Shown: one piece after another, positions 1-64,000 of the stretch | Position numbering within the stretch: position 1 is the first letter of the stretch | Layout of the letters: the number at the start of each line of letters is the position of its first letter | Source of the DNA: Blasia pusilla | Taxonomy: Eukaryota | Length of the DNA: 64,000 nucleotides | Direction: 5' to 3' | NCBI GenBank assembly: GCA_050084515.1 | Contig: CM114271.1 | Span: forward strand, 33,604,001 to 33,668,000 | Translations under genes and position numbers: made by a program | Notes under the pieces: model-generated | Told to the model about the DNA's origin: nothing | The model's database searches: none | Seen by the model: the letters and a program-made list of their open reading frames with translations, nothing else

Positions 1-797
1 GTGTGCCATGATCCGGCTCTTGACGACGTTGACTCACGAAACGCGCTGTCGAGGAGTGGTATGGGAAAGCGATCCGTGATGTGTATGGAGCTGTTGGTTG
101 GGCTGTTATAAACTGGATTCGAGAAAAAGGAAAGAAGGGCCGTCGACTCTACAATTGGGGCGTCGAGTCACAGCTCGTACGATGGACGAAGAATCAAAAT
201 AAATGGAGGGTCTTTGAGAATCCGCGAAGTGGACAAGAGGGACGAGAGAAAGTGTAACAGGAAGGCGAGGTCGGGGGGAATCTAAGGTGTAGGAAAAATA
301 CGCAACAGTGCGATTAATTATTCATAGAAAATAGAATTTTTTTTTCTGATTTCAGGGAATAATCGCAGGGCTTCAGAAGCACGTCCATACTTTTCCCCAC
401 TCCCCCCCCTGTGGCGACCTCCTGCACGTCGACCGTCGACGTCCATAGCTTTCGCTCGTGCTCATAACTTTCGAGCTCGATGGCAAGGGGGGGAGGGGGG
501 AATTTATGAGGACACGACTTTGTGAAGTCCCGAAAATATGATCACGTCTGCATACTATCGTGAGTACGAAGAAAGACATCGTCCGGTCGATAAAAGCATA
601 GAGGAGTTCACACGGATTTCGGATGTTCCTACAAGCATCACGTCACAATGTGATGCGCCCGTGCTCGACGGTGATGGGATGCAGATCTGCGATGCGGATG
701 TTGTTCTTGAACGAAGCGAATACCGTTGTCCCTCGAGGATAATCAGCGCCAACTTTTGAGATGGTGCGCGTTCATTGATTCCTGCTACATGGATGTG

Positions 798-819
798 GCT
801 GCTGCTGCTGCTGCTGCTG
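798..819. repeat. (GCT)7 microsatellite
   Basis: Direct reading gctgctgctgctgctgctgctg; a 24-nt poly(A) run follows at 897-920. Confidence 0.85.
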
Positions 820-3381
820 TTGGGGGACATCTCAGGGTAATTTTCTTCTTTCTCACATGAAGCAAATCATTTCTCTGGATTTTCTTCTATACTTAGAAAA
901 AAAAAAAAAAAAAAAAAAAACATTCTTTCCTCGGCCCTAATCTTCGAAACCCCCCTAGGGTTTGTTACGGATGTTCCAAGTTGTTTATGTTTTATCCGGG
1001 TCGCCTAAAAGCGCCGGGAATCACCGCGACGAACCAGAGCATTTTACGAAGCAAGGAAAGGAATTACGAAGCGGAATCGCCTAAAAGCGGACGGAGCGGA
1101 ACATTCGAAAAATTTGAAAGCGAGCGGAACTCGCTCCTCCTCCTCCGTCGTGAAAAGGAACGAAAGAGGCGAGATTAATGGCACGAGCTACTTAAAGTCC
1201 GTCCGTTTAAAGCGGACTCCCTCTGCACTCGCGATTCACAAGTTGACCGGTATCGTGCTCAAAGAGACGAAGCGGATTCCTCAGAAAAGAAGAACGGAAC
1301 GGAACGGAAAGGAAAAGAAAAGGAGGAGGAGGAATCGATGACACGGAAACACGGCTTTTCATGGAGCCGCGCCTCAATAATAATATGTCGAGGGTACAAG
1401 TGCGGATCCCCGTATCAACTTGCATAATATCTTGACGTCCAACGACCGTCTAAGAAAGAGCGACCTATTTCAACGACCGTCTCAGAAAGAGAAGAACGAA
1501 CGATCGGAACCTGCGCATCCGTCCATCCATCCGTCGGACGTACGGAACCTGTAGCGTTTTATTCTCGTCGGTCAGTTTTTGGTTCCCGTCTCTCGAGTCG
1601 AGGGGGAATAGTATACCAAAAGTACAATATTCGATGCTTCCAATGCGATGGCATCTTCTCGCGATTACTTTTTCATTTTTTTTATTTTTAATTGAGATCT
1701 CATGTGGACGGTCGCGATCAAACGCCTCCAACAATTTCTATCATGTTTTAAATGAAAAGTCAGAGGAAAGGAAGGTTTTTATTTTTATTTTTTATCTCTA
1801 CTTTTTAAAGTTACTCATTATACAATACCGCCCTCGTCGAAGTACTTTTGTAACAGTACACTTCACGGAGATATATTATTTAATATCTTATGATTCTTTG
1901 TCAATTTATTCAAATGTTATATATATATATATATATGAATATTTTCCAATTTATCGTGTTTCATGCGTTTAAACAAATTGTTCGACTTTAGAATTTCTTT
2001 TCAATGGCGGTTTTGTTGACTTCAAAATAGAATTGGACATAGAAAATTGCATTATCTCTTACCAAACACACAAAAACTCTTGGAATTTAGGAATTTTTTG
2101 AAACAAAGTACACGTGATTAAAAAAGGAGATAAATATGTCCTACCTGAAAGAAAAAATCAAAGGAGACATTTTCCTCTCTAATTTATTAAAATCGTGAAG
2201 GTGTTTGTCTTTCCGATAACCAAAGATGATTATTAAATTCCTTAGTTTTATATTGTGTATCAGCTTCATAATGTTGTATCCTTGCATGATATATTATAAA
2301 AATCCGCCAGTTTTCATTTTTTTATTCATGTATATTACAGCAATTGGAACATGATGTAGTTCAAGAGAGTGGTGAAATTATCCGCATATGGATGGCTATG
2401 GGGGCTATAGTTCTTTTTCGCTTTCTTTGTGTTTTTTGCTTTAATTATCATGGTTTATTTTAATGAAGCAAGTACAAGTACAATTATGCATGATGCTGGT
2501 TACTTGTAGATGAAGATTTCCTCTACCATATCTAAGGGAAGGATAGCACTTGTAGGTGTGGAGTGCTTAGAGTTACTCCAACACAATAAGTAAGTCCACC
2601 ATCTTTCCTCCCATTAGAGCCATTACTACATTAAGAAAATAATAACATCATCATGTCATGAGTCATACTTGATGGTGGATGTCCTCTATTAGACCCCATC
2701 ATGAAAAATGAGGTTATACATGTGGAACACTCAACATTCCAAAAGTTGTGAGAAATAAGACTTCAAGTCAAGGTTCAACATAATATTCGAGATGGAATTT
2801 TTGGGATTTAAAAAAATAGAATATTTGGGTTTTTGGTTTGCATATAGCTAAAAATAGGTTCTATGTCAATGATGGGATGTCCCCAAAAAAAATTGGGATC
2901 GAATATGCAATAAGATTTGAACAAAAAAAAAAAACCGGATTAGGTTTATGCAAAACCTTGCTTAAAGTATTTTGCCATTAAATATCCAAATTCTAAAATT
3001 TTGACATTCAAAACATCGATTTCTATTCATAACTAGCAAATATATTATATATCTTTATCTTTGTATATGGTGAGGATTGTGGTAGTCCAAATATGGAAAT
3101 CCTTATCCCATTGTGAATGAAATATTTCATATCGACCCTCCATGTACTCATTGTACTCCCATTCTGAGCTTCCCTCTAGACTTAGAGCACATAATTGGAC
3201 ATCATCTAACAATGTTTTCGGATTGGATAAGATTTCCACTAATTTATTTACAGTGGATACTTATAATGACAAGTTGATAATATCATTGCTACTCATAAAA
3301 GGAAGAAAAACTTTACAAGAGGGATGAGTATGGAGATTTTTTCATTTATTTTTATTCAAGTGGGGTATTAAGGGGGAGGAA

Positions 3382-3665
3382 CAGGGTTGCACACGGCTAA
3401 AGTCCATGTCTATGCGGGCTTGGGTATCCGCGGCCCGCCCATGGAGCCAGCCAAGCCCGTAGCAGGAAGTCGGGAATCGGGATGGCCGAGCTCGCACCGG
3501 TCTTGAGACGAGTTGCTAGGCCCATGGGGCTCACAAATTACGGGCTTGGCTGCGGGCCACAAAACCGGCACGAGCTCGGCCAACCCGGGTACTCGCTACG
3601 GGCTTGGGGGGCTTGGATGCGGACCGCGGGTATCCGGGCGGCATGTCCATTTCCGTGCAACCTTG
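3382..3665. mobile_element. Non-autonomous hAT-type DNA transposon (MITE), 284 bp
   Basis: Termini CAGGGTTGCAC...GTGCAACCTTG (10/11 inverted match), flanked by a perfect 8-bp TSD GGGAGGAA at 3374-3381 and 3666-3673. An 8-bp TSD with CAGGG termini is typical of hAT. Confidence 0.88.
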
Positions 3666-5519
3666 GGGAGGAAGTGGGGTTGGACGGAGGAGGAAACATG
3701 AAAGTATAGAATACTTAGACACATGGGGGAATGAGAAAGAAAGGAAAGGTGGGGCCCACATAAACAAGTCCTTTCATAGGACGCGGTTGTTAGTGCAGGC
3801 ATGGATACCTGCCTCCGACAATCTCAACCCACACCCGTTCCGACACGGGCCACTGGTGAACCGAAAAAAACCCCACCGGAGACCCGTTGGACGAACATGT
3901 CCGTTTCTGACTTTCCGTGCAAAGACAGAGTCAAAGACACAGACTTTGCAATATGAATTAGAGATCTTCATATACATTATCATATGTATGTATCGTTTTC
4001 ATGGTTGAATATGGTTTCTAGATTTGTGAGTTGTGTAATATAATGATGACCCATTTATTATAGTAGATCACAAGGAGTTGAAGTAAATTATGTAGAATTT
4101 ACTTTATCACCACAATTGTATTATATAGTCCTCTTTGTAGGAACCGAACGTAAGAACACCTAGGAAAGGCCTAAAAAATAGGACATTCCTTAGAATAATA
4201 TATTTAAGATTCAAAGGCCCAAGTGGCATTAGAAACTATGAAGGCATTTTAATGTGTCCATAAGACACATAGGAGATTACGACTTCTCAAAGAGTACTAC
4301 TCAACATGTGACTCATTTGTAAAGTAATAATTTGCCTCATAAAATGAAAACTACAAAAGACTTGATGTAATGTTGTATATATCCCTGAAGTTATGTTAAG
4401 AGTGTGTTGTGATATGGAGACGAGATGGGAGAGTAGAAGATATAAAATGAAATAACTATGATCAATTCATGTCATAACTTTCCATTATATATTCCAATGA
4501 AGAATTTTCATCTCTCCCTCCTCATGATCTCCTCGAGTGTCTCCCTCACCTCGTCAATCAATTTCCTCAAGAGTCCATACATAAGCTCCTTATCAAATAG
4601 AATTCAATCATGTTCTCCTTCTGATCGTCTATTTCTTGACTACTCTCTCCAACTATTTGAGGATCCACTATTTGAGGCACATATTTTCATCATCTCAATT
4701 CCTTTTCCTTGGAGTGATTTCTCCCTACCATAACCTTGCTGTCCAACACCTCCCAAATTTGGGTGTCATACATCTCATATAATTTCGTACATCCAAACAT
4801 TACTATGGAAACCATCCACATATCCACCATCATCTTTGATCAATCATGTTTGGGATCTTGCAAATGGGAAAAGAGAAAATAAAACTTCTTGCAACTTCTT
4901 CGAATACCATACAATGTAGTTTGTGGTAAGGTACTAGGTGCAACTTCTTGATTTACATCTAAACCTCCGAAGTGTTCCACCCTGACGAGAAAGAGGGAGA
5001 CTTGGAAAGTTTGGAATAGCCGCGGACATCTCGAGTTCAAACCACTTTTAAGCCGGGGTGCATGGCAAACAATGGACTTTGCAAGAGATTAGAGAAAATT
5101 TGCTAAAACCCTAGAGACATAGAGCGGGTGTTTTGAGAGTACAAGGACTCGTCATAAAAAACTGCCGTATGACCTTTCCAGGTACTTCATCTTTGAATAA
5201 AGACCTGACTTTTGAACCAAGGAAACGCCACGCCAAAAACATATAGACCGCTTATGTCTCATGGTCTTGCATGGGGTGAAAGTTCGCGGAGTAAAGAGAT
5301 TCTGAGGAGGCATAACTGGAGCTTTATTTCATGGTTTCTATTAGTGGTCTAAATTGACAGACCTCCCAAAGGTGGAACAGAGAAGATCATTCAGGAAAGC
5401 ATGTGATCTGAATGGCATCACATGATCTATTGGCAAATTCAACTGAATGAAGTGATCGATAATAGAGAGATGTGTAGAGATCCTTCTTACCTCCAGAATT
5501 TCGGCTCAAATGCTGGTTA

Positions 5520-8500
5520 TCATGGTTTCTTGTCAAGTACAAGCTTTCTGAAGTCTTGTAAACGTTCAAGGGCTTGCAGGAAATCTTCCTCCGTCACAGA
5601 TATGACAAAACGAGAATATTTGGGCAGGCCAATCCACGAGCTGCTGCTAACTTGAAGTCCAGTGGTCTCTAATAAAACGTCTTTGATGTTGTTGCTGTCT
5701 AGTTTGACCTCCTTAGATGCACCATCTGGACTTATATATGAGACAACTTTCCCTTCATAAGCCGTTGGTGAAGCCACCATAGAAATACCACCGGCGGGCA
5801 TAATGGTCTTCCACCCACATTCCAAAAGTACCTGCCAATATAAGAAGAGAGTCTGTGAGGCTGGCTGATGGACATGGCAAAGAAAGTATGTTAATTTGGA
5901 GATGGACAATCCTAGCAAACGCTTTCAAGAATTGTCATAGCCCTATTGATTCTTTATCCTCGGCATGCTGTGTTAGAATTTCAAGCATAAAGAGAATTAT
6001 AATGGCTGGCTCATAATTCTTTGCAGCGGTCCAAAAAGTTCCCAGGAATGGTTTCAGGAGGAGAATTGACAACATGAAAATACGACTCATGGTGGGATTG
6101 TGACCTTACAACCAATCATGGTGTCGTTTGAACATGAGATATGGACAATATTGAGGCTGAAGAAACGAACCAACCCACTTAAAAACGGAGGAAGGGGATG
6201 CGAAATTTGACCATCCCATGAACTCACTCTGCTTTCATGAAAAGGAGAAGAAAATAAACGGCATGAGGTTTCTGAAGTGAAAGACCTCATCTTTGTTCCA
6301 AAAGCTGACTGGTACATTTCTCAAAGAGGCGGAAGTGGATTCCTTGGAAAAGTAAACCAAACGCTGATTTAAGAGACTTCAGAGTTGGAATGTGGAAAGT
6401 TCTCACAGTGAGAGACAAAGATCATTTATACACTGAAGTTAAGAGGAGTTCAGAGGATATTGATGATGAAAGCTTTTCAATCCCAGATTCCATAAGAGGA
6501 TTGGAAGGAACTTCTTTTACAGAGTGCTTTTGTTGAGTTTACTTTATTAGCGTAATTGTGAATCTTTCTTGTTAACGTTCTTCCAGTTTGACTGGGTAGG
6601 GTTGCCTAAACCTAACTTGAATGAGGTTTCCTTAATAAAGCTCAGCCCCTTGGTACTTTGAGGTTAATCCTCTAAACTTAAAATATTGCAGTTCAAGTTC
6701 AAGTTTTGTTGATGGAGACCCAAAAAACAAAACAGTTCATTCACTCAGTCCTTTCCCTAGGTATGTGGCATCGAGATATTAGTGGAAGCCTTCACTTTCT
6801 CCTAGGAGAAGATCACAGTGCAAGGAATTACTGATGTAGACAAATGAAGTCTTCAGATTATTTACTTGCGTTTTCAGTGCATTTCAGAGGAGTGGCTTTA
6901 GAAATAGAAATCAGCATTGGAACCTTGTAGTGCCTTTCAAATAAAATGTCATTCAGTTGTACAAGGAGACTTCTTCAGCAACAACCAGAATTGATATGGA
7001 TAAGTCCATTAGAATAGTTTCCTGATCAGCTATCAGGTCCAAGTTTTGAGTTCTGGTGTGTCAATCAAAACAGACAGCAGTCTGTCGAGAATGCAGTACA
7101 TTCCAAGACACAAGACATGTGCACTGCATTGTGTAAAAAAATCAGGTAGGAACTATGTTGAATAGGTATGGACTACTGTTGATCCTGCCCTGACATAGTA
7201 CTGTAGGGAAGATGGGCGTAAATAGAAAGTTATAACTCAAGTGTCTAAATTTATTTATAACCATACTAGGGGAATGAAGTTAATCAGCCCTGCTTCCTAG
7301 GGTTCGTTTTTTTTAGGGCAGCCACCATCTAGCTACGCAGCCTTTGGTTGCCCGTCCCCTTTCCTTTCCCTGTTTCTCCTCCAAGGTAACTAGCACTGTC
7401 CAACCAGAGCACAGGGTCTATAGTCGCAAGGCTGCAACAGGCGCTGCTTAATGAGTACAGTCTCCTCCAAGGCCTGTTGTGCTAGTGCTATTATGCTCTA
7501 TTATTCACTTCATTGATCATATTCAATTTATTTACAAGGAGGCTGCGGCAGTAAGGTACTGAGTGTTCAGCCCGTTTTTCTACCCGTCCCTCCTGTGTAT
7601 GACATCGACATAGCTTGTGTTGCAATTACTTCTTGTCCCAAGATTAGCTGAAGTGCTCTTAGTGTGTCTTCTCTATCTGCTGGGAGGTTGAGAGGGTGAA
7701 ATCGCGCAGGTAGCTGGCCTAAACGTGGCCTTAAGACTCTTGTTACTTGCTGATTCAGTAATGCTGGGAGCTAAGTACGGTGCAGCTTCCTTTGTCTCAA
7801 CATTGTCTTAGTCCCTCAACTCTCTAGTCTCTGAATACACTCATTACCCAAACTCTGCCCTCAGTCATCCATGTCATATGTATAAAGTGAACCAAACGAT
7901 TAAGGTTAGCATACACACAGGAACTAAGGGATGGACAAGAGCAGCATAGAGTTGATTTCAGCAAGAAATGAATACAGTTGCCCATTGGAGGGTGCCTGAC
8001 ATAATCTTCCCACCGGTCAAAGAGAAAAGAGACAAGAAAACTAATGGAATTCCTTTGCTTAATTTTTCTTTTTGGGACTTACGGATCACAGAGGAGGTAT
8101 GATTATTGAATAATTGCTGCCAGTAAGGAGAAAAAAATCAATCAATGGTGTGCTTGGGGAATCACACATCGAATCTTTACAGAGAAGAAATGGCTGGGAA
8201 AGTCACAGTACCTTTTGTAAAGCGTCTGCTCTCACTTTCAAAGTCTTCTTATGTAACACGAGATGGTGAAATAATTCACCCGCGCTGTCGTCCAACATAT
8301 TTAGCAGCTTCTTGATTGAGTATTTCAAAGTGCCATGTGGCTTGTTCATGTTTGGGGACTCTTTGAAAGCTTCGATGAAAAATGGATCCCTAATTGCTGC
8401 AAATGCACACTCAATACCTCCAGTGAGCAATTGATGGGAAAATCCCCCAATAAGAGCCACTTCACATGACTCGCTGTCGTCGCTTATGACTTCTCCCAGA

Positions 8501-11500
8501 TTCCATGCACAGGGTCTATCATATTCCACCCATGAATAAGAACTGTCTATGATAACGCGTGCCCCATGTCTATTACATGCCATTAAAATTGAGCATATTT
8601 CACTCTGACTATATGTGAGTCCTGTAGGCACAATGGTGGGGCCAGATATGTACAACCAAGGTTTATGGACAGTCCCCAACAACTCATCCACAGAGTGCCC
8701 TGTGAGCTTGAAATCATCATTAGGTTCTGTGGAAAGCTCTTTCACATTTGCCCTCAGGAATTTCGCAGCAGAGATAAAGGTTGCATTTGAACCTGTAGGA
8801 AAGCATAGAGTGCCTCCTTCTTCCACACAAACCAGCACAAGCTTTGTAAAGAGAGCTATTGCACTGGTGCTCAAAACAAGATCCTTCGAAGAGAAACCAC
8901 AGTTACTTTTGATAAAATTGTGTATCTGTGGTCTTGGGTCCATTTCAGCCTCAGCAATGTTTTGTCGAGCAAATCCTTCAAATATAGCCACTTTAACAAC
9001 AGGTGAAATTGGAAGAGCACACTCTTCGCTATGAAGGTCCAAGATTTTGGTATTTTTTAGTTGACAACTCGATGTTCCTGGTTGACATATTGTTGTGATT
9101 GTGTTCCCGGCAAAGTGAATAAATCCCGATTCCTCATCTTCCTTCATGGGTAACCTCTGAAAGAATTAAAAAATGAACATCCAATCCATAGAGTGAGTGG
9201 CTCCTAATAAGAGACTAAGTTTTAGATCTCAATGGCAGGATAGAAATTGGATCTCCAAGATCAGGACAATCTAAGCCAGAAATTTCCTTTGTGGGCATTA
9301 TCATTATCATCTTGAAGAGTTTGTGACCAATGCATTGAATGAGGAGCTCTCCAAGAAATCAGACTTCAGAATACTGACAATCTCCTCAAATCCTGGATTT
9401 ACTAAAAGAATAGAGCTGTAATTCATGCATCCGTGATCTTTCTAGGAGCTGTTCACTTCGAAGAAAACAGAGATAGATTTAGAACGAGGCAACATACCTG
9501 TATTGTGGTGTGTCGATCAGGAAGTTGAAAGCTCAATAACTCATGAAAAAGGCACCCATAATAATACTGACTGGATAGAGGTGTAGGGCCACAAGTAAGC
9601 TCGCTGGATTTTGCCACGGCAGTCAAAAGATCTTGGTTCTCTGAAATGAGAAAGGCAACTTCCAAATCTGAGTAAACCTGGGAATCCCACAACCACATCA
9701 AAAATTAATCACCGGCAGTCATCTAAGAAACCTTTCAGACTACCACAGTGCCTGCCAGAACCTTACATCACATGAAAAGCAGCCATGGGTGTAAGCCACA
9801 GTGTTGCACTGTGGTTTTGCCAACACTGCAGGTTGTAGCTCCATGAAACTAAATTTGACTCCAGAGCCCAAAAAAATCAAATAGAAGCAGTCAATAAACG
9901 AGATAATGAGAAAGTGACAGCCATGAAAAATTCAAACACAAAACAAGATCTGCCAAAATTGCTAAAGCAATCATTTCTTTTACTGACCTGATTCTTTACA
10001 AGACCACAGATTATTGAGGCGTGAATTGGGAGAGGTCTAGAAGCCATATATTGGAGAACGCCATTAGTACCAGGCAGACTTGAAAGCTCAACGTGATCGG
10101 ATATATCTAAGAAAAGGCGTGCATTGACTTTTGCTGAAGCTTCAAGTAATTGCTCAAAAGCAGTTGACGTCTGCATTTCAAAAGCTGCTAAAGTAGTTAT
10201 TACAATCTGAGGCTTCAAGGTATTTAAAAGCTGTGTTACAAGGTCCGTCCGTTGTGGTGCTTCTATAACTGAGATAGGATCACCATGTACGATGCCTGGT
10301 GAAGTCTTTGCAGTCAAGTTCTCCTGTAGAAGAGACAATATGACGAATTATAAGCTTTATTGTTGCATTCAACTCCCATGGCATTCGTCCGATACTTTCC
10401 ATTTTGTAAAGCAACCCCAAAAGCCATGTGTCTTGACTCACTGAACCAAACTGCAGGCAAACACCCACTTGCAAACTTATTTTTCCAGGTTAGAAGAAAG
10501 TTACACGAGTATTTGACCAGAATGCGCGAACCCAACAATAAAAAAATGCTGGGAGTTTCTAATGCCTTAGGATGCTTAACCAGTACTGGGAAAATATTGC
10601 TCTACAGCAAAATAGGCTGGTGCTCAATCCTCTTGCAAACAAGTATTTATGACGTTGACCAACTTCAATCTCAGGTAATCACACCAGGACAAGAAGAATG
10701 ACATACTTCAGATCGCAAGGTAGTGATCCACTTATTTGGCAGCCATTTTGTGAGACTTGCATCAACAAGAGCAAGCTTTGGTGAAAAGAGACGTAACACA
10801 TTCTCAAGCGCTATGGATCTTGAAGGCAGTATAGCCACACTCTGCATCCAGATACAAAGGACAATTGACGTACGTGAGGAAAAGGCAACAGCAACCACAA
10901 TTAGAATCACATTACCTCAGTTTGCACACTAAGAGAAATAAGGAAGTTAACTGCTATCTTGCTTTGCCTACACTGCTCACAACTCCATAAAAGTACATCC
11001 ACCAAAATGACATAGTCAAGCTCGGATGACAAGATGAAATCATTTGAACATTTTACTACTTTAAAGTACTTACTGCCGGAGTGATAGGTATCCGATGGTA
11101 GTTTCGGAAGAAGCTTGCAATCAGGTCGCGGAATAATGTGTTGCCTGTAGGTAGCTCTAGAGGAAAGTAAGAAAGGCCTGTCAGCATGCTTGCAAGGTGT
11201 GCAAGGAAAGCAATCTTCTCATCAGCCACAGCATCTTCCTTGAATGATAAGTCCAGAGCACTCCGGGTCTCTTCGAAGCCATCACTCAAAAACTTGAAGA
11301 TTGTCTTCACCTGAGAATGACCAAAGAAAGTTGGCAGAACCTTTCAAGTATCCACTCCAATATGACATCGCTGCAAGTCAATTTACATTGAACGGCATCC
11401 ATAATAGGGCATTCAATAAATATTATTTCCTGCTTGCACCTGGTAACCTTCTGGTTACATATCCACAAATGCAATGCAGGCAGAAGAAACTCTGGAAGAG

Positions 11501-14325
11501 TTGACAGCCAGGTGGTCAAGGAGTGGCAATACTACTTCAACCATCAGGGCTTACAGTCCCATGGATGCAGTAGATTGACAGCAGAAATAACTCCTGACAA
11601 TTCTGAACAAATAAAAGACAAAATGATCACCAGCGATAATTTCAAGCTCATATCCTATGGCTTACAAAGTGTTCAATTGAGAGTACAAACATGCACTGGG
11701 AGCTTTTCCTACAATGACGAAACCTTCCATTTATCATAACCAGTCAAGCTTGTCATGCCACTCAAAGCTAAGAGCAGTGAAGAAATATTTCAAACAGATT
11801 GTTTCTTCTTGAACATTGATCAGCCTATTTGCATTTCAGTAAAGGGATTTCAGCTTTCACTCGAGGGGGTCATACCTGTTTTGGCTGCCTCAACCGACAT
11901 TCATACACAGACAAGCCATGAGCAATCTCTCCTCCTGCTTTGGCATATACATATGCTGTACGAGCACTGATGGTTCCATCACAAACACGCCCCATAAAAA
12001 ATTCGAAATGGTGGCGACTGTTTTTCTCAATTTCGACAAGGGCTAAAATGTCTGTATCCGCTGCCTGCAACAGAAAGAAACATCTAAGCTTTCTACAGTC
12101 TAGTAGCCCTGTGCTCATTTTCATGAAAATCATCTGAAGAAATTTTGTTGAGACCATTAAGTTTTTAATGTAGACAATTAGCAAATATGAAAGCAAACAA
12201 ATATTGGCTCACTTTAAGCACTGTTACCTGGTTGACTCTAGTCTGCCACAGTTTGTTGATATGAAATCCTCTTCTTCGAAACAATCGTTCACAGACAGCT
12301 TGCCCTGGACGGCCACCGATGTTGAAAATCATGGCACCATTTGGTCGGAGAAGAGCTATACCTTCTTCTGCAGCTCTTGCTACAAGCCCAAGTCCAAATT
12401 GATCTTCAACAAAACCCTGACAACATAATACCAGGATAGAGGGATAACAAAACACTTAAGATACTTCCAAAGCCCGTGTTACATTGTTTCCAACAAAAGC
12501 AGGTCATTGCATTTTCCAGGTGAAAGAAGGCAACCTGAGCATTTGCTTGATAATGAACTTAATGATGTGGGTTTCAGGACATGTAGTACAGTGTCATTGT
12601 TTCCCTGTGCCTTATTGGAAATGCCAAGTTCATACCTGAAGTCCACAATAGTTGCTGAGAGAGTACAGAAAGTCCTCACTTGCATTCTCTGACACAATTT
12701 TGAGCATTGCCTCAGGATCCGGATTGAGAACCTGTTCAGAGCAAAAGTAAATGACTTTGTACCAGGTCTGATCCTCACTATCCCCACCGACCAGAATTTG
12801 ATGTCTTCGCTAAAATCACCTAGGCTGGTGCAGGATTGACCTACCTCTTAACCGGTGGAATGGTGACAAGTAATATGGCATATTTTCTTGAGATAACTGG
12901 AGCATTCAGCAGTTTCTCCCACATACTCATCTTTCCACAATTATCTTGTATAGAGAAGCTAATATAGTATTATACCTGGGGTATGCAGCCCACGATGCGG
13001 TCCAGCATAATGTTGTTGTCTCTACAGTATCCAAGCAAATCTGATTCATGAAATTCCACCCGATCAATCAAGGTCTTGCCTTCATGATCAAGAATTGGTG
13101 AACCATCTCCAGCAAGTGCATTTAGATAGAGATTGATCCAAGCAACTCTGATGGCTCTTGGATTGATGTCCAACCCATAGACCTGCAAGTGTTACAGATA
13201 CGTACATCTAGGATATCAGTTAACAACTTCAACATGGCCACAAATATGCAGCAGACCTGTAGACCAGGGGTTGTTCAACACAATCTTTTTAATGCGTACA
13301 AAATGAGGAACAGTAACCTGACCACCCCCAGATCTCTCTGACAACCATGAGAAAATGTCACCACAGTTAAGGTATGTTCAATTTCACGCTTGCAGAGTTT
13401 CAAATTTCACAAGTGGGAGAGAAACACAGACACAGACGGCATCCACATGCGGGCGTTGAGATTCATTAGGCAAATGACAAGGACAAGATACTGCAAGAGT
13501 GGCGTACCAGTAAGAATAAAAATTCATACCATGGATTGATAGTAAGACATAGACAAAATCCCAATTTTTTTAAGAGACAGTAAATGTGTGCATCACGCAA
13601 GAAGTCATGAGAAAGCCAGAAGAATGGACTTGCCTTTCTAGGAGGCCATCTCTGAGCAAGAGCAATAGAAATCCAACCATTTCCACACCCAAGTTCCACA
13701 ACATCCCGGTCCTGAAATCCACTCTCTGAATGCCTGTTGAGACCCTCAAAAAATGTGAAAGACCAATCTTCAGGTATAAAAATGCTAGGAAGTTCTAGCA
13801 ATTTGATCTTTTGTCCATTTTCTCCTGTGACACAGAGCACCAAAATTTCTGAGCAATTATACGCTGAAACACCACCTGATGTGCATATCATATGTCCTAT
13901 GATAAAACAAAGAGCTTCATAAGCCCCGCTGTTGGTAGAGAGTTAGTTTTCGATAGGACTCAGTCAATAGCTACGATTCTCATTCCGAGACATATATTGC
14001 TTTATCTCGACGAGCTAACCACCTTAAACCAAAATGCTAACTGAGTCAATGCGACAAATTCAGCTTCGACGTCTGTCGAATCCATGAACATACCTTCTCG
14101 GCCCGTTAGAGAGAGATCATGAATTCGAAAATGATGCGTAGAAAGGGTGTTCGCGCCTGGCAGCTCGGCATTGACGTATGTCTCTACGCGCTCAAGAAAG
14201 ATTCTAGCTTCCGCCCGTGTTTCGACATTTTCCAATTTCAGCAAGACGTTCTTAAGCGCCCCGTACGCCTTGTCCCCTGACTCTTTGCACTCCGACAGAA
14301 ACTCTTGTACATCCTGATCGCCCAT
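5520..14325 (-). CDS. MMT1: Methionine S-methyltransferase (N-terminal SAM methyltransferase plus C-terminal PLP-aminotransferase-like domain), 12 exons, about 1082 aa
   Basis: Exons in minus-strand order: 14325-14094, 13824-13634, 13182-12976, 12731-12636, 12416-12228, 12064-11876, 11310-11074, 10841-10707, 10323-9988, 9677-9498, 9156-8212, 5831-5520. Total 3249 nt with consistent phases. Motifs LPSIFIPEDWSFTFFEGL, VELGCGNGWISIA, VYGLDINPRA, DRIVGCIPQ, GFVEDQFGLGL and AADTDILALVEIEK match plant MMT. Confidence 0.95.
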
Positions 14326-15123
14326 CCTAGAGAATTTCCTTTTGACTCAATCTAAGGAAATGCAGCAAACACGGTAAAGAATCAGTGCGGATCCGAGATG
14401 CAAAAGGTCGAAATCTCCAACTACAGCACGGATTTGATCAATTACTCAAGTCATCCACACCAACAGCTTGTGAGCGATGGGCAGCACCTACGCTAGCCGC
14501 AGCAAAAGCAAGAAAAGTTCAAATTTCAAAGATATCTGACCTCTGCAATTCTCGAGAATGTGAAGAGCTGACGGCACACAGAGCTGTCCCAATCCACTCA
14601 CGAAGCTCTGCAAATTCACTCCAAGAAAGGAATTGGAGAACGGCTTGGGACAAGAACACTCAAGAAGCAACAAAATCCCCACCACAGACGGTCTCCTCCG
14701 CCTCAGACACCATAAGTCGCTTCGCTTCCCCGCACATCTATGTATAATCTCCTCCTGGATCGGCTAATTTCTCAATTTAAACCCGAGACAGCGCTTTTCT
14801 GTCATCCACTATGTAACCAATAGCGTTCGTACTCTCGTCTTCCTCCCGAAAGCGCAACAGTGAACCACTGTAACTATATCCCGGGGCATTGCTCGGGACT
14901 TTCGCTTTTAGACCTGCGCCCTTTCTTTCCTTTCGTTTCTTTACTTGGGAGAGTGTACATATATCTGCCAAAGTCCAAAGTAAAATGTGAGGACGTTGAT
15001 AATTGTTTGTTTCATCTTTGGGTTATTAATTTATATTGTTATTGGAGAGTGTTTTTTTAAAATTTGCAATCACTTTTTATTTGACATATGGTAATGGAAA
15101 AAAAAAAGTTTCATCCTATGTCG

Positions 15124-15229
15124 GAAGAAAAAAAAGATGTTGTGTTTAATATGATTACGTTCACTCCGATGCATGGGAAGAAAAAAAAGATGTTGTGTCT
15201 AGTATGATTACGTTCACTCCGATGCATGG
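15124..15229. repeat. Tandem duplication of a 53-bp unit upstream of MMT
   Basis: gaagaaaaaaaagatgttgtgt(t/c)ta(a/g)tatgattacgttcactccgatgcatgg occurs twice, head to tail. Confidence 0.85.
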
Positions 15230-17460
15230 CATGGGCTGCCCACTATTTACCATTTACTAGCAATTTAAGAAAGGGAAGGGAGGAGCAACAAAAAGGATTC
15301 AATATATGCCATCAGTCCGACCAGCCGTCAAGTATGACGAGGAAGCAAATTATGAGATTGACTTCGAAATAGTAATTTGCAAAATCTGAGGTTGATAATG
15401 GTACACTTCCACTAATTAAAAACTTATTATTTACATATTAATAAGACTTTTTAATCTTGTGTCTATTGGAAAATATTTTTTTATCGTGACCCGGTTCAAT
15501 GTAGAAAAAAATTTCCAGGGAGTTGTTGAAAGAGGGACTTGGCCGAGCACAAATACATAGCTAGAATACATTAAAATTTGAGCACATGTCCTAAATTGAT
15601 GTTAAGAAAATTAGAAAGAGATGGTTTTATTGAAGTCGTCTTCTTGAATTTGGACCAAAAAGCTCCAAAGTCAAATTAAAATGCAACTACTTCTAAACAT
15701 ATGATCTTCTAATACGAGAGTGGATGCATGGTAAGCAAGGAATGATTTCACATAAGGAATCTTCTCATACCATCCTTCTTGAGCCTCATAGTCCTCACCA
15801 ACAACTTAATGCATGACGAACAACAATATGTCATCCAATGTGCAAGAAAATGGTGATCTATAGCTTTGGTGACATGTAAACTAGCGTGCCACAATAACCT
15901 TCTAAAATGAGTATTACAAAGATCCCTAACTTTCCAAGGCTTTTCTCTTCACTTTGTGACTAGTTTCTTTCCATATTGGAGCTAAGTCTCAAGGTTTTTT
16001 TGGATTGGATTTTTTTTTTATGTTGAAAGACATGTAGATGAAAAAATTATTTTGGCAATAACACGTCTACTCATGATCCATAAAAGAGTCAAAGAAAATC
16101 AAAGGTATGCACAATTTTTTTTCAAGTGACCACTAAGGCCCTCACAGGCCCAAGTGGTAATTTATTAAACGACCTCTCTAATATTTCAATAATCATTGAA
16201 GCTTGTATATTTCCCCTTTCTTCTAGGAGGTTATCATAAACTTATGTAATTATGAGCTTTATCATCATCCTTTGTAAATCTATTAATATTTCCTACATAC
16301 TCAAACATATGATATCTTTTGAAAATGTCCTCAAACTTCTTGAAGCTATTTATTTATTTTCTCTTCAAGGAAAAGATATTTAAAAAATGACTCAATTATT
16401 AAGAGAAAATTATTGATACTATTGTCTAAATTAAGAGAAAAACTGATATAGTTTGAAAATTTCCATGAGATATTATGAAATTTTAACATAGTATGCATAT
16501 AGATAAATATAATCTCCTCCTCCGAAATATCTTGAGATCAATAGGTTTCCAGATTCCCCCATAAGGGTAATCTACATTTTAGAAAACTTCGTGTTGTTAA
16601 ATTGAAGTTTAAAGGAACTGTGAATCAATGATTGAATAGATTTTTACTTCTTCATATCATCAATAAAAATATTTTTTATGAGGTATTGGACATAATCTAT
16701 TTTTAAAACATGCTTGAAAATTATTCTAAATAATTTTAGATTATTCAACTAATAAGGCAATGATAACCATGTTAAATGATGTATGAGATGAACGATGGCT
16801 TTTCAATTTGTATTTCATCCCTACCATCTATACCAACTCGTGAAATCCATAAGAAGAAGCCAACTTCAAGTATTTATTTCTTGCATAGGGAGCTTGGACG
16901 CAAACAACCTAGTTCCTGGAGTGTTCAAAAGGATGCTAGCGAGGGGACTCAAACCTAGGCCATTGCACCCGTATTCCATGACCCATAGCTCTTGCTTAGC
17001 ACTCGTTTCTGGTTTTATGCAGGGGGCTTTTGCATTTCTTTATTTAAATATTTGTTATCACCTTCCCGTCCAAGCTGCCTCTTCTCAAAATAAACGTATG
17101 CATTCAATATATTATGCATTTCGACATACTACATGGACACAATAGTCACACATGGATGGATTTAAGACAAATTATTTGAAGAGTTAAAAATTATTAAGTA
17201 TATAAATATTCACATATCTATCTCCTTTTAGTAGCCCTAAGATCCTAGGCATTTCATAACTACCATGAAGAAAAGCTATGCTTATTCCCAAATTCTACGG
17301 AACAATACTTAAGTTAAACTATTAGCAATGTTAAGTCTGCAGAGATGTAGTATGTTGAGTATGACATGTTTTTTTCTTCGATCATATGTATTTTTTCTAA
17401 CGTTGAAATACATTTTTTTTATCTTTGAATTTATTTTCCATGGATCACATATTTAATTCA

Positions 17461-17652
17461 TCTATATTATTATGGGAAAGTACCTTATGCAAACACCTCT
17501 ACATTTGACACGTGACAATTGACAACAAAAAACATTTCATATAATACGAAAAAAAATAATTTTGAATTTGTATATATAATATCATTAATCATTTCCATTC
17601 ACTACCTATATTTTTAAAAAACTTTTTTATTTCGCCTTACTCACCTTACTAG
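17461..17652 (+). mobile_element. Non-autonomous Helitron, same family as 33490-33711
   Basis: A|TCTATATTATTAT...CACCTTACTAG|T termini inserted at an AT dinucleotide. The body is similar to 33490-33711; the subterminal hairpin has decayed. Confidence 0.65.
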
Positions 17653-19692
17653 TAGTAATTGATTGACAAGTTAATTGGCATGAAAAAGTGAACTACTAAA
17701 AGTGCAGAAATGGGTATGATGAGTGTTATATTACTTGGATTACACATATAATTCAAACTTATTTATTATGCCGTTCCACAATCCCTTCCGCAGTGTGGAA
17801 AGACTATGTAGACACGTGCAAAAGCAAGATCCAATTTGTCATGCTTTCCTCATGGAGGACAAAAGCTTGTCGTATGTCATGAATAGCAAAACAAATAGTT
17901 CCTGAATATAACCGGAAGCAAGAGATGACAATGCCAAGGTGAGCTTATCGTCCGTCAGGAAGGGAGAAGAAAAAAAAGGTGGACAAAATGCGCGTGGTGG
18001 AGGATCACACACCCTCTTTGTATGCCCGGTGAGTCAAGGGTGGTTGTTTGCGTTGCGCCTCGGCGAGACTAATTCACAGCGTTTCTCCAACCTCCGCTAT
18101 GTGGATGTATGCAAAGGCACCGACCGATTCTCAACATTATTCTCAACCGTCGTTCTCTGTGGCTGCTGACTCTTATCGCTGATTCCCTGGCAGACGCGCG
18201 AACAAGTAACGATGCAATGTTTGAATGCGGATATGCGGAGATGATACCTGGGAGTAATTTCACCGATGAGCACCTTGGCTGTGCTGAGCGAGGCGATCAC
18301 CCGATGCAGGTTTGCGTTTTGGTAGAGGCTTCGGAAGATCGCGAGCCTCCGCTTTCCTCAACCTCTGTTCCCGGAGGCTCTATTTCACTTCTGTCGTTCG
18401 CTACGGCGTTTTCGTTTCACTGATTCCTTGGCAGGCGCGCATGCGCATCGTATTCAATCAATCCGCTTCCACGAGCGATGCAGTCAGTGTTCAGGGTACC
18501 TGGACGCGACGACTTCACTAACGAGTAACTCCGCTGCTCTGGGCCGAGCAATCACCATATGCGCGTTTCGGTTTTGGTAGGCTTCGGACGACCTCTGTTT
18601 CTGTTTCAGGCTTTTTTTCCACTTGGTTCGGGGACTTCTATTTCACGACTGTCGTTCTCTATGTTGTACTCCTCGTACGTCTCGTTCATACTGACTCTAC
18701 TTCGGGAGGCGCGCACACAGATTGCAATCAATCCGCTTCAACCAACGATGCGGTGTTTACGGGCGGATTCGTAGAAAGTAAGCTTACTAAGGTTTTGGTG
18801 GTATTCGGGAAACGGATAGCCTCTGCTTTTGACGACCTCTTTTCCCGGCAAGTCTCGGAGCTATCTACTACCGCGTCTTGAAGGTGATGCGATAGTTTAT
18901 TCCCAAGGCATACGAGGTACAGGAGGGCGTCTCAGTCGTCCTCCCTCCTGGTTGGGTTCCCTCGGGGAAAAATGGTACCCTTATGGGCCTAAGGGCTAAA
19001 TCCCTAATGGAATGACCTTATTGGCTAAACCCCAAATGTGAGTGAGGTACCCCGTGTTTTTGTCTATTTCCCCCTTTTTCTTAGGGTTTTCTACCCCTCT
19101 ATAGCCTCACTCCCTATGTGTAGTGATGATCTTAGTTAATGCCAAGACATCATTACAAAATTACTGGCTATAAACCCTAAAATTGCATGAAATAACTAAA
19201 CTCAAGTCCTAATGGAGGGGAATGTAACATGGTGATATTTGAATTCGAGCCTAACAACCTTTGATGACTAATGTATGCATAAAATGTTTACATATCGTAT
19301 ACAGATATGATTTGTAAACATTTTGTGCATACAAAAATCAAGAAGGATGTCTAGATAAAGGGGATTAAAGATTATTTCAAATTGGGAGTAAATGATTGGT
19401 GGTTATTTGTGCATTAGCCCAAAAGGACAGGTGGCACATAGTGGACAGTTCAAGGTATTAAATAATAGTATAGATGTGGTTATTTTAATTTTTAAAAAAT
19501 CTAATCCTCCAATCATATAGTTTATCAAGCTTAGGTAAATTATTTTGTAGTAAGTTTAAGAGGTAGTTTATATCTCTTAATGATTTTAAGTTCGCGTGTT
19601 ATAAGGGTTCTAGTGCCCTCACTTGATTTTTAAGCGTAGATTAAACTCATCTTAAGAGGAGGGAGAGCAAATGTGCGAGTATCCTAAGAAAG

Positions 19693-20252
19693 TGTTACGT
19701 TCTTTATGATGGATCGATGAGTATCTGTAGGGTGCTTTTGAGAAGATTGGAGGATAGTCTTAAGAGGTCCTGTATGACCTGTTGAGGCCTCGCGTAACTT
19801 GAGAAAGTTTTCCTCTTTGCTTTGGCTAATTTCGGGTAAGTTTCTACTAGGAGTATTATTGACTTTCCGCTTCATGAAGTAGCCCTTGATCTCCTACAAT
19901 AGGTCAATAACCAAGGAGGCAAGTTACGAGCACATATTATTGTGGAGAGAGCTTGGAAGAAGGAAGGGGATATATACAAAGAGTAAGACCTGTGGAGTTC
20001 ATTTTGTTTTTGTTAAACCTCTTGACATGAGGTGGCTTAATTTTGCTCCTCCTTGCCTTGTGAGTAACCCAAGCCTTAGGAGAATGGGTTTGATTTGACA
20101 TGATGGAGTTTGTGTGAGATCTTTTGATTGAACTTGATTTATTAGAGATATTTTGATATACAATCATCTCGGTATTCATATGCTATGAGTGAATATGATA
20201 TCTTGTGTATTTGTGTTTATAATTAGTAACAACAATGTGTATGCACGTGACA
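19693..20252 (+). mobile_element. Solo LTR, 560 bp
   Basis: Termini TGTTACGT...ACGTGACA (7/8 inverted) with a 4-bp direct repeat AAAG at 19689-19692 and 20253-20256; internal TATA-like gatatatac. Confidence 0.65.
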
Positions 20253-20759
20253 AAAGAGAGACATGAAGATTATTGTATAGATACAATTTTCAAGTGTGTC
20301 AATTTTTTGTTAGGTTAGGCACGATGATGTAGGATATGATTTTCCTTGACGTAAATAAGTTCATGTTAAAATTTGCTAGAGGCCAAAAGGTTTTCCCTAT
20401 AGAACTCATGGCCAAAAAACTCCCCTTATAACACATGCTCAACTTGACTTGAAGTAACCTAATGTGCTTAGCAACGAGGTATTGATTGGGCAGTGGATTC
20501 ATTATTCACTCCAACAACTATGCTTCAATTAACATGGCTTGGAGATCTAACATTTCAACATGAAATTTTTAGAAGAGATATAAGATTTTAGCTCCACATC
20601 AAGAAGTGCGTGTTAATTATTACATCATAGTTGATCGGAAAATAGAGCTCTATCCTATTGATGATGTGGATGGTCATCAGGTATGTTCATACAAAACTTT
20701 TTTTTTAGTGGTTAGATGAGATGGGTTACAATTCCATCATGTTAGGATTGATGTTTGCG

Positions 20760-20940
20760 AAATCTCTCCTTTCTATTTTCGATCAAGTGACCCGTTGGTC
20801 TAACCAACAATCATCTAGTAATTTGGATGTGAAGATCGCTGATTTCAATTATCTTTGGGGGAAATCTCTTTTGGCTCTTCCCAAGAATATAAGAGGCGAG
20901 GAGATGGCTTTCAAAAGCTATCTTTCTCATGTTGAGCCCA
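20760..20940 (+). mobile_element. LTR fragment related to the solo LTR at 48871-49464
   Basis: Shares tttgggggaa...cccaag..tataagag...gat(g/a)gctt....aagc(t/c)atctttctcatgttgagcc with about 49075-49165. Confidence 0.6.
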
Positions 20941-20974
20941 AAAAAAACTCTTCCTTTTAGGGTTTTATATAAGC

Positions 20975-21430
20975 GTAACGGCATGTTGGAAAGCTTATCT
21001 TGAGACGCTTCCAATGCACCAAATATCTCAGCAAACACATAAGTACAGACTAAGATATTGGTCGAAAACGATAGTGAGAGCAATAAGGTTAAGGGCCAAT
21101 TGGAGAGGCTCGGGTGTCTTTCCCTAAATGTAGGGAACCTCGGAGATCCCTAGAAGTACTAGTAAGGGAGGAGTCTCTCCAAGATGTCTTGGAACACAAA
21201 TCCCCACTTTGAGCACCAAACGGCGTCTTAGAGGTATGGGATGAAACGGAAGTTTGGCGTTGGAACTCAGAATCCAAACGTGATCCAAGGCTGTGGACTT
21301 TGTACCCCACACTTGGATTCCGACCCGAGATTCATTTTGTGCGAGTCTCGGTTAGGGACTCATTGGATGTCCATCGGACAGTTGGAACCGCCCGGCACAA
21401 AATGCCGTTTGAGGTTCTTGAACCGAGTTA
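20975..21430 (+). mobile_element. Internal fragment of the LTR family seen at 23814-24364 and 54604-55606
   Basis: Aligns by eye with the reverse complement of about 54850-55290 (atctcagcaaacacat, aagtactagtaaggg, ccccacttt, gtctcggtt); no termini found. Confidence 0.7.
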
Positions 21431-23813
21431 GAGTATAAATTTCCTATGGTGGAGGGTAGATGTAATTTGATGATGAAATGTAGATTCAAGAGTGAAGTCG
21501 GCAATGTGAACCCTTTTTTATTTTGATTTTACAAGAAAAAGATTCAAGAGGGGTAGTGAAAACTTATTATGTACAGATGGACAATCAAGTTGCCTTATTG
21601 AAGTGGGATTGGAAATGTTTGAAACGTTATATAATTTCCCCTCGAAAGGCTTTGCACGAAAGTATTGCGCATTTTTATACAGTTTTATATTGATTCCGGA
21701 CTACCATAACTAGTAGTACAGTTCTTGGATGTAGTGTGTAGGTAGTAGCATTGAATGGTGAGTGTGAACAAGGAAGTGGTGGAAACTTGGAGAAGGAGAG
21801 AAGGATAGAAAAAAAAATCTAGGGCTAAACCCTAGTTGCCAATGTGGGGTTGGGGTGAGGGTTGTCATTTAGTAAAGCCCAAGATGAATGTGGAGCTGTC
21901 ACGTGGTTATACGAGATTCTAGAGGAAAAATAATCTTTTATGACTAAAATTTGCAACTCATCTTAATCATATATCATAATCATGCATGGGAGTAATTAGT
22001 GAAAAGTTGAGTTAAAAAAGTGAAGTCATAGATTTGGAATGACTAGGCCATTACAAAGGTTTGATGACAAGGATCTATTTAATGACTTGATAATTGAGTC
22101 TTGATAGTCGTATGAAGATGATCCCATGGATAGTCCATTCTTTGCCATTGCATATTTTTGCATCCTTCAAGTATTAGCCCAAATATTTCCATCTTGTCTC
22201 TTCCCTTCTATTGTTGCTTATATCCTTTTTTTGGAGCAACTCTGGATCTTAAATCTTAAAGTCCAATCTAGCAAATATCGGGTATCGTCTACTTCATGCC
22301 TTCCCTCAACATTCATCTTACCTAATCTTGACTTTACAATATGCATCGAAGAGGTTTAAGCTTTTGGGGTATCAATTGGCTTCATTGACTATATCTCCAA
22401 GTTCTTAGATTAGACACTTTTAATTAATGTAGAATGGTTTCATTTTTTTACCTCATTTAAGGGATCCTCAAGCAACTTATGGGATTCTTTCCCAATATTT
22501 TCCACAACATCCTTTCTACTTCTTCGCACTTATCTTCCACAAGAAGTTGATCATTTTCGATGAACTTCTTGGTTTGAATACATTTGAGGGAGATGATAAA
22601 CTTTTCAGGGTGCACTATCAACTTTTTTAGGGAGTTGGGCTTAATTTGCTCTAATTATGATTTCAAGGGTTCACCAAGGAAATACACGTAATATCTTCAT
22701 GGATCATATGGGACATGTAGAGGAGGATCTATTATTCCAATAACAATTGAGGTTTTCTTGGACTCTTCTTTCCCATGCTACACAAGCAATTCTAACCTCT
22801 TTCAATTATTTGATTAAAGAAGGCTTTGATAAACTTCAAGAACTTCTCTTGGAGAATTTGCACTAAATCAAAATTTCCAACATTCTCTCCGAGGTATCCT
22901 TTGACACTTGTCGACCTCATCTGCATTCAGGTGCTGGTATAGGTCCATAGGAGTGAGGGCATAGCTTGCTACAAATGTTCTTATTCTTCTATTTTATCTT
23001 CCTCGAGCATATTCTCAAAAACTCTATGGTTTTGCCTTGGACTTCTTCAACCTTTTTTAGGTGTGCCAAATTTTAAACGCACGGAGCCCATTGATGAAAA
23101 GGGTATGCATATTATTTGATGTGCACATGGTGAAGAACGAATAACTATCCTTAATTTGATTAGAGAGGAGGTAACATCTATGGCTCATACTACAATGTAT
23201 ACAATCAGGCAAGATCAACTACATATCCTACCTTCTACTATGTAAGGCAACCTCTCGTCGAATAGTTGATCTTGTTATGTCTAAAGGTGGAATTTATCTA
23301 TTAGGTGAATCATATGGTAGTTGCAGATCTATCATGTTCTATCTCGGTATGTTCGGATGCACATATTATGTAACTAGCTTAGAGCAAGCATGTACAACTC
23401 TTCATTGGCATATGCATAACACGAGCGTGCACTAGTGTGATTACAATCAAGAGAAGAGGTACTTTGAATTATTGAATTGGTCAGCATAGAGTAGGGGTTG
23501 TCAAAGATCACCCTTTCCAATGAATCTTAGTCACATGCAACTCTCTAATTCACACTTTTCCGGTTAGAAAAAGGTTAGCTCCCCTCCTCCCTATTTTGGT
23601 GCTTCTGAGGAAGTCGTGAACTGCCTGTCCCCTTGAACTCCCAATTTCTTCCACTCATAGGGAGCAATTTGTTCTTCTTGACTCAAGTCTATCAACATAA
23701 GTACAAAATTTCTGCCCTCTCCTCTTCTAAAAGTAAATCACATGACCATCCAAGTTTAACCCCTCCACCCACCACTATGAGTAGGTCCCCATGGAGCAAT
23801 TCCATGGTCATGG

Positions 23814-24364
23814 TGTCGCGATCATCATAACCAAACAACACCAAATAGGCGTCAAACGGAACATCAGAACTCAAGTGGCCTCACGCTATCATGATCGCGT
23901 ATTGGAAAGGCTTTTGGAAGCTCTCTTAGAAAGTTCCAAGAGATGAAATGCGGAACTAAGTTGTACATTTCATGTGCTAGTGGTTGCGACCCTAAAACCT
24001 AGACAAAACGCGAGCCAAGATTTGAGATGAGTTGAGTCTTGGAAGGTTGCCAAAGAGGTGAGAACCAATTTTAGAACACGACTAACGTTTGGGAAATTGG
24101 AGCGTGTTTTGGACCATAACGTTTAGCTAGAAAGTGTGTCCCAAATCTTTCGAGACTTGCTTGCGTTGTAAATTGTGAAACTAGGAAGGTTAAGATTGAT
24201 GAGCGTCCGAGACGAAAACTCGAAAAGTTAGCTCCTTGATTGATCAAAGACCCGACTAACCAAAATGCGTGTTTGAATGCAGATCAACGTTGAAAGCGTG
24301 ACCTACTGAACGCACGCTTCCGCAACAACAAAGATTAACGTTCGAAGAGAGTAAATGCACGACA
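23814..24364 (+). mobile_element. Solo LTR, 551 bp, with 5-bp TSD
   Basis: Termini TGTCGCG...CACGACA with a perfect TSD CATGG at 23809-23813 and 24365-24369. Both ends are homologous to the reverse complement of 54604-55606. Strand indicates relative orientation only. Confidence 0.88.
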
Positions 24365-25649
24365 CATGGGATCCTTCAAATATACCATCTTCGATTATAA
24401 TTTCACTGACTCTAGATGGGTCTTGAAAGGGTCCTTCCTGAAAGTTACAACGTAGAAGTGTCAGAGACAACCCTTGGGAAATAGACAGACTACATTAGGT
24501 TGTTTATTTAAACCCTATCGCAACCAAACGGGGGATACCGATAGAAGTAATGGATGAAATTACATGACCACCAGGCCTTGGACCAATTGGACCTTCCGCG
24601 GCGGACTCTATGGGGACGGGCTCTATGTGGATCATGAGCGAGACAAGATAGGAAAATCTTTGACACCCACTAGAATATATAAAAAACCACTTCCATTCAT
24701 GGAGGTTCTTCCCTGGCAAGTTCCAATTGCAAAGGGAGTTTCCATGGTGCTCCACACCACCAAGCCCAGCCCAAGATTCTGGTGATGCCATGAAACCACT
24801 GGATCCGCTCACAAGCACAGGAGTCTTGGGGTAATGTGAATCCACGAGATCCGCGTGCTTGCCAGGATCGATTGGGCTATGGGGTTGCCCGGGTCGCCGT
24901 CCGGTTGGCGCGTCTCTAGGATCGATGAGAGTGAAGTTGAATCCGCGATTTTCGAACCAAAACTCGCGAATTTTGGACACGGGTTTCTAAATGCGACGCT
25001 AGCCAGGGCTGTAATGGTGATGCTCCAGTCTGCGGATCACGCACAGTGATGCTCCAGTTTGCTGGTCACGCACAGACAGGACTTGCAGACGTTTCGAGGG
25101 CATTTTGATTGCGGTGTGTCGACGGCCATGAGGAACGCCGGATGCCCCTCTGAAAGATAAGGAACTGTAGATCGCTGGTTCCAGCGCTTGCCTTCCACGT
25201 ACCGTTATAGATCGACTCGACTGATCGGCTGCAATGATGGCGATCTCGAGCACATTCTCCGACACTTTCGAGCTGCGCCGGGAAACGATGAGAATGCCAA
25301 GAAGCTGTGCGCAGAGTTGTAAAGGACTGCGATATCCCGTGTCGGAGGTACAATTTTCTTGATTTGCGGGTCTTCTCGAGACTCCATACTACAGTTCTAC
25401 ATGAAACAGTTGGGTGCAAAGTGAAATACGGGAAGCTTTTCCTTCCGATATCCCCGACGGACGTACCTCCGAACCCACGCACATCAATTCTACCTACGGC
25501 GAGACCACCAAGGGCTCGGAGATCCACCGCTTGCTTGAAGTGGAGCTTTAAAGAGGTGGAACTAAAATCGAAATCCTGGTAAGATATACTATACACTATA
25601 ATGCTACACTCTTTCCGTAGAAAAATTGGATTTAAAAAGACGCTCTGAG

Positions 25650-28600
25650 CTAGGTGTCTACGCTTTCCTTCAAGGATGAAGAAACCCACCACCTCTTCTT
25701 GCAGATGAGCAAGCCGTCCGAATCTTCGCGACCTTTGTCTGTCGTATGTTGGGTACATTTCCATCTCATCGCCTTCCCCAAAACATTGGCATTGTCCAAA
25801 AATTGTGTTGTATCCCGGATGATCACATGGCCATTGGGCCGTAAGATCCGGTCCATTTCTAGCATGACTTCTTTCATTTCACATCTGCAGCGCGAGGAAA
25901 ATGAGAAAAACGCAGTGTTGTAAATCTCTCAAGCTACGAGAAGTTTCAAAGATTGCAGCTATATTTCACTTCGCACATTTTGCAGAGACTTCATTCCATT
26001 CTTTCGCACATCGAATGCTTCAGTTTCCATCTACTACATACCTTTGGCTTTCAGCTGTGAAGAGGCCAGCCACATGAAGCAAGTCATATGTTCTTGGATA
26101 GGTCGAAAACGCTTCGCACCTGCGAAATAGGCGATCCAATTCCAGAAGGAGAACTCCAGTTATGCTCCAGAATCGCAATGTCTTCCGAAATTGGATCTAT
26201 ACGACGAGTCAAGAACGCAGACAATAGATTGGACAGCCCCCATGGTCCGGAGAATGCTTGACATTCGTGTTGGACATGACGAATCTTTTGACATCAAGGA
26301 CTGTCTCCCTCCCACAAATTCTCCTCAAGAATGCGTAAGGCTTACCAGTCAGTGACGGTTCCGATCAAGCCCCGATCAAAGATCACTCCTAGAGAGTTCG
26401 TTGCGTACGAAGAGACAACGTTCATCACCCAGACGGGGTCGTCGATCAGTGCCACAGCGAAACTTCCGTAACGAGTGTTCATGTCCATAACGTTTCGGAT
26501 TTTCTCACCGCCGAGTTCCGGGACAAGTATTTTGTAGTGTCTCACACGCTCCTTCCATATTCTCGTGTCTTGATTGAAACCACCAGTGTTGCCTCCCGCA
26601 GTCCATTGCAATCGCTCCGGCGGTAGCGTCAGTCTTTCTGGCCATTTTGGTATCGTGTCCACTGACATCTTCTTGGCCTCCTGGTGTTGAGGAACTATGC
26701 AAGGTCGCATAGGCACATACCTGCACAACGCCTTGGCGCTCTTTTCAGAAAACGTCTCTTTCAAGAGTTGATGCAGTCGGAAGGCGATGGTTGAATTCAT
26801 TGGAGACATTTGCAATTCTCGTGAACGCTGAATTTGTGTGGACTTCTCAGCAGTTCTACGCTCGGGAGTTGTTGCAACTCGTACCGTAAACTAGGGAAAA
26901 GTAGACAACTGGCGTGAAACTTCAACATGAATTGTAAGGAGGACATGTAAGGAGGTTTTCAGGTTAATGAGTTCGGCAATGTGTGTTCGCAAGGAGCCTT
27001 ACCAGGCGGCATCTTCCTCAATGGCGTCATCGCATATTGGTGGATACGTTCCCTCTTCCCTCTGCTCATAGCATGTGTTGTCCAGAGGTTTCTGCCAAAC
27101 TGCAAGATCATCCTTGGCAGCATAGAACTTGTAGCACATGCGATTCAGCAAGTCCTTAATAGCATCGTAGTTGGCCTTCTGTTTCTCCTCCGTGGACTCC
27201 CATCCCTTCCAGTGGACCTCATAATTCACGGGAGGTCCCGAAAGCACCCAAAAACCACCGGGGCGCAGAATACGATCAACTTCAAGCAGGTACACTCCAC
27301 CTGAGAGGACGGGAAGCATGTAGCTGGCAAGTCAGAATCGACCAGAAATATGTTGCAACTTGACCACAGTTCCTGTGAATGACGGATGCCAATTTCACAA
27401 ATGTTGAAGACCACTGCGACTGATCTGCACGAGATCCTAAAGGTCCAATTACAAACTTCAATCCTCAGTATGTCGTCGCTCCGGGACACTACGGGAGCCT
27501 TCTCTCCTGTAAACCTCTTGAAGCTTCACCAACTGTTAGTGAGAGGAACAAGGTCCATAGATTGGAAACAGAAGGGGAACTTGAGATTCTCTGCACTGCA
27601 CTTACCAAACTCTGTCCAAGGAATCAGGCAACGGGAGCAATGCGCTATGTCAAACGCACTAGCAGGGTAAGGCATACGTTGCGTGGCAATTATCCCGAGC
27701 ATGGCTGGAATTCCACGTTCCAAGGCGAATTGCACCTGCGCTTCATGGTTGTCGCGCGGTGCAATGGACATTGTGATAATACCGCGGTCCAAAAGCTCAC
27801 CACCCCAACTAGCCACCTGCAAACATATCCAGAGGAAGAAGGTCAACATGGCTTTCTTAGAAACGTGATGTTTTGCTATTATTGCACGCTGAAGTGCCAA
27901 AAATCTGAACTGACGAAGATAACATCCCTCAGGAACCGGCAAGGATATTTCCTGCTGAAAGATCCGGATATGTGAACATTGACGCTGTGACTTTCACCCG
28001 GATTGTGCTCAGGTAGACGTACTAACGCTTCGTGACGTTTATAGCACATTCCCATCCACCGTAGGAAATTGCTATCCACATATGAGAGTCTTGGAGGTTT
28101 GGAGATCGCCACTTGGTAGTTGAGAGTGAACATCCCTCTACATCTGAAAAATTGCTTCGAATACTCTCCCTGAGCATTTTATGAACCACGAAGAAGGAAA
28201 AGAAAGAGAAAAGAACGTCTTCTGAAGGTTGTGGAAGGCGACGAAAATCCTCTCAACTCACCCCGCATCCAGTATCGATAGCAGTTCTAATGCTACCTTC
28301 CCTCAATCCTGGTATTAGGTCCTCCATTTTGTCGATATACTCGCCAACACCGTTGGGAAACATGGTTCCTCCTCCGGGAAAGATGAACTTGTCTCCCTTT
28401 TTTTTCAACCAGTTTTGATTTGCCTTTTCATTGTTGATCCAATCGTAAGGGACATTTCTGCAATGGTAAGCCACAATCGAATTTCAGCAACAATCCTGAG
28501 AAAACGAATTGAGAATCTGTTGCACTGGAAGAAGAATCGCCTACCACCTGATGTATCTCAGGTCCAGTCGACGGATCAATCGCTCCAGACAAGATCAAGC

Positions 28601-30083
28601 GCCGAAGCTATGGCGTTCAGAAGTCAGAGAAATAAAAGGGCACTCCGATGACGTACTGCGGTGACAAAGCGGAGAACAATTTACATCGCAATCGGGGCAA
28701 GCATGTCTTCCATCGACTTACTTATACCAGCACTCACTGCGACTTTTAGGCCACGACATAGTCGGCTTGTAACCCTCCGGTGGTGGAATCAGACACATGA
28801 GCTTTTCTGCTTTTGGTGGACAATGCCTTTCGCGGAAAGCCATCCTTTGCTTGTCGTACTTCCTCCATCTCTGCAGAAACGGCATTAACAGACCTCACAA
28901 AATTAGCCAAGTTCCACTTCTCTCAGGTCCAGTGCAAGACTACCAAGGAATGTTCTTCAAACATGCCAGATTTGAGCAGAATGTGCACTTCCAACTATAA
29001 GGCAGACTTCTTCCTCGCCTGCAACAGAGAGAGATGCGACCGATATCAATAGTTTCAGCCGTTCCATCCATCCGACAAATAATTTGCAAATGACACACTG
29101 AACGTAACGTTATGCTGATCCCTACGAGAAGGAAGGGGTTGTGGACGCATGTGAAGTAAACAAGAGGCTTCAGTAGACAGGGAATTAGGGAACGATTACT
29201 GATTCCCAAGATCTAGCCAGATTTTCCCACGGCTCTAGACGAAGGAGGCCCAATACTAATAGATCACATGTCGAACATATGGCCATTTCTGCATTTTGGT
29301 AAGAAAATCCTGAGATTGGCGAACGGACCTTGCGGAGGCTAGTTTTGGCAAAAATTACACGCGAAAGAACTGAAATGATAACTCGTCCGAAGGAAGTAAT
29401 TACCACGAGATCTGTTCCGTGAGAGAAGGGATGAGCATCATCTCACTACTAGATCCGTGGGAAAATCCAATGCTGGGCGATTTTGCTGCGAAATGCCTAC
29501 ATAGAAAGGTGAATACCTATCTACCTAGTTTAAACCTGAAAGCTGAACTCCTGGAATCAAAAGATCTGCCCATGCTATCCTGTTCTGAAGCTGTTGTCCA
29601 GAAAACTATGAAAGTGGAATCTCCTGCACTTCGCAAACTCCCGGCAATCGTTCAGGCACCTGTGACGTAACTGCTCCCCCTAACTTCAGAACATTCATGA
29701 TCCACCATGATTCATGACAGGCCTTCCACACTTTCTTTGCGACGTCAATCTCCACCCTCAAACAGAACAGAACAGAACAGAGGAGAGGAGAGGAGAGGAG
29801 AGTAGAGGACGCTTACTGCTGGATCAGAACATGGAGTGATGTCCTGAACTGTGAGGTTGCACTCTGGGAATGGTCCTTGCGTGATGACGGGCAGGCAGTC
29901 TGCCTTCTCGACAACGCTCTCGGACTCGCGAGTCTGGACGAGTATCTTCCCTTTCTCGGAACAGAAGGCTCCTCCGAGATAGAAGGAGATGGCGCACAGC
30001 GATGACACCATAAGAAACAGAGGAAGGATCCTCGACTTCTTCTCGTACCCATACGAGCCGGACTTGTGCTCCTTGTCTTTCAT
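25650..30083 (-). CDS. Probable pectin methyltransferase, PMT family (Methyltransf_29/DUF248, PMT20/PMT21-ERD3-like), type II membrane protein, 8 coding exons, about 602 aa
   Basis: Exons: 30083-29817, 28870-28722, 28457-28262, 27816-27606, 27300-27003, 26720-26346, 26119-26042, 25884-25650. Total 1809 nt, all GT-AG, phases consistent. N-terminal TM helix plus [77 protein letters not shown] and EMDRILRP. Confidence 0.95.
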
Positions 30084-32022
30084 TTTGCCTGACCTGCATG
30101 ACACGAACCTCGAGGCTGTGAGCGCATCGTCACAATCTTGAGTCAGCAGGAAAGCAACGCTACCCAAAAATGAGCTCATGTCCGAAATCCACAGTTGGTG
30201 GCCATTCTCTTCTTCCCGAGGCAGGCGGAACGATGATGTCGGATCCGGAGTAGGCTTCTCTGCTCACGACCGACTGCTCGGGCATTCTCCCTACCTCTCA
30301 CGGTAACCTCGATCCGCTTGCTGGCTTCAACGATCTGTTTAACGCACTACGAGGAGGAGAAAAATCTTCAGAGCAACAATGGTCACTCCGATGTGTTCAG
30401 ATTCCCGTGCACAACTCTTCCGGAACTCCTATGCGCGCGAGTTATGTACTGGCTCGTACGGGGTGACAGGCATGTTGCGAGACAAAAGCTACCGCAGTCC
30501 GCTTGCAATCTATGCTCGCGATAGCCCATGGTTGCTCAACCCTCAGATACACCAAACAGTTCACTCTCTGGAAACAGAAACTCCAGCTCGTTGCTCTGCA
30601 CCGCATTGGATTTTAATGCGCTACTCTTAGTTACTAGCTTCGATCGCAGAGCTCTGGCCAAGCGGAAAAGGGTCCACGACGAGAGCATACACCTCGGTAT
30701 CTAGTTCGACCATCGAAATCATCCGAAGGCGATATTCGGCGTTCCACATCCAGACGACCGAGACACTGAGAGAAGGCAGTTCCAGTACATTTTTCGGATC
30801 GTCCTTGAACCTGAGCTGCAGGTTGATGAATAAGATTCATCCAGATCCGATCAAATTCGCAGACATTCGAAGGCACGCGACAAAGAGGGGGAAGGAAATC
30901 GACGAAAGCCTGCAGTTTCAGACTAAACGAGCATCTATCGTCAAAAACGGAATCAAGTTGGATAATGATTATTTTATCATCCTGTACCCAACTCGACCTC
31001 CAGTGAGTGGGAGTCATGACCTCAATCCAGAGCTCAACGTCTGTCGGAGGCAGAGGAACTTGTCGCCGCTACTAACACCTGCGAGTCATCCGCCCCGTTC
31101 TGCAGAGATCAGATTTGCCTTGAATGCTTCTTGGAAAGCTGCTCTGTGGCCGATGCAGTCTAAACTGGCCTCAACCACAGCAGCGAGAGCCCGCGTCCTG
31201 AAAATTTCCGAGCAGAGACATCCCAACAGCGAAAGGGTGGCGGATGTGCGAGGCCGGGGAGGTCTCCCCAGTGACAAGCCCGGAGCCGAGACTTCGGAGT
31301 GAGACACGGCACTAAAGGAAGAGTCGAGAAAATCTAGTGGCGGAAGGTGCTGCAAAAAGAGGAAAGCGGAACAGGAGTGAGCGGAGGGGATACTGCGTGA
31401 ACGCAGGAGAGTTGAATCGAGTGACCACTCGGAGACAAGGTAAAAGGCGAAATGCGGCTCAGTGGATGCCTCAATCATACGTCCGAGCACTCAGATGGCA
31501 ATAAAAAGCACTTCCCATCCTGACAACAGACCAATGTCACGCCTGGGCACAGCTGTAGCTAGCTAGAGCTAGGTACTAGCTACACCCCTTCCTTCGTGAG
31601 CTCTCCTCACATCCCACTCACCGCATCTCTGCCGTGCTGTGCTCAAGGCACACGCCACTGCAACTCGACAGTCCCGTCACAAACCCAAATCGCCATCTCC
31701 ATATTCGGGCGTTATGTTTACTGTTCTTCGACATGTTTCTATGCTGTGTCCCCCCGATCCCGAGCTCCTCTCCGTTCCTACAGCCTCGCGCTTAGGTGCC
31801 ACGACAGCTTTTAAAAACTCGCTGTGATTCCCATGGGCGGTCCTCGACTCCTCGTCATCCATGGGATCCTGCCTGCTATCCTCGTCATCATAATTTCGAC
31901 CCAACAGAAATTTATTGGCTTCGGGGTCTTAATTCGTCCATTCATTCAATCTCAAGTCGTACGACTTTAGTTCCCTTTTTCACGAGATACGGGAACTCGA
32001 ATGTTTCCTTTTCTTCCTTTCC

Positions 32023-32055
<33 letters not shown>

Positions 32056-33489
32056 TTTGCCACGGCTTCTCCGTGATCTTCACCGGCGCGCGTTCGTAGA
32101 GAGCCGACTAAGTGTTGGCGACTAGGCTTGCTGTGGATGAGATCTGGAGGCGTCTCGTCTCGTCTCATCTTGCTACATACAGCGCGAATGAATGAATGTC
32201 GACCGACTGATTGCCGAGTAAGGAGAGAAGGTCTCTTCCTTTCACGTTCGGAAAGCGGCCGCGAAAAGAAGGTCGGTGCTAGGTCGGCACGGACACAGGC
32301 TTTCAGGTTCATTGGCTACGAGCAAATGCCTCCCAGCTAATGACCAGTGCAAAAAACCTGTGCTCGAGAGAGCTGTCCGCAGGTCCACTTTATCGCGATC
32401 AAGTTACGTGACTCTCTGCAGTACCGCGATGACGGTAAGAAGGCTTGGGGATTCGCAACTGAAACGGCTTCCTGTGACGAAACTTCATCAGAATTCCTCC
32501 TAGCCACGCAGTGAAAACTTTGTCTCGTCGGTTCCTCCATATCTACTTCAGCGTCGGCATACGATCCCAATTCACTTGCCAATTTCATAACGAATCAATC
32601 AATGCGCTTCGTTCTCTCCTCGCCTCCGGGGAACATGTCTTCGTGAACCCCTTCCAGTTCCACGCGCACCTTGCATGGAGATTTGTGCGCCGATCGCGCA
32701 CAAATCTCTGCGCAAACAAATCGAGTGCGCGGTTTCACAGAAGGAAGGGCTCGAGGAGACGAATATGGAGTAAGGGGTTAGGGGTCGTGCCACTTCTTAC
32801 GGCATTAGGTTCCCGTGAAGATTCCGAGAGGGGGGGGTCTCAAACTGCAGTTCGCTGCCCATAGGAGGTGGGACCGCCTTATCCAGTCCGGGATATTCTC
32901 ACCCTAACTAAGGAATCCATTGCGGGTGTGTGGAGTACACCCCGGTAATCGCATAACGGGACGGGCAGGCTCCACGTATGGTATTCTCTCTCTCCTTGGG
33001 GTGAGAAATTTTAGTGAGGGGTTAAATTTTTTTTAATATGTTTTTATTTATTTACTAATATAATACCTGGGTTGTGCATGGGTGAAAATTACCCATGAGA
33101 AAAGCATCTACTTCATTAAATTAAATTAAGCTTGTTACATCTGTCATCATGAGAGGAGGTCAAAATGTATAAGTGTCATCACATCCAATCCACATCCAAT
33201 CACATAATGGGTGGATGGTTCTTCGTGTTGGTGGAGTGCACGCAAACCAAAACAACCACAAGATCTTCTTCTCCAACAAATCAATAAGTTGTTGTTGCTA
33301 TGTCCCTTGAACCTTGAATATAACGACTTGATTAATCCAATATTCCTCCCAAGAAATGAAGATGGTTACCATGCACCGAAGATGGTTGATTCCGATTGAA
33401 TATGCTTTGTAGCACCTTTGCAAAGAGTCTAAAATCATTTAAAATTGTCTTCAATTATAGTAGTAGAGTGTTAGTCTTAGACTTCATAA

Positions 33490-33711
33490 TCTATATTATT
33501 ATAGAGAGAGTGCCTTCTTAATTTGCAAACACCTATCTATTTGACATGTAGCAACTCGACACGAAAAAAATATTTCATATACTAAGGGGAACAATAAAAA
33601 AATTCAAGTTTTGTACAACATCATTAATCCCTTCCCTTCATGTGCTATGCACTAGCAAAAGCTCTTCAAACACTTCTTTATTTTCCGTGCATCGTACCGA
33701 CACCTTACTAG
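33490..33711 (+). mobile_element. Non-autonomous Helitron, 222 bp
   Basis: A|TCTATATTATTATA 5' end; degenerate hairpin ccgtgcatcgtaccg shortly before the CTAG|T 3' end. Confidence 0.75.
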
Positions 33712-35008
33712 TATTCTTAAAAAGGAAGCGTATCCACATAGCCACATCCTAGTTCTTCGGTTCATATCGACGCTCATTTGAATTACTTGCTACTTCTTCT
33801 TGGAATCTTTCCAACAACTCCATACATGATATTTTGCATTCACTCTAGAATAGAGTGAATACAAAATATCATGCAATGCTACTTCAATCATTAGGTAGAT
33901 AGATCTTCTTCAAAATCAAATGCAATGTTGTTTTGCTATCTCTTGAGAATATGCTCACTCCTACACTAATGCGCTCAACTGTGCTTCAATAACACTCTCC
34001 CTTGTGACTTGTTTGCACAAGTGTAATGTACACCCATTATGTCTTATTTGAGAATGCATAGAAGCTCTCGTGCCTTAGCACTTCCTTCTTGAAGTTATTG
34101 TTGAGATACCTTTCCCGAGTACCAAAAGATTAACTTCTTTATTGCAACTCTTCTTAACATCTTTGGCCCTAACAATTCTTCTTCCTCTAGTTCTAATTTA
34201 CAATTCTTCATAACTTGCACATCTTCACTAAAAATGATAAGTTTCTCACAAAAAACCCAAAAAATCTCCACTCTCTTCATAACTTCTTCCTTAAGTTATA
34301 ATGAGAGTATCACTTGAATGCAAGACTCACAAACTTGCCAACCCACTATAGTTGTACAATGACTATATTGCTACTTCCGTGAATTGCAAAGTGGCTAAGA
34401 ATATAGTAGTGAGAGAAATTCAATAAGTTTTAAAGAAACTTCAATAGAATGGTAAGAAAATAAACATTTTTTAAAGTAGAAAGTTATACGGTTTGGGGAC
34501 TAGATTGAGATCCAATTTTAATTACGCAACCAATATAATAGAGAGGATGGATGCATTTGCAAAAATCTTTTTCTAGAAATTGAGGGCCAAAGAAGAAAAA
34601 ATTTCTATCAAAATATCTATATATGTTGAGGATATATGCAAGGAGGTTGTGGAAAACCCCCCAAAATTTGAAGATTAATTAGTTCTTAGTGAGAAGGGTG
34701 TAGGTCAATTATTTGATTTATTATAACACATGCTTTAAATATTTGATGTTTTAAAATGTATATGTTGAAGTTGACTATTGTCATTAATCTTTCATTTAAC
34801 TTTTTCTTGGACCTTAAGCTTCTTGGGTGATTTTTCTAGTAATTAAGTGAGTTATTAATCCAATGGAAGAGATTATTAATTGAATGTATAAATCCTTGGT
34901 AAGAAAGGAAAAGGATTTCAATATTAGACTCATTTCCTAACTTCTTGCAAATATGAAGGGAATGTGAAATATCAATAATATCATGCTATTGAGTTGATCT
35001 CTTCCAAA

Positions 35009-35378
35009 TCTATATTATAATTTGAGGAGTGGTTTGACATTGGCGACACATGCAGAGTTTAACACGTGTCCCTAGAATTCTACATGTATTTCAGACACGG
35101 CGTATACATAAGGGACGGGGCATATACGCATGGAGCAATGCGTTTAAGGCGAATACGCACGGGAGGGGGCATATTATATATAGAGGACCGTGCCCTAGAA
35201 TTATATGTGGATTTTAGACGTGATGTATAAACAAGGGACTGGGCATATAAGCATGGGGAGATTCCTATAAGGCATATATGCATTGGGCGAGACGTATAGG
35301 GCATATACGCACTAGAGGATACATATTATATACAAAAGACCGTACATGGCACGGTTTGATTACGTGCACTTTATCTAG
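35009..35378 (+). mobile_element. Non-autonomous Helitron, 370 bp, with an internal tandem duplication
   Basis: A|TCTATATTATAA 5' end; hairpin GCACG-gtttgatta-CGTGC then CTAG|T 3' end. An internal unit of about 125 bp (ccctagaatt...gggcatata...catattatata...gaccgt) is present twice. Confidence 0.8.
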
Positions 35379-36860
35379 TAATATGTAAGACTCTAAGGAA
35401 ATAATCATTTCATGCTATTCTACTCTTTTTCTTTTTTTTTGAATAAAAAACATAGAGAAGAAAGTTTATTAAACCTAGAAAAAAGTTTGGAATAGATTTA
35501 ATAATAAAAAATAAAGGAAATTTCTAGTTTACCTTTCAAATTAAAATTTTAGGTTGAAGAGATTTTTCTAACCTTCTTAAAAAATTCACGTATTTAAAAT
35601 CATGGGGATTTTTAATTTTAAAATAGTAAAAAAAATCAGACTTGAAAAATCCAACTTCATGAGCGAGAATATTAATTGTGAGTATCTTAAATCTCAAGGG
35701 CTAACACCCTTAATATAGTACATGAGGGATATAATACATGAGGGATTAGAAAATATTTACAATCCTAACAAATTTTAGATATCCATCCTTAGGATCTTAT
35801 AATCTCAAAACCAACATATCATGCAATAGACTACACAATCCAAATTTGGGGTTGTCACAATGTTGTTGGATAGCGATTAAGAATCAAAATGGGAAATAAG
35901 CAACGCTGGGATTTTACAATTGATCATCAAGAGTTCTAAATAAGAATTCTCAAAAATTGAATATCTTTCTATTTTAAAACGACTTAGCATATATTAAATG
36001 CGGAGAACGTTTTCTCCTCGTTTAGAATATGGGAGGGTATTCAATGTAGTTGCCCTCATATAATGTGAATTTGTTATATTATATTGTTAACTTTCTCCTT
36101 ATGCCACATGTCCTAGCCTTCATTAGCAATTTCTCAAAATCTTTTTCATTTTTAATAAAAGAGAGGAAGAGAGGAAATGAAAGATTTCTCGATGAAAGAG
36201 TACATCATACACTTTTTTTTTAAACAATATAATTCTCAATGAGGGAAGAGATGAAAGATATATTGAATTTTCAATAGGAGAGGAGGGAGAAAGAAAGGGA
36301 TTAAAAAAAAAGAGGTTTCGGGAGTCGGAGAGAGAATATATATTATAATGGAGAATACCTCTTCGATTTTAGAAAACCTTTCCTCTTAACACTTTCCCTT
36401 CTCAACCAATAGGATCACTTGTCTTTTCAGCCAATGGGATCGTTCAATGTCCCAACCAATGGGATCATTCAAAGTTGATTTGAAAAGTCAATTAAGAATT
36501 TTGGGAACAAGTTAAGTCATTGGCCACGGGATAATTACTTCTTGTTAATTTAAACCACAAGATAATTTAAATTAATGAGAGGTAATTATATCGCACATTG
36601 GAGGAGAGTTTATTAGTTGATGGATAGTGTTTGTAAATCATATTTGATATTTTTAGGAAGAGAAGGAAGTAGCAATAAATTTGAGTTTTCAATAGAGGAG
36701 GGAAAGAAATGAAAAAGAATATTCCAACAAGACATCCACACTATTATTGGTTGGCAGATAATTTTGGCACAATAAAACAAAATAGTAATATCGTCTTATT
36801 TTGCCCATTTTTTCCAAGTTTAATTGTGTTCAAAAGGATGAGAAGGTTATTCTATTTTTT

Positions 36861-36942
36861 GGGAGTAGTAGGGTTTCATTTATAGGGAGTGGGTCTCATT
36901 TGTAGGAGGAGTGGGGTTTCATTTGTGGGGAGTGGATTTCAT
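36861..36942. repeat. Degenerate minisatellite, unit about 20 bp, about 4 copies
   Basis: Repeated ggagt(g)gg(g)tttcattt(a/g)t. Confidence 0.55.
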
Positions 36943-38133
36943 ACCAAGGAGGAGTGGGATATTAATGTTACCAAGAGGAGTATAACACTAATGTCCTCCA
37001 CTTCTTCTAGAAACCAATGACCTTACATATATATGTAAGGTCAAACATCCCACTCCTCCGTGTTTTGAAGTGGAGGAGTGAGCAATTTTATTTTCCATCG
37101 ACTACACTCCAACTTGCCAATAATATTTAAACAACGAGACTCAACCACAAGCGACTTGCATTGCTCTTCTATTGACACAATCTGCACTTCACATATTTGG
37201 TACTCCAATATCACCATTGCACATGTTGTGATTTTTTTAACTATTGCAGAATGCGAAAAAAGAGGCTTTTTACAACACTACAAATATCAACATTCATATT
37301 CAACAGTTATAGAGAGGGATTGTCAAAAGTGTAGTTGCTTATTACTACAGAGTGCACAAAGAGGAGGCTTTGTTCAGAGATAGTGCATCCTCTATCTGCA
37401 TAGCACATACATGCTAACTAATGCATGAATGAGAATTTTTCTTAGAGTGCTACATTTTCAATAAGAGTGGGAAAGAGAAAAGGAAATTTAAGTATGAGAG
37501 GATAAGAGAGATAAGGATAAATTTTCAACATAGAGTCGTACATCTTTAGGATGGGAAGTTTGATAAAGAAAAAATTTGAAGGTTTAACTTTCAAGAAAAG
37601 GGGAAGAAAGATACAATTTATTTTTTCAATAGAAGAGGGAAAAAGACAAAGGAATAATTTTTTTTCAACAAGGGAAGACTTATGAAGAATTTTTTAAGTC
37701 CTTTGTGTAGGAGTAATGTAGAATTAGAGGCTCTCTCTCTTTCTCTGTGTTTGTTTGTTGGTCTTGCGGGCAAGCTCTCTAGTACTATGACAACAAGGAG
37801 TGGCTCATGAAATGGGACATCTCAATTGATGACCTACCCATGGTCATCAACTAGGATCTGGCCAAACAACAACAAAGCAATTACATCTCCACCAAAGGCT
37901 TTGGGAGACTAGGGGGAATGCATCTCACAAAAATGGAGAAAGAATGAGGTGCTACCAGACCCTCATGGCAGATCCGTGCAACAAGCCTCTTACATCTTTG
38001 CCACCATTCCCACTAACTTACATCATACATTAGTGAGATTTAGATGTGGCTCAACTGCCCTTGAGATTAAGAAAGAAAATTCTTACAGAACAAAAGAGAG
38101 GCTATATTATTTAGATTTTGCAACTCGGGGCTC

Positions 38134-38501
38134 TATCATGACCATACGGATTATGTCGTAGAGTATAGTGTGCTAGTAGAGGCCATACCTTATGTAGGGC
38201 CGTAGTATCTAGGTAGAGATGCGGTTTCATACATAGGGTTGAGGGTTACTCAATTGAGGGTGACTTTTCCAGTAGGGCCCGCTCTTAGGTTGGAGGATAT
38301 AGTGTGGAGTGCACTCAAAGAACAGTTAGTTCTTTGAGTTGAGCCTGTTGCATTGGGAGTTAGCCTTGGTAGTGAGTAGAGCTCTTGGCTATGGTGGTTC
38401 TCGCAAGCTTCGACCTGGATTCTCCCATCGTGGAGTGGGTTTGGCTCAATTGTATGTGATTCTATACGTGTTTTATGATAGTAGGTCTTTCACGGATTTC
38501 A
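38134..38501 (+). repeat. Terminal repeat A1 (5' LTR-like segment, 368 bp)
   Basis: About 95-96% identical to 47451-47816 (about 16 substitutions and one 2-bp indel by manual count). Contains TATA-like gatatag and an 11-bp hairpin at 38313-38339. Confidence 0.92.
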
Positions 38502-38513
38502 CTCAAAGAACTA
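38501..38513 (+). promoter_or_regulatory. Candidate self-priming primer-binding site
   Basis: ACTCAAAGAACTA at the end of A1 is the exact reverse complement of TAGTTCTTTGAGT at 38327-38339 inside A1. No TGG-starting tRNA PBS is present at this position. Confidence 0.65.
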
Positions 38514-39978
38514 GAGTAGATTGATGGTAGCTTTGATTGTGGATAAGTAGGATCTGGTTAGGGCTGATTGTGTACTCAGCCGTGGATGTTCGTGGCTTGT
38601 GGCCTATGTTGGAGTTGGGAATCTGGTGCGTGGTTGGTTAGGAAAGAAGTGCCTTACTGAGAGCTTTCCAACGCGCTTTAGATCGCCGGATTTTTTCAAG
38701 GGAGTTGGAAGTTATCAAGGATGGAAGATTCTGGTTCGTGTTCGACGGTTTTCTGATGTGGAGAGCTTGGAGTGCGGAAGCTCTGTTGAAGTTCATCCAG
38801 ATCGGGTGAGAGTTACTTGTATTGTGATCTCATGTGAAGCTTGTGGAGCGTTGCGGATTTTTGTGTGCATGAATCTAGGCGGAGCGTTGTCGGATTTGCG
38901 ATTCTGGAGGTGTATGGACAACAAGTTTGTCTGATTTTAAGCTCGGAGTACAGAGCTTGATTGTAGCTAATTTTTTGTGGAGAGATAGCTATGGTGGTCA
39001 ATTAAATTCTGGTTGAAATAGATTCAATTTTTGTTGAGGATTTGTGGAGTAATTGCTGATCAAAATTTGACGGAGTAGCTCAAGGTGTGGCTATGGTAAA
39101 CAGCAGATCGGAGGGGCTAGTTGGTTGGTGACTCCTCCGTTGTTGGAGACGCCTATCCCATTGGGGGCGCCCTGGTTGGGCCTCTCTCCATAGCGAAGCA
39201 TGGCGAACGGGGCATGTCTCGAGCATTTTGAGGCTTCGAGGCAACTCGTGGTAGCTCGGGGCGAGTGGGCGTGAGAGGTGGAGTAAGGAGCAAGGAGCAA
39301 GCAAGCAAGCATGCTTGCTTGGGCGTGAGGCAGTTTTTGCAGGATTTGTGATTTTGAGTGTTGCAAAAGTGATCACCCATCTTTGGGCTATTCTACCTGG
39401 AAGACGCTTAACTGCTGAGTTCTTAACTTTGCCAGTGTACACACTAGTGTAGCTCATTTGGTGCTGTTCGGAGATGTGTTAGGCGCTTTATGCATCTCAG
39501 GTTTTTGGTTGATGGACCTCTAGCGCATAGTACGATGTAGCCTCTCCATGCAGGTGATATTTTCAGGTGCTGCGAGTCCGACTAGCACGTCATCGACCCG
39601 CGGCGGAGTAGCTATTGCGTTAAAATTTTGTAGTGGGTTCTGTGGATTCAAGGGGCGCCACGTTTGGTGGATTGTATTACCTTGATTTCCATATACGATT
39701 GGATTGTCGTTGGACTTCTTGTGTTTGGATCCCCTCCATTATTGCTTCTTGCTTGCGCGTCCATTGTTAGGGTTGACGCTGATTTCCAGAGTAGTGTTAC
39801 TCCTGTGTGCTACCGGTAGTGAGGCTCGAGTGATGACCAGTAGACCGTGGGAGGCTTCTTGTGGTGATGACATGTTAAGTTGCCTACACCCATAGCTAGT
39901 AGAGCTAGAATGGTATAGCGACATCGACGTCACTTGGTTACTTAGTGGTGGTAATTTGGTGGTGGTGCGGCATCGGCG

Positions 39979-41425
39979 TTGGTCATCACAAAGTTGTCTG
40001 GTGGTCTGGTTGGGGACCATGGTGCGGACAGTGGTGGTTTCATACGGAGTGGATTGAGGTATCGGCTACCTTTTCCACGCCGGCGGTTGATGAAAGAGGG
40101 AGGCGAGGGTGTTCCAAATACCGAGTCTTCTACGTTGTTATCAAGTGTTGCAGCTCCATTGATTTGGGACATGGATGGGATATATGGGGCCATGAAGGGC
40201 CCACGACGATACTCGGGTGCAGTGGGCACCATTGAGTTGGAGGACTTCATGCAGGAGTTTGATACGTGGTGTGATATGCAGATGTTGTGGAACGCCACGT
40301 TGTTTACACCCTTCTTGGCTTGGAAGGGGTTGTTTCAGCACTTGGAGGGACCACCCATGGATGATTACCATGAGTTTAGGAAGGACCATGTTGTTGAGAT
40401 TAAGGCGTGGAGACAATATTGGTCTCCAGGATATGTGTCTATCATCCATGGTGGTATTGGTAGTAGTGCTTCTACTATGCCAGCCAGCCCAACGTTGAGT
40501 GGTACGAGTACGAGCCGTAGTGGGGGTACCAGTGGAGTTACCCATGGAGGTACCAATGGGGGTACTAGTGGAGGTACTAGTGCCCCACCATCGTTCAGCC
40601 CGATTACAGAGTTCTTCAAGAGGTTGAAGAAGAACTATCAGGGAGTGAAGACAGAGAAGTTGAGGAGTCTTCAGGAATTTGAGCGAAAGACAGGTGAGAG
40701 TCTTCGTGAGGCATACACTCGAATGCGACGCTTGATTTCAGTTACCCAGGGTATGACTGAGGCTTAGGCAATCCAGTTTTGGTATGGGATCTTGAACAGA
40801 GAATTGCGCCGTAGGCTACGTGATGCTACTCTTATGAGTGATGATTCACCCATATTGACCCATGTGTTTGCTCTATCTGAGAAGATTGAGCTTAACATGG
40901 TGAAGGAGAGAGTGGTGACATCCGCATTCAGTAGGGATAAAACTACTACTTCTCGTGTTCAGCAGACCCACCTCACAGTCTCGTAGTAGTGGTGGTGGTA
41001 GTAGTAGTGGGAGTCGTGGGGGGTACACACGACCTCAGTCAGGTCCTAGAGGGACACTTGCGCAGAGACCATTGCCTTCATTTGCTGCCTTGCAGCAAGG
41101 ACAATCATGTTGGACATGTGGAGGTGATCATGTTAGGAGGTTTTGTCCCCAAGAGGATGGGAGGCGGACTTTGGAGGATGGGCCTCAATCGGCCCCAACT
41201 CAGTGTGATCATTGTGGGAGACCAGGTCATCCTCGAGAGCGTTGCTTTGATCTTCATCCAGAGTTGAGATCAGGCCGTGGCCGTGGTGGAGTAGCTCCGA
41301 GAGGCCGAGGTGGTAGAGGTGGTAGGGGTGGTAGAGGTGGACCAGTGGTTGGAGAGCCTACGGTGGCCACCCCTACCACTACGACAGAGTCAGCTATGGC
41401 TGCCAGGATTGAGCAGTTGGAGTAG
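39979..41425 (+). pseudogene. gag: Retrotransposon gag: capsid-like region, two zinc knuckles, RGG tract; contains a stop and a frameshift
   Basis: YSGAVGTIELEDFMQEFDTWCD and GESLREAYTRM; knuckles CWTCGGDHVRRFC (41108-41146) and CDHCGRPGHPRERC (41204-41245); RGRGGRGGRGGRGG. TAG at 40765 and a frameshift near 40980. The true start codon is uncertain. Confidence 0.85.
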
Positions 41426-42112
41426 AAGTTGGCTACTATGGCTGGTATCCAACATAGATCAAGTTCGGGAGCAGGGGCTTCCACCTCTTCTGGAGGGGAT
41501 GACCTCTCTTATATGGCAAGTGCAGCACAGGTTGAGGCATCAGCTGCAGTTACGAGAGGAGCCACTTGAGCGTCAGAGCCACGTGGTGCTACTGTGGAGT
41601 TGGACCTATAGAGGGGTGAGGTTGGGAGGCAGGCTAGGCTTCCCCAATCATTCTTGTTGTCTGAGGTGCTTAGGACTCCATCCATGGTTCCTACGCAGCC
41701 TATTGAGCCTACAGTGGGGATTGAGGCATCTACATCGCGTGTAGTAGACACGGATGGAGCATCCAGTGCAGTATTGTGGATGGCAACTTTAGTGTTGGGA
41801 TCCCCATTGTTTTCGGCCACGGAGCTGATGGCTTTAGGAGTTGACTTAGCTCCTGTATTTCAGCTAGCAGCCACGTTGTGTGAACGTGGGGGTGTTACTA
41901 CTACATGTGCTAAGGTGGATGAGGGTGTTGCGGTGGAGCGACCCTCTATGTGAGGTGTAGCATTGAGTACAAGTGCTACTTGGCAAGCAACAACAGCGAA
42001 GATGGATGCATTACATGTCCGGCCAGCCATTGATCGTGAGAGGCTTACACCTGGTGTATGTATGTTGGACAACCGGAGTGGGATATTCCGATTGGTGAGT
42101 CCTATAGGATAG

Positions 42113-42480
42113 GTGTATAGACCAGATAGAGTCTTGTTAGACTTTGGTACCCAACCTTTGATGTTGGGAAAGGCGGCATGTATTGGTTTGGGTATTTGGA
42201 GGTCAGAGCTTGAGCCTTGCCCATTCCAGATTCAAACATCACTTGGAGGAGCCAATGATAGGTCTCAATTCATGACACGGGAGAAGTTTTCTGTACAATT
42301 GAGACCGGATCATGCGACTAATAGCTCTCGGTTGGGAGTACCTACAATGGTCACATCAGTCGAGTTGTATGATGTACTAGTTGGAGGAGCAGTATTGTAC
42401 CCGATGGGTTTTCAGATGAACTATTGGACTGAGACAACGTCTTATAGACCTGGTTGGCAGTCGGGGGATGGACGTATGAG
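42113..42480 (+). pseudogene. Retroviral-type aspartic protease, degenerate
   Basis: RVLLDFGTQPLML (D-S/T-G site probably mutated to DFG) and C-terminal YDVLVGGAVL motif. Confidence 0.65.
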
Positions 42481-42868
42481 CAAGGTTCATGTGAGATTTA
42501 TTTATGGGGCTCGACCAAGAGGGTCTTCCCCAACGGTGGTAGCATTTGTGGCTGGTTTTAGTGGAGTAGTCACTTGGCCAGGAGACTTTTTGGAGGGTAA
42601 TCTTTCTGCTATGGATTCTCCTGTGCATGAGGAGGTAGAGGAGGTCCCTAGTTTTGCAACAGTGGCATCCTCATCGTTGGATGTGCCACTTTGGAGTTTA
42701 GGCGGTGCACTACGGCAAGAGGCTGATCGCCTAGAGCAGGAGGCTTGGTGTGAGGCTGTTATACCTCACGAGGAAGAGGAGGCCCCACACCGGACTCCTA
42801 CTTCTGGTCTAGTTGGGTTATCCCCTTTGGATACTACACCCATTGTATGGCAGTATCCGCCGGAGGGC

Positions 42869-43812
42869 ATTTGTGTGTTAGATCTCTTTGGTGGGATTAG
42901 CTCTGGTTTGGCTGCAGTGTTGCAAACCGGTATTCATGTGCGGAGATACGTGTATGTGGAGCGAGATGAGATGGCCCAGAGAGTCTCATCTCAACATATT
43001 GGTCAGTTGATGCGGAGATATCATAAGTTGTTGCCGCCATTAGCTATTCGTGGGTACTAGCGTGCTTTGCCGTCACACATTGCATTGTTGGGGGCGCAGG
43101 ACCTTGAGAGGGTTGGTCCTGTGGATTTGGTGATTGCTGGATGGCCATGTCAGGGTCATACACCTGCTGGTCGTGGTGAGGGATTACACGACCCTAGGTC
43201 TCGATTATTTTGGGAGATATTACGGGTGTTACGACATCTTCAGGTTCATCATGCACGTGCTCCAGCTTACATTCTGGAGAATATTCCATTGTTGGGTGAC
43301 ACTCGGACCCGGATGATGGCGAGTGTTCATGAGGTGCGGTCTTGGATTGGACCAGGGGTGTTGTTGGATGCAGCGCGAGTTGGCTCACGTGCACATCGTC
43401 CATGCTTGTGGTGGACAAACTTGTTGCCTAGGGAGGTTCTACGTCGAGCATATAATGCAGTGCAACGAGATCCTTGCCTTACAGTGGATAGTATCTTGGA
43501 TACTGGGAGACTTTCTTAGGTGGTGAGGGTTATTGATCGGTCATCCATGGTAGTGGTGAACCGTGTGGGCCAGCCTAGGATGGCACTACCCACATTTGTG
43601 AGTTTTTCCTCGTCACATGCCTATAGGGAAGGTGGTCCCGGGCTTGTATGGGATTCTCATGTGCGATAGTTGGTGGAGCCTAACGCTGATGAGAGAGAGC
43701 GTGGGATGGGATTTGCTATTGGTGTGACAGCGGTTGCTTCCATTTTTGAGGCTTCACGACGTCATGTGTTGGGTCAGGCCATGGACCTGAATTGTTTGAC
43801 TTGGATTTTGAG
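42869..43812 (+). pseudogene. DNMT3-like cytosine-5 DNA methyltransferase domain embedded in pol, with three in-frame TAG stops
   Basis: One reading frame holds motif I VLDLFGGI, II YVYVE, IV GPVDLVIAGWPCQG (catalytic PC at 43145-43150), V GLHDPRSRLFWE, VI YILENI, VIII LLDAARVGSRAHRPCLWWTNL, IX ERERGMGFAIGVT and X RRHVLGQAMD. Confidence 0.92.
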
Positions 43813-44067
43813 TCTTGGTATGGCCGAGCAGCGTCAACTTTGGACTATGTCTGTGGGTCATCCACCCCTTGTGATGAGCTCGATGGCTACTGGGACGGTA
43901 GAGGCATCGGTTGGGGCGAGGAGAATAGTATTTTGCATCCTTGGAGTAAATGGGATGTAATGGCTGGGCATGTGGATTTGGTTGCTTATGCTGGTGGAGG
44001 AGTTATTTTCTCAGATGATGGTGTAGCTAAGGGTGTACCATCTTGTGAGGGGGTTGCGTAGGAGCCA

Positions 44068-45545
44068 ATGGCGTCGTCCTCTCCCTCTACTGTGCTAGTG
44101 GAGGAGACTTGGGAGCCATTACTTGGGCCCAAGCTTATGGGAGGTGAGAAACGACGCTTGACACAGTTCCTACGTGCTTATAGGAGTTGTTTTGCCTTTA
44201 GTATGAAGGAGTTGGGTGCTTTGGTTGGACCCGGTATACGGATCGATTTGGCTAGTGATATGCCAATATTTCGTCATCCCTACCGATATTGTGATATGGA
44301 GAGGGACCTGATTCAGAGTAGGACATTGGACCTTTTGGAGGCTGGATTAGTGGAGTTGTCGCATGGAGAGTATGCATCAGCCACTCTCATGCCTGCTAAA
44401 AGGGATGTGCATGGCAACTACACGGATAGGCGAATGTGTGGAGATTACCGTCCTATCAATCGGCAAACCAAGGCCGATAGGTATGCAATGCCTACACTTG
44501 AGGAGATCTTTGATGTGGTGGGACAGGCAAAGATTTTCAGTACTTTGGATCTTCGGGCAGGATACCATGAGTTGCCGATTGGGGAGAGTGACAAGGCCAT
44601 GACAACATTTTGGGGTGTCAACTCTCATGGCAAGGATTGTTTCTACCAGTGGAAATTCTTACCCTTTGGATTGAAGAATGCACCTGCCGAGTTTCACAGA
44701 GTGATGGACAAGATCCTAGCAAGGTTGGATTTTGTTCGGTGTTACATTGATGATATCTTGGTGTTCACTAACACGGTGGAGGAGCATCAGATACATTTGT
44801 AGATTGTGTTTGAGCGGTTGAAAGCTTATGGTCTACGTTTGCATCCACGAAAGTGTAAGTTCTTCTATGAGGATGTTGAGTACTTGGGTCATGTGATCTA
44901 TCTAGGTGGTTTGGGAGTTCAGCAAGCAAAGGTGGAGGCTATTGCACTTATTCCACGTCCGGTAGATGTGAGTAGAGTTTTGGCTTTCATGGGATTGGCG
45001 AACTACTATCGGACGTATGTGAAGGGATTTAGTGCTATGGCAAAGCCTTTGAACCAATTGCTGAAATCAGATCAAGAGTGGCACTGGGTAGATGATCAGG
45101 AGAGAGCTTTTGTGGAGCTCAAGGCCCAGTTGGTGGCGGCGCCTATCTTGAGGAGACCTATCAGAGGGCGCCCATTTTAGTTACACACTGATTGGAGTAG
45201 GTTGGGACTTGGAGCGGTGTTGACACAACATGATGATGAGCACATGGAGTTTGTGGTGGTCTATGCAAGTTGTTCGGATAATGCAGCGGAGTCGCGCTAT
45301 AGTTCATATGAGGAGAGTGCTTGGCAGTAGTGTGGGCTGTGGCATACTTTAGGTGTTACTTGTTTGGCACACAGTTTACCCTTGTTACTGATCCCTAGCC
45401 GCTCAAGTGGTTGATGGAGTCTGACAAGCTTACAGGGAAGCTTGCACGGTGGGCTCTTATCTTACAAGAGTATGACCTCCAGTGATACATAGACCTGGAA
45501 TTGCCAACCTTGATGCTGATGGGTTGAGTAGGAACCCATGTACTA
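44068..45545 (+). pseudogene. pol: Ty3/gypsy reverse transcriptase and RNase H
   Basis: RMCGDYRPIN, FSTLDLRAGYHEL, LPFGLKNAPAEF, CYIDDILVF, KCKFFYEDVEYLGH, FMGLANYYR, LHTDWSRLGLGAVL, CLAVVWAV, FTLVTD, NLDADGLSR. Stops at 44800 and 45178 and a frameshift near 45313. Confidence 0.95.
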
Positions 45546-45903
45546 GCCAAGAGGATGCAACTAGGGCTAGATGGCATGGCAAGGTTGATGAGGAGATGGT
45601 GCCAGGTTGGCATGCATCCGCCTTTTTATGTTGGTTAGGGGTGGACTCTAGTATGGAGGACCACATGACATCTTACTCTAGTTAGAGGGTAGATGGCAGC
45701 CTTTAGATCCTAAGGTTGGAGATGGTGGTACGGATCAGCGTGATATTCATGATGATGCGTTGGTGTTGGAGTTCCTACGGACCAGTAGGGTGCCAAGCAT
45801 AGTGAGTGCCAAGGAGCGAGACCGTGTTCTTCAACGTGCTAAGAGGTATTGATTGGAGGGAACATATATTCTCCGTGTGTGGGAGGATGGTAGAGTATGA
45901 GTA

Positions 45904-47169
45904 GTGCCGCATTTGGTTCAGAGAGAGCGCTTTGTGCGACAAGCCCATGAGGAGTTGGGACATTTTGGGGTAAAGCGTACGTATAGCTTACTCCTTTGTC
46001 AATATTGGTGGCGTGGCATGCATACTCAGGTGCATCAGTTGGTGTCACGTTGTATGGTTTGTGACCGGGTGAGGGCATCATTCAATGCCCCTACACCACA
46101 GTTACACCCCTTGTCTATTATGGGGTTGGGTTACCGTTGGAGTGTGGACTTTACGGGACCGTCACCGTTGACTATACGACATCATCGATATGTGTTGGTG
46201 ATGGTGGAGCACTTCTCCAAGTGGATTGAGTTGGTGGCATTACCTGACAAGGCAAGTGAGGGAACGACATATGCGTTTCTTGGTAGAGTGCTTAGTCATT
46301 TTGGTGCACCAGCTGAAGTGCTGACCGACCAGGGTACAGAGTTTCAGGGTGAGTTTCAAGTCTTGTGTGACAAGGCGTTGATTGATCATCGGACCACGTC
46401 TCGAGATCATCCACAGGCGGATGGTTTGGCTGAGCGTGTGGTTCAGATGGTGAAGAGGGCATTGCGCAAGTATGGCCTACAGAAGGGGCATCTTGGAGAC
46501 TCGGATATTCAGTTGCCATGGTTAGCCATGGGGTATAGGTTCAATCGCCAAGCATCCTTGGCTTCCTTCTCACCTTATTTTCTGTTATACGGCCGAGATC
46601 CAGCCTTGCCAACAACAATTCTTTGGGAGTCTAGTAAGGTGGTGAACCTTGATGACCCAAAGATGTGGATGAGAGTGTGTTCTCAGCGGGTAGAGCTCTT
46701 TTGGAGAGTTATGCCAACAGCCTTTGAGAATCTTGCCATTGCTCAACACAAGGATACGTTGCGGTATGCAACCATTCGGGGTGGAGGTTATCGATCATTG
46801 ATTTGTAGGTTCCATGTGGGGGACTATGTCTATTTGCAGCAAATTGGACCGACAATGTTGGATGTGACGGCAGGCCGCACTATTTTACGAGTGCGCGAGG
46901 TGTTAGCTTCTGGAGTTCTCATGTTGGAGGGTCATGATGGAGTTGTTTGGAAGGATCATGTGCGTAATTGTGTGCCATATCATCTTCCAAATGTGGATGG
47001 TAGTGTTGACCCAAGCTTAGCCATGATACGTGCTAGCTTGAGGTCTGCTGGTAACGTAGCCCGTATGTTGGTGTATGATCGGTGTTCTAGGGGTTGGCAC
47101 ATGATGTGTTTGACTCCACGTATGGATGTTGTTCCTACTGGAAGGTGGGTTTGTCCTCGATGTACTTAG
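45904..47169 (+). pseudogene. DDE integrase (HHCC plus rve core) with C-terminal PHD finger
   Basis: HEELGHFG...CMVC; WSVDFTGP, VLTDQGTEF, HPQADGLAERVVQMVK; C-terminal MLVYDRCSRGWHMMCLTPRMDVVPTGRWVCPRC. Confidence 0.92.
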
Positions 47170-47329
47170 GAGAGGTAGATGACTTGATCTTTGCATGATA
47201 TGGATTACAGATAGGCGACTAACGATGGGGCAACCTAGCACCCGGCCTTCTGATTCGTGCACCCAAGAAGGTGTATAGCATGTAGTAGATGTATAGGGCT
47301 ACCTGGGAGTTAGAGGGACCTAATCGCCA

Positions 47330-47343
47330 GTTAGGGGGGCGAG
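47330..47343 (+). promoter_or_regulatory. Polypurine tract
   Basis: gttaggggggcgag directly abutting repeat B1 (agttgtggtac). Confidence 0.65.
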
Positions 47344-47923
47344 TTGTGGTACACTTGTGTTGGTGGATGCTCTCATCTATGTTATGTATGTATGTGAGTA
47401 TGGTATGCCAGCGATGTATGTTGTATGACGATGTGGATTCGCACGAGAGCTATCATGACCATACGGATTATGTCGTAGAGTATAGTGTGCTAGTAGAGGC
47501 CATACCTTATGTAGGGCCGTAGTGTCTAGGTAGAGATGCGGTTTTACATAGGATTGGGGATTACTCAGTTGAGGGTGACTTTTCGAGTGGGGCCTGCTCT
47601 TAGGTTGGAGGATATAGTATGGAGTGCACTCAAAGAACAATTAGTTCTTTGAGTTGAGCCTGTTGCGTTGGGAGCTAGCCTTGGTAGTGAGTAGAGCTCT
47701 TGGCTATGGTGGTTCCCGCAAGCTTCGACCTGGATTCTCCCATCGTGGAGTGGGTTTGGCTCGATTGTATGTGATTCTATGCGTGTTTTATGACAGTAGG
47801 TCTTTCACGGATTTCAAGTTGTGGTACACTTGTGTTTGTGGATGCTCTCATCTATGTTATGTATGTATGTGAGTATGGTATGTCAACGATGCATGTTGTA
47901 TGACGATATGGATTCGTACGACA
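47342..47923 (+). repeat. 3' repeat block B1(107 bp)-gc-A2(366 bp)-B2(107 bp)
   Basis: B1 47342-47448 and B2 47817-47923 are near-identical; A2 47451-47816 matches A1. Confidence 0.92.
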
Positions 47924-48870
47924 ACTCATTGATGATGAACATCATTACCTCTTCTATTGTACCTTTCACAACCACATTAGACTTGACTTCTAAGATCTCT
48001 TTGCTTACCTCACCCTCATGGTCTCCAAATTCATGGCTAGGCAGAATCACATTTAGATTGTAAAATTCTTAAATTGTTATGTGAATACTTGAGAAAATCA
48101 CTAGGCACAAAGGACCTCTGAAGTCCTTGCTGGTGCTTTGCTGGTTCTGTTCTCAAATTGCTGTTATTTTTGCCAAACTAAGTCCCATAGTCTTATGGGG
48201 TCCCTGTGGACAATTAATCTATTCATTCATTCATTTTCTCTTTCTTTCTTTCTTTCTTTGGAGGGATAGAAACATATGGGTCCTCTTTGAAGACTTTAGG
48301 AGGGCTCTTTAGTTCCTACCTAGTTAAAAAGAAGAGAGGAAAGGAGTCCATTTTTTATTTGATGTACGTATGGGGTCTCTCATGGAGAAATGGAGGAGGG
48401 GAGGGGAAGGTAAGACCTTGTCCATTTATTCCTCCTAAGAGTAAATTTACAAAAATTATAGAAACCTAGAATGCGTGGGTTGGTATAACAAAGAAATTAG
48501 GAAGGTTGAGTGATCCTTTTTTTTTTTCTCTCTTGAAAAGGGAGGTAATAAGTACGATGGATATCCTCTCTCTTGAGAGTGAGGCTTGAGAAGTTACCCT
48601 TGCCCTAATAAATGGTCATAAAAGTGGTAGTATTACATATCATGAGATCAAGATCAAAATTCTACATAGGATAAGATGACTTAAATCAAAATTCCTCAGT
48701 GTGGGAGAGAAGTTGATTAGAATACTAGACCTTGCCCACATAATGAAGACTCGGATGCACACGTTCCTTGAAATATCTTATCCTTGAATGCTCTTTGGCT
48801 CATACCATCTAGGGTATCTGCCAAGATTGATACGAATTTGTCACATCTTATTTTGAGGTAGGTATAGTTC

Positions 48871-49464
48871 TATCACGTCGACATCATAGAGAGTCATCAA
48901 ATTATTCGGGTGTAACTTCGTCTCAAGATGTTGGATGACGTTGGCGACATATCTGTTGTGTTGGGGACGTCCTTTATGGCGATTTCCCTATTTTGGTTTT
49001 AGTCCGTCACATGATCCGTTGACAAAGTGAACGGTCACCTGGTAACCTCTACATGCAATTTACCGTTGGTAGGGTTATTTTTGGGGGAAGAGTGTTTTCA
49101 CTCCTCCCAAGGGTATAAGAGTGAGAGAGATAGCTTCCTCAAGCCATCTTTCTCATGTTGAGCCTTAGGAGTGCCTCTTTTGCATAGACGTGTGGATGTG
49201 TAAGAGTTAGGGTGCTAGCGTCCGGATTCCCTCATAGTGGAGGGTGGATGTGGTTCGATATGCTGATGTAGATTCATGATTGGAGTTTTAGGCCGGGTCA
49301 ACCGATTTTACTACTCTGATTCTATTTTAGGGGTCTCGGCGTACATGCGTGAATATATTTCGTCTATGTGTGGATCTACCCGTGTGTTGGGGAAGATGGG
49401 TGTTGTGTGGTGTGTAGATGTTACCAGCAATGTGGGTTGTGTAACGATGTGTAAGCGCACGACA
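48871..49464 (+). mobile_element. Decayed solo terminal repeat (594 bp) related to A+B of the DNMT retroelement
   Basis: Starts TATCACG and ends ccagcaatgtgggttgtgtaacgatgtgtaagcgcacgaca, resembling the end of B. Has TATA, hairpin, gttgagcc and ggattc.c.cat.gtggag as in A. Flanks AGTTC/AATTC (4/5). Confidence 0.62.
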
Positions 49465-51564
49465 AATTCTTTCCGAGATTTTAAAAAGTTTCTACCGAGA
49501 GGAGAGAGACGAAATGGGAGGGACTCCCTCCCTTTTTGGAGGGATAGAAACATATTACCCCTCTCTCAAGACTAAAGGAGGGCCCATTAGTCCCTACGTA
49601 GTATGAAGGAGAGAGGAAAGGAGTCACGCTCTATGTTAATCCCATGGCATGACTTCTCGTGAGGGAGTGGGATAGAGATAGGGGCACAAGGACGGTAGGG
49701 GAAAGCTCTCTCCATTCATTCCTCAAAGACTAACACCAAGAAAAGAGGAGATAGAGGAGGAGTGGGCCCGCATAGAGGAAAGACGAAAATGGAACGACCC
49801 TTCATCCTACATAGGATAAGATGACTCTCTCTCCCCTCAAAGAGCCATGAAAAGTTCAGTCTTTTGGGAGGGCTTGAGACGTTATCTTTTACCCAATATA
49901 TGGCAAGATCAGAAAAATATTAGCAACATAACAAAGGCCACCTTTTCGTTCGAGGGTAGTCGATTGAGTATGGAGCATGCCCTCATAGTGAGGACTCCAT
50001 GGACATGCATGTTCCTTCAAATATCATGGGCATTGTGTGGCGGTCCAACACTAGCAGCCAACCTGACAAGAGACGAATCCGCATAATTTTCAAGAGGACT
50101 AGAAAAGACATAAAGCCTCAATGAAAAGGCGGTGATGGAAATCCCATAAGGAATAAGAAAAGGGGACAGAAAGAGTCAATTGAACTAAGACTACACCCCT
50201 AAAGAGATGAAAAAGAAATATTTTTTTTTGGATCAGGTTTGAGCCCTTCGTTCAATGACTCCAACGGACTCAAGTATGCCAAATTAGAGCACTTGAAGAG
50301 AATGATGCCCGGAAACAGAATTGACCCGTTGGCTGGACGGACGCATGCATTGGAGACGTAGGGTTTAGGACATGCTTTCCTAGGGTTAACAGGAGAAGTG
50401 AATCAAAAGAAGAAGACCTGGAAAAATACAGGAGTTTCAATCGAGCAGCTCCAATCCATCAAGAGATTAATTGTTGAGACGCGTAAACTTGGCCGTTGAG
50501 GTAAAGCCGTGAACCTGTTTCCTCAGTTCAGTGCTCGCTCTTGTCAAGCACTAGTGTTCAACCCGTGCTATGTATGTGCTGTACACGGAACAAATTCTGA
50601 TTAAAACAAGCTTTCTTGCACGTATTACAACCAAAATCTAAAAGATTTTGCCCCACTGTCATGTGCTTGCAAGAGGTGTTCGCATATCCAAGAAGTACAT
50701 AATGATGTAGATTCTCTTGACACCATTTTGAAATGCGTTCTTTCACAATGCACGAATCTTTAGTCGTGAGACTACACAGGGTCTTGAGATCGGCAGCTTA
50801 TTCGACGGTGGGCATGAGGCCAATCGAGTGAAATCGAGAAGGGAGAAGAAGTATATTCACTCACTCAGTGTCCACCTCGTCGACCTGTCGCCTTGTCACC
50901 ATGGACCTCGCACTTGGTAGGAAGGCGGTAGTGTCTGAGATGGACGTCAGAGAGGAGGAAGCGAACGAGAGTGCAACAGTTACATATGCGTCTTTACATG
51001 GACAACTATTAGATTAGAGAGATCATCATCTTCATTTTTGAAAAAAGTTGATAGAAGAATAATCGATTCGTCCTTACTTCTTGCTAAGGCGGTTTCGCTT
51101 CGCAAGGCGTCCTCTGCTTTTCCATGCGCACACCATGTGCGTTGCTTTAATACGTTACGCAACATTTACATTGATCCGTGTGGATTCCTATCCTTTTTAT
51201 CGGTGATAATCTCGCAACAGAACATCTGCCGCCGTCACCAGACGCTTCTCCTGTCCGACGAACTGTGCGCTCCTTTGAGGCGCTTTTCCGGCTCCTCAGA
51301 CAGACACGAAGAGCGGCTCGCCACCTGCAATTCTACCTTCCTACTAGCTTGACGAGTGTAGACATTACGCCGCGTACTCCTGCATAGGTTGGGGGAACAA
51401 GCGTTAGCTGCTATCGTCGTTTGAACGCGTGAAAGCCGATAAACTATGATGCTCCCGAACAGTATCCATCTGAAACCGATGCCGATGATGTCGGTAGACA
51501 GAATAACTGTCGGCATTGGCTGAAAACATAATTAATTTGTGGAGTGTGGGGAGATTCTAGCGTA

Positions 51565-51987
51565 TCAGGTGGTGTACACCATCACGGGCTTAGCGGGGAC
51601 AACAGACTGGACAGTAATCGTTGAAGGCAAGTCGATGCTTCCTCCCATCGCCAACGCGCCCATGCTCCCTTTGCTGGCGAAAGACATCATCGTGCACACA
51701 TAAGCATCCCGCAGGATCTCAAGCAATCTCACCAGAGTCAGGTGAGATGCGCCTTCGTGTTGGTTTACGACAACATTAGTCTGCTGTTTGAAGCTGACTA
51801 TTGTCGGAGGATCCGGTTTCAGATGCGACACGGACTCCGACCTCTCGTTCATGGGAAGATTCACAATGCCCTGGACTACATCGTCTTCGTCATCTCCATT
51901 GATCATCCGATGCCTCGAGACGAGCGGTCGTGGATGTTTGATTCCAGGAACGGAATCAAACATCCACGACCGCTGAGAGCCAGACAT
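51565..51987 (-). CDS. Possible small uncharacterised plant protein (140 aa or shorter)
   Basis: ATG-initiated ORF in non-repetitive DNA. LLEILRDAYVCTMMSFAS resembles the LRDAYVxxMxxxA motif I recall from small uncharacterised plant proteins; not verified, and the start codon is uncertain. Confidence 0.4.
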   Translation of the reverse strand: MSGSQRSWMFDSVPGIKHPRPLVSRHRMINGDDEDDVVQGIVNLPMNERSESVSHLKPDPPTIVSFKQQTNVVVNQHEGASHLTLVRLLEILRDAYVCTMMSFASKGSMGALAMGGSIDLPSTITVQSVVPAKPVMVYTT

Positions 51988-52974
51988 CTTTGACTCTTAA
52001 CCTTCATAATACTGTCTATCTAAGAACCTACACAACGCTCTTGCTGGACCGTTCACTAAACTAGACTGTAGGATTGATTTGGTCACAGAAACCGACTGTC
52101 CCCACTTCACAACGCGCACCAGTCCGCAATGCTTGTGCTGTACACAGCGCATCCACCGATTGGTAGCATCCGAGTGCTCGGAGAAGAAGAGGGAAGCATG
52201 CCTCCTGATTGAAGCCTCACTGATAGGCGGACAGTTGCAAGGTAGGTCTAGGAGATACATACATTTCAGTATGGGAAAGAAATCAGGCCACAATATTGAC
52301 ACCCACAAACTGCGCTATTCGATGCGGTTTCGGATTCTCTCCGCACGATCTCTCGCGGAAGCGGAGCTGACGAAGAACGCGTGCTTTCATTGTCCAACTA
52401 CCATCGTATTGAGGGCCGTGCTACTCCAATGGGAAAAGGTCCCAAAACGTCGGAAGGCCAGCAGCGCGGAACTAAGTCTGACAGCTAAAAGTGCTCGCAG
52501 ATTGGCTTGCAATTACGGATCCATGGATGATACAACTACCTTTCCATTTCCGCCACGATAGCTGCCGCCAGTCCCGCGATCATCAGGGATCCAACAAAGA
52601 GCACGCAACAGCTGACACACGCAACCAGAACCAAATCAGCCGCCTCTCGATTTCCAAGGGCAGCAGTACGCCTGCTCCCGTCCGTGTGCCTTCATCGCTT
52701 TCCTCGTCAAGAACTCCGAGTCGTCCTTGTGCCTTCCCTCATCTTCCTATTCACTAACTCCGAGTTAGAGAAATCGACTCATTCCTCATTAAGTAACTCC
52801 GGGTCAGAGTAATATATCTACTCTAACTTTAACTCTAACCCGGAGTTAGGAAAATGTATGGAATATTATGGTCCAAAATGGAATATTATGGTAGATATTT
52901 CGAATGTTTGGAGTGTTAGGTAGATATTTTCGCGATATAGGGATAGAAGTATCATAGGCTGCATTGTAATGGGT

Positions 52975-55900
52975 AGATTGATTCTGAATGCAAACAAGCA
53001 AGGGAAAAATCAGTAGATAAATTTTTGGATACCCAAAGTCGGCTTATTATGACGAGTCTTTACAAATACTTCATGAAATCTAAAAAACGAGTTTTCTTGC
53101 GGCGGAAGCAAGAGTCTTTGACAAGGGAACTGCATGAGGACCCCAAATCATTTTGGAGACGATTAGTAATACGGTCTTCAAAACCTACTCTTCATCCCAA
53201 GTTTTTGATATTTTTTGCTGAAAAACTTTATTTCTTCCCCGATGCTAATCTATGCAACGTTGTGAAAGAATACTTGGCAGAGATATGATTCAACTAAGAA
53301 GATTAGCAAATGGTAAATGTGAGGATTTGGATGGTCTTTCTATTGAACTTTTCAAGTGGGGAGGAGATTGTATTAGACCGATCCTCACCAAAGTATTGGG
53401 TGATGCTCCTATCTATGGTTTTCTTTCAACCTAGTCGCTACGGGAGATTGTTCCTATTCACAAATCAGGAAGGAAGGACTTGGTGACAAACTATCGTACT
53501 ATCATGGTGGGTAGTGTTTTTGCCAAGCTGTTTGGGAAATCGGTGGAGTCAAAGTTGAGCGCATGGACAGAGTCTTTCCAAAAGAGAGCACGGGTCCAAG
53601 CTGGTTTTTGCCCAACATACAACACCATCGAACGTATCTTGGCCTTGCGTATTTTATGGGAGAAATCTAAGGGCAATGGGAAAGCTTTGTTTTGCGGTTT
53701 CATCGATTTCAAGAAAGTTTTTGATACTGTACCTCGTAAGCTCTTATGGGATACGCTGCAAGTCATTTGAGTACCACCAAATCTCCTAGCAATCGTGGCC
53801 ACGTTATAGCATTCCGTTCGGGCCAAGATCAAAGGTTCACAAACTCAAGAGATCTTGAGTACCATTGGAGTCATTCAAGGTTGCTCTCTCTCCCCTATTA
53901 TATTTGGAGTTTTCATAGATGATATCGAAAAATGGTTGGAGGAATGTGATAGTGAAGGTGCCAAGCTTGGGGACTTTGTTATCAAAGCTCTATTGTATGC
54001 AGATGATATCATATTACTAGCACGGGATGACATTAGTTTACAAAAACACCTCAACACTTTGGCACGATTTTGTACCCAAAATCAGATGGAGGTTAATATG
54101 GAGAAGTCTAAGGTCATTATAGTGGGTACTAGATCCAAGTTCTCCTTCTACAAAGGTCTACAATTTGAACAAGTGAAGAGTTACAAATATCTAGGCATTG
54201 ATTTCTCTCATGACTATAGTTGGGCACTGTGCGTGCAAAAAAGAGTAGGAGCTGGTTACAAAGCTCTGTATTCATTTTTAAATCGGTGTAGAAGAGCTCA
54301 TCTTATGTCTTGGGATCTTAGGAAGTTCTTATTTAAGAGCTTAGTGTTTTCGGTGGTCTTATATGGCACCCAAGTTTGGGGCCCTAGTTGTAAGAAGACA
54401 AGTTGGGAGCGCATGGAGAGGGTGCAAAAGATCTTTCTACAAGAAGAATTGGGTGTAAGAAACCAAACTTATGCTATTCTTCTTGCGGAAACATGTTGTC
54501 TTTCTCTAAAGATTGAAGCTCTTTACTTGACCATCACTTATATCGCAAGGGTGAGATCTCTTGATGTTTCTCGCCTCCCTCATCAAGCTTTGCGAGCCAC
54601 AGGTGTCGCGCCCCTACTCTCCTTGAACGTCAATCTTTAGTGTTGCGGAAGCGTACGTTCAGTAGGACATGATCTCATCACTGATCTGCACCCAAACACG
54701 CACTCTCATTAGTCGGGTCCGGGGCAACCAGCGTTCTAACCCATCGAGTTCTCAACTCGGCGTCTCATCAAGCTTAACCTTCCTTAATTCCTAGTTTCCA
54801 AAACATGGCAAGTCCTTCAAGACTTGGAACAAACTTCCTGATTAGTCTAGGAACCTAAAATGGCACTTGTGCGCCTAGCGATCCCAATTGTTAAACGGAC
54901 CTCGTGCGAGTTCCAAACCGAGACCCAAGTAATTGAGTCGCGGGGTGAAATCCAAGAGGGATGTCTAAAATCTCCTCCGTAGACTTGGTTCAGGTTTTCC
55001 AACCCAACCCCAAACTCTCGATCCGTTCCATGCCCTTGAGCAGCCCCATGGCGCCCAAAGTGGGGGTTCTAGTTCCAAGCACTCTCAGAGACCTTCCCCC
55101 TTACTAGTACTTTTGGGGTTCTCCAATAAACCCCCCCCCCTGGAAAAGGAGGGTCGGGCCCTTCATTGTGGCCCTCAACCCGACTCTACTTACAGTCGTT
55201 TCTGGGTTGTTTCTCGGCCGCTGCTAATGTGTTTGCTGAGATCTTTAGTGCGTTTGAATCGGCTTTCCATAAGCCTTCCAACGCACCCTTGTTTAATCCA
55301 AACTAATCTTGGAACTAAAATTTATGGTTATAAATACAGTCGGAAACTCTCAAATGCTAGTGGCGTTCCAAATCTGGATTCTTCCTTTGGCAACCCACTT
55401 TCTAGACTCGACTCCTTTCAAGTCTTATACCGTGTTTGGTCCAGGTTTCTTCGTCGCCACCACAACATTTGAAACGCGAAGCCTCGATTGAGTCTCGTCT
55501 CTTGTCTCTTCTTCGAGACTACTCCAACGCGCAAACCATCTTAGCATGAGCCCACTAATGTTCCGATGTTCCGCTTGGCACTCGTTTGGTCATGAGGGTC
55601 GCGACAACAGGTTCTATAAGATGGATAGCGAATGTGGTGACTTGATCTTCAAAGTGGAATCTGGCAGAACGCAATTGGGACTTGAAACTAATGGCACTCC
55701 GCGAACATCTACAGAAGCAATTTCTCAACATTATTTAGCAGCCCGGGTACAAAAATGGAGTTTTATCAATTTCATGTTAATCTAATGCTTGTCTATTGTG
55801 AACAAGGATATCTACTTGCGGGGATCTCCACGTTCTTTTATCATATTATCGTACGACATAGAACAGGGTCTCATAGGCTAGGAATTGAGGAAGGACAATG

Positions 55901-56241
55901 GTTTAATATTGATAGAAGTAAACGAATTTGTAGGTTATGTGACGGAGAAAATATTGAGGATGAAGAGCATGTGTTTGTTACATGTCCAAGGTATGAATAG
56001 ATTAAACTAGCTCATAAAATAGATGTGGAAAATTTCTTTTCTTTATTACAACTAGTGCCTTATGATTTAGGTTCTTATATTAGGGACGTCATTATTCATC
56101 GCTCAAGTGCTCTAGACAGTAGTTACGAGAAGGTCTTTAGAATTGTTTTCAAAGTCAGTGAATGAATGACGTGTAATGTGTTTTTCAACTTTTTGACCCT
56201 TTGGGTCCCATGGACTTGATCTATTTACCATTTACCATTTT
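52975..56241 (+). mobile_element. 5'-truncated, decayed LINE (RTE-X/L2-like ORF2: RT plus C-terminal zinc finger), interrupted by a solo LTR
   Basis: DGLSIELFK, NYRTIMV, QAGF, FIDFKKVFDTV, GVIQGCSLSPIIFGVFIDD, LLYADDIILL, YKYLG; C-terminal RTGSHRLGIEEGQW...CRLC...EDEEHVFVTCPRY (to 56000); 3' tail (ATTTACC)n at 56223-56241. The 5' boundary is approximate. Confidence 0.9.
54604..55606 (-). mobile_element. Solo LTR, 1003 bp, nested in the LINE
   Basis: Termini TGTCGCGCCCCT...AGGGTCGCGACA (11/12 inverted) with a perfect 5-bp TSD ACAGG at 54599-54603 and 55607-55611. Orientation is opposite to the copy at 23814. Confidence 0.93.
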
Positions 56242-59200
56242 ATAACTCCGAGTTACTCTTCGAACTCAGCTAGATGTATTACTCTAACTCGGAGTTACTC
56301 TAACATATATCCGAGTTAGAATAATATATCTAAATGTATGACATGTGGCACTAAATAATCTGCTAACGGATAAAAATAAATAAATATTTAAATTTGTAGA
56401 GTTCTTCTTCTTTTTTAAGAACAACTCTTCAAACACTTTTAAGTGCACCTTACTAATCTAAGATAATTAAACCAGTTTGGCCCCATCATCAACTAGGGTC
56501 AAACCCAGGTCACTAAAAAATAAGAGGGGAGTGGAGTGGGGAAGCACGTATGGAACTAAGCAAATACACTTGGCATGTATGGAGGTGGAGTAGGTAACTT
56601 CAAACGGATAGTAACATCGCATTGTTAATGAAGCCTTTGGTGAGATTTGATTTTGCATCTCCCTCGGGCATGACTAGCCTCACCCCACTAGTTTCGTTTG
56701 TGGTTTCTTATGACTTACTATAACATATAGAGGCAAAACATGATGCAAACGCTCCCCAAAATCATAGCTTGTTGGAGAGTAAGCAAAGCCCTAAAACAAT
56801 TCCCCTGCACATGAATCGAATGCCCATGGACATGCCTCTACTTTTGTGCGGGACACTCAAGTCAGCTTTGAGTTCCTTGTCATTTACAGAAGGTGCATGC
56901 AAATAATTACTCTCTGCTGCAATCCATCGATGCCCTACATGGGAATGGCGCGCTCGTGACCACTTTCAACACGGCAGATTCATCAAGTAATCAGTGGTAA
57001 TAGATTGGATGGCCCACTATCGATTGATCTACTTCTCTTTACATAATGAAGACGAGGTTCATATGGGGTGCGAGTGTTTATTTGGTCGTTGGAGGTCGGA
57101 CGGTGAAAGAATGGAAAAGTCATGTATCGATCAATGCAACCCTCATCCCAAAGCCCCAGAGAAGGTGTTCGTGGAAGGAAGAGGAGAGTCGGATGCAGGT
57201 CAGGGCCCAGAAATGAGAACGAACATGATGGAATGGCTGATCTTGAAGATTTCCCAGGCGATGAACCTCTCGGGGCCAGCGTTTGTTCGCTTGTATTTCA
57301 ACCCGACATCTGCTGCGTTTGACCGTCGCTTTTCTGAAGCACCGTGTCCACATCGATGAGATGATTGGATGATTGCTTGATTGCTCACGGATGAAAACGA
57401 GCCGCTGAAAGCTCCTCGTTTTCCATCTTGTGAGATTCATCTTAAAAGCGTACAGAATCAGTGTTGACTTCATGTGAACAAGGGGAGAAGCACGAGAAAG
57501 AATCCACAGAAGAGAGTGTTGAGAAAGCATATTGGCGGATCTCACGTCGTTGGGATCGGGTTTATGCACTACAGCTCCCCCTTCCCCTAAATCACAAACG
57601 ACTGGTCACATGGTGCAGTTCTACTTTCTTAAGGGGATCCTCCCAAGAAGGGAAGTCCTGGGTTCGATATCATGTTGTCTTTTGGGGATCTTCCCGAATT
57701 AAATTCCTACGAAGGTTAAGGATAGTCCATGCTCAAGAGAGGGTTCATCAAGTACTTTACTTGTGGGTGAAATTGGTCCCATTTCCACATGCAGAGTGAA
57801 CAGTGTCCAGGCTCCATGGACTAGAGAGATGCTAATAGGAATGGTTCTAGCGCAGGAAACGGAAGTTCCCTACGGTCCAGGGCATGAATGATCCATGCTC
57901 TCGAGACCCGCCTTGAACTCTGGCTATGCTCTGATGGACCAGAAATCCGTCCATACAATCAAGACACGTGAGATGAATAAATCAAGAGTTCTGGCGAGTG
58001 ATTGTCATGTTTGAGAATTCAAGGGAATTGCAACGAGTTCTCACCTTGTTGGCCTCTGGTTAATCCATGTGGAACAATCGGCTCTTCGAAAACCAAGAGT
58101 GGGCACATCGGGGATGATTGAATTTCGGGATTTTGGAGGGCTAATCTGGTCGATAAGCGTTCCCGCAGTGTTCGCTCGACACACTCTGTATTGAGAAGAG
58201 TCAAGGATGAGATCTGCACATGTAGTACTAAACATGACAATTGGGAAATAACTAATAAATGATTTTACGGAATGGTAGATGGATATTCACTTGGCGCGAG
58301 GATACACGGAGATCCAGATTGGATACTGCCGCAGAAAGAATGCTGTCCAGCTACTCATAGAGATATCCTCCATTGAAATAGTTGCACATGAGTGCTGTGC
58401 TTCTTTCTTCTCACTTTTTACGGAGCTCTCGACACAAAATGCTTATCCAGATTAGATACTTTTGCAGTAAGACTGCTGTCCAGATTCTCATAGAGATACT
58501 CTCCATCGAAATAGCTGCCCCTGGGTACAGGGAATCGTGACATATCGGCAGGTCTGTAGAAGATAGCTCTTCACACAGAGAAACAAAAGAGGCTCATGTG
58601 TACCAAAGTGAACTCACGATCCTCTGGCGAGAATATTGGGTACAATGGAAACAATATTCACAACTCTCAGAAGCTTGCGGTGCAGACTGAGTTTGGCCCG
58701 TGCTTACGTACTATTCAGTGTGAATGGTTACACGTTGTTTGCGTCTACTTGGGGGGTGCACAAAGTCTCTTGTGACGATGATATTTCTTTCACATTGCCA
58801 CTGAAATATAACAGTTGTGAGTACAGAGAATGTAGATATTTGGAGAGTGTATATAAACCTCTCCCTTACCTCTCAAAAGGTTTTGATGGCACATGGTGCG
58901 AAAGCATCAACTATCTGAAGTGCATTCAGGGATTTCAGAAATAATGCTGTGCTGACTACCAAAGCTCAGCTAATTTCTGATGTTGAGGAATCAGAATCGT
59001 GACTTCACTCCGACGCCACTATTCTCTAGATTCACAACAGTCATGAAGAACATAATCTCACAGGACGTTATTCATGATCTTATTTACAAGCATATTAGCT
59101 GAGGCTTTGCGAAATGTATGAGTTATTGAATGGATTTGATGCACTGATCCTAGATTCTCATCGCAGTATGCGCAGCGGCATAGTTCGAATCCATCAGAAA

Positions 59201-62200
59201 GAGAGTTTGGATCACAATTTAGACCTCCCGTCAATTCTAAACTTGATCGATTAGACAGCTCTGCCTGACGTGACGCTTAGTGGGAAATCCATAACATCGC
59301 CGGGCACGAGTAACTTTCAGCTGGTCAGACAACAGTCATCAAGTACAAATTTGCGGCCTCAAAATTGACTCGTGGATCGACACGACAGGGTACAGTCTGA
59401 TCTTGAAAAATAATCACTCGTCTACCCCTTAAAGTCTCTCGCTTACCGATCAGTTGAGCTATTGCTAAGCGCCAAGGTCACATCCACCAGCCGGCTCTGC
59501 TATCAAATTACGCCCTAGAAACAGAGAACAGATGGCGCTACTTACCTTCATCAAATCTGCATCCGTCCTCCTGAGAAAAGCAGTCACTGCCGCCCGCCAT
59601 ACTCAGTCCCCTCTATGTGTGTAAGTAAGCACTCCTGTTAGGCCTTACGCCCAGTCCGCACTTACCAATGGTGAACACATTTCGACAGCCTCCAACCATC
59701 TTATTGCAGCTCGTGGGACTGCGTCAAGTACACCAGCAACTATAAATGGAATCCATTAGATCTCAGACACAGAGGTCAGATACCTTCGTACCGCATAATA
59801 AGAAAAGCTGACAACACAGCATTTTACCGACAGCAACACATATCGATTCACATCTGATAGAAAGTAAGTCACCCGACACGCTTTAGGGTTCGGAATGTAT
59901 GCACAAACGGGAGAGTAAACGCTTACAACCAAAAGCAGTGTCCTATTTGAGGGCATGCTCCTGATCCTTCTCACTTAGCACAAGGGTTACCTCGTTCCGG
60001 AAGCGGATCTTCTCGCTGAGCATAAGCTCACATTTCCTTCGCTTTCTTGCAAATCTCTCCTTTTCTCTTTTCTTTTTTTTGGCTGAAACATAACAGGAGC
60101 AGATTTGCGCAAGGGATGTTGGTCGTACCGCACTTGGTGGCCATGACAAGGTTTTCGATCCGGTGGTAAACGTTTGAATCACGACGCACAATTATGGAGG
60201 CAGAGCAGCATGAAGGACTCACCAACCTGCTAAAAAAGCGAGCCTCTCACCATGGCCACACATGTGGTGCTTGACGCGAGAAGGCCTACTGAAAGTATTT
60301 ACGTAGCGAGTTGATTAATGCTTTGTCCAGGACGTTCTGTTGCTCATAAGAGAAGGGTTGTTACTGGCTGGGGGCAAACGGCTGACGATAACACCCAGCG
60401 TAAGAGCACAAATGGTGAAATGAAAGGAGTACGTCAGATTTACCTGTAGCCGACGTTTCGAACACGGTCATTGAATGCGGTAAGGAAAGGGGCAGAAATG
60501 TGATGGGAGACAATAAGGCAGTAGTAAGTATAGATCAGGCGAGGACAGATGTGGATCACTCTGGCATGCGTATCAGATTTCAGACAGGTCACATGCACCT
60601 GAAGCGCATAACATGACATTGTGAGCTAAATTTCCCCCCTAGGTGGAGAGTAAATCACTCGAGGGTCGTCCGAAAACGGATACGAGGTGTAACAAGACTG
60701 TCGTACAAGTGCCACAAAATTTCTGTTTCATCTCTTTGGCCATGGGATATATGGAACCGAAGAAATTTCATTTGTGTCAAATGAAATTAGAGCAGACAGA
60801 ATTTAGAGTTTCCTTGTCCAACAACGCCAAGATTGATGTTGGGGAGTGCTAGAAACAGAGATGGTGCACACAAAGACCCAAACTTCTCGTATAGTTTGAG
60901 AGATGGAGGGACCTAGCTCTAGTCGACAGGAAATACTGCAAACAATAGTCCAGCTTCACTATCAGGTTCTTTTTGTTGAAGAATGTCCTGCCATTTTTCT
61001 GCTGGTTTCTCGGTTTCCAAGCTTTAACCCCACGGTATACAGCCAAACTCCATGAATTTTGTATCATACTAGAGAATCCGTGCTGTAGGGACCGCCCCTG
61101 ATGTATTTAGCTGACCATCTCCTTGGGAAGTCGAGCTGCCATCAATGGCCGGGGAGAGAGGAAAACTGGTAGGCATCAATAAAGCATGCTTTTGTAAAAG
61201 AAGATCTAATTGTTCTAACTTTTGTAGTTCTCCACGCTGGGAAACTTGTTTTTACTCGCACAGGAACGGATATTTGAAGGTATAAAAGCATGATCTAGTT
61301 ATTAGCGATGCGCTTGAGAAATACTCGGACTACGATCTATTCGTAATATATAGATTTTCTTGAGACCAGAACATCTGCTGGTCAGGCTGGAGAATGTCTG
61401 CAATCAGTCAGCCTTCGCGCACATGACAAGTCTGTAGGTTTTAGACATCGCGCTCACATGCTCCCTGTTCCTGTTTGTTAGTGAACTTCAGATAATATGC
61501 TATGAATCAGCTTTCAGCAAGCTTTAGCTCGCACAGGAATCTGATCACCTATCTCAAGTTTACCACATGGCATATCCACCCAAGAACGAGCCGCTCTCGG
61601 TATTCTTGGCTCGTACCGATGCGGCTCTAGAGTTTCGGGATGATCGACTTCCATCAGCAAAGGTATAGTATTCTTCATGAGCATGCTGATAAAGGCAAAG
61701 CATGAATCCATCAACCAGCAGAAACCAACTAAATGAAGGAATGTTTCTGTCCAAAAGACCATTTATTCCCCAAATGGTGGAGATCAGTGCATTCGGAGAG
61801 AACATCAAGCCTTAGGGATCTCTGAAGGAAGGGTCGGCAATTCATGTATTTCAAGAGAAATTCGGAGGATGGTACCTTTCCGCGTCGATAGCTTGAAACG
61901 AAGTCAGTCCTGTAAGTCCTATACGTTATGTTTGAATTCCGATATGACGCACATGTTCAACCGTTTGGAGCTGACGAAATCGTGCTTTTACGTCCCGTTC
62001 GTAGAGCTTGTGCATGCGTTTACACAAATCAAATGAGATTTCTCTGAATGGATGACAATTTAGTACAACTGCTGCAAACGAAACGGAAAGATATAACAGC
62101 ACCGCCGTGGAATATGTACGATGAAATGAACGGGAAATCATCAATGGTCAATCCTATTGAGAAGACTAGTTCTTAGAAGGTGGGATTTAGATCTAATATT

Positions 62201-64000
62201 GAGGATTCATATGGAAAAACCGCTCACGGCAAGAACATACCTCCGTTGGATTTTTGAAGGCGGATATACACCTGAATCTTCCGTTGGCACGCAGCAATTT
62301 TTGCAGTGTGTAACAAACCCTCCGAGAGGAACTGCTCCGGTCAAGCTCCATTCCCTTCTGCATCCACAATTTTCCAAGAACGTAATCTGTCGCTGACGCT
62401 CGTATTCATCCAGTCTAGGTATATACCCTATAGATGACGTCAATTGCAAGTATGTGGGAATTTCCAAGCGGGTGGTCCAAATTCTCGGAAGTATTTTGTT
62501 AGTGATAAACATAGTTTGAGTTGGCGGGTACGAATCACATGGTAAGACGATCGAGACATACAGACCTAGAGCGATCCACAGAGTTCAATAGTGTGCGGTT
62601 GGTAAATGTTTACAAGAGTATTTCTGCCGTACTGTTGCAATCTTGAGCACTTTTGACCATATGTGATCATGCACGAGCTGGTGTTGAACTTACCTTGTCA
62701 GGTGGTTTGTATGTACAAGTATATGTCTATTTGAGTACACCATGTAGGTGTTGCAATTAAGTGAACATTCGAAAGCTGTCCAGGTCAGTTCAACCTACCC
62801 TGTCAATAAAATTCCATGCGACACGTTGTGAACTCAGCAGGCTTTTCCATGCCTTCGATCAGTTTCGCGTAACCGCTTCTTTGTACTACAATCTCTCCTG
62901 CACAGAATTTTGCTGGATCGATGAAGCATTGAAATTCAATTCATGTCAGTTGAAAATCCTCGTCTGGAGGTTGTACCTGCGTACGGATCCGTGGATCATG
63001 CTGGACAAGGTGCATGAAGAATGCAAACGTGCAGCAGGCAGCATCCTCGATTTCCTCCAAATATCACGCGACCTTCTCCTCGTGCAAGTTCATTATATGA
63101 TTTAGAGTAATCCAATTTTTATTTTGGTATCCAAATTTCGTAGTTTAGATCTTGCTAAATGTTCTGGGAATATTGTATGAAGCGTATTAAAGCACCTTAA
63201 CTCGAGCTGACACTCAGTGACAAGACTCACAAGAGTTGCAAGCTAGCTCAATTATTGTTGGTCGTGACTAAACTAGTTTGCAACCAAGAGAACAGAAGGA
63301 TCACATTTTGTCTCGGTGGACTAGCGAATTAAATGCTATGTGTTGTTGACAGCTCTATGATCTGTCTAAGCAGTGCTTCAAATGTGGGGAAAGAATGTCG
63401 AGGTAGCTATAGCAGTACCGATGGATATTGACTATGTAAGTCTCATGGCCGAGTTTTACAGTTGAACGAGTTCTCTAGTAATTATACCTCGAAACATCTG
63501 CGGCCCCTATTACTTAACTGAATCTGATCATCTGCAGCGTGGTTATTCGGAACTCAGATCTCAAGGACTCTTAACTTTCCGGAAAAATTAAACCTTGTCA
63601 TGAAGAAGAGGGATTGAATCTTGATGACTGATCGATTTGGGTTTTTCTTTGCAACGTGGCCATGGATGATTCCCTCTAAATTCGAAGGATCACGGTGGTC
63701 TTCACGATCTAAACTATGAAAGTAAATGGCGTCCTGTGCAAAATACACAATACCAGATCTGCAAGGATCGACACTGATTCTCCTCTATCCTTCAAGAACT
63801 CTCTTGCGTCTACAGAAATCTCCATTTCATCATTAGTTCGAGTGACGAGGTTGTGGTTCGCAGGTACTACGAGGTATAGACCTCGAGGTCATTGGTAATC
63901 AATAAACGTCTACCAAACTTTAGGCGTGCGAATTTCAGTTGCCATGAGGACCATCGATACATTTCCTGGAACCAATTCACAGTATCGCTTGGTCCATAAA

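Follow-up and report, generated by a model that had tools for sequence, protein, structure and literature searches.

Positions 38134–47923 of the window (the whole 64,000-nucleotide stretch of DNA analysed here) are a single Ty3/gypsy-type retrotransposon of 9790 nt, which we assign, as a member from a land plant, to the streptophyte 'Gypsy-DNMT3' group originally reported from Klebsormidium nitens. We estimate a probability of about 0.8 that this copy is a dead member of that group, from a transcribed family with a mechanism of stop-codon read-through and self-methylation, the steps of which we infer. The Ty3/gypsy reading of the initial annotation is confirmed; RVT_1, rve and Integrase_H2C2 lie downstream of the methyltransferase. 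The host is a liverwort-like land plant, a land plant having also been proposed earlier: the best named match of a PF03141 exon in the window is from the liverwort Riccia fluitans (83%).

The first and last bases of the element fall exactly on the coordinates originally assigned, 38134 and 47923. Reads and contigs bridging the two flanks leave out 9794 nt, equal to the 9790 nt of the element plus a 4-bp duplication, and the insertion-free joined form reads through with three letters shared. The target-site duplication copies, for which no strand applies, are GCTC at 38130–38133 and ACTC at 47924–47927, the latter matching the 5' copy at three of four bases; within the family, the 4-bp duplication is perfect at four of seven independent sites and retained at three of its four bases at two more. 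The integrated unit has the ends 5' TG and CA 3'. All other features described below lie on the plus strand.

The DNMT3-like C5 cytosine methyltransferase catalytic domain occupies 42869–43812, downstream of the protease and in the same frame, so that translating 42113–43960 in a single frame yields the protease followed by the C5-MTase domain. Its motifs are LDLFGGISSG (42878–42907), GWPCQG (43139–43156), ILENIP (43271–43288), SRAHRPCLWWTN (43385–43420), ERERGMGF (43691–43714) and LGQAMD (43769–43786). Pfam PF00145 recognises the window copy as a C5-MTase (34 bits, cut-off 22, E 2.9e-8), and likewise the intact relative L046 (51 bits), which bears out the full domain claimed in the initial annotation. 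In a phmmer search of PDB with the window copy, DNMT3A/3B/3C make up the first 29 of 53 matches (best E 3.4e-10, residues 253–473, collinear); with a family profile they make up the first 29 of 47 (E 2e-16 to 1.4e-13), and DRM ranks after them (E 9e-7). The AF2 model of an intact relative, P0044 (pLDDT 80.7), retrieves DNMT3A/B/C in Foldseek in all 35 matches listed, to rank 50, with TM up to 0.81. The collinear DNMT3 matches and the fold matches uphold the DNMT3-like, unpermuted type suggested earlier, and the domain is confirmed, at the level of sequence and predicted fold, as a complete, unpermuted, DNMT3-like C5-methyltransferase. Among 26 Gag-PR-DNMT proteins, F-G-G, PCQ, ENV, RxR and ERER are either fully or at least 90% conserved, and the catalytic Cys is retained in 48 of the 51 close copies with data; in the window copy, a Cys replaces the family's conserved Arg in SRAHRPCLWWTN.

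The catalytic domains of DNMT3A/3B/3C (PDB 5yx2, 6f57, 8tci and others) are thus the best matches in both sequence and fold, sharing with the window family the collinear motifs I to X and the conserved PCQ, ENV and RxR. The window DNMT differs from them in its low identity (about 20–22%), in the absence of PWWP or ADD domains, and in being fused behind a retroviral-type protease.

The DNMT forms the C-terminal part of ORF1 (Gag-protease-DNMT), and a conserved in-frame stop lies between it and the reverse transcriptase. Gag, identified by tblastn homology to the Marchantia ORF1 protein P0002, spans 40171–41425 (70% across 40171–40968, then frame 2 from 41027) and contains two CCHC-type zinc knuckles (41108–41146 and 41204–41245). 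The aspartic protease lies at 42113–42500, with LLDFGT (42134–42151) in the active-site stretch where the family has LLDSGAQ; in intact L046, Asp_protease_2 scores 22.4 bits, below its cut-off of 24.3. The native TAG between ORF1 and ORF2 is at 44059–44061. Of 33 close-family loci, 32 have a stop at the homologous codon (22 TAG, 10 TAA), as do the intact L046 and L051, the former with an ORF1 of 1369 aa, TAG and an ORF2 of 1047 aa, all in the same frame. Marchantia P0002 and P0003, of 1278 and 1248 aa, each run through Gag, PR and DNMT without interruption and terminate behind the DNMT, at the position of the window's TAG. This codon had gone unnoticed in the initial annotation, which placed the DNMT inside Pol, behind a frameshift, and had it translated with the Pol polyprotein. 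Both points need to be revised: since the DNMT closes ORF1 before the conserved stop, its synthesis is expected to go along with that of Gag, above the Pol level. As for the break near 43915, the change of frame is real, the window lacking one G of the run at 43909–43918 in 36 of 36 blastn alignments to relatives, but it is a private 1-nt deletion and not a family-wide separator of DNMT and RT.

ORF2 follows the native order RT, RNase H, DDE integrase and PHD finger. Its start and the reverse transcriptase occupy 44062–45312, with RVT_1 at 44428–44898 (Pfam, 110.8 bits), downstream of the DNMT in a different frame. The RNase H region (45100–45600) is placed by collinearity with P0005 and with the ORF2 of L046, and the integrase (45685–47169) comprises an H2C2 zinc domain (45919–46077), a DDE core (46132–46413) and, C-terminal to the Pfam domains Integrase_H2C2 and rve, a PHD finger (PF00628; 47059–47163). 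In chromoviruses, which are Ty3/gypsy elements, the integrase bears a chromodomain; the window element similarly carries a chromatin-reader module at the integrase C-terminus, which is a PHD finger instead of a chromodomain.

The window copy, with at least seven in-frame stops and at least five frame breaks, is dead, and no protein can be made from it. The translation of 42113–43960 contains exactly the three TAG codons reported previously in the DNMT (43058, 43517 and 43667), at which 45, 41 and 37 of 54 relatives have Gln codons. Further lesions in gag, RT, RNase H and integrase had been overlooked: an extra base at about 40962–40969 breaks the Gag frame, a TAG lies in RT at 44800–44802, the RNase H frame is broken at 45311/12 and 45481/82 (most RNA reads have one additional G after 45311 and another after 45481), and stops in the integrase region are found at 45850 and 45898. 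The repeats of the copy have diverged from each other by about 5%.

These repeats are not plain LTRs, which we reject because the layout is A-coding-B-A-B, an arrangement missed in the initial annotation. A1 (38134–38501, 368 nt) starts TATCATG (TGTCATG in relatives), ends TTTCA and is 95.1% identical to A2 (47451–47816), with 16 mismatches, 15 of them transitions, and two gap columns. B1 (47342–47448, 107 nt) ends ACGAGA where B2 and relatives have ACGACA; it is 93.5% identical to B2 (47817–47923), whose final ACGACA is the 3' end of the element. A 2-nt spacer, GC (47449–47450), separates the internal copies of the 3' and 5' ends; it is found in all eight sources read, and in L050 the junction forms a perfect palindrome. 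Just upstream of B1 is a polypurine-tract-like G-run (47334–47339), present at the equivalent position in all eight complete sources from both subfamilies. Our survey of 36 sources of at least 9 kb found the A pair in nine and the B pair as well in eight of these, the ninth ending at a contig edge; in the intact L046 and L051, neither A nor B repeats are seen within the contigs.

A candidate transcription start lies inside A1 at 38295, where 25 RNA molecules begin (adjoining depth 105; one run only, X22). Downstream, A1 contains a hairpin (38314–38338), the 3' arm of which (38327–38338) is complementary to the 12 nt directly following A1, the primer-binding-like site CTCAAAGAACTA (38502–38513). 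In form, this site differs from the complement of a tRNA 3' end; it is a putative self-priming site. Complementarity to an A1 arm, with different sequence, recurs in the distant family (12 nt in L059, 10 nt in L073, 8 nt in L061). The Tf1/sushi group of Ty3/gypsy elements is self-priming, and there too the stretch after the 5' repeat is complementary to the 5' region of the RNA, not to a tRNA 3' end; in the window element the complementary stretch lies some 32 nt beyond the candidate start, whereas in Tf1/sushi it is at the first base. A long leader with no recognised ORF (38514–40170) extends to the beginning of Gag homology at 40171; a Pfam search of 39955–40767 gave no match.

Two protein searches returned 42 and 61 family clusters, with named sources in Marchantia, Calypogeia fissa, three Sphagnum species and Closterium; Klebsormidium nitens is absent among the named matches of these searches. 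Relatives of the same layout are found in the protein sets of Marchantia, Calypogeia, Sphagnum and Closterium and in metagenome stretches, 322 of 600 of which were confirmed as relatives. Family sequences are already present, unrecognised, in public bryophyte annotations. For the DNMT part, omega is 0.15–0.24 between L046 and L051 and has a median of 0.249 (range 0.189–0.372) between the window and 52 close copies, showing purifying selection across the family at a dN/dS of about 0.15–0.25. The domain is therefore neither confined to a single copy nor evolving neutrally, in support of the earlier proposal that the DNMT is the element's own part.

Most genomic copies are dead: of 47 fully covered close loci, only 2 have a stop-free DNMT part, and any ORF of at least 400 aa is found in only 13 of 80 loci. 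The family is nevertheless repeated (summed contig depth not being a copy number) and currently transcribed, with 4504 and 4394 RNA reads at least 90% alike on the element. First mates are nearly all on the minus strand, which in most stranded libraries indicates sense RNA. Because only 14 and 12 reads are at least 99% alike, the RNA represents transcripts of sister copies, and same-species RNA reads are free of the window lesions at 43517, 45311, 45481 and 45696.

In the mechanism that we propose, Gag-PR-DNMT would be the main translation product, with occasional UAG read-through adding RT-RH-IN, and the methyltransferase would thereby enter particles in Gag-like amounts. After protease cleavage it may carry out de novo methylation of double-stranded cDNA or of the new insertion, with the element setting its own 5mC mark; the PHD finger is likely to read a histone tail and to steer integration. 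Tobamoviruses have a leaky UAG motif, UAG CAR YYA, and murine leukaemia virus makes Gag-Pol by read-through at UAG; judged by sequence, the window family resembles both in its in-frame UAG between an upstream and a downstream ORF. The context after UAG in transcribed sister copies and intact relatives is CAR YYA (TAG CAG TTA in L046, TAG CAA TCA in L051, and CAG CCA after TAG in RNA reads of the host species), and Sphagnum-type copies, with TAG CAA CCC, lack the last A of the motif. Conservation and context thus point to read-through.

KnitGypsy-Dnmt3 of K. nitens likewise has an unpermuted DNMT3-type domain in a Gypsy-type coding region with a DDE integrase. By de Mendoza et al. (2018; PMC5890265) it is reported to have A-coding-B-A-B repeats and a DNMT part under purifying selection, with Ka/Ks below 0.2 as compared with 0.15–0.25 in the window family. 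From domain type and repeat layout alone, the two appear to be kin. The window family differs in its land-plant host, with relatives in Marchantia, Calypogeia and Sphagnum; in it, the DNMT closes ORF1 and is followed by a conserved in-frame stop. SymbioDIRS-Dnmt3 of Symbiodinium, according to the same paper, also combines a DNMT3-type domain with A-coding-B-A-B repeats, and isolated domains of it carried out de novo CG methylation in yeast (PMC5890265). It has a tyrosine recombinase and a DIRS-type RT and makes no target duplication, in contrast to the rve integrase, Gypsy domain order and 4-bp duplication of the window element.

Other explanations of the domain need to be weighed against self-methylation. 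A trans action of the DNMT, directed at host chromatin or competing elements and not at the cDNA of the element itself, is unlikely; it might dampen host defence loci, silence rival transposons or mimic gene-body methylation around insertions. A Gag-level DNMT would be abundant and need not remain in particles, purifying selection suits any enzymatic role, and accidental activity of element DNMT3s on the host genome is discussed by de Mendoza et al. (PMC5890265); however, there is no evidence for nuclear targeting of ORF1 products, and our results do not separate action in cis from action in trans. We consider it less probable still that selection retains the domain for something besides DNA methylation, for instance the binding of DNA or RNA in reverse transcription, RNA m5C, or the tagging of one of two identical internal junctions. 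The A-coding-B-A-B layout common to DNMT3-bearing elements of two unrelated classes hints at a link to replication, and in the yeast assay of the K. nitens domain, the one published test of a Gypsy-DNMT3 enzyme, activity was not detected, the authors drawing no firm verdict; this result also counts against self-methylation. On the other hand, the catalytic Cys, ENV Glu and RxR Arg are invariant or nearly so in the 26 proteins, with the Cys kept in 48 of 51 copies, as is expected only if catalysis matters, and the fold and best matches are the DNA enzymes DNMT3A/B/C, not DNMT2.

The three stops and the lost catalytic Arg of the window DNMT could also indicate a neutral, one-off capture of a host DNMT3 fragment, a nested insertion or an assembly chimera. 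This has next to no chance of being correct, and is refuted by the PR-DNMT arrangement, which recurs in hundreds of copies across several bryophytes and Closterium, by an omega of about 0.25 and by the Gln codons of relatives at the stop sites; contigs of two DNA runs and same-species RNA reads also cover the entire element.

Self-methylation by an enzyme made with Gag remains our preferred reading. Our literature searches found no land-plant member described, in agreement with the initial annotation, which knew of no characterised family there; elements of this kind have until now been described from algae alone, and here they form a moss and liverwort family. A moss and liverwort family with its own DNA-methylating enzyme makes testing in a model plant possible.

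Translation of 42113-43960 in the Ty3/gypsy-type element at 38134-47923 (plus strand) gives, in a single reading frame, a protease followed by a full C5-methyltransferase domain, whose motifs lie at 42878-43786 and are broken by TAG codons at 43058, 43517 and 43667. The initial annotation had described just such an unpermuted DNMT3-like domain, placed after the protease in the same frame with three TAGs, and both the translation and collinear alignment with structures in the PDB confirm it. Its reading of the segment as a C5-methyltransferase is likewise upheld by Pfam, with PF00145 matching the window copy at 34 bits against a cut-off of 22. Motifs I, IV (PC), VI (ENV), VIII (RxR), IX and X are present in unpermuted order in this copy and in the family proteins; the window copy has ENI instead of ENV, and its second RxR arginine is replaced by Cys, a position held by Arg in 38 of 54 related copies. 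The catalytic residues show no variation, or conservation of at least 90%, in the 26 Gag-PR-DNMT proteins compared.

By both sequence and fold matches in the PDB, the closest solved relatives are DNMT3 enzymes, not DNMT1, DNMT2, DRM or bacterial enzymes. A phmmer search of the PDB placed DNMT3A, B or C in the first 29 of 53 matches (best E 3.4e-10), and a family profile matched the same enzymes at E 2e-16 to 1.4e-13, against 9e-7 for DRM. Foldseek with the AF2 model of an intact relative, P0044 (pLDDT 80.7, pTM 0.84), found only DNMT3A/B/C among the 35 matches listed, to rank 50. The plant DRM type, which is circularly permuted with motifs VI-X before I-V, is ruled out by the collinear DNMT3A alignment; DRM chains align with the family profile over motifs I-IV only, at E 9e-7 or worse. 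Animal DNMT3 carries PWWP and ADD readers, whereas Pfam searches of the ORF1 proteins return PF00145 and protease families only, without either reader, and the element instead has a PHD finger, on its integrase.

The order RVT_1, RT_RNaseH, Integrase_H2C2, rve, with integrase after reverse transcriptase as in Ty3/gypsy elements, is found in the window copy and its relatives, and Pfam places the PHD finger downstream of the integrase core. A DIRS-type element with a tyrosine recombinase does not fit, given the rve core, the H2C2 zinc domain and the target duplications made. The ends at 38134 and 47923 proposed in the initial annotation hold: where contigs and reads run from one flank into the other, 9794 nt are missing, and the ends of the family are TGTCATG .. 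ACGACA, of the TG..CA form. Base composition within these limits is G 31%, T 29%, A 22% and C 18%, and the flanks are even. A 4-bp target duplication is perfect at four of seven independent sites; three of the four bases match at two more, the window included, and one site is unresolved. A 6-bp duplication (CAACTC) was ruled out, as the joined flanks share three letters only and the family termini lead to a 4-bp duplication.

Several element-free joins of 38126-38133 to 47924-47933 occur in DNA contigs from two runs and in RNA reads, at a depth of 11.9 in run X2 compared with 14.3 for the flanks; their source is an allele without the insertion or else empty sites at paralogous loci. From loose ends at 37911 and 37967, the element seems to lie within spliced, transcribed sequence.

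The window copy itself is dead. Alignment with related proteins by tblastn divides its coding region into Gag (40171-40968, frame 1), the end of Gag with protease and DNMT (41027-43915, frame 2), reverse transcriptase (44110-45312, frame 1), two parts of RNase H (45312-45482 in frame 3 and 45482-45595 in frame 2), and integrase with PHD finger (45685-47163, frame 1). The frameshift noted near 43915 in the initial annotation is real, with one G missing from a G-run in all 36 alignments to relatives, and such alignments also reveal a surplus base near 40962-40969. Related copies have Gln codons at the three TAG sites within the DNMT domain (in 45, 41 and 37 of 54), additional stops lie at 44800, 45850 and 45898, and the protease active site reads DFGT, compared with DSGA in the family.

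How the coding region is divided in intact members is seen most clearly in relatives. Two Marchantia ORF1 proteins, P0002 and P0003, are uninterrupted Gag-PR-DNMT polypeptides that end about 35 residues past the DNMT domain. In the metagenome locus L046, an ORF1 of 1369 aa is followed by TAG and then, in the same frame, by an ORF2 of 1047 aa encoding reverse transcriptase, RNase H, integrase and PHD finger, and a second locus, L051, is built likewise. The homologous codon is a stop in 32 of 33 close loci (22 TAG, 10 TAA, the remaining one TAC), with CAA as the next codon in 29. The window stop is the TAG at 44059-44061, in frame with ORF2. DNMT is therefore part of what is made on the Gag side and lies outside Pol. 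The initial annotation was therefore right to place DNMT in the coding region after the protease, but not inside pol, as the domain ends ORF1 ahead of a conserved stop. The uninterrupted PR-DNMT-RT frame that it envisaged exists in L046 and L051 to the extent that both ORFs are open and share a frame, but with a TAG between them.

The sequence UAG CAR YYA is a leaky-stop context of plant viruses. The stop is followed by CAG TTA in L046 and by CAA TCA in L051, and RNA reads of the host species have C at 44062 in 70 of 74 and 44 of 45 cases, giving CAG CCA. The context thus fits, and ORF2 would be expressed by read-through of the stop. Some more distantly related proteins, P0029 for example, have a different layout, a single RT-RNaseH-DNMT-integrase-PHD ORF. 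A PHD finger stands at the integrase C-terminus in every DNMT-bearing sublineage examined (25.6 bits at 47059-47163, plus strand, in the window; 40.6 bits at residues 990-1034 of L046 ORF2; 50.4 bits at residues 1623-1667 of P0029), where chromoviruses carry a chromodomain.

Relatives were collected from protein searches, metagenome loci and raw reads of the host species. Two protein searches returned 42 and 61 related clusters, with named sources being Marchantia polymorpha (9 and 12 clusters), Calypogeia fissa, Sphagnum fallax, S. troendelagicum, S. jensenii and Closterium; neither vascular plants nor Klebsormidium contributed a protein to the named matches of these searches. The Closterium matches are 35-39% identical, one of them also having a CCHC knuckle, and on this similarity the group appears to reach the streptophyte algae. 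At least 322 stretches were confirmed among the 600 metagenome candidates listed, and 80 loci were retained. The initial annotation had allowed for a one-off capture of the methyltransferase by this copy, which is contradicted by related DNMT-bearing copies in several bryophytes, in Closterium and in metagenomes. One of the clusters, P0065, has 47% identity to the element DNMT. Its NCBI label, a DNA cytosine methyltransferase from a bacterial metagenome-assembled genome, probably reflects a mis-binned eukaryotic contig.

A dN/dS ratio below 1 on the DNMT part, for which the initial annotation had proposed a test, was found in two comparisons. Between L046 and L051, which share 80% protein identity, omega is 0.15-0.24 over DNMT and 0.02-0.10 over ORF2, values that are rough at a dS of about 1.1-1.5. 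Between the window copy and 52 close copies the median is 0.249 (range 0.189-0.372, dS about 0.7), in pairs that all include the window copy and so are not independent. As decay of a dead copy raises omega, constraint in the active lineages should be stronger than these figures.

A tree of element DNMT domains groups the window copy with copies of Marchantia, Calypogeia and the Sphagnum type in one bryophyte clade (support 100/100), the last nesting beside it. The dS of only about 0.7 is to copies (L001-L056) that cluster with a Sphagnum fallax protein, and identity to Sphagnum is 66% for the PF03141 exon of the host, compared with about 73% for the element DNMT. Such values may hint at transfer of the element between bryophyte lineages. 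However, an AU test does not reject a single clade of liverwort copies (p 0.149), and horizontal transfer between moss and liverwort is no more than a hint beside vertical descent. The sense strand of the element is G+T-rich. Its GC skew is +0.26 in the window copy as well as in copies of the Sphagnum type, lies between +0.11 and +0.13 in the intact L046 and L051, and falls to -0.05 in a distant subfamily. Strand-specific editing after insertion was considered as its cause and ruled out, as differences from other copies are symmetric (A>G at 122 places and T>C at 114 in run X1), transitions of both kinds separate repeat copies A1 and A2, and the skew is a subfamily trait.

The host exon in this comparison (26342-26890, minus strand; PF03141 131 bits) is part of a putative pectin-type methyltransferase gene with exons over 24500-31500; among named matches Riccia fluitans comes first at 83%, the next being at 62-67%, which identifies the host as a liverwort-like land plant. 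The window also holds an ORF at 8203-9165 (minus strand) with an aminotransferase class I/II match of 37 bits, probably a host exon, and at 53810-54640 (plus strand) an unrelated reverse-transcriptase fragment of another retroelement (RVT_1, 65 bits).

Two raw-read RNA runs of the host species contain 4504 and 4394 reads of at least 90% likeness, spanning 38234-47775. First mates map almost only to the minus strand (13-158 per bin versus 0-12), which in most stranded libraries denotes sense RNA. So few reads are at least 99% alike to the window copy (14 and 12) that the RNA must come from sister copies, and most reads are free of the window copy's lesions at 43517, 45311, 45481 and 45696. In two DNA runs, contig depth summed over the element exceeds the flank value by a factor in the hundreds, a figure that is not a copy number. 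An RNA-only joint at 45697-46712, seen in 16 and 29 reads, skips 1014 nt with 16 foreign letters between its sides and has ends other than GT..AG; it resembles the transcript of a deletion derivative without the N-terminal half of integrase.

The repeats have an unusual arrangement, A-coding-B-A-B, and the element is not bounded by two identical terminal LTRs. A1 (38134-38501) is 95.1% identical to A2 (47451-47816), and B1 (47342-47448), which is followed by a 2-nt spacer, is 93.5% identical to B2 (47817-47923), all on the plus strand. Among the 36 sources with a length of 9 kb or more, nine have the A pair, and the B pair flanks A2 in eight of these nine, the ninth ending at a contig edge; the eight include three loci of the subfamily that is only 30-33% identical in protein. 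Neither A nor B repeats were found within the contigs of L046 and L051. A G-run lies directly upstream of B1, and A terminates in TTTCA ahead of a primer-binding-like site. The 12 nt after A1 are complementary to a stretch within A, and complementarity recurs with other sequence in the distant subfamily; it spans 14, 12, 12, 10 and 8 nt at five of seven sites and is absent at two. The 5' region of the window copy folds at z -1.4, a local hairpin beating the long-range pairing, and only the 5' fold of the distant family, at z -3.4, is significant. Neither a tRNA gene nor an Rfam family was found in the window.

Although the unit B+A behaves like an LTR, the integrated ends fall where B meets A. 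Inside the element, the B1|A2 junction consists of the element's 3' end, 2 nt and its 5' end; at A2|B2 the end of the LTR-like unit abuts its own start. From this arrangement we infer that the integrated form would correspond to a two-LTR circle in which the B|A junction beside the primer-binding side has been opened. Terminal A1 begins with TG and internal A2 with TA at three of seven sites (L027, L054 and L059), both begin with TG at three (L050, L061 and L073), and both with TA in the window; the difference could be plain G>A decay or a true distinction between cut and uncut junctions.

One speculative reading joins the enzyme to this architecture: the methyltransferase would be a component of the replication machinery and more than an epigenetic accessory, with methylation by the Gag-linked DNMT marking the junction to be cut by integrase, or protecting the internal one. 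It draws on the likeness of the integrated copy to a circle of B+A units opened at a palindromic CA-NN-TG junction, on the identical junction left uncut inside the element, and on the CpGs of the conserved 3' end (..CACGACA). We consider it improbable, with a likelihood of roughly 7%.

In 2018, retrotransposons coding for a DNA methyltransferase of their own were described from dinoflagellates and a single charophyte alga (PMC5890265). The present element resembles KnitGypsy-Dnmt3 of Klebsormidium nitens, described there by de Mendoza et al., in having a DNMT3-type domain without introns within a Gypsy coding region, and the repeat layout of the eight sources agrees with the DIRS arrangement, A-coding-B-A-B, given for KnitGypsy-Dnmt3 in the legends of Fig. 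1e and Fig. 4c; the likeness is one to the published description. In the one published test of the Gypsy-type enzyme, no activity of the KnitGypsy-Dnmt3 domain was detected in yeast, a result its authors call inconclusive. In passages of PMC12344493 and of a 2026 preprint (10.64898/2026.05.21.726589), streptophyte Gypsy-DNMT3 elements are mentioned only by citing the 2018 work. Our literature search found no paper naming a land-plant member, though bryophyte sequences may be included in the supplementary Figs 13-14 of PMC5890265 and in the supplementary DNMT trees of PMC12344493. Judged by its sequence, this is a well-bounded, real element and, by domain type and repeat layout, probably a new representative in land plants of the known Gypsy-DNMT3 kind, with a putative enzyme function.

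On this reading the Gypsy-DNMT3 group extends to land plants, where the conserved repeat layout with integrase-type ends poses a second puzzle, on how these elements replicate. Junction marking, if true, would explain why two unrelated classes of retroelement, Gypsy and, in Symbiodinium, DIRS, combine DNMT3 capture with the A-coding-B-A-B layout. The ORF layout predicts that DNMT is produced and packaged together with Gag, a prediction that limits the experiments to be done. The annotation of the genetic model Marchantia polymorpha already lists uninterrupted ORF1 products as hypothetical proteins, and together with the sense transcripts in Blasia pusilla they make the enzyme's role testable in a tractable plant.

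Follow-up and report, generated by a model that had tools for sequence, protein, structure and literature searches.

Structure of the element in the window

The window, the whole 64,000-nucleotide stretch of Blasia pusilla DNA analysed here, contains at 38134-47923 a Ty3/gypsy retrotransposon with gag, a C5 methyltransferase, reverse transcriptase (RT), RNase H, an HHCC-DDE integrase and a PHD finger (Table 1). This copy is decayed, and its coding regions are interrupted by stops. The gag region gave only a weak PF03732 match (E 0.014, below the cut-off), the frames of the leader gave no Pfam match, and we take a motif between gag and the methyltransferase to mark a probable aspartic protease remnant. 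When the integrase was aligned with 23 relatives, the H-H-C-C residues and E178 were kept in all 23, D83 in 22 and D143 in 21, and its best match of solved structure was Ty3 Gag-Pol (E 2e-33). The integrase carries no chromodomain and has a PHD finger in its place. Named relatives of the element proteins come from Calypogeia, Marchantia, Riccia, Sphagnum and Klebsormidium; those of the methyltransferase belong to Marchantia, Calypogeia, Sphagnum and Riccia, and two of them are fused to RT.

Two direct repeats, A and B, bound the element. A1 and A2 are identical at 350 of 366 aligned bases, and B1 and B2 at 99 of 106. The 3' end reads polypurine tract (PPT), B1, GC (47449-47450), A2, an extra A (47817) and B2, and B is absent in front of A1. 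Both the A-only 5' end and, apart from the extra A, this 3' order had been claimed in a preliminary description of the locus, and the repeats were confirmed in position. The same description had noted an HHCC-DDE integrase and no tyrosine recombinase, which agrees with our search: none of the 98 stop-to-stop frames of at least 45 aa in this decayed copy matched a tyrosine recombinase (E 0.05), shorter frames lying outside the scan.

Table 1 Coordinates of the features of the element, in window positions.
Feature	Position	Strand	Basis
Left target-site duplication, GCTC	38130..38133	+	sequence, family test of target-site duplications
A1, integrated 5' end; begins with right half of att site	38134..38501	+	
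Self-primer site, complement of primer-binding site; predicted transcript start	38328..38338	+	covariation in second family
Primer-binding site CTCAAAGAACTA, abutting A1	38502..38513	+	
Non-coding leader	38514..39954	+	conserved among copies
Gag region, stop-interrupted	39955..41425	+	Cys/His knuckles and RGG tract in translation
Probable aspartic protease remnant	42113..42500	+	motif; no Pfam match
C5 cytosine methyltransferase domain, stop-interrupted, approximate limits	42850..43850	+	PF00145, E 3.2e-9
Reverse transcriptase and RNase H, with stops and a frameshift	44062..45480	+	PF00078, PF17919, PF17917
HHCC-DDE integrase, PHD finger at C-terminus	45901..47169	+	PF17921, PF00665, PF00628
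Polypurine tract, terminating ...GGGGGGCGA	47329..47342	+	
B1, 5' part of U3, terminating in left att half	47343..47448	+	
Internal att site, two substitutions relative to most copies	47442..47457	+	
A2	47451..47816	+	
A2/B2 joint, RT-defined right end to RT-defined left end, one extra A	47812..47823	+	
B2, integrated 3' end, terminating CA	47818..47923	+	
Right target-site duplication, ACTC	47924..47927	+	

Outside the element, the window holds a separate reverse-transcriptase remnant at 53810-54640 (PF00078), probably LINE-like, with an inverted partial copy near 24166-24368. Host gene exons lie at 8203-9165 and 26342-27993, encoding an aminotransferase of class I/II and a plant SAM-dependent methyltransferase (PF03141).

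Split repeats are the family norm

The window lies in a 390 Mb genome (G000), in which the family queries returned 2034-2598 first-look candidates. Among 5' loci found there with a query blind to B, B preceded A in 0 of 30; the first base was T in all 28 anchored 5' loci, and TG in 26 of these. The 3' loci of the same genome, retrieved with the internal region only, read B-A-B in 27 of 30 cases and were interrupted in 3. An exact-pattern search of the genome found 920 ends of A followed by the primer-binding site (PBS), only four of them with B-att in front, a ratio that is approximate since the two patterns are unequal in strictness. Three of these four candidates are 3' ends retaining leader and one is an A-B-A end (L320), and the flank-B-A-PBS end of an ordinary LTR occurs in none of them. 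The family thus lacks two complete direct LTRs at its integrated ends, and the split-repeat A...B-A-B layout is its norm. By protein lineage the element is Ty3/gypsy; it is neither a PAT/Ngaro element nor a canonical paired-LTR element.

The same arrangement extends beyond this family. A second family in the same genome, with a different A, showed BAB at 24 of 30 loci and has the same att site. In metagenome loci from other hosts the att site and the layout are again the same, with perfect target-site duplications (TSDs) in L217, L223 and L231, and the att site is kept down to relatives at 63% integrase identity (L256, L258).

The second family (L104:4860-5633; L151-L180) is older, and its B differs in the 5' part and is similar in the 3' part; it has its own PBS/self-primer pair. 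Its query gave 5689 first-look candidates, a count that may take in other families. Among 53 classified metagenome loci, 21 B/flank ends were given no weight, as they may reflect collapse in assembly and count some loci more than once. The integrase profile found no relatives in viral contigs.

Integrated ends and the att palindrome

Integrated copies of the family run from TGTCATG to CACGACA between 4-bp target duplications. At the internal B/A site most copies read CACGACA-GC-TGTCATG, which contains the palindrome GACA-GC-TGTC, and the site of the window copy, CACGAGA-GC-TATCATG, is a mutated version of it. The GC spacer is missing at both integrated ends, as had been pointed out for the window copy.

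For the analysis of TSDs, upstream DNA was taken from 20 of the 30 best copies; an anchored 5' end was absent in 9 of the 20 stretches, and of the 11 anchored starts one (L098) was set aside, since a local duplication gives its A-B and L010 a common 3' flank. Eleven pairs remained when the window copy was counted; 10 of them agreed at three or all four bases, where shuffling gave a mean of 1.55, and one (L108) had no TSD. The preliminary description had the window copy flanked by GCTC and ACTC; across the family, target duplications likewise lie just before A and just after the last B. The TG...CA termini and 4-6 bp TSD of Ty3/gypsy elements are both present, and the ends of inserted copies are attributed to integrase. 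A cut of the att site with a 2-nt stagger would yield two recessed CA-3' ends. Such ends are the form that DDE integrases transfer.

Several further variants were recorded around the att site. Solo elements (L118-L149; 8 solos against 26 BAB) consist of A-B with 4-bp TSDs, matching in at least three bases in 7 of 8 and perfectly in 6. Small indels cluster at the internal att site: within 20 bp there are 6 events, in 4 of 65 copies (L066, L067, L081, L120), compared with 8 in the other 227 bp. Pattern-picked att variants among L262-L290 carried indels in 7 of 11, a CC spacer being common to four, and a normal start was seen in all six att-variant copies whose 5' end was found. The indels may be scars of re-cutting, or may come from mixing of co-packaged genomes. 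Three loci (L104:8498-8827, L105:3152-3379 and L322) contain inverted, fold-back pieces of A.

A different 3' end, PPT-B followed directly by flank, was seen in 19 of 30 loci examined out of 59 pattern matches (L261-L287 with L302-L318). These A...B copies make up roughly a tenth of 3' ends, and their TSDs match in at least three of four bases in 9 of 10 paired cases. They fit insertion of a 1-LTR circle, or alternatively recombination between B1 and B2; 1-LTR circles are described as predominant in other LTR elements (bioRxiv 10.1101/2022.09.25.509424). No age difference was found between A...B and BA copies (19 against 10 copies, p 0.89), so the age test cannot separate the two origins.

Priming, reverse-transcription ends and the A/B joint

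The PBS is not tRNA-like and is complementary to 38328-38338 inside A. In the second family the PBS is different, and a matching complement was present in 4 of 4 loci; this covariation supports self-priming, with a transcript start predicted in A. A TATA-like GGATATAG lies at 38295, about 33 nt before that predicted start. Tf2 is described as self-priming, and Tcn1 is predicted to be so (PMC5341516, PMC6317226). Since the PPT precedes B1 and the PBS follows A, the RT-defined LTR is B+A, and A1 would correspond to the 3' part of U3 plus R and U5. A B+A LTR had been proposed in the preliminary description, together with integrated ends lying inside the LTR at the internal att site, and the positions of the PBS, the PPT and the ends agree with it.

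Subfamily variants are shared between the two repeats of a copy. B1 and B2 shared 42 variants within copies, compared with 8.3 +/- 3.1 after shuffling (51 of 58 copies), and A1 and A2 shared 103 compared with 36.6 and 40 compared with 14.8 (16 of 18 pairs), and no fixed differences were found between the B1 and B2 pools or between the A1 and A2 pools. Together these results indicate that B2 is remade from the template of B1.

Transcripts were sought in three raw-read RNA runs labelled organism A, whose species may differ from that of the genome. Sense transcripts cross PPT-B-att-A, and reads running from the end of A into B numbered 1, 0 and 5 in the three runs. The predicted transcript start was unconfirmed by these RNA data: in one of the three runs molecule starts clustered, at 47610 and not at 47643. 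The predicted 5' RNA does not fold in an unusual way as a whole (z -0.52), and its one informative part is the pairing with the PBS.

Two observations concern the same region. At window position 47610, 26 RNA molecules start at a TATA-like site, in run X5 only. A hairpin in A (38313-38338), also present in L223, includes another 10-mer that resembles the PBS, immediately upstream of the primer site; in the RNA, this hairpin could hide the primer sequence of the 3' repeat.

The joint between A and B is usually TTTCA/GTTG, and the window copy is a +1 variant. Among the first 100 of 966 listed joints, 93 were exact, 4 were longer and 3 shorter by one base. Nine joints carried 2-30 extra bases, which were the first 11 PBS bases in 2, 2-4 PBS-like bases in 3, filler in 1 and local duplications in 3, and at four 3' ends a leader of 94-160 nt was retained after A2. 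Most joints can be read with an overlap of 1-2 nt, with an A shared in both families, so blunt and micro-homologous joining are indistinguishable. Since B2 shares the variants of B1 in its own copy and remnants of the PBS or leader stand at rare joints, the joint newly unites two cDNA ends, the right one defined by the PBS and the left one by the PPT, as had been suggested from the window copy.

Proposed route of integration

As the best overall explanation, we consider it probable that the element is a self-primed member of Ty3/gypsy in which the site recognised by the integrase has shifted into U3 by about 108 bp. The route is reconstructed entirely from inserted copies. Ordinary reverse transcription would produce a linear BA-internal-BA DNA. 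The DDE integrase would then cut the att site of the PBS-proximal LTR with a 2-nt stagger, and the two recessed CA-3' ends would resemble processed retroviral ends. With the RT-defined ends joined head to tail, the freed B piece would move to the right and give A-internal-B-GC-A-B. The PBS-proximal att site would probably be chosen because that LTR should be double-stranded right after the second strand transfer, and the other only once the plus strand is finished.

The steps could follow one another in three orders. Joining might come first, as a circle with a 2-LTR junction that is then cut, and to this order we give a chance slightly short of even. RT might instead finish the plus strand and jump from its end to the left end, where the nick at att would halt it, which is a tentative possibility. 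Cutting and insertion might also precede a later host repair of both free ends, a doubtful order. All three yield the same insert, and the sequence cannot separate them.

Patterns of the genome gave 431 matches to PPT-B-att-A and 1 to joint-B-att-A, and that single match is a BABAB expansion. The best reading of these counts would be that only the PBS-proximal att is opened. A closed, symmetric 2-LTR circle that could be opened at one att site or the other is very improbable on the same grounds: it would hold two identical att sites, so ABA...B is expected as often as A...BAB, whereas A...BAB leads by 431 to 1, and ABA was seen in 0 of 30 5' loci and in one of 920 A-PBS ends. The model could be kept only if ABA...B insertions were lost several hundred times faster than BAB ones. 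The features of the joint do resemble circle junctions, and there is one ABA 5' end (L320). The preliminary description had proposed integration through a 2-LTR circle opened inside the LTR, either as the normal route of the family or as a rare event; the opening of the internal att site as the normal route is retained, and the plain closed circle is not.

An unlikely alternative is a linear route without end joining, in which an extra template switch of RT adds B after U5 and integrase trims the left flap. The high precision of the joints and their 1-2 nt overlaps fit polymerase jumping, and the polarity would be explained. However, this account overlaps the RT-jump order described above and requires a stop at att where integrase has not cut, which no evidence supports, and the A...B copies with TSDs fit cutting at the internal att. 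Replication as in PAT/Ngaro elements, from a whole-element RNA with an internal B-A splint and with A1, B2 and the joint inherited rather than remade, is quite improbable. It shares the repeat order (PMC4157794), a few RNA reads cross the A end into B, and copies with an altered att can have a normal 5' end. Against it, the A1/A2 and B1/B2 pools show no fixed differences, the PBS, self-primer and PPT are conserved and co-vary, PBS and leader remnants stand at the joint, and the element has 4-bp TSDs and no recombinase that we could find. That an ordinary LTR element was rearranged, left as the remnant of a tandem or misassembled here is a reading we rejected as virtually certain to be wrong; nothing beyond the age of the window copy speaks for it, and the layout with its TSDs recurs in independent copies by the hundred, in the second family and in other hosts. 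None of the four candidates with B in front of A-PBS has the ordinary flank-B-A-PBS end. The preliminary description had named a recurring A...BAB layout with TSDs as support for a family-wide mechanism, and this is what the genomic copies show.

An altered internal att common to four copies stands against the relocated att site: the sole 5' end found among these copies is normal, which simple copying of U3 does not predict. With slightly more confidence than doubt, we extend the relocated-site explanation to a streptophyte Gypsy lineage, from charophyte algae to liverworts and mosses, in which a molecule with a 2-LTR junction would be obligatory for integration through the relocated U3 palindrome of one LTR only. 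In this lineage circles that are otherwise dead ends, including the 1-LTR circle (A...B copies), would insert, and the retained att may occasionally be re-cut.

The accepted rule for LTR elements, as described in PMC11054761, is integration of linear DNA through the ends that RT has made. Here the priming ends and the integration ends are separated in hundreds of copies, two families and more than one host, and the family shows that a tyrosine recombinase is not needed for split direct repeats to arise. The family offers a natural system for cleavage of an internal palindrome by a DDE integrase. It also implies that programs searching for LTR pairs miss a large transposon class in bryophyte genomes. 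Relatives in Marchantia are named from protein matches.

Comparison with known systems

Compared with Ty3/gypsy elements (Metaviridae), the family has the same RT-RH-INT order, DDE integrase, TG...CA ends, short TSD and PPT, and like Tf1/Tf2- and Tcn1-type elements it has a putative self-primer, a complement of the PBS that lies at a predicted transcript start (PMC6317226, PMC5341516). It differs from them in having no paired full LTRs, in integrated ends that are not the RT-defined ends, and in a PHD finger and DNMT that replace the chromodomain.

Split direct repeats are described as a mark of tyrosine-recombinase elements, and PAT, TOC, Kangaroo and Ngaro share the A1-B1-A2-B2 order (PMC4157794). 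Unlike these, the present family has a DDE integrase, a 4-bp TSD, a PBS and a PPT, and no recombinase was found in the window copy. To our knowledge, PAT/Ngaro elements have no DDE integrase and no TSD.

The 2-LTR circle precursor model of Panganiban and Temin (1984) is described as abandoned for retroviruses (PMC11054761), and retroviral integrases (HIV-1, spumavirus) can cut palindromic 2-LTR junctions (PMC4372172; PMC1905944). In both that reaction and the one proposed here, a palindromic CA-spacer-TG site between two LTR halves would be opened by integrase. In retroviruses, according to these sources, the main precursor is linear and it is the end-to-end joint itself that is cut, whereas in this family a separate internal palindrome with a 2-nt spacer would be cut, the joint survives and the layout is the rule. 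Junctions of the IS3/IS30/IS21 type likewise consist of abutted inverted ends with a 2-3 bp spacer and are opened by a DDE enzyme. Those elements are DNA transposons, and their junction is made by the transposase and is not carried inside a repeat.

The closest published case is KnitGypsy-Dnmt3 of Klebsormidium nitens, for which the legend of Fig. 4c of de Mendoza et al. 2018 gives DIRS-type repeats with Gypsy domains; Fig. 1e of the same paper draws such repeats as A-coding-B-A-B (PMC5890265). A DNMT within a Gypsy Pol and the DIRS-type repeat order are likenesses to our family, whereas an att site, TSD, priming and mechanism are absent from the description, and 'target site' has no occurrence in the main text (PMC5890265). 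Klebsormidium integrases are 51-52% identical to that of the window copy, KnitGypsy itself being compared by description only, and none of the 57 DNMT matches is a named Klebsormidium protein. A literature search, with subscription journals, Repbase and theses outside its scope, found no description of this integration route. The layout itself is already in print (PMC5890265), and what the present family adds is the att palindrome, the TSDs, the putative self-priming, the joint remnants and the apparently one-sided use of att.
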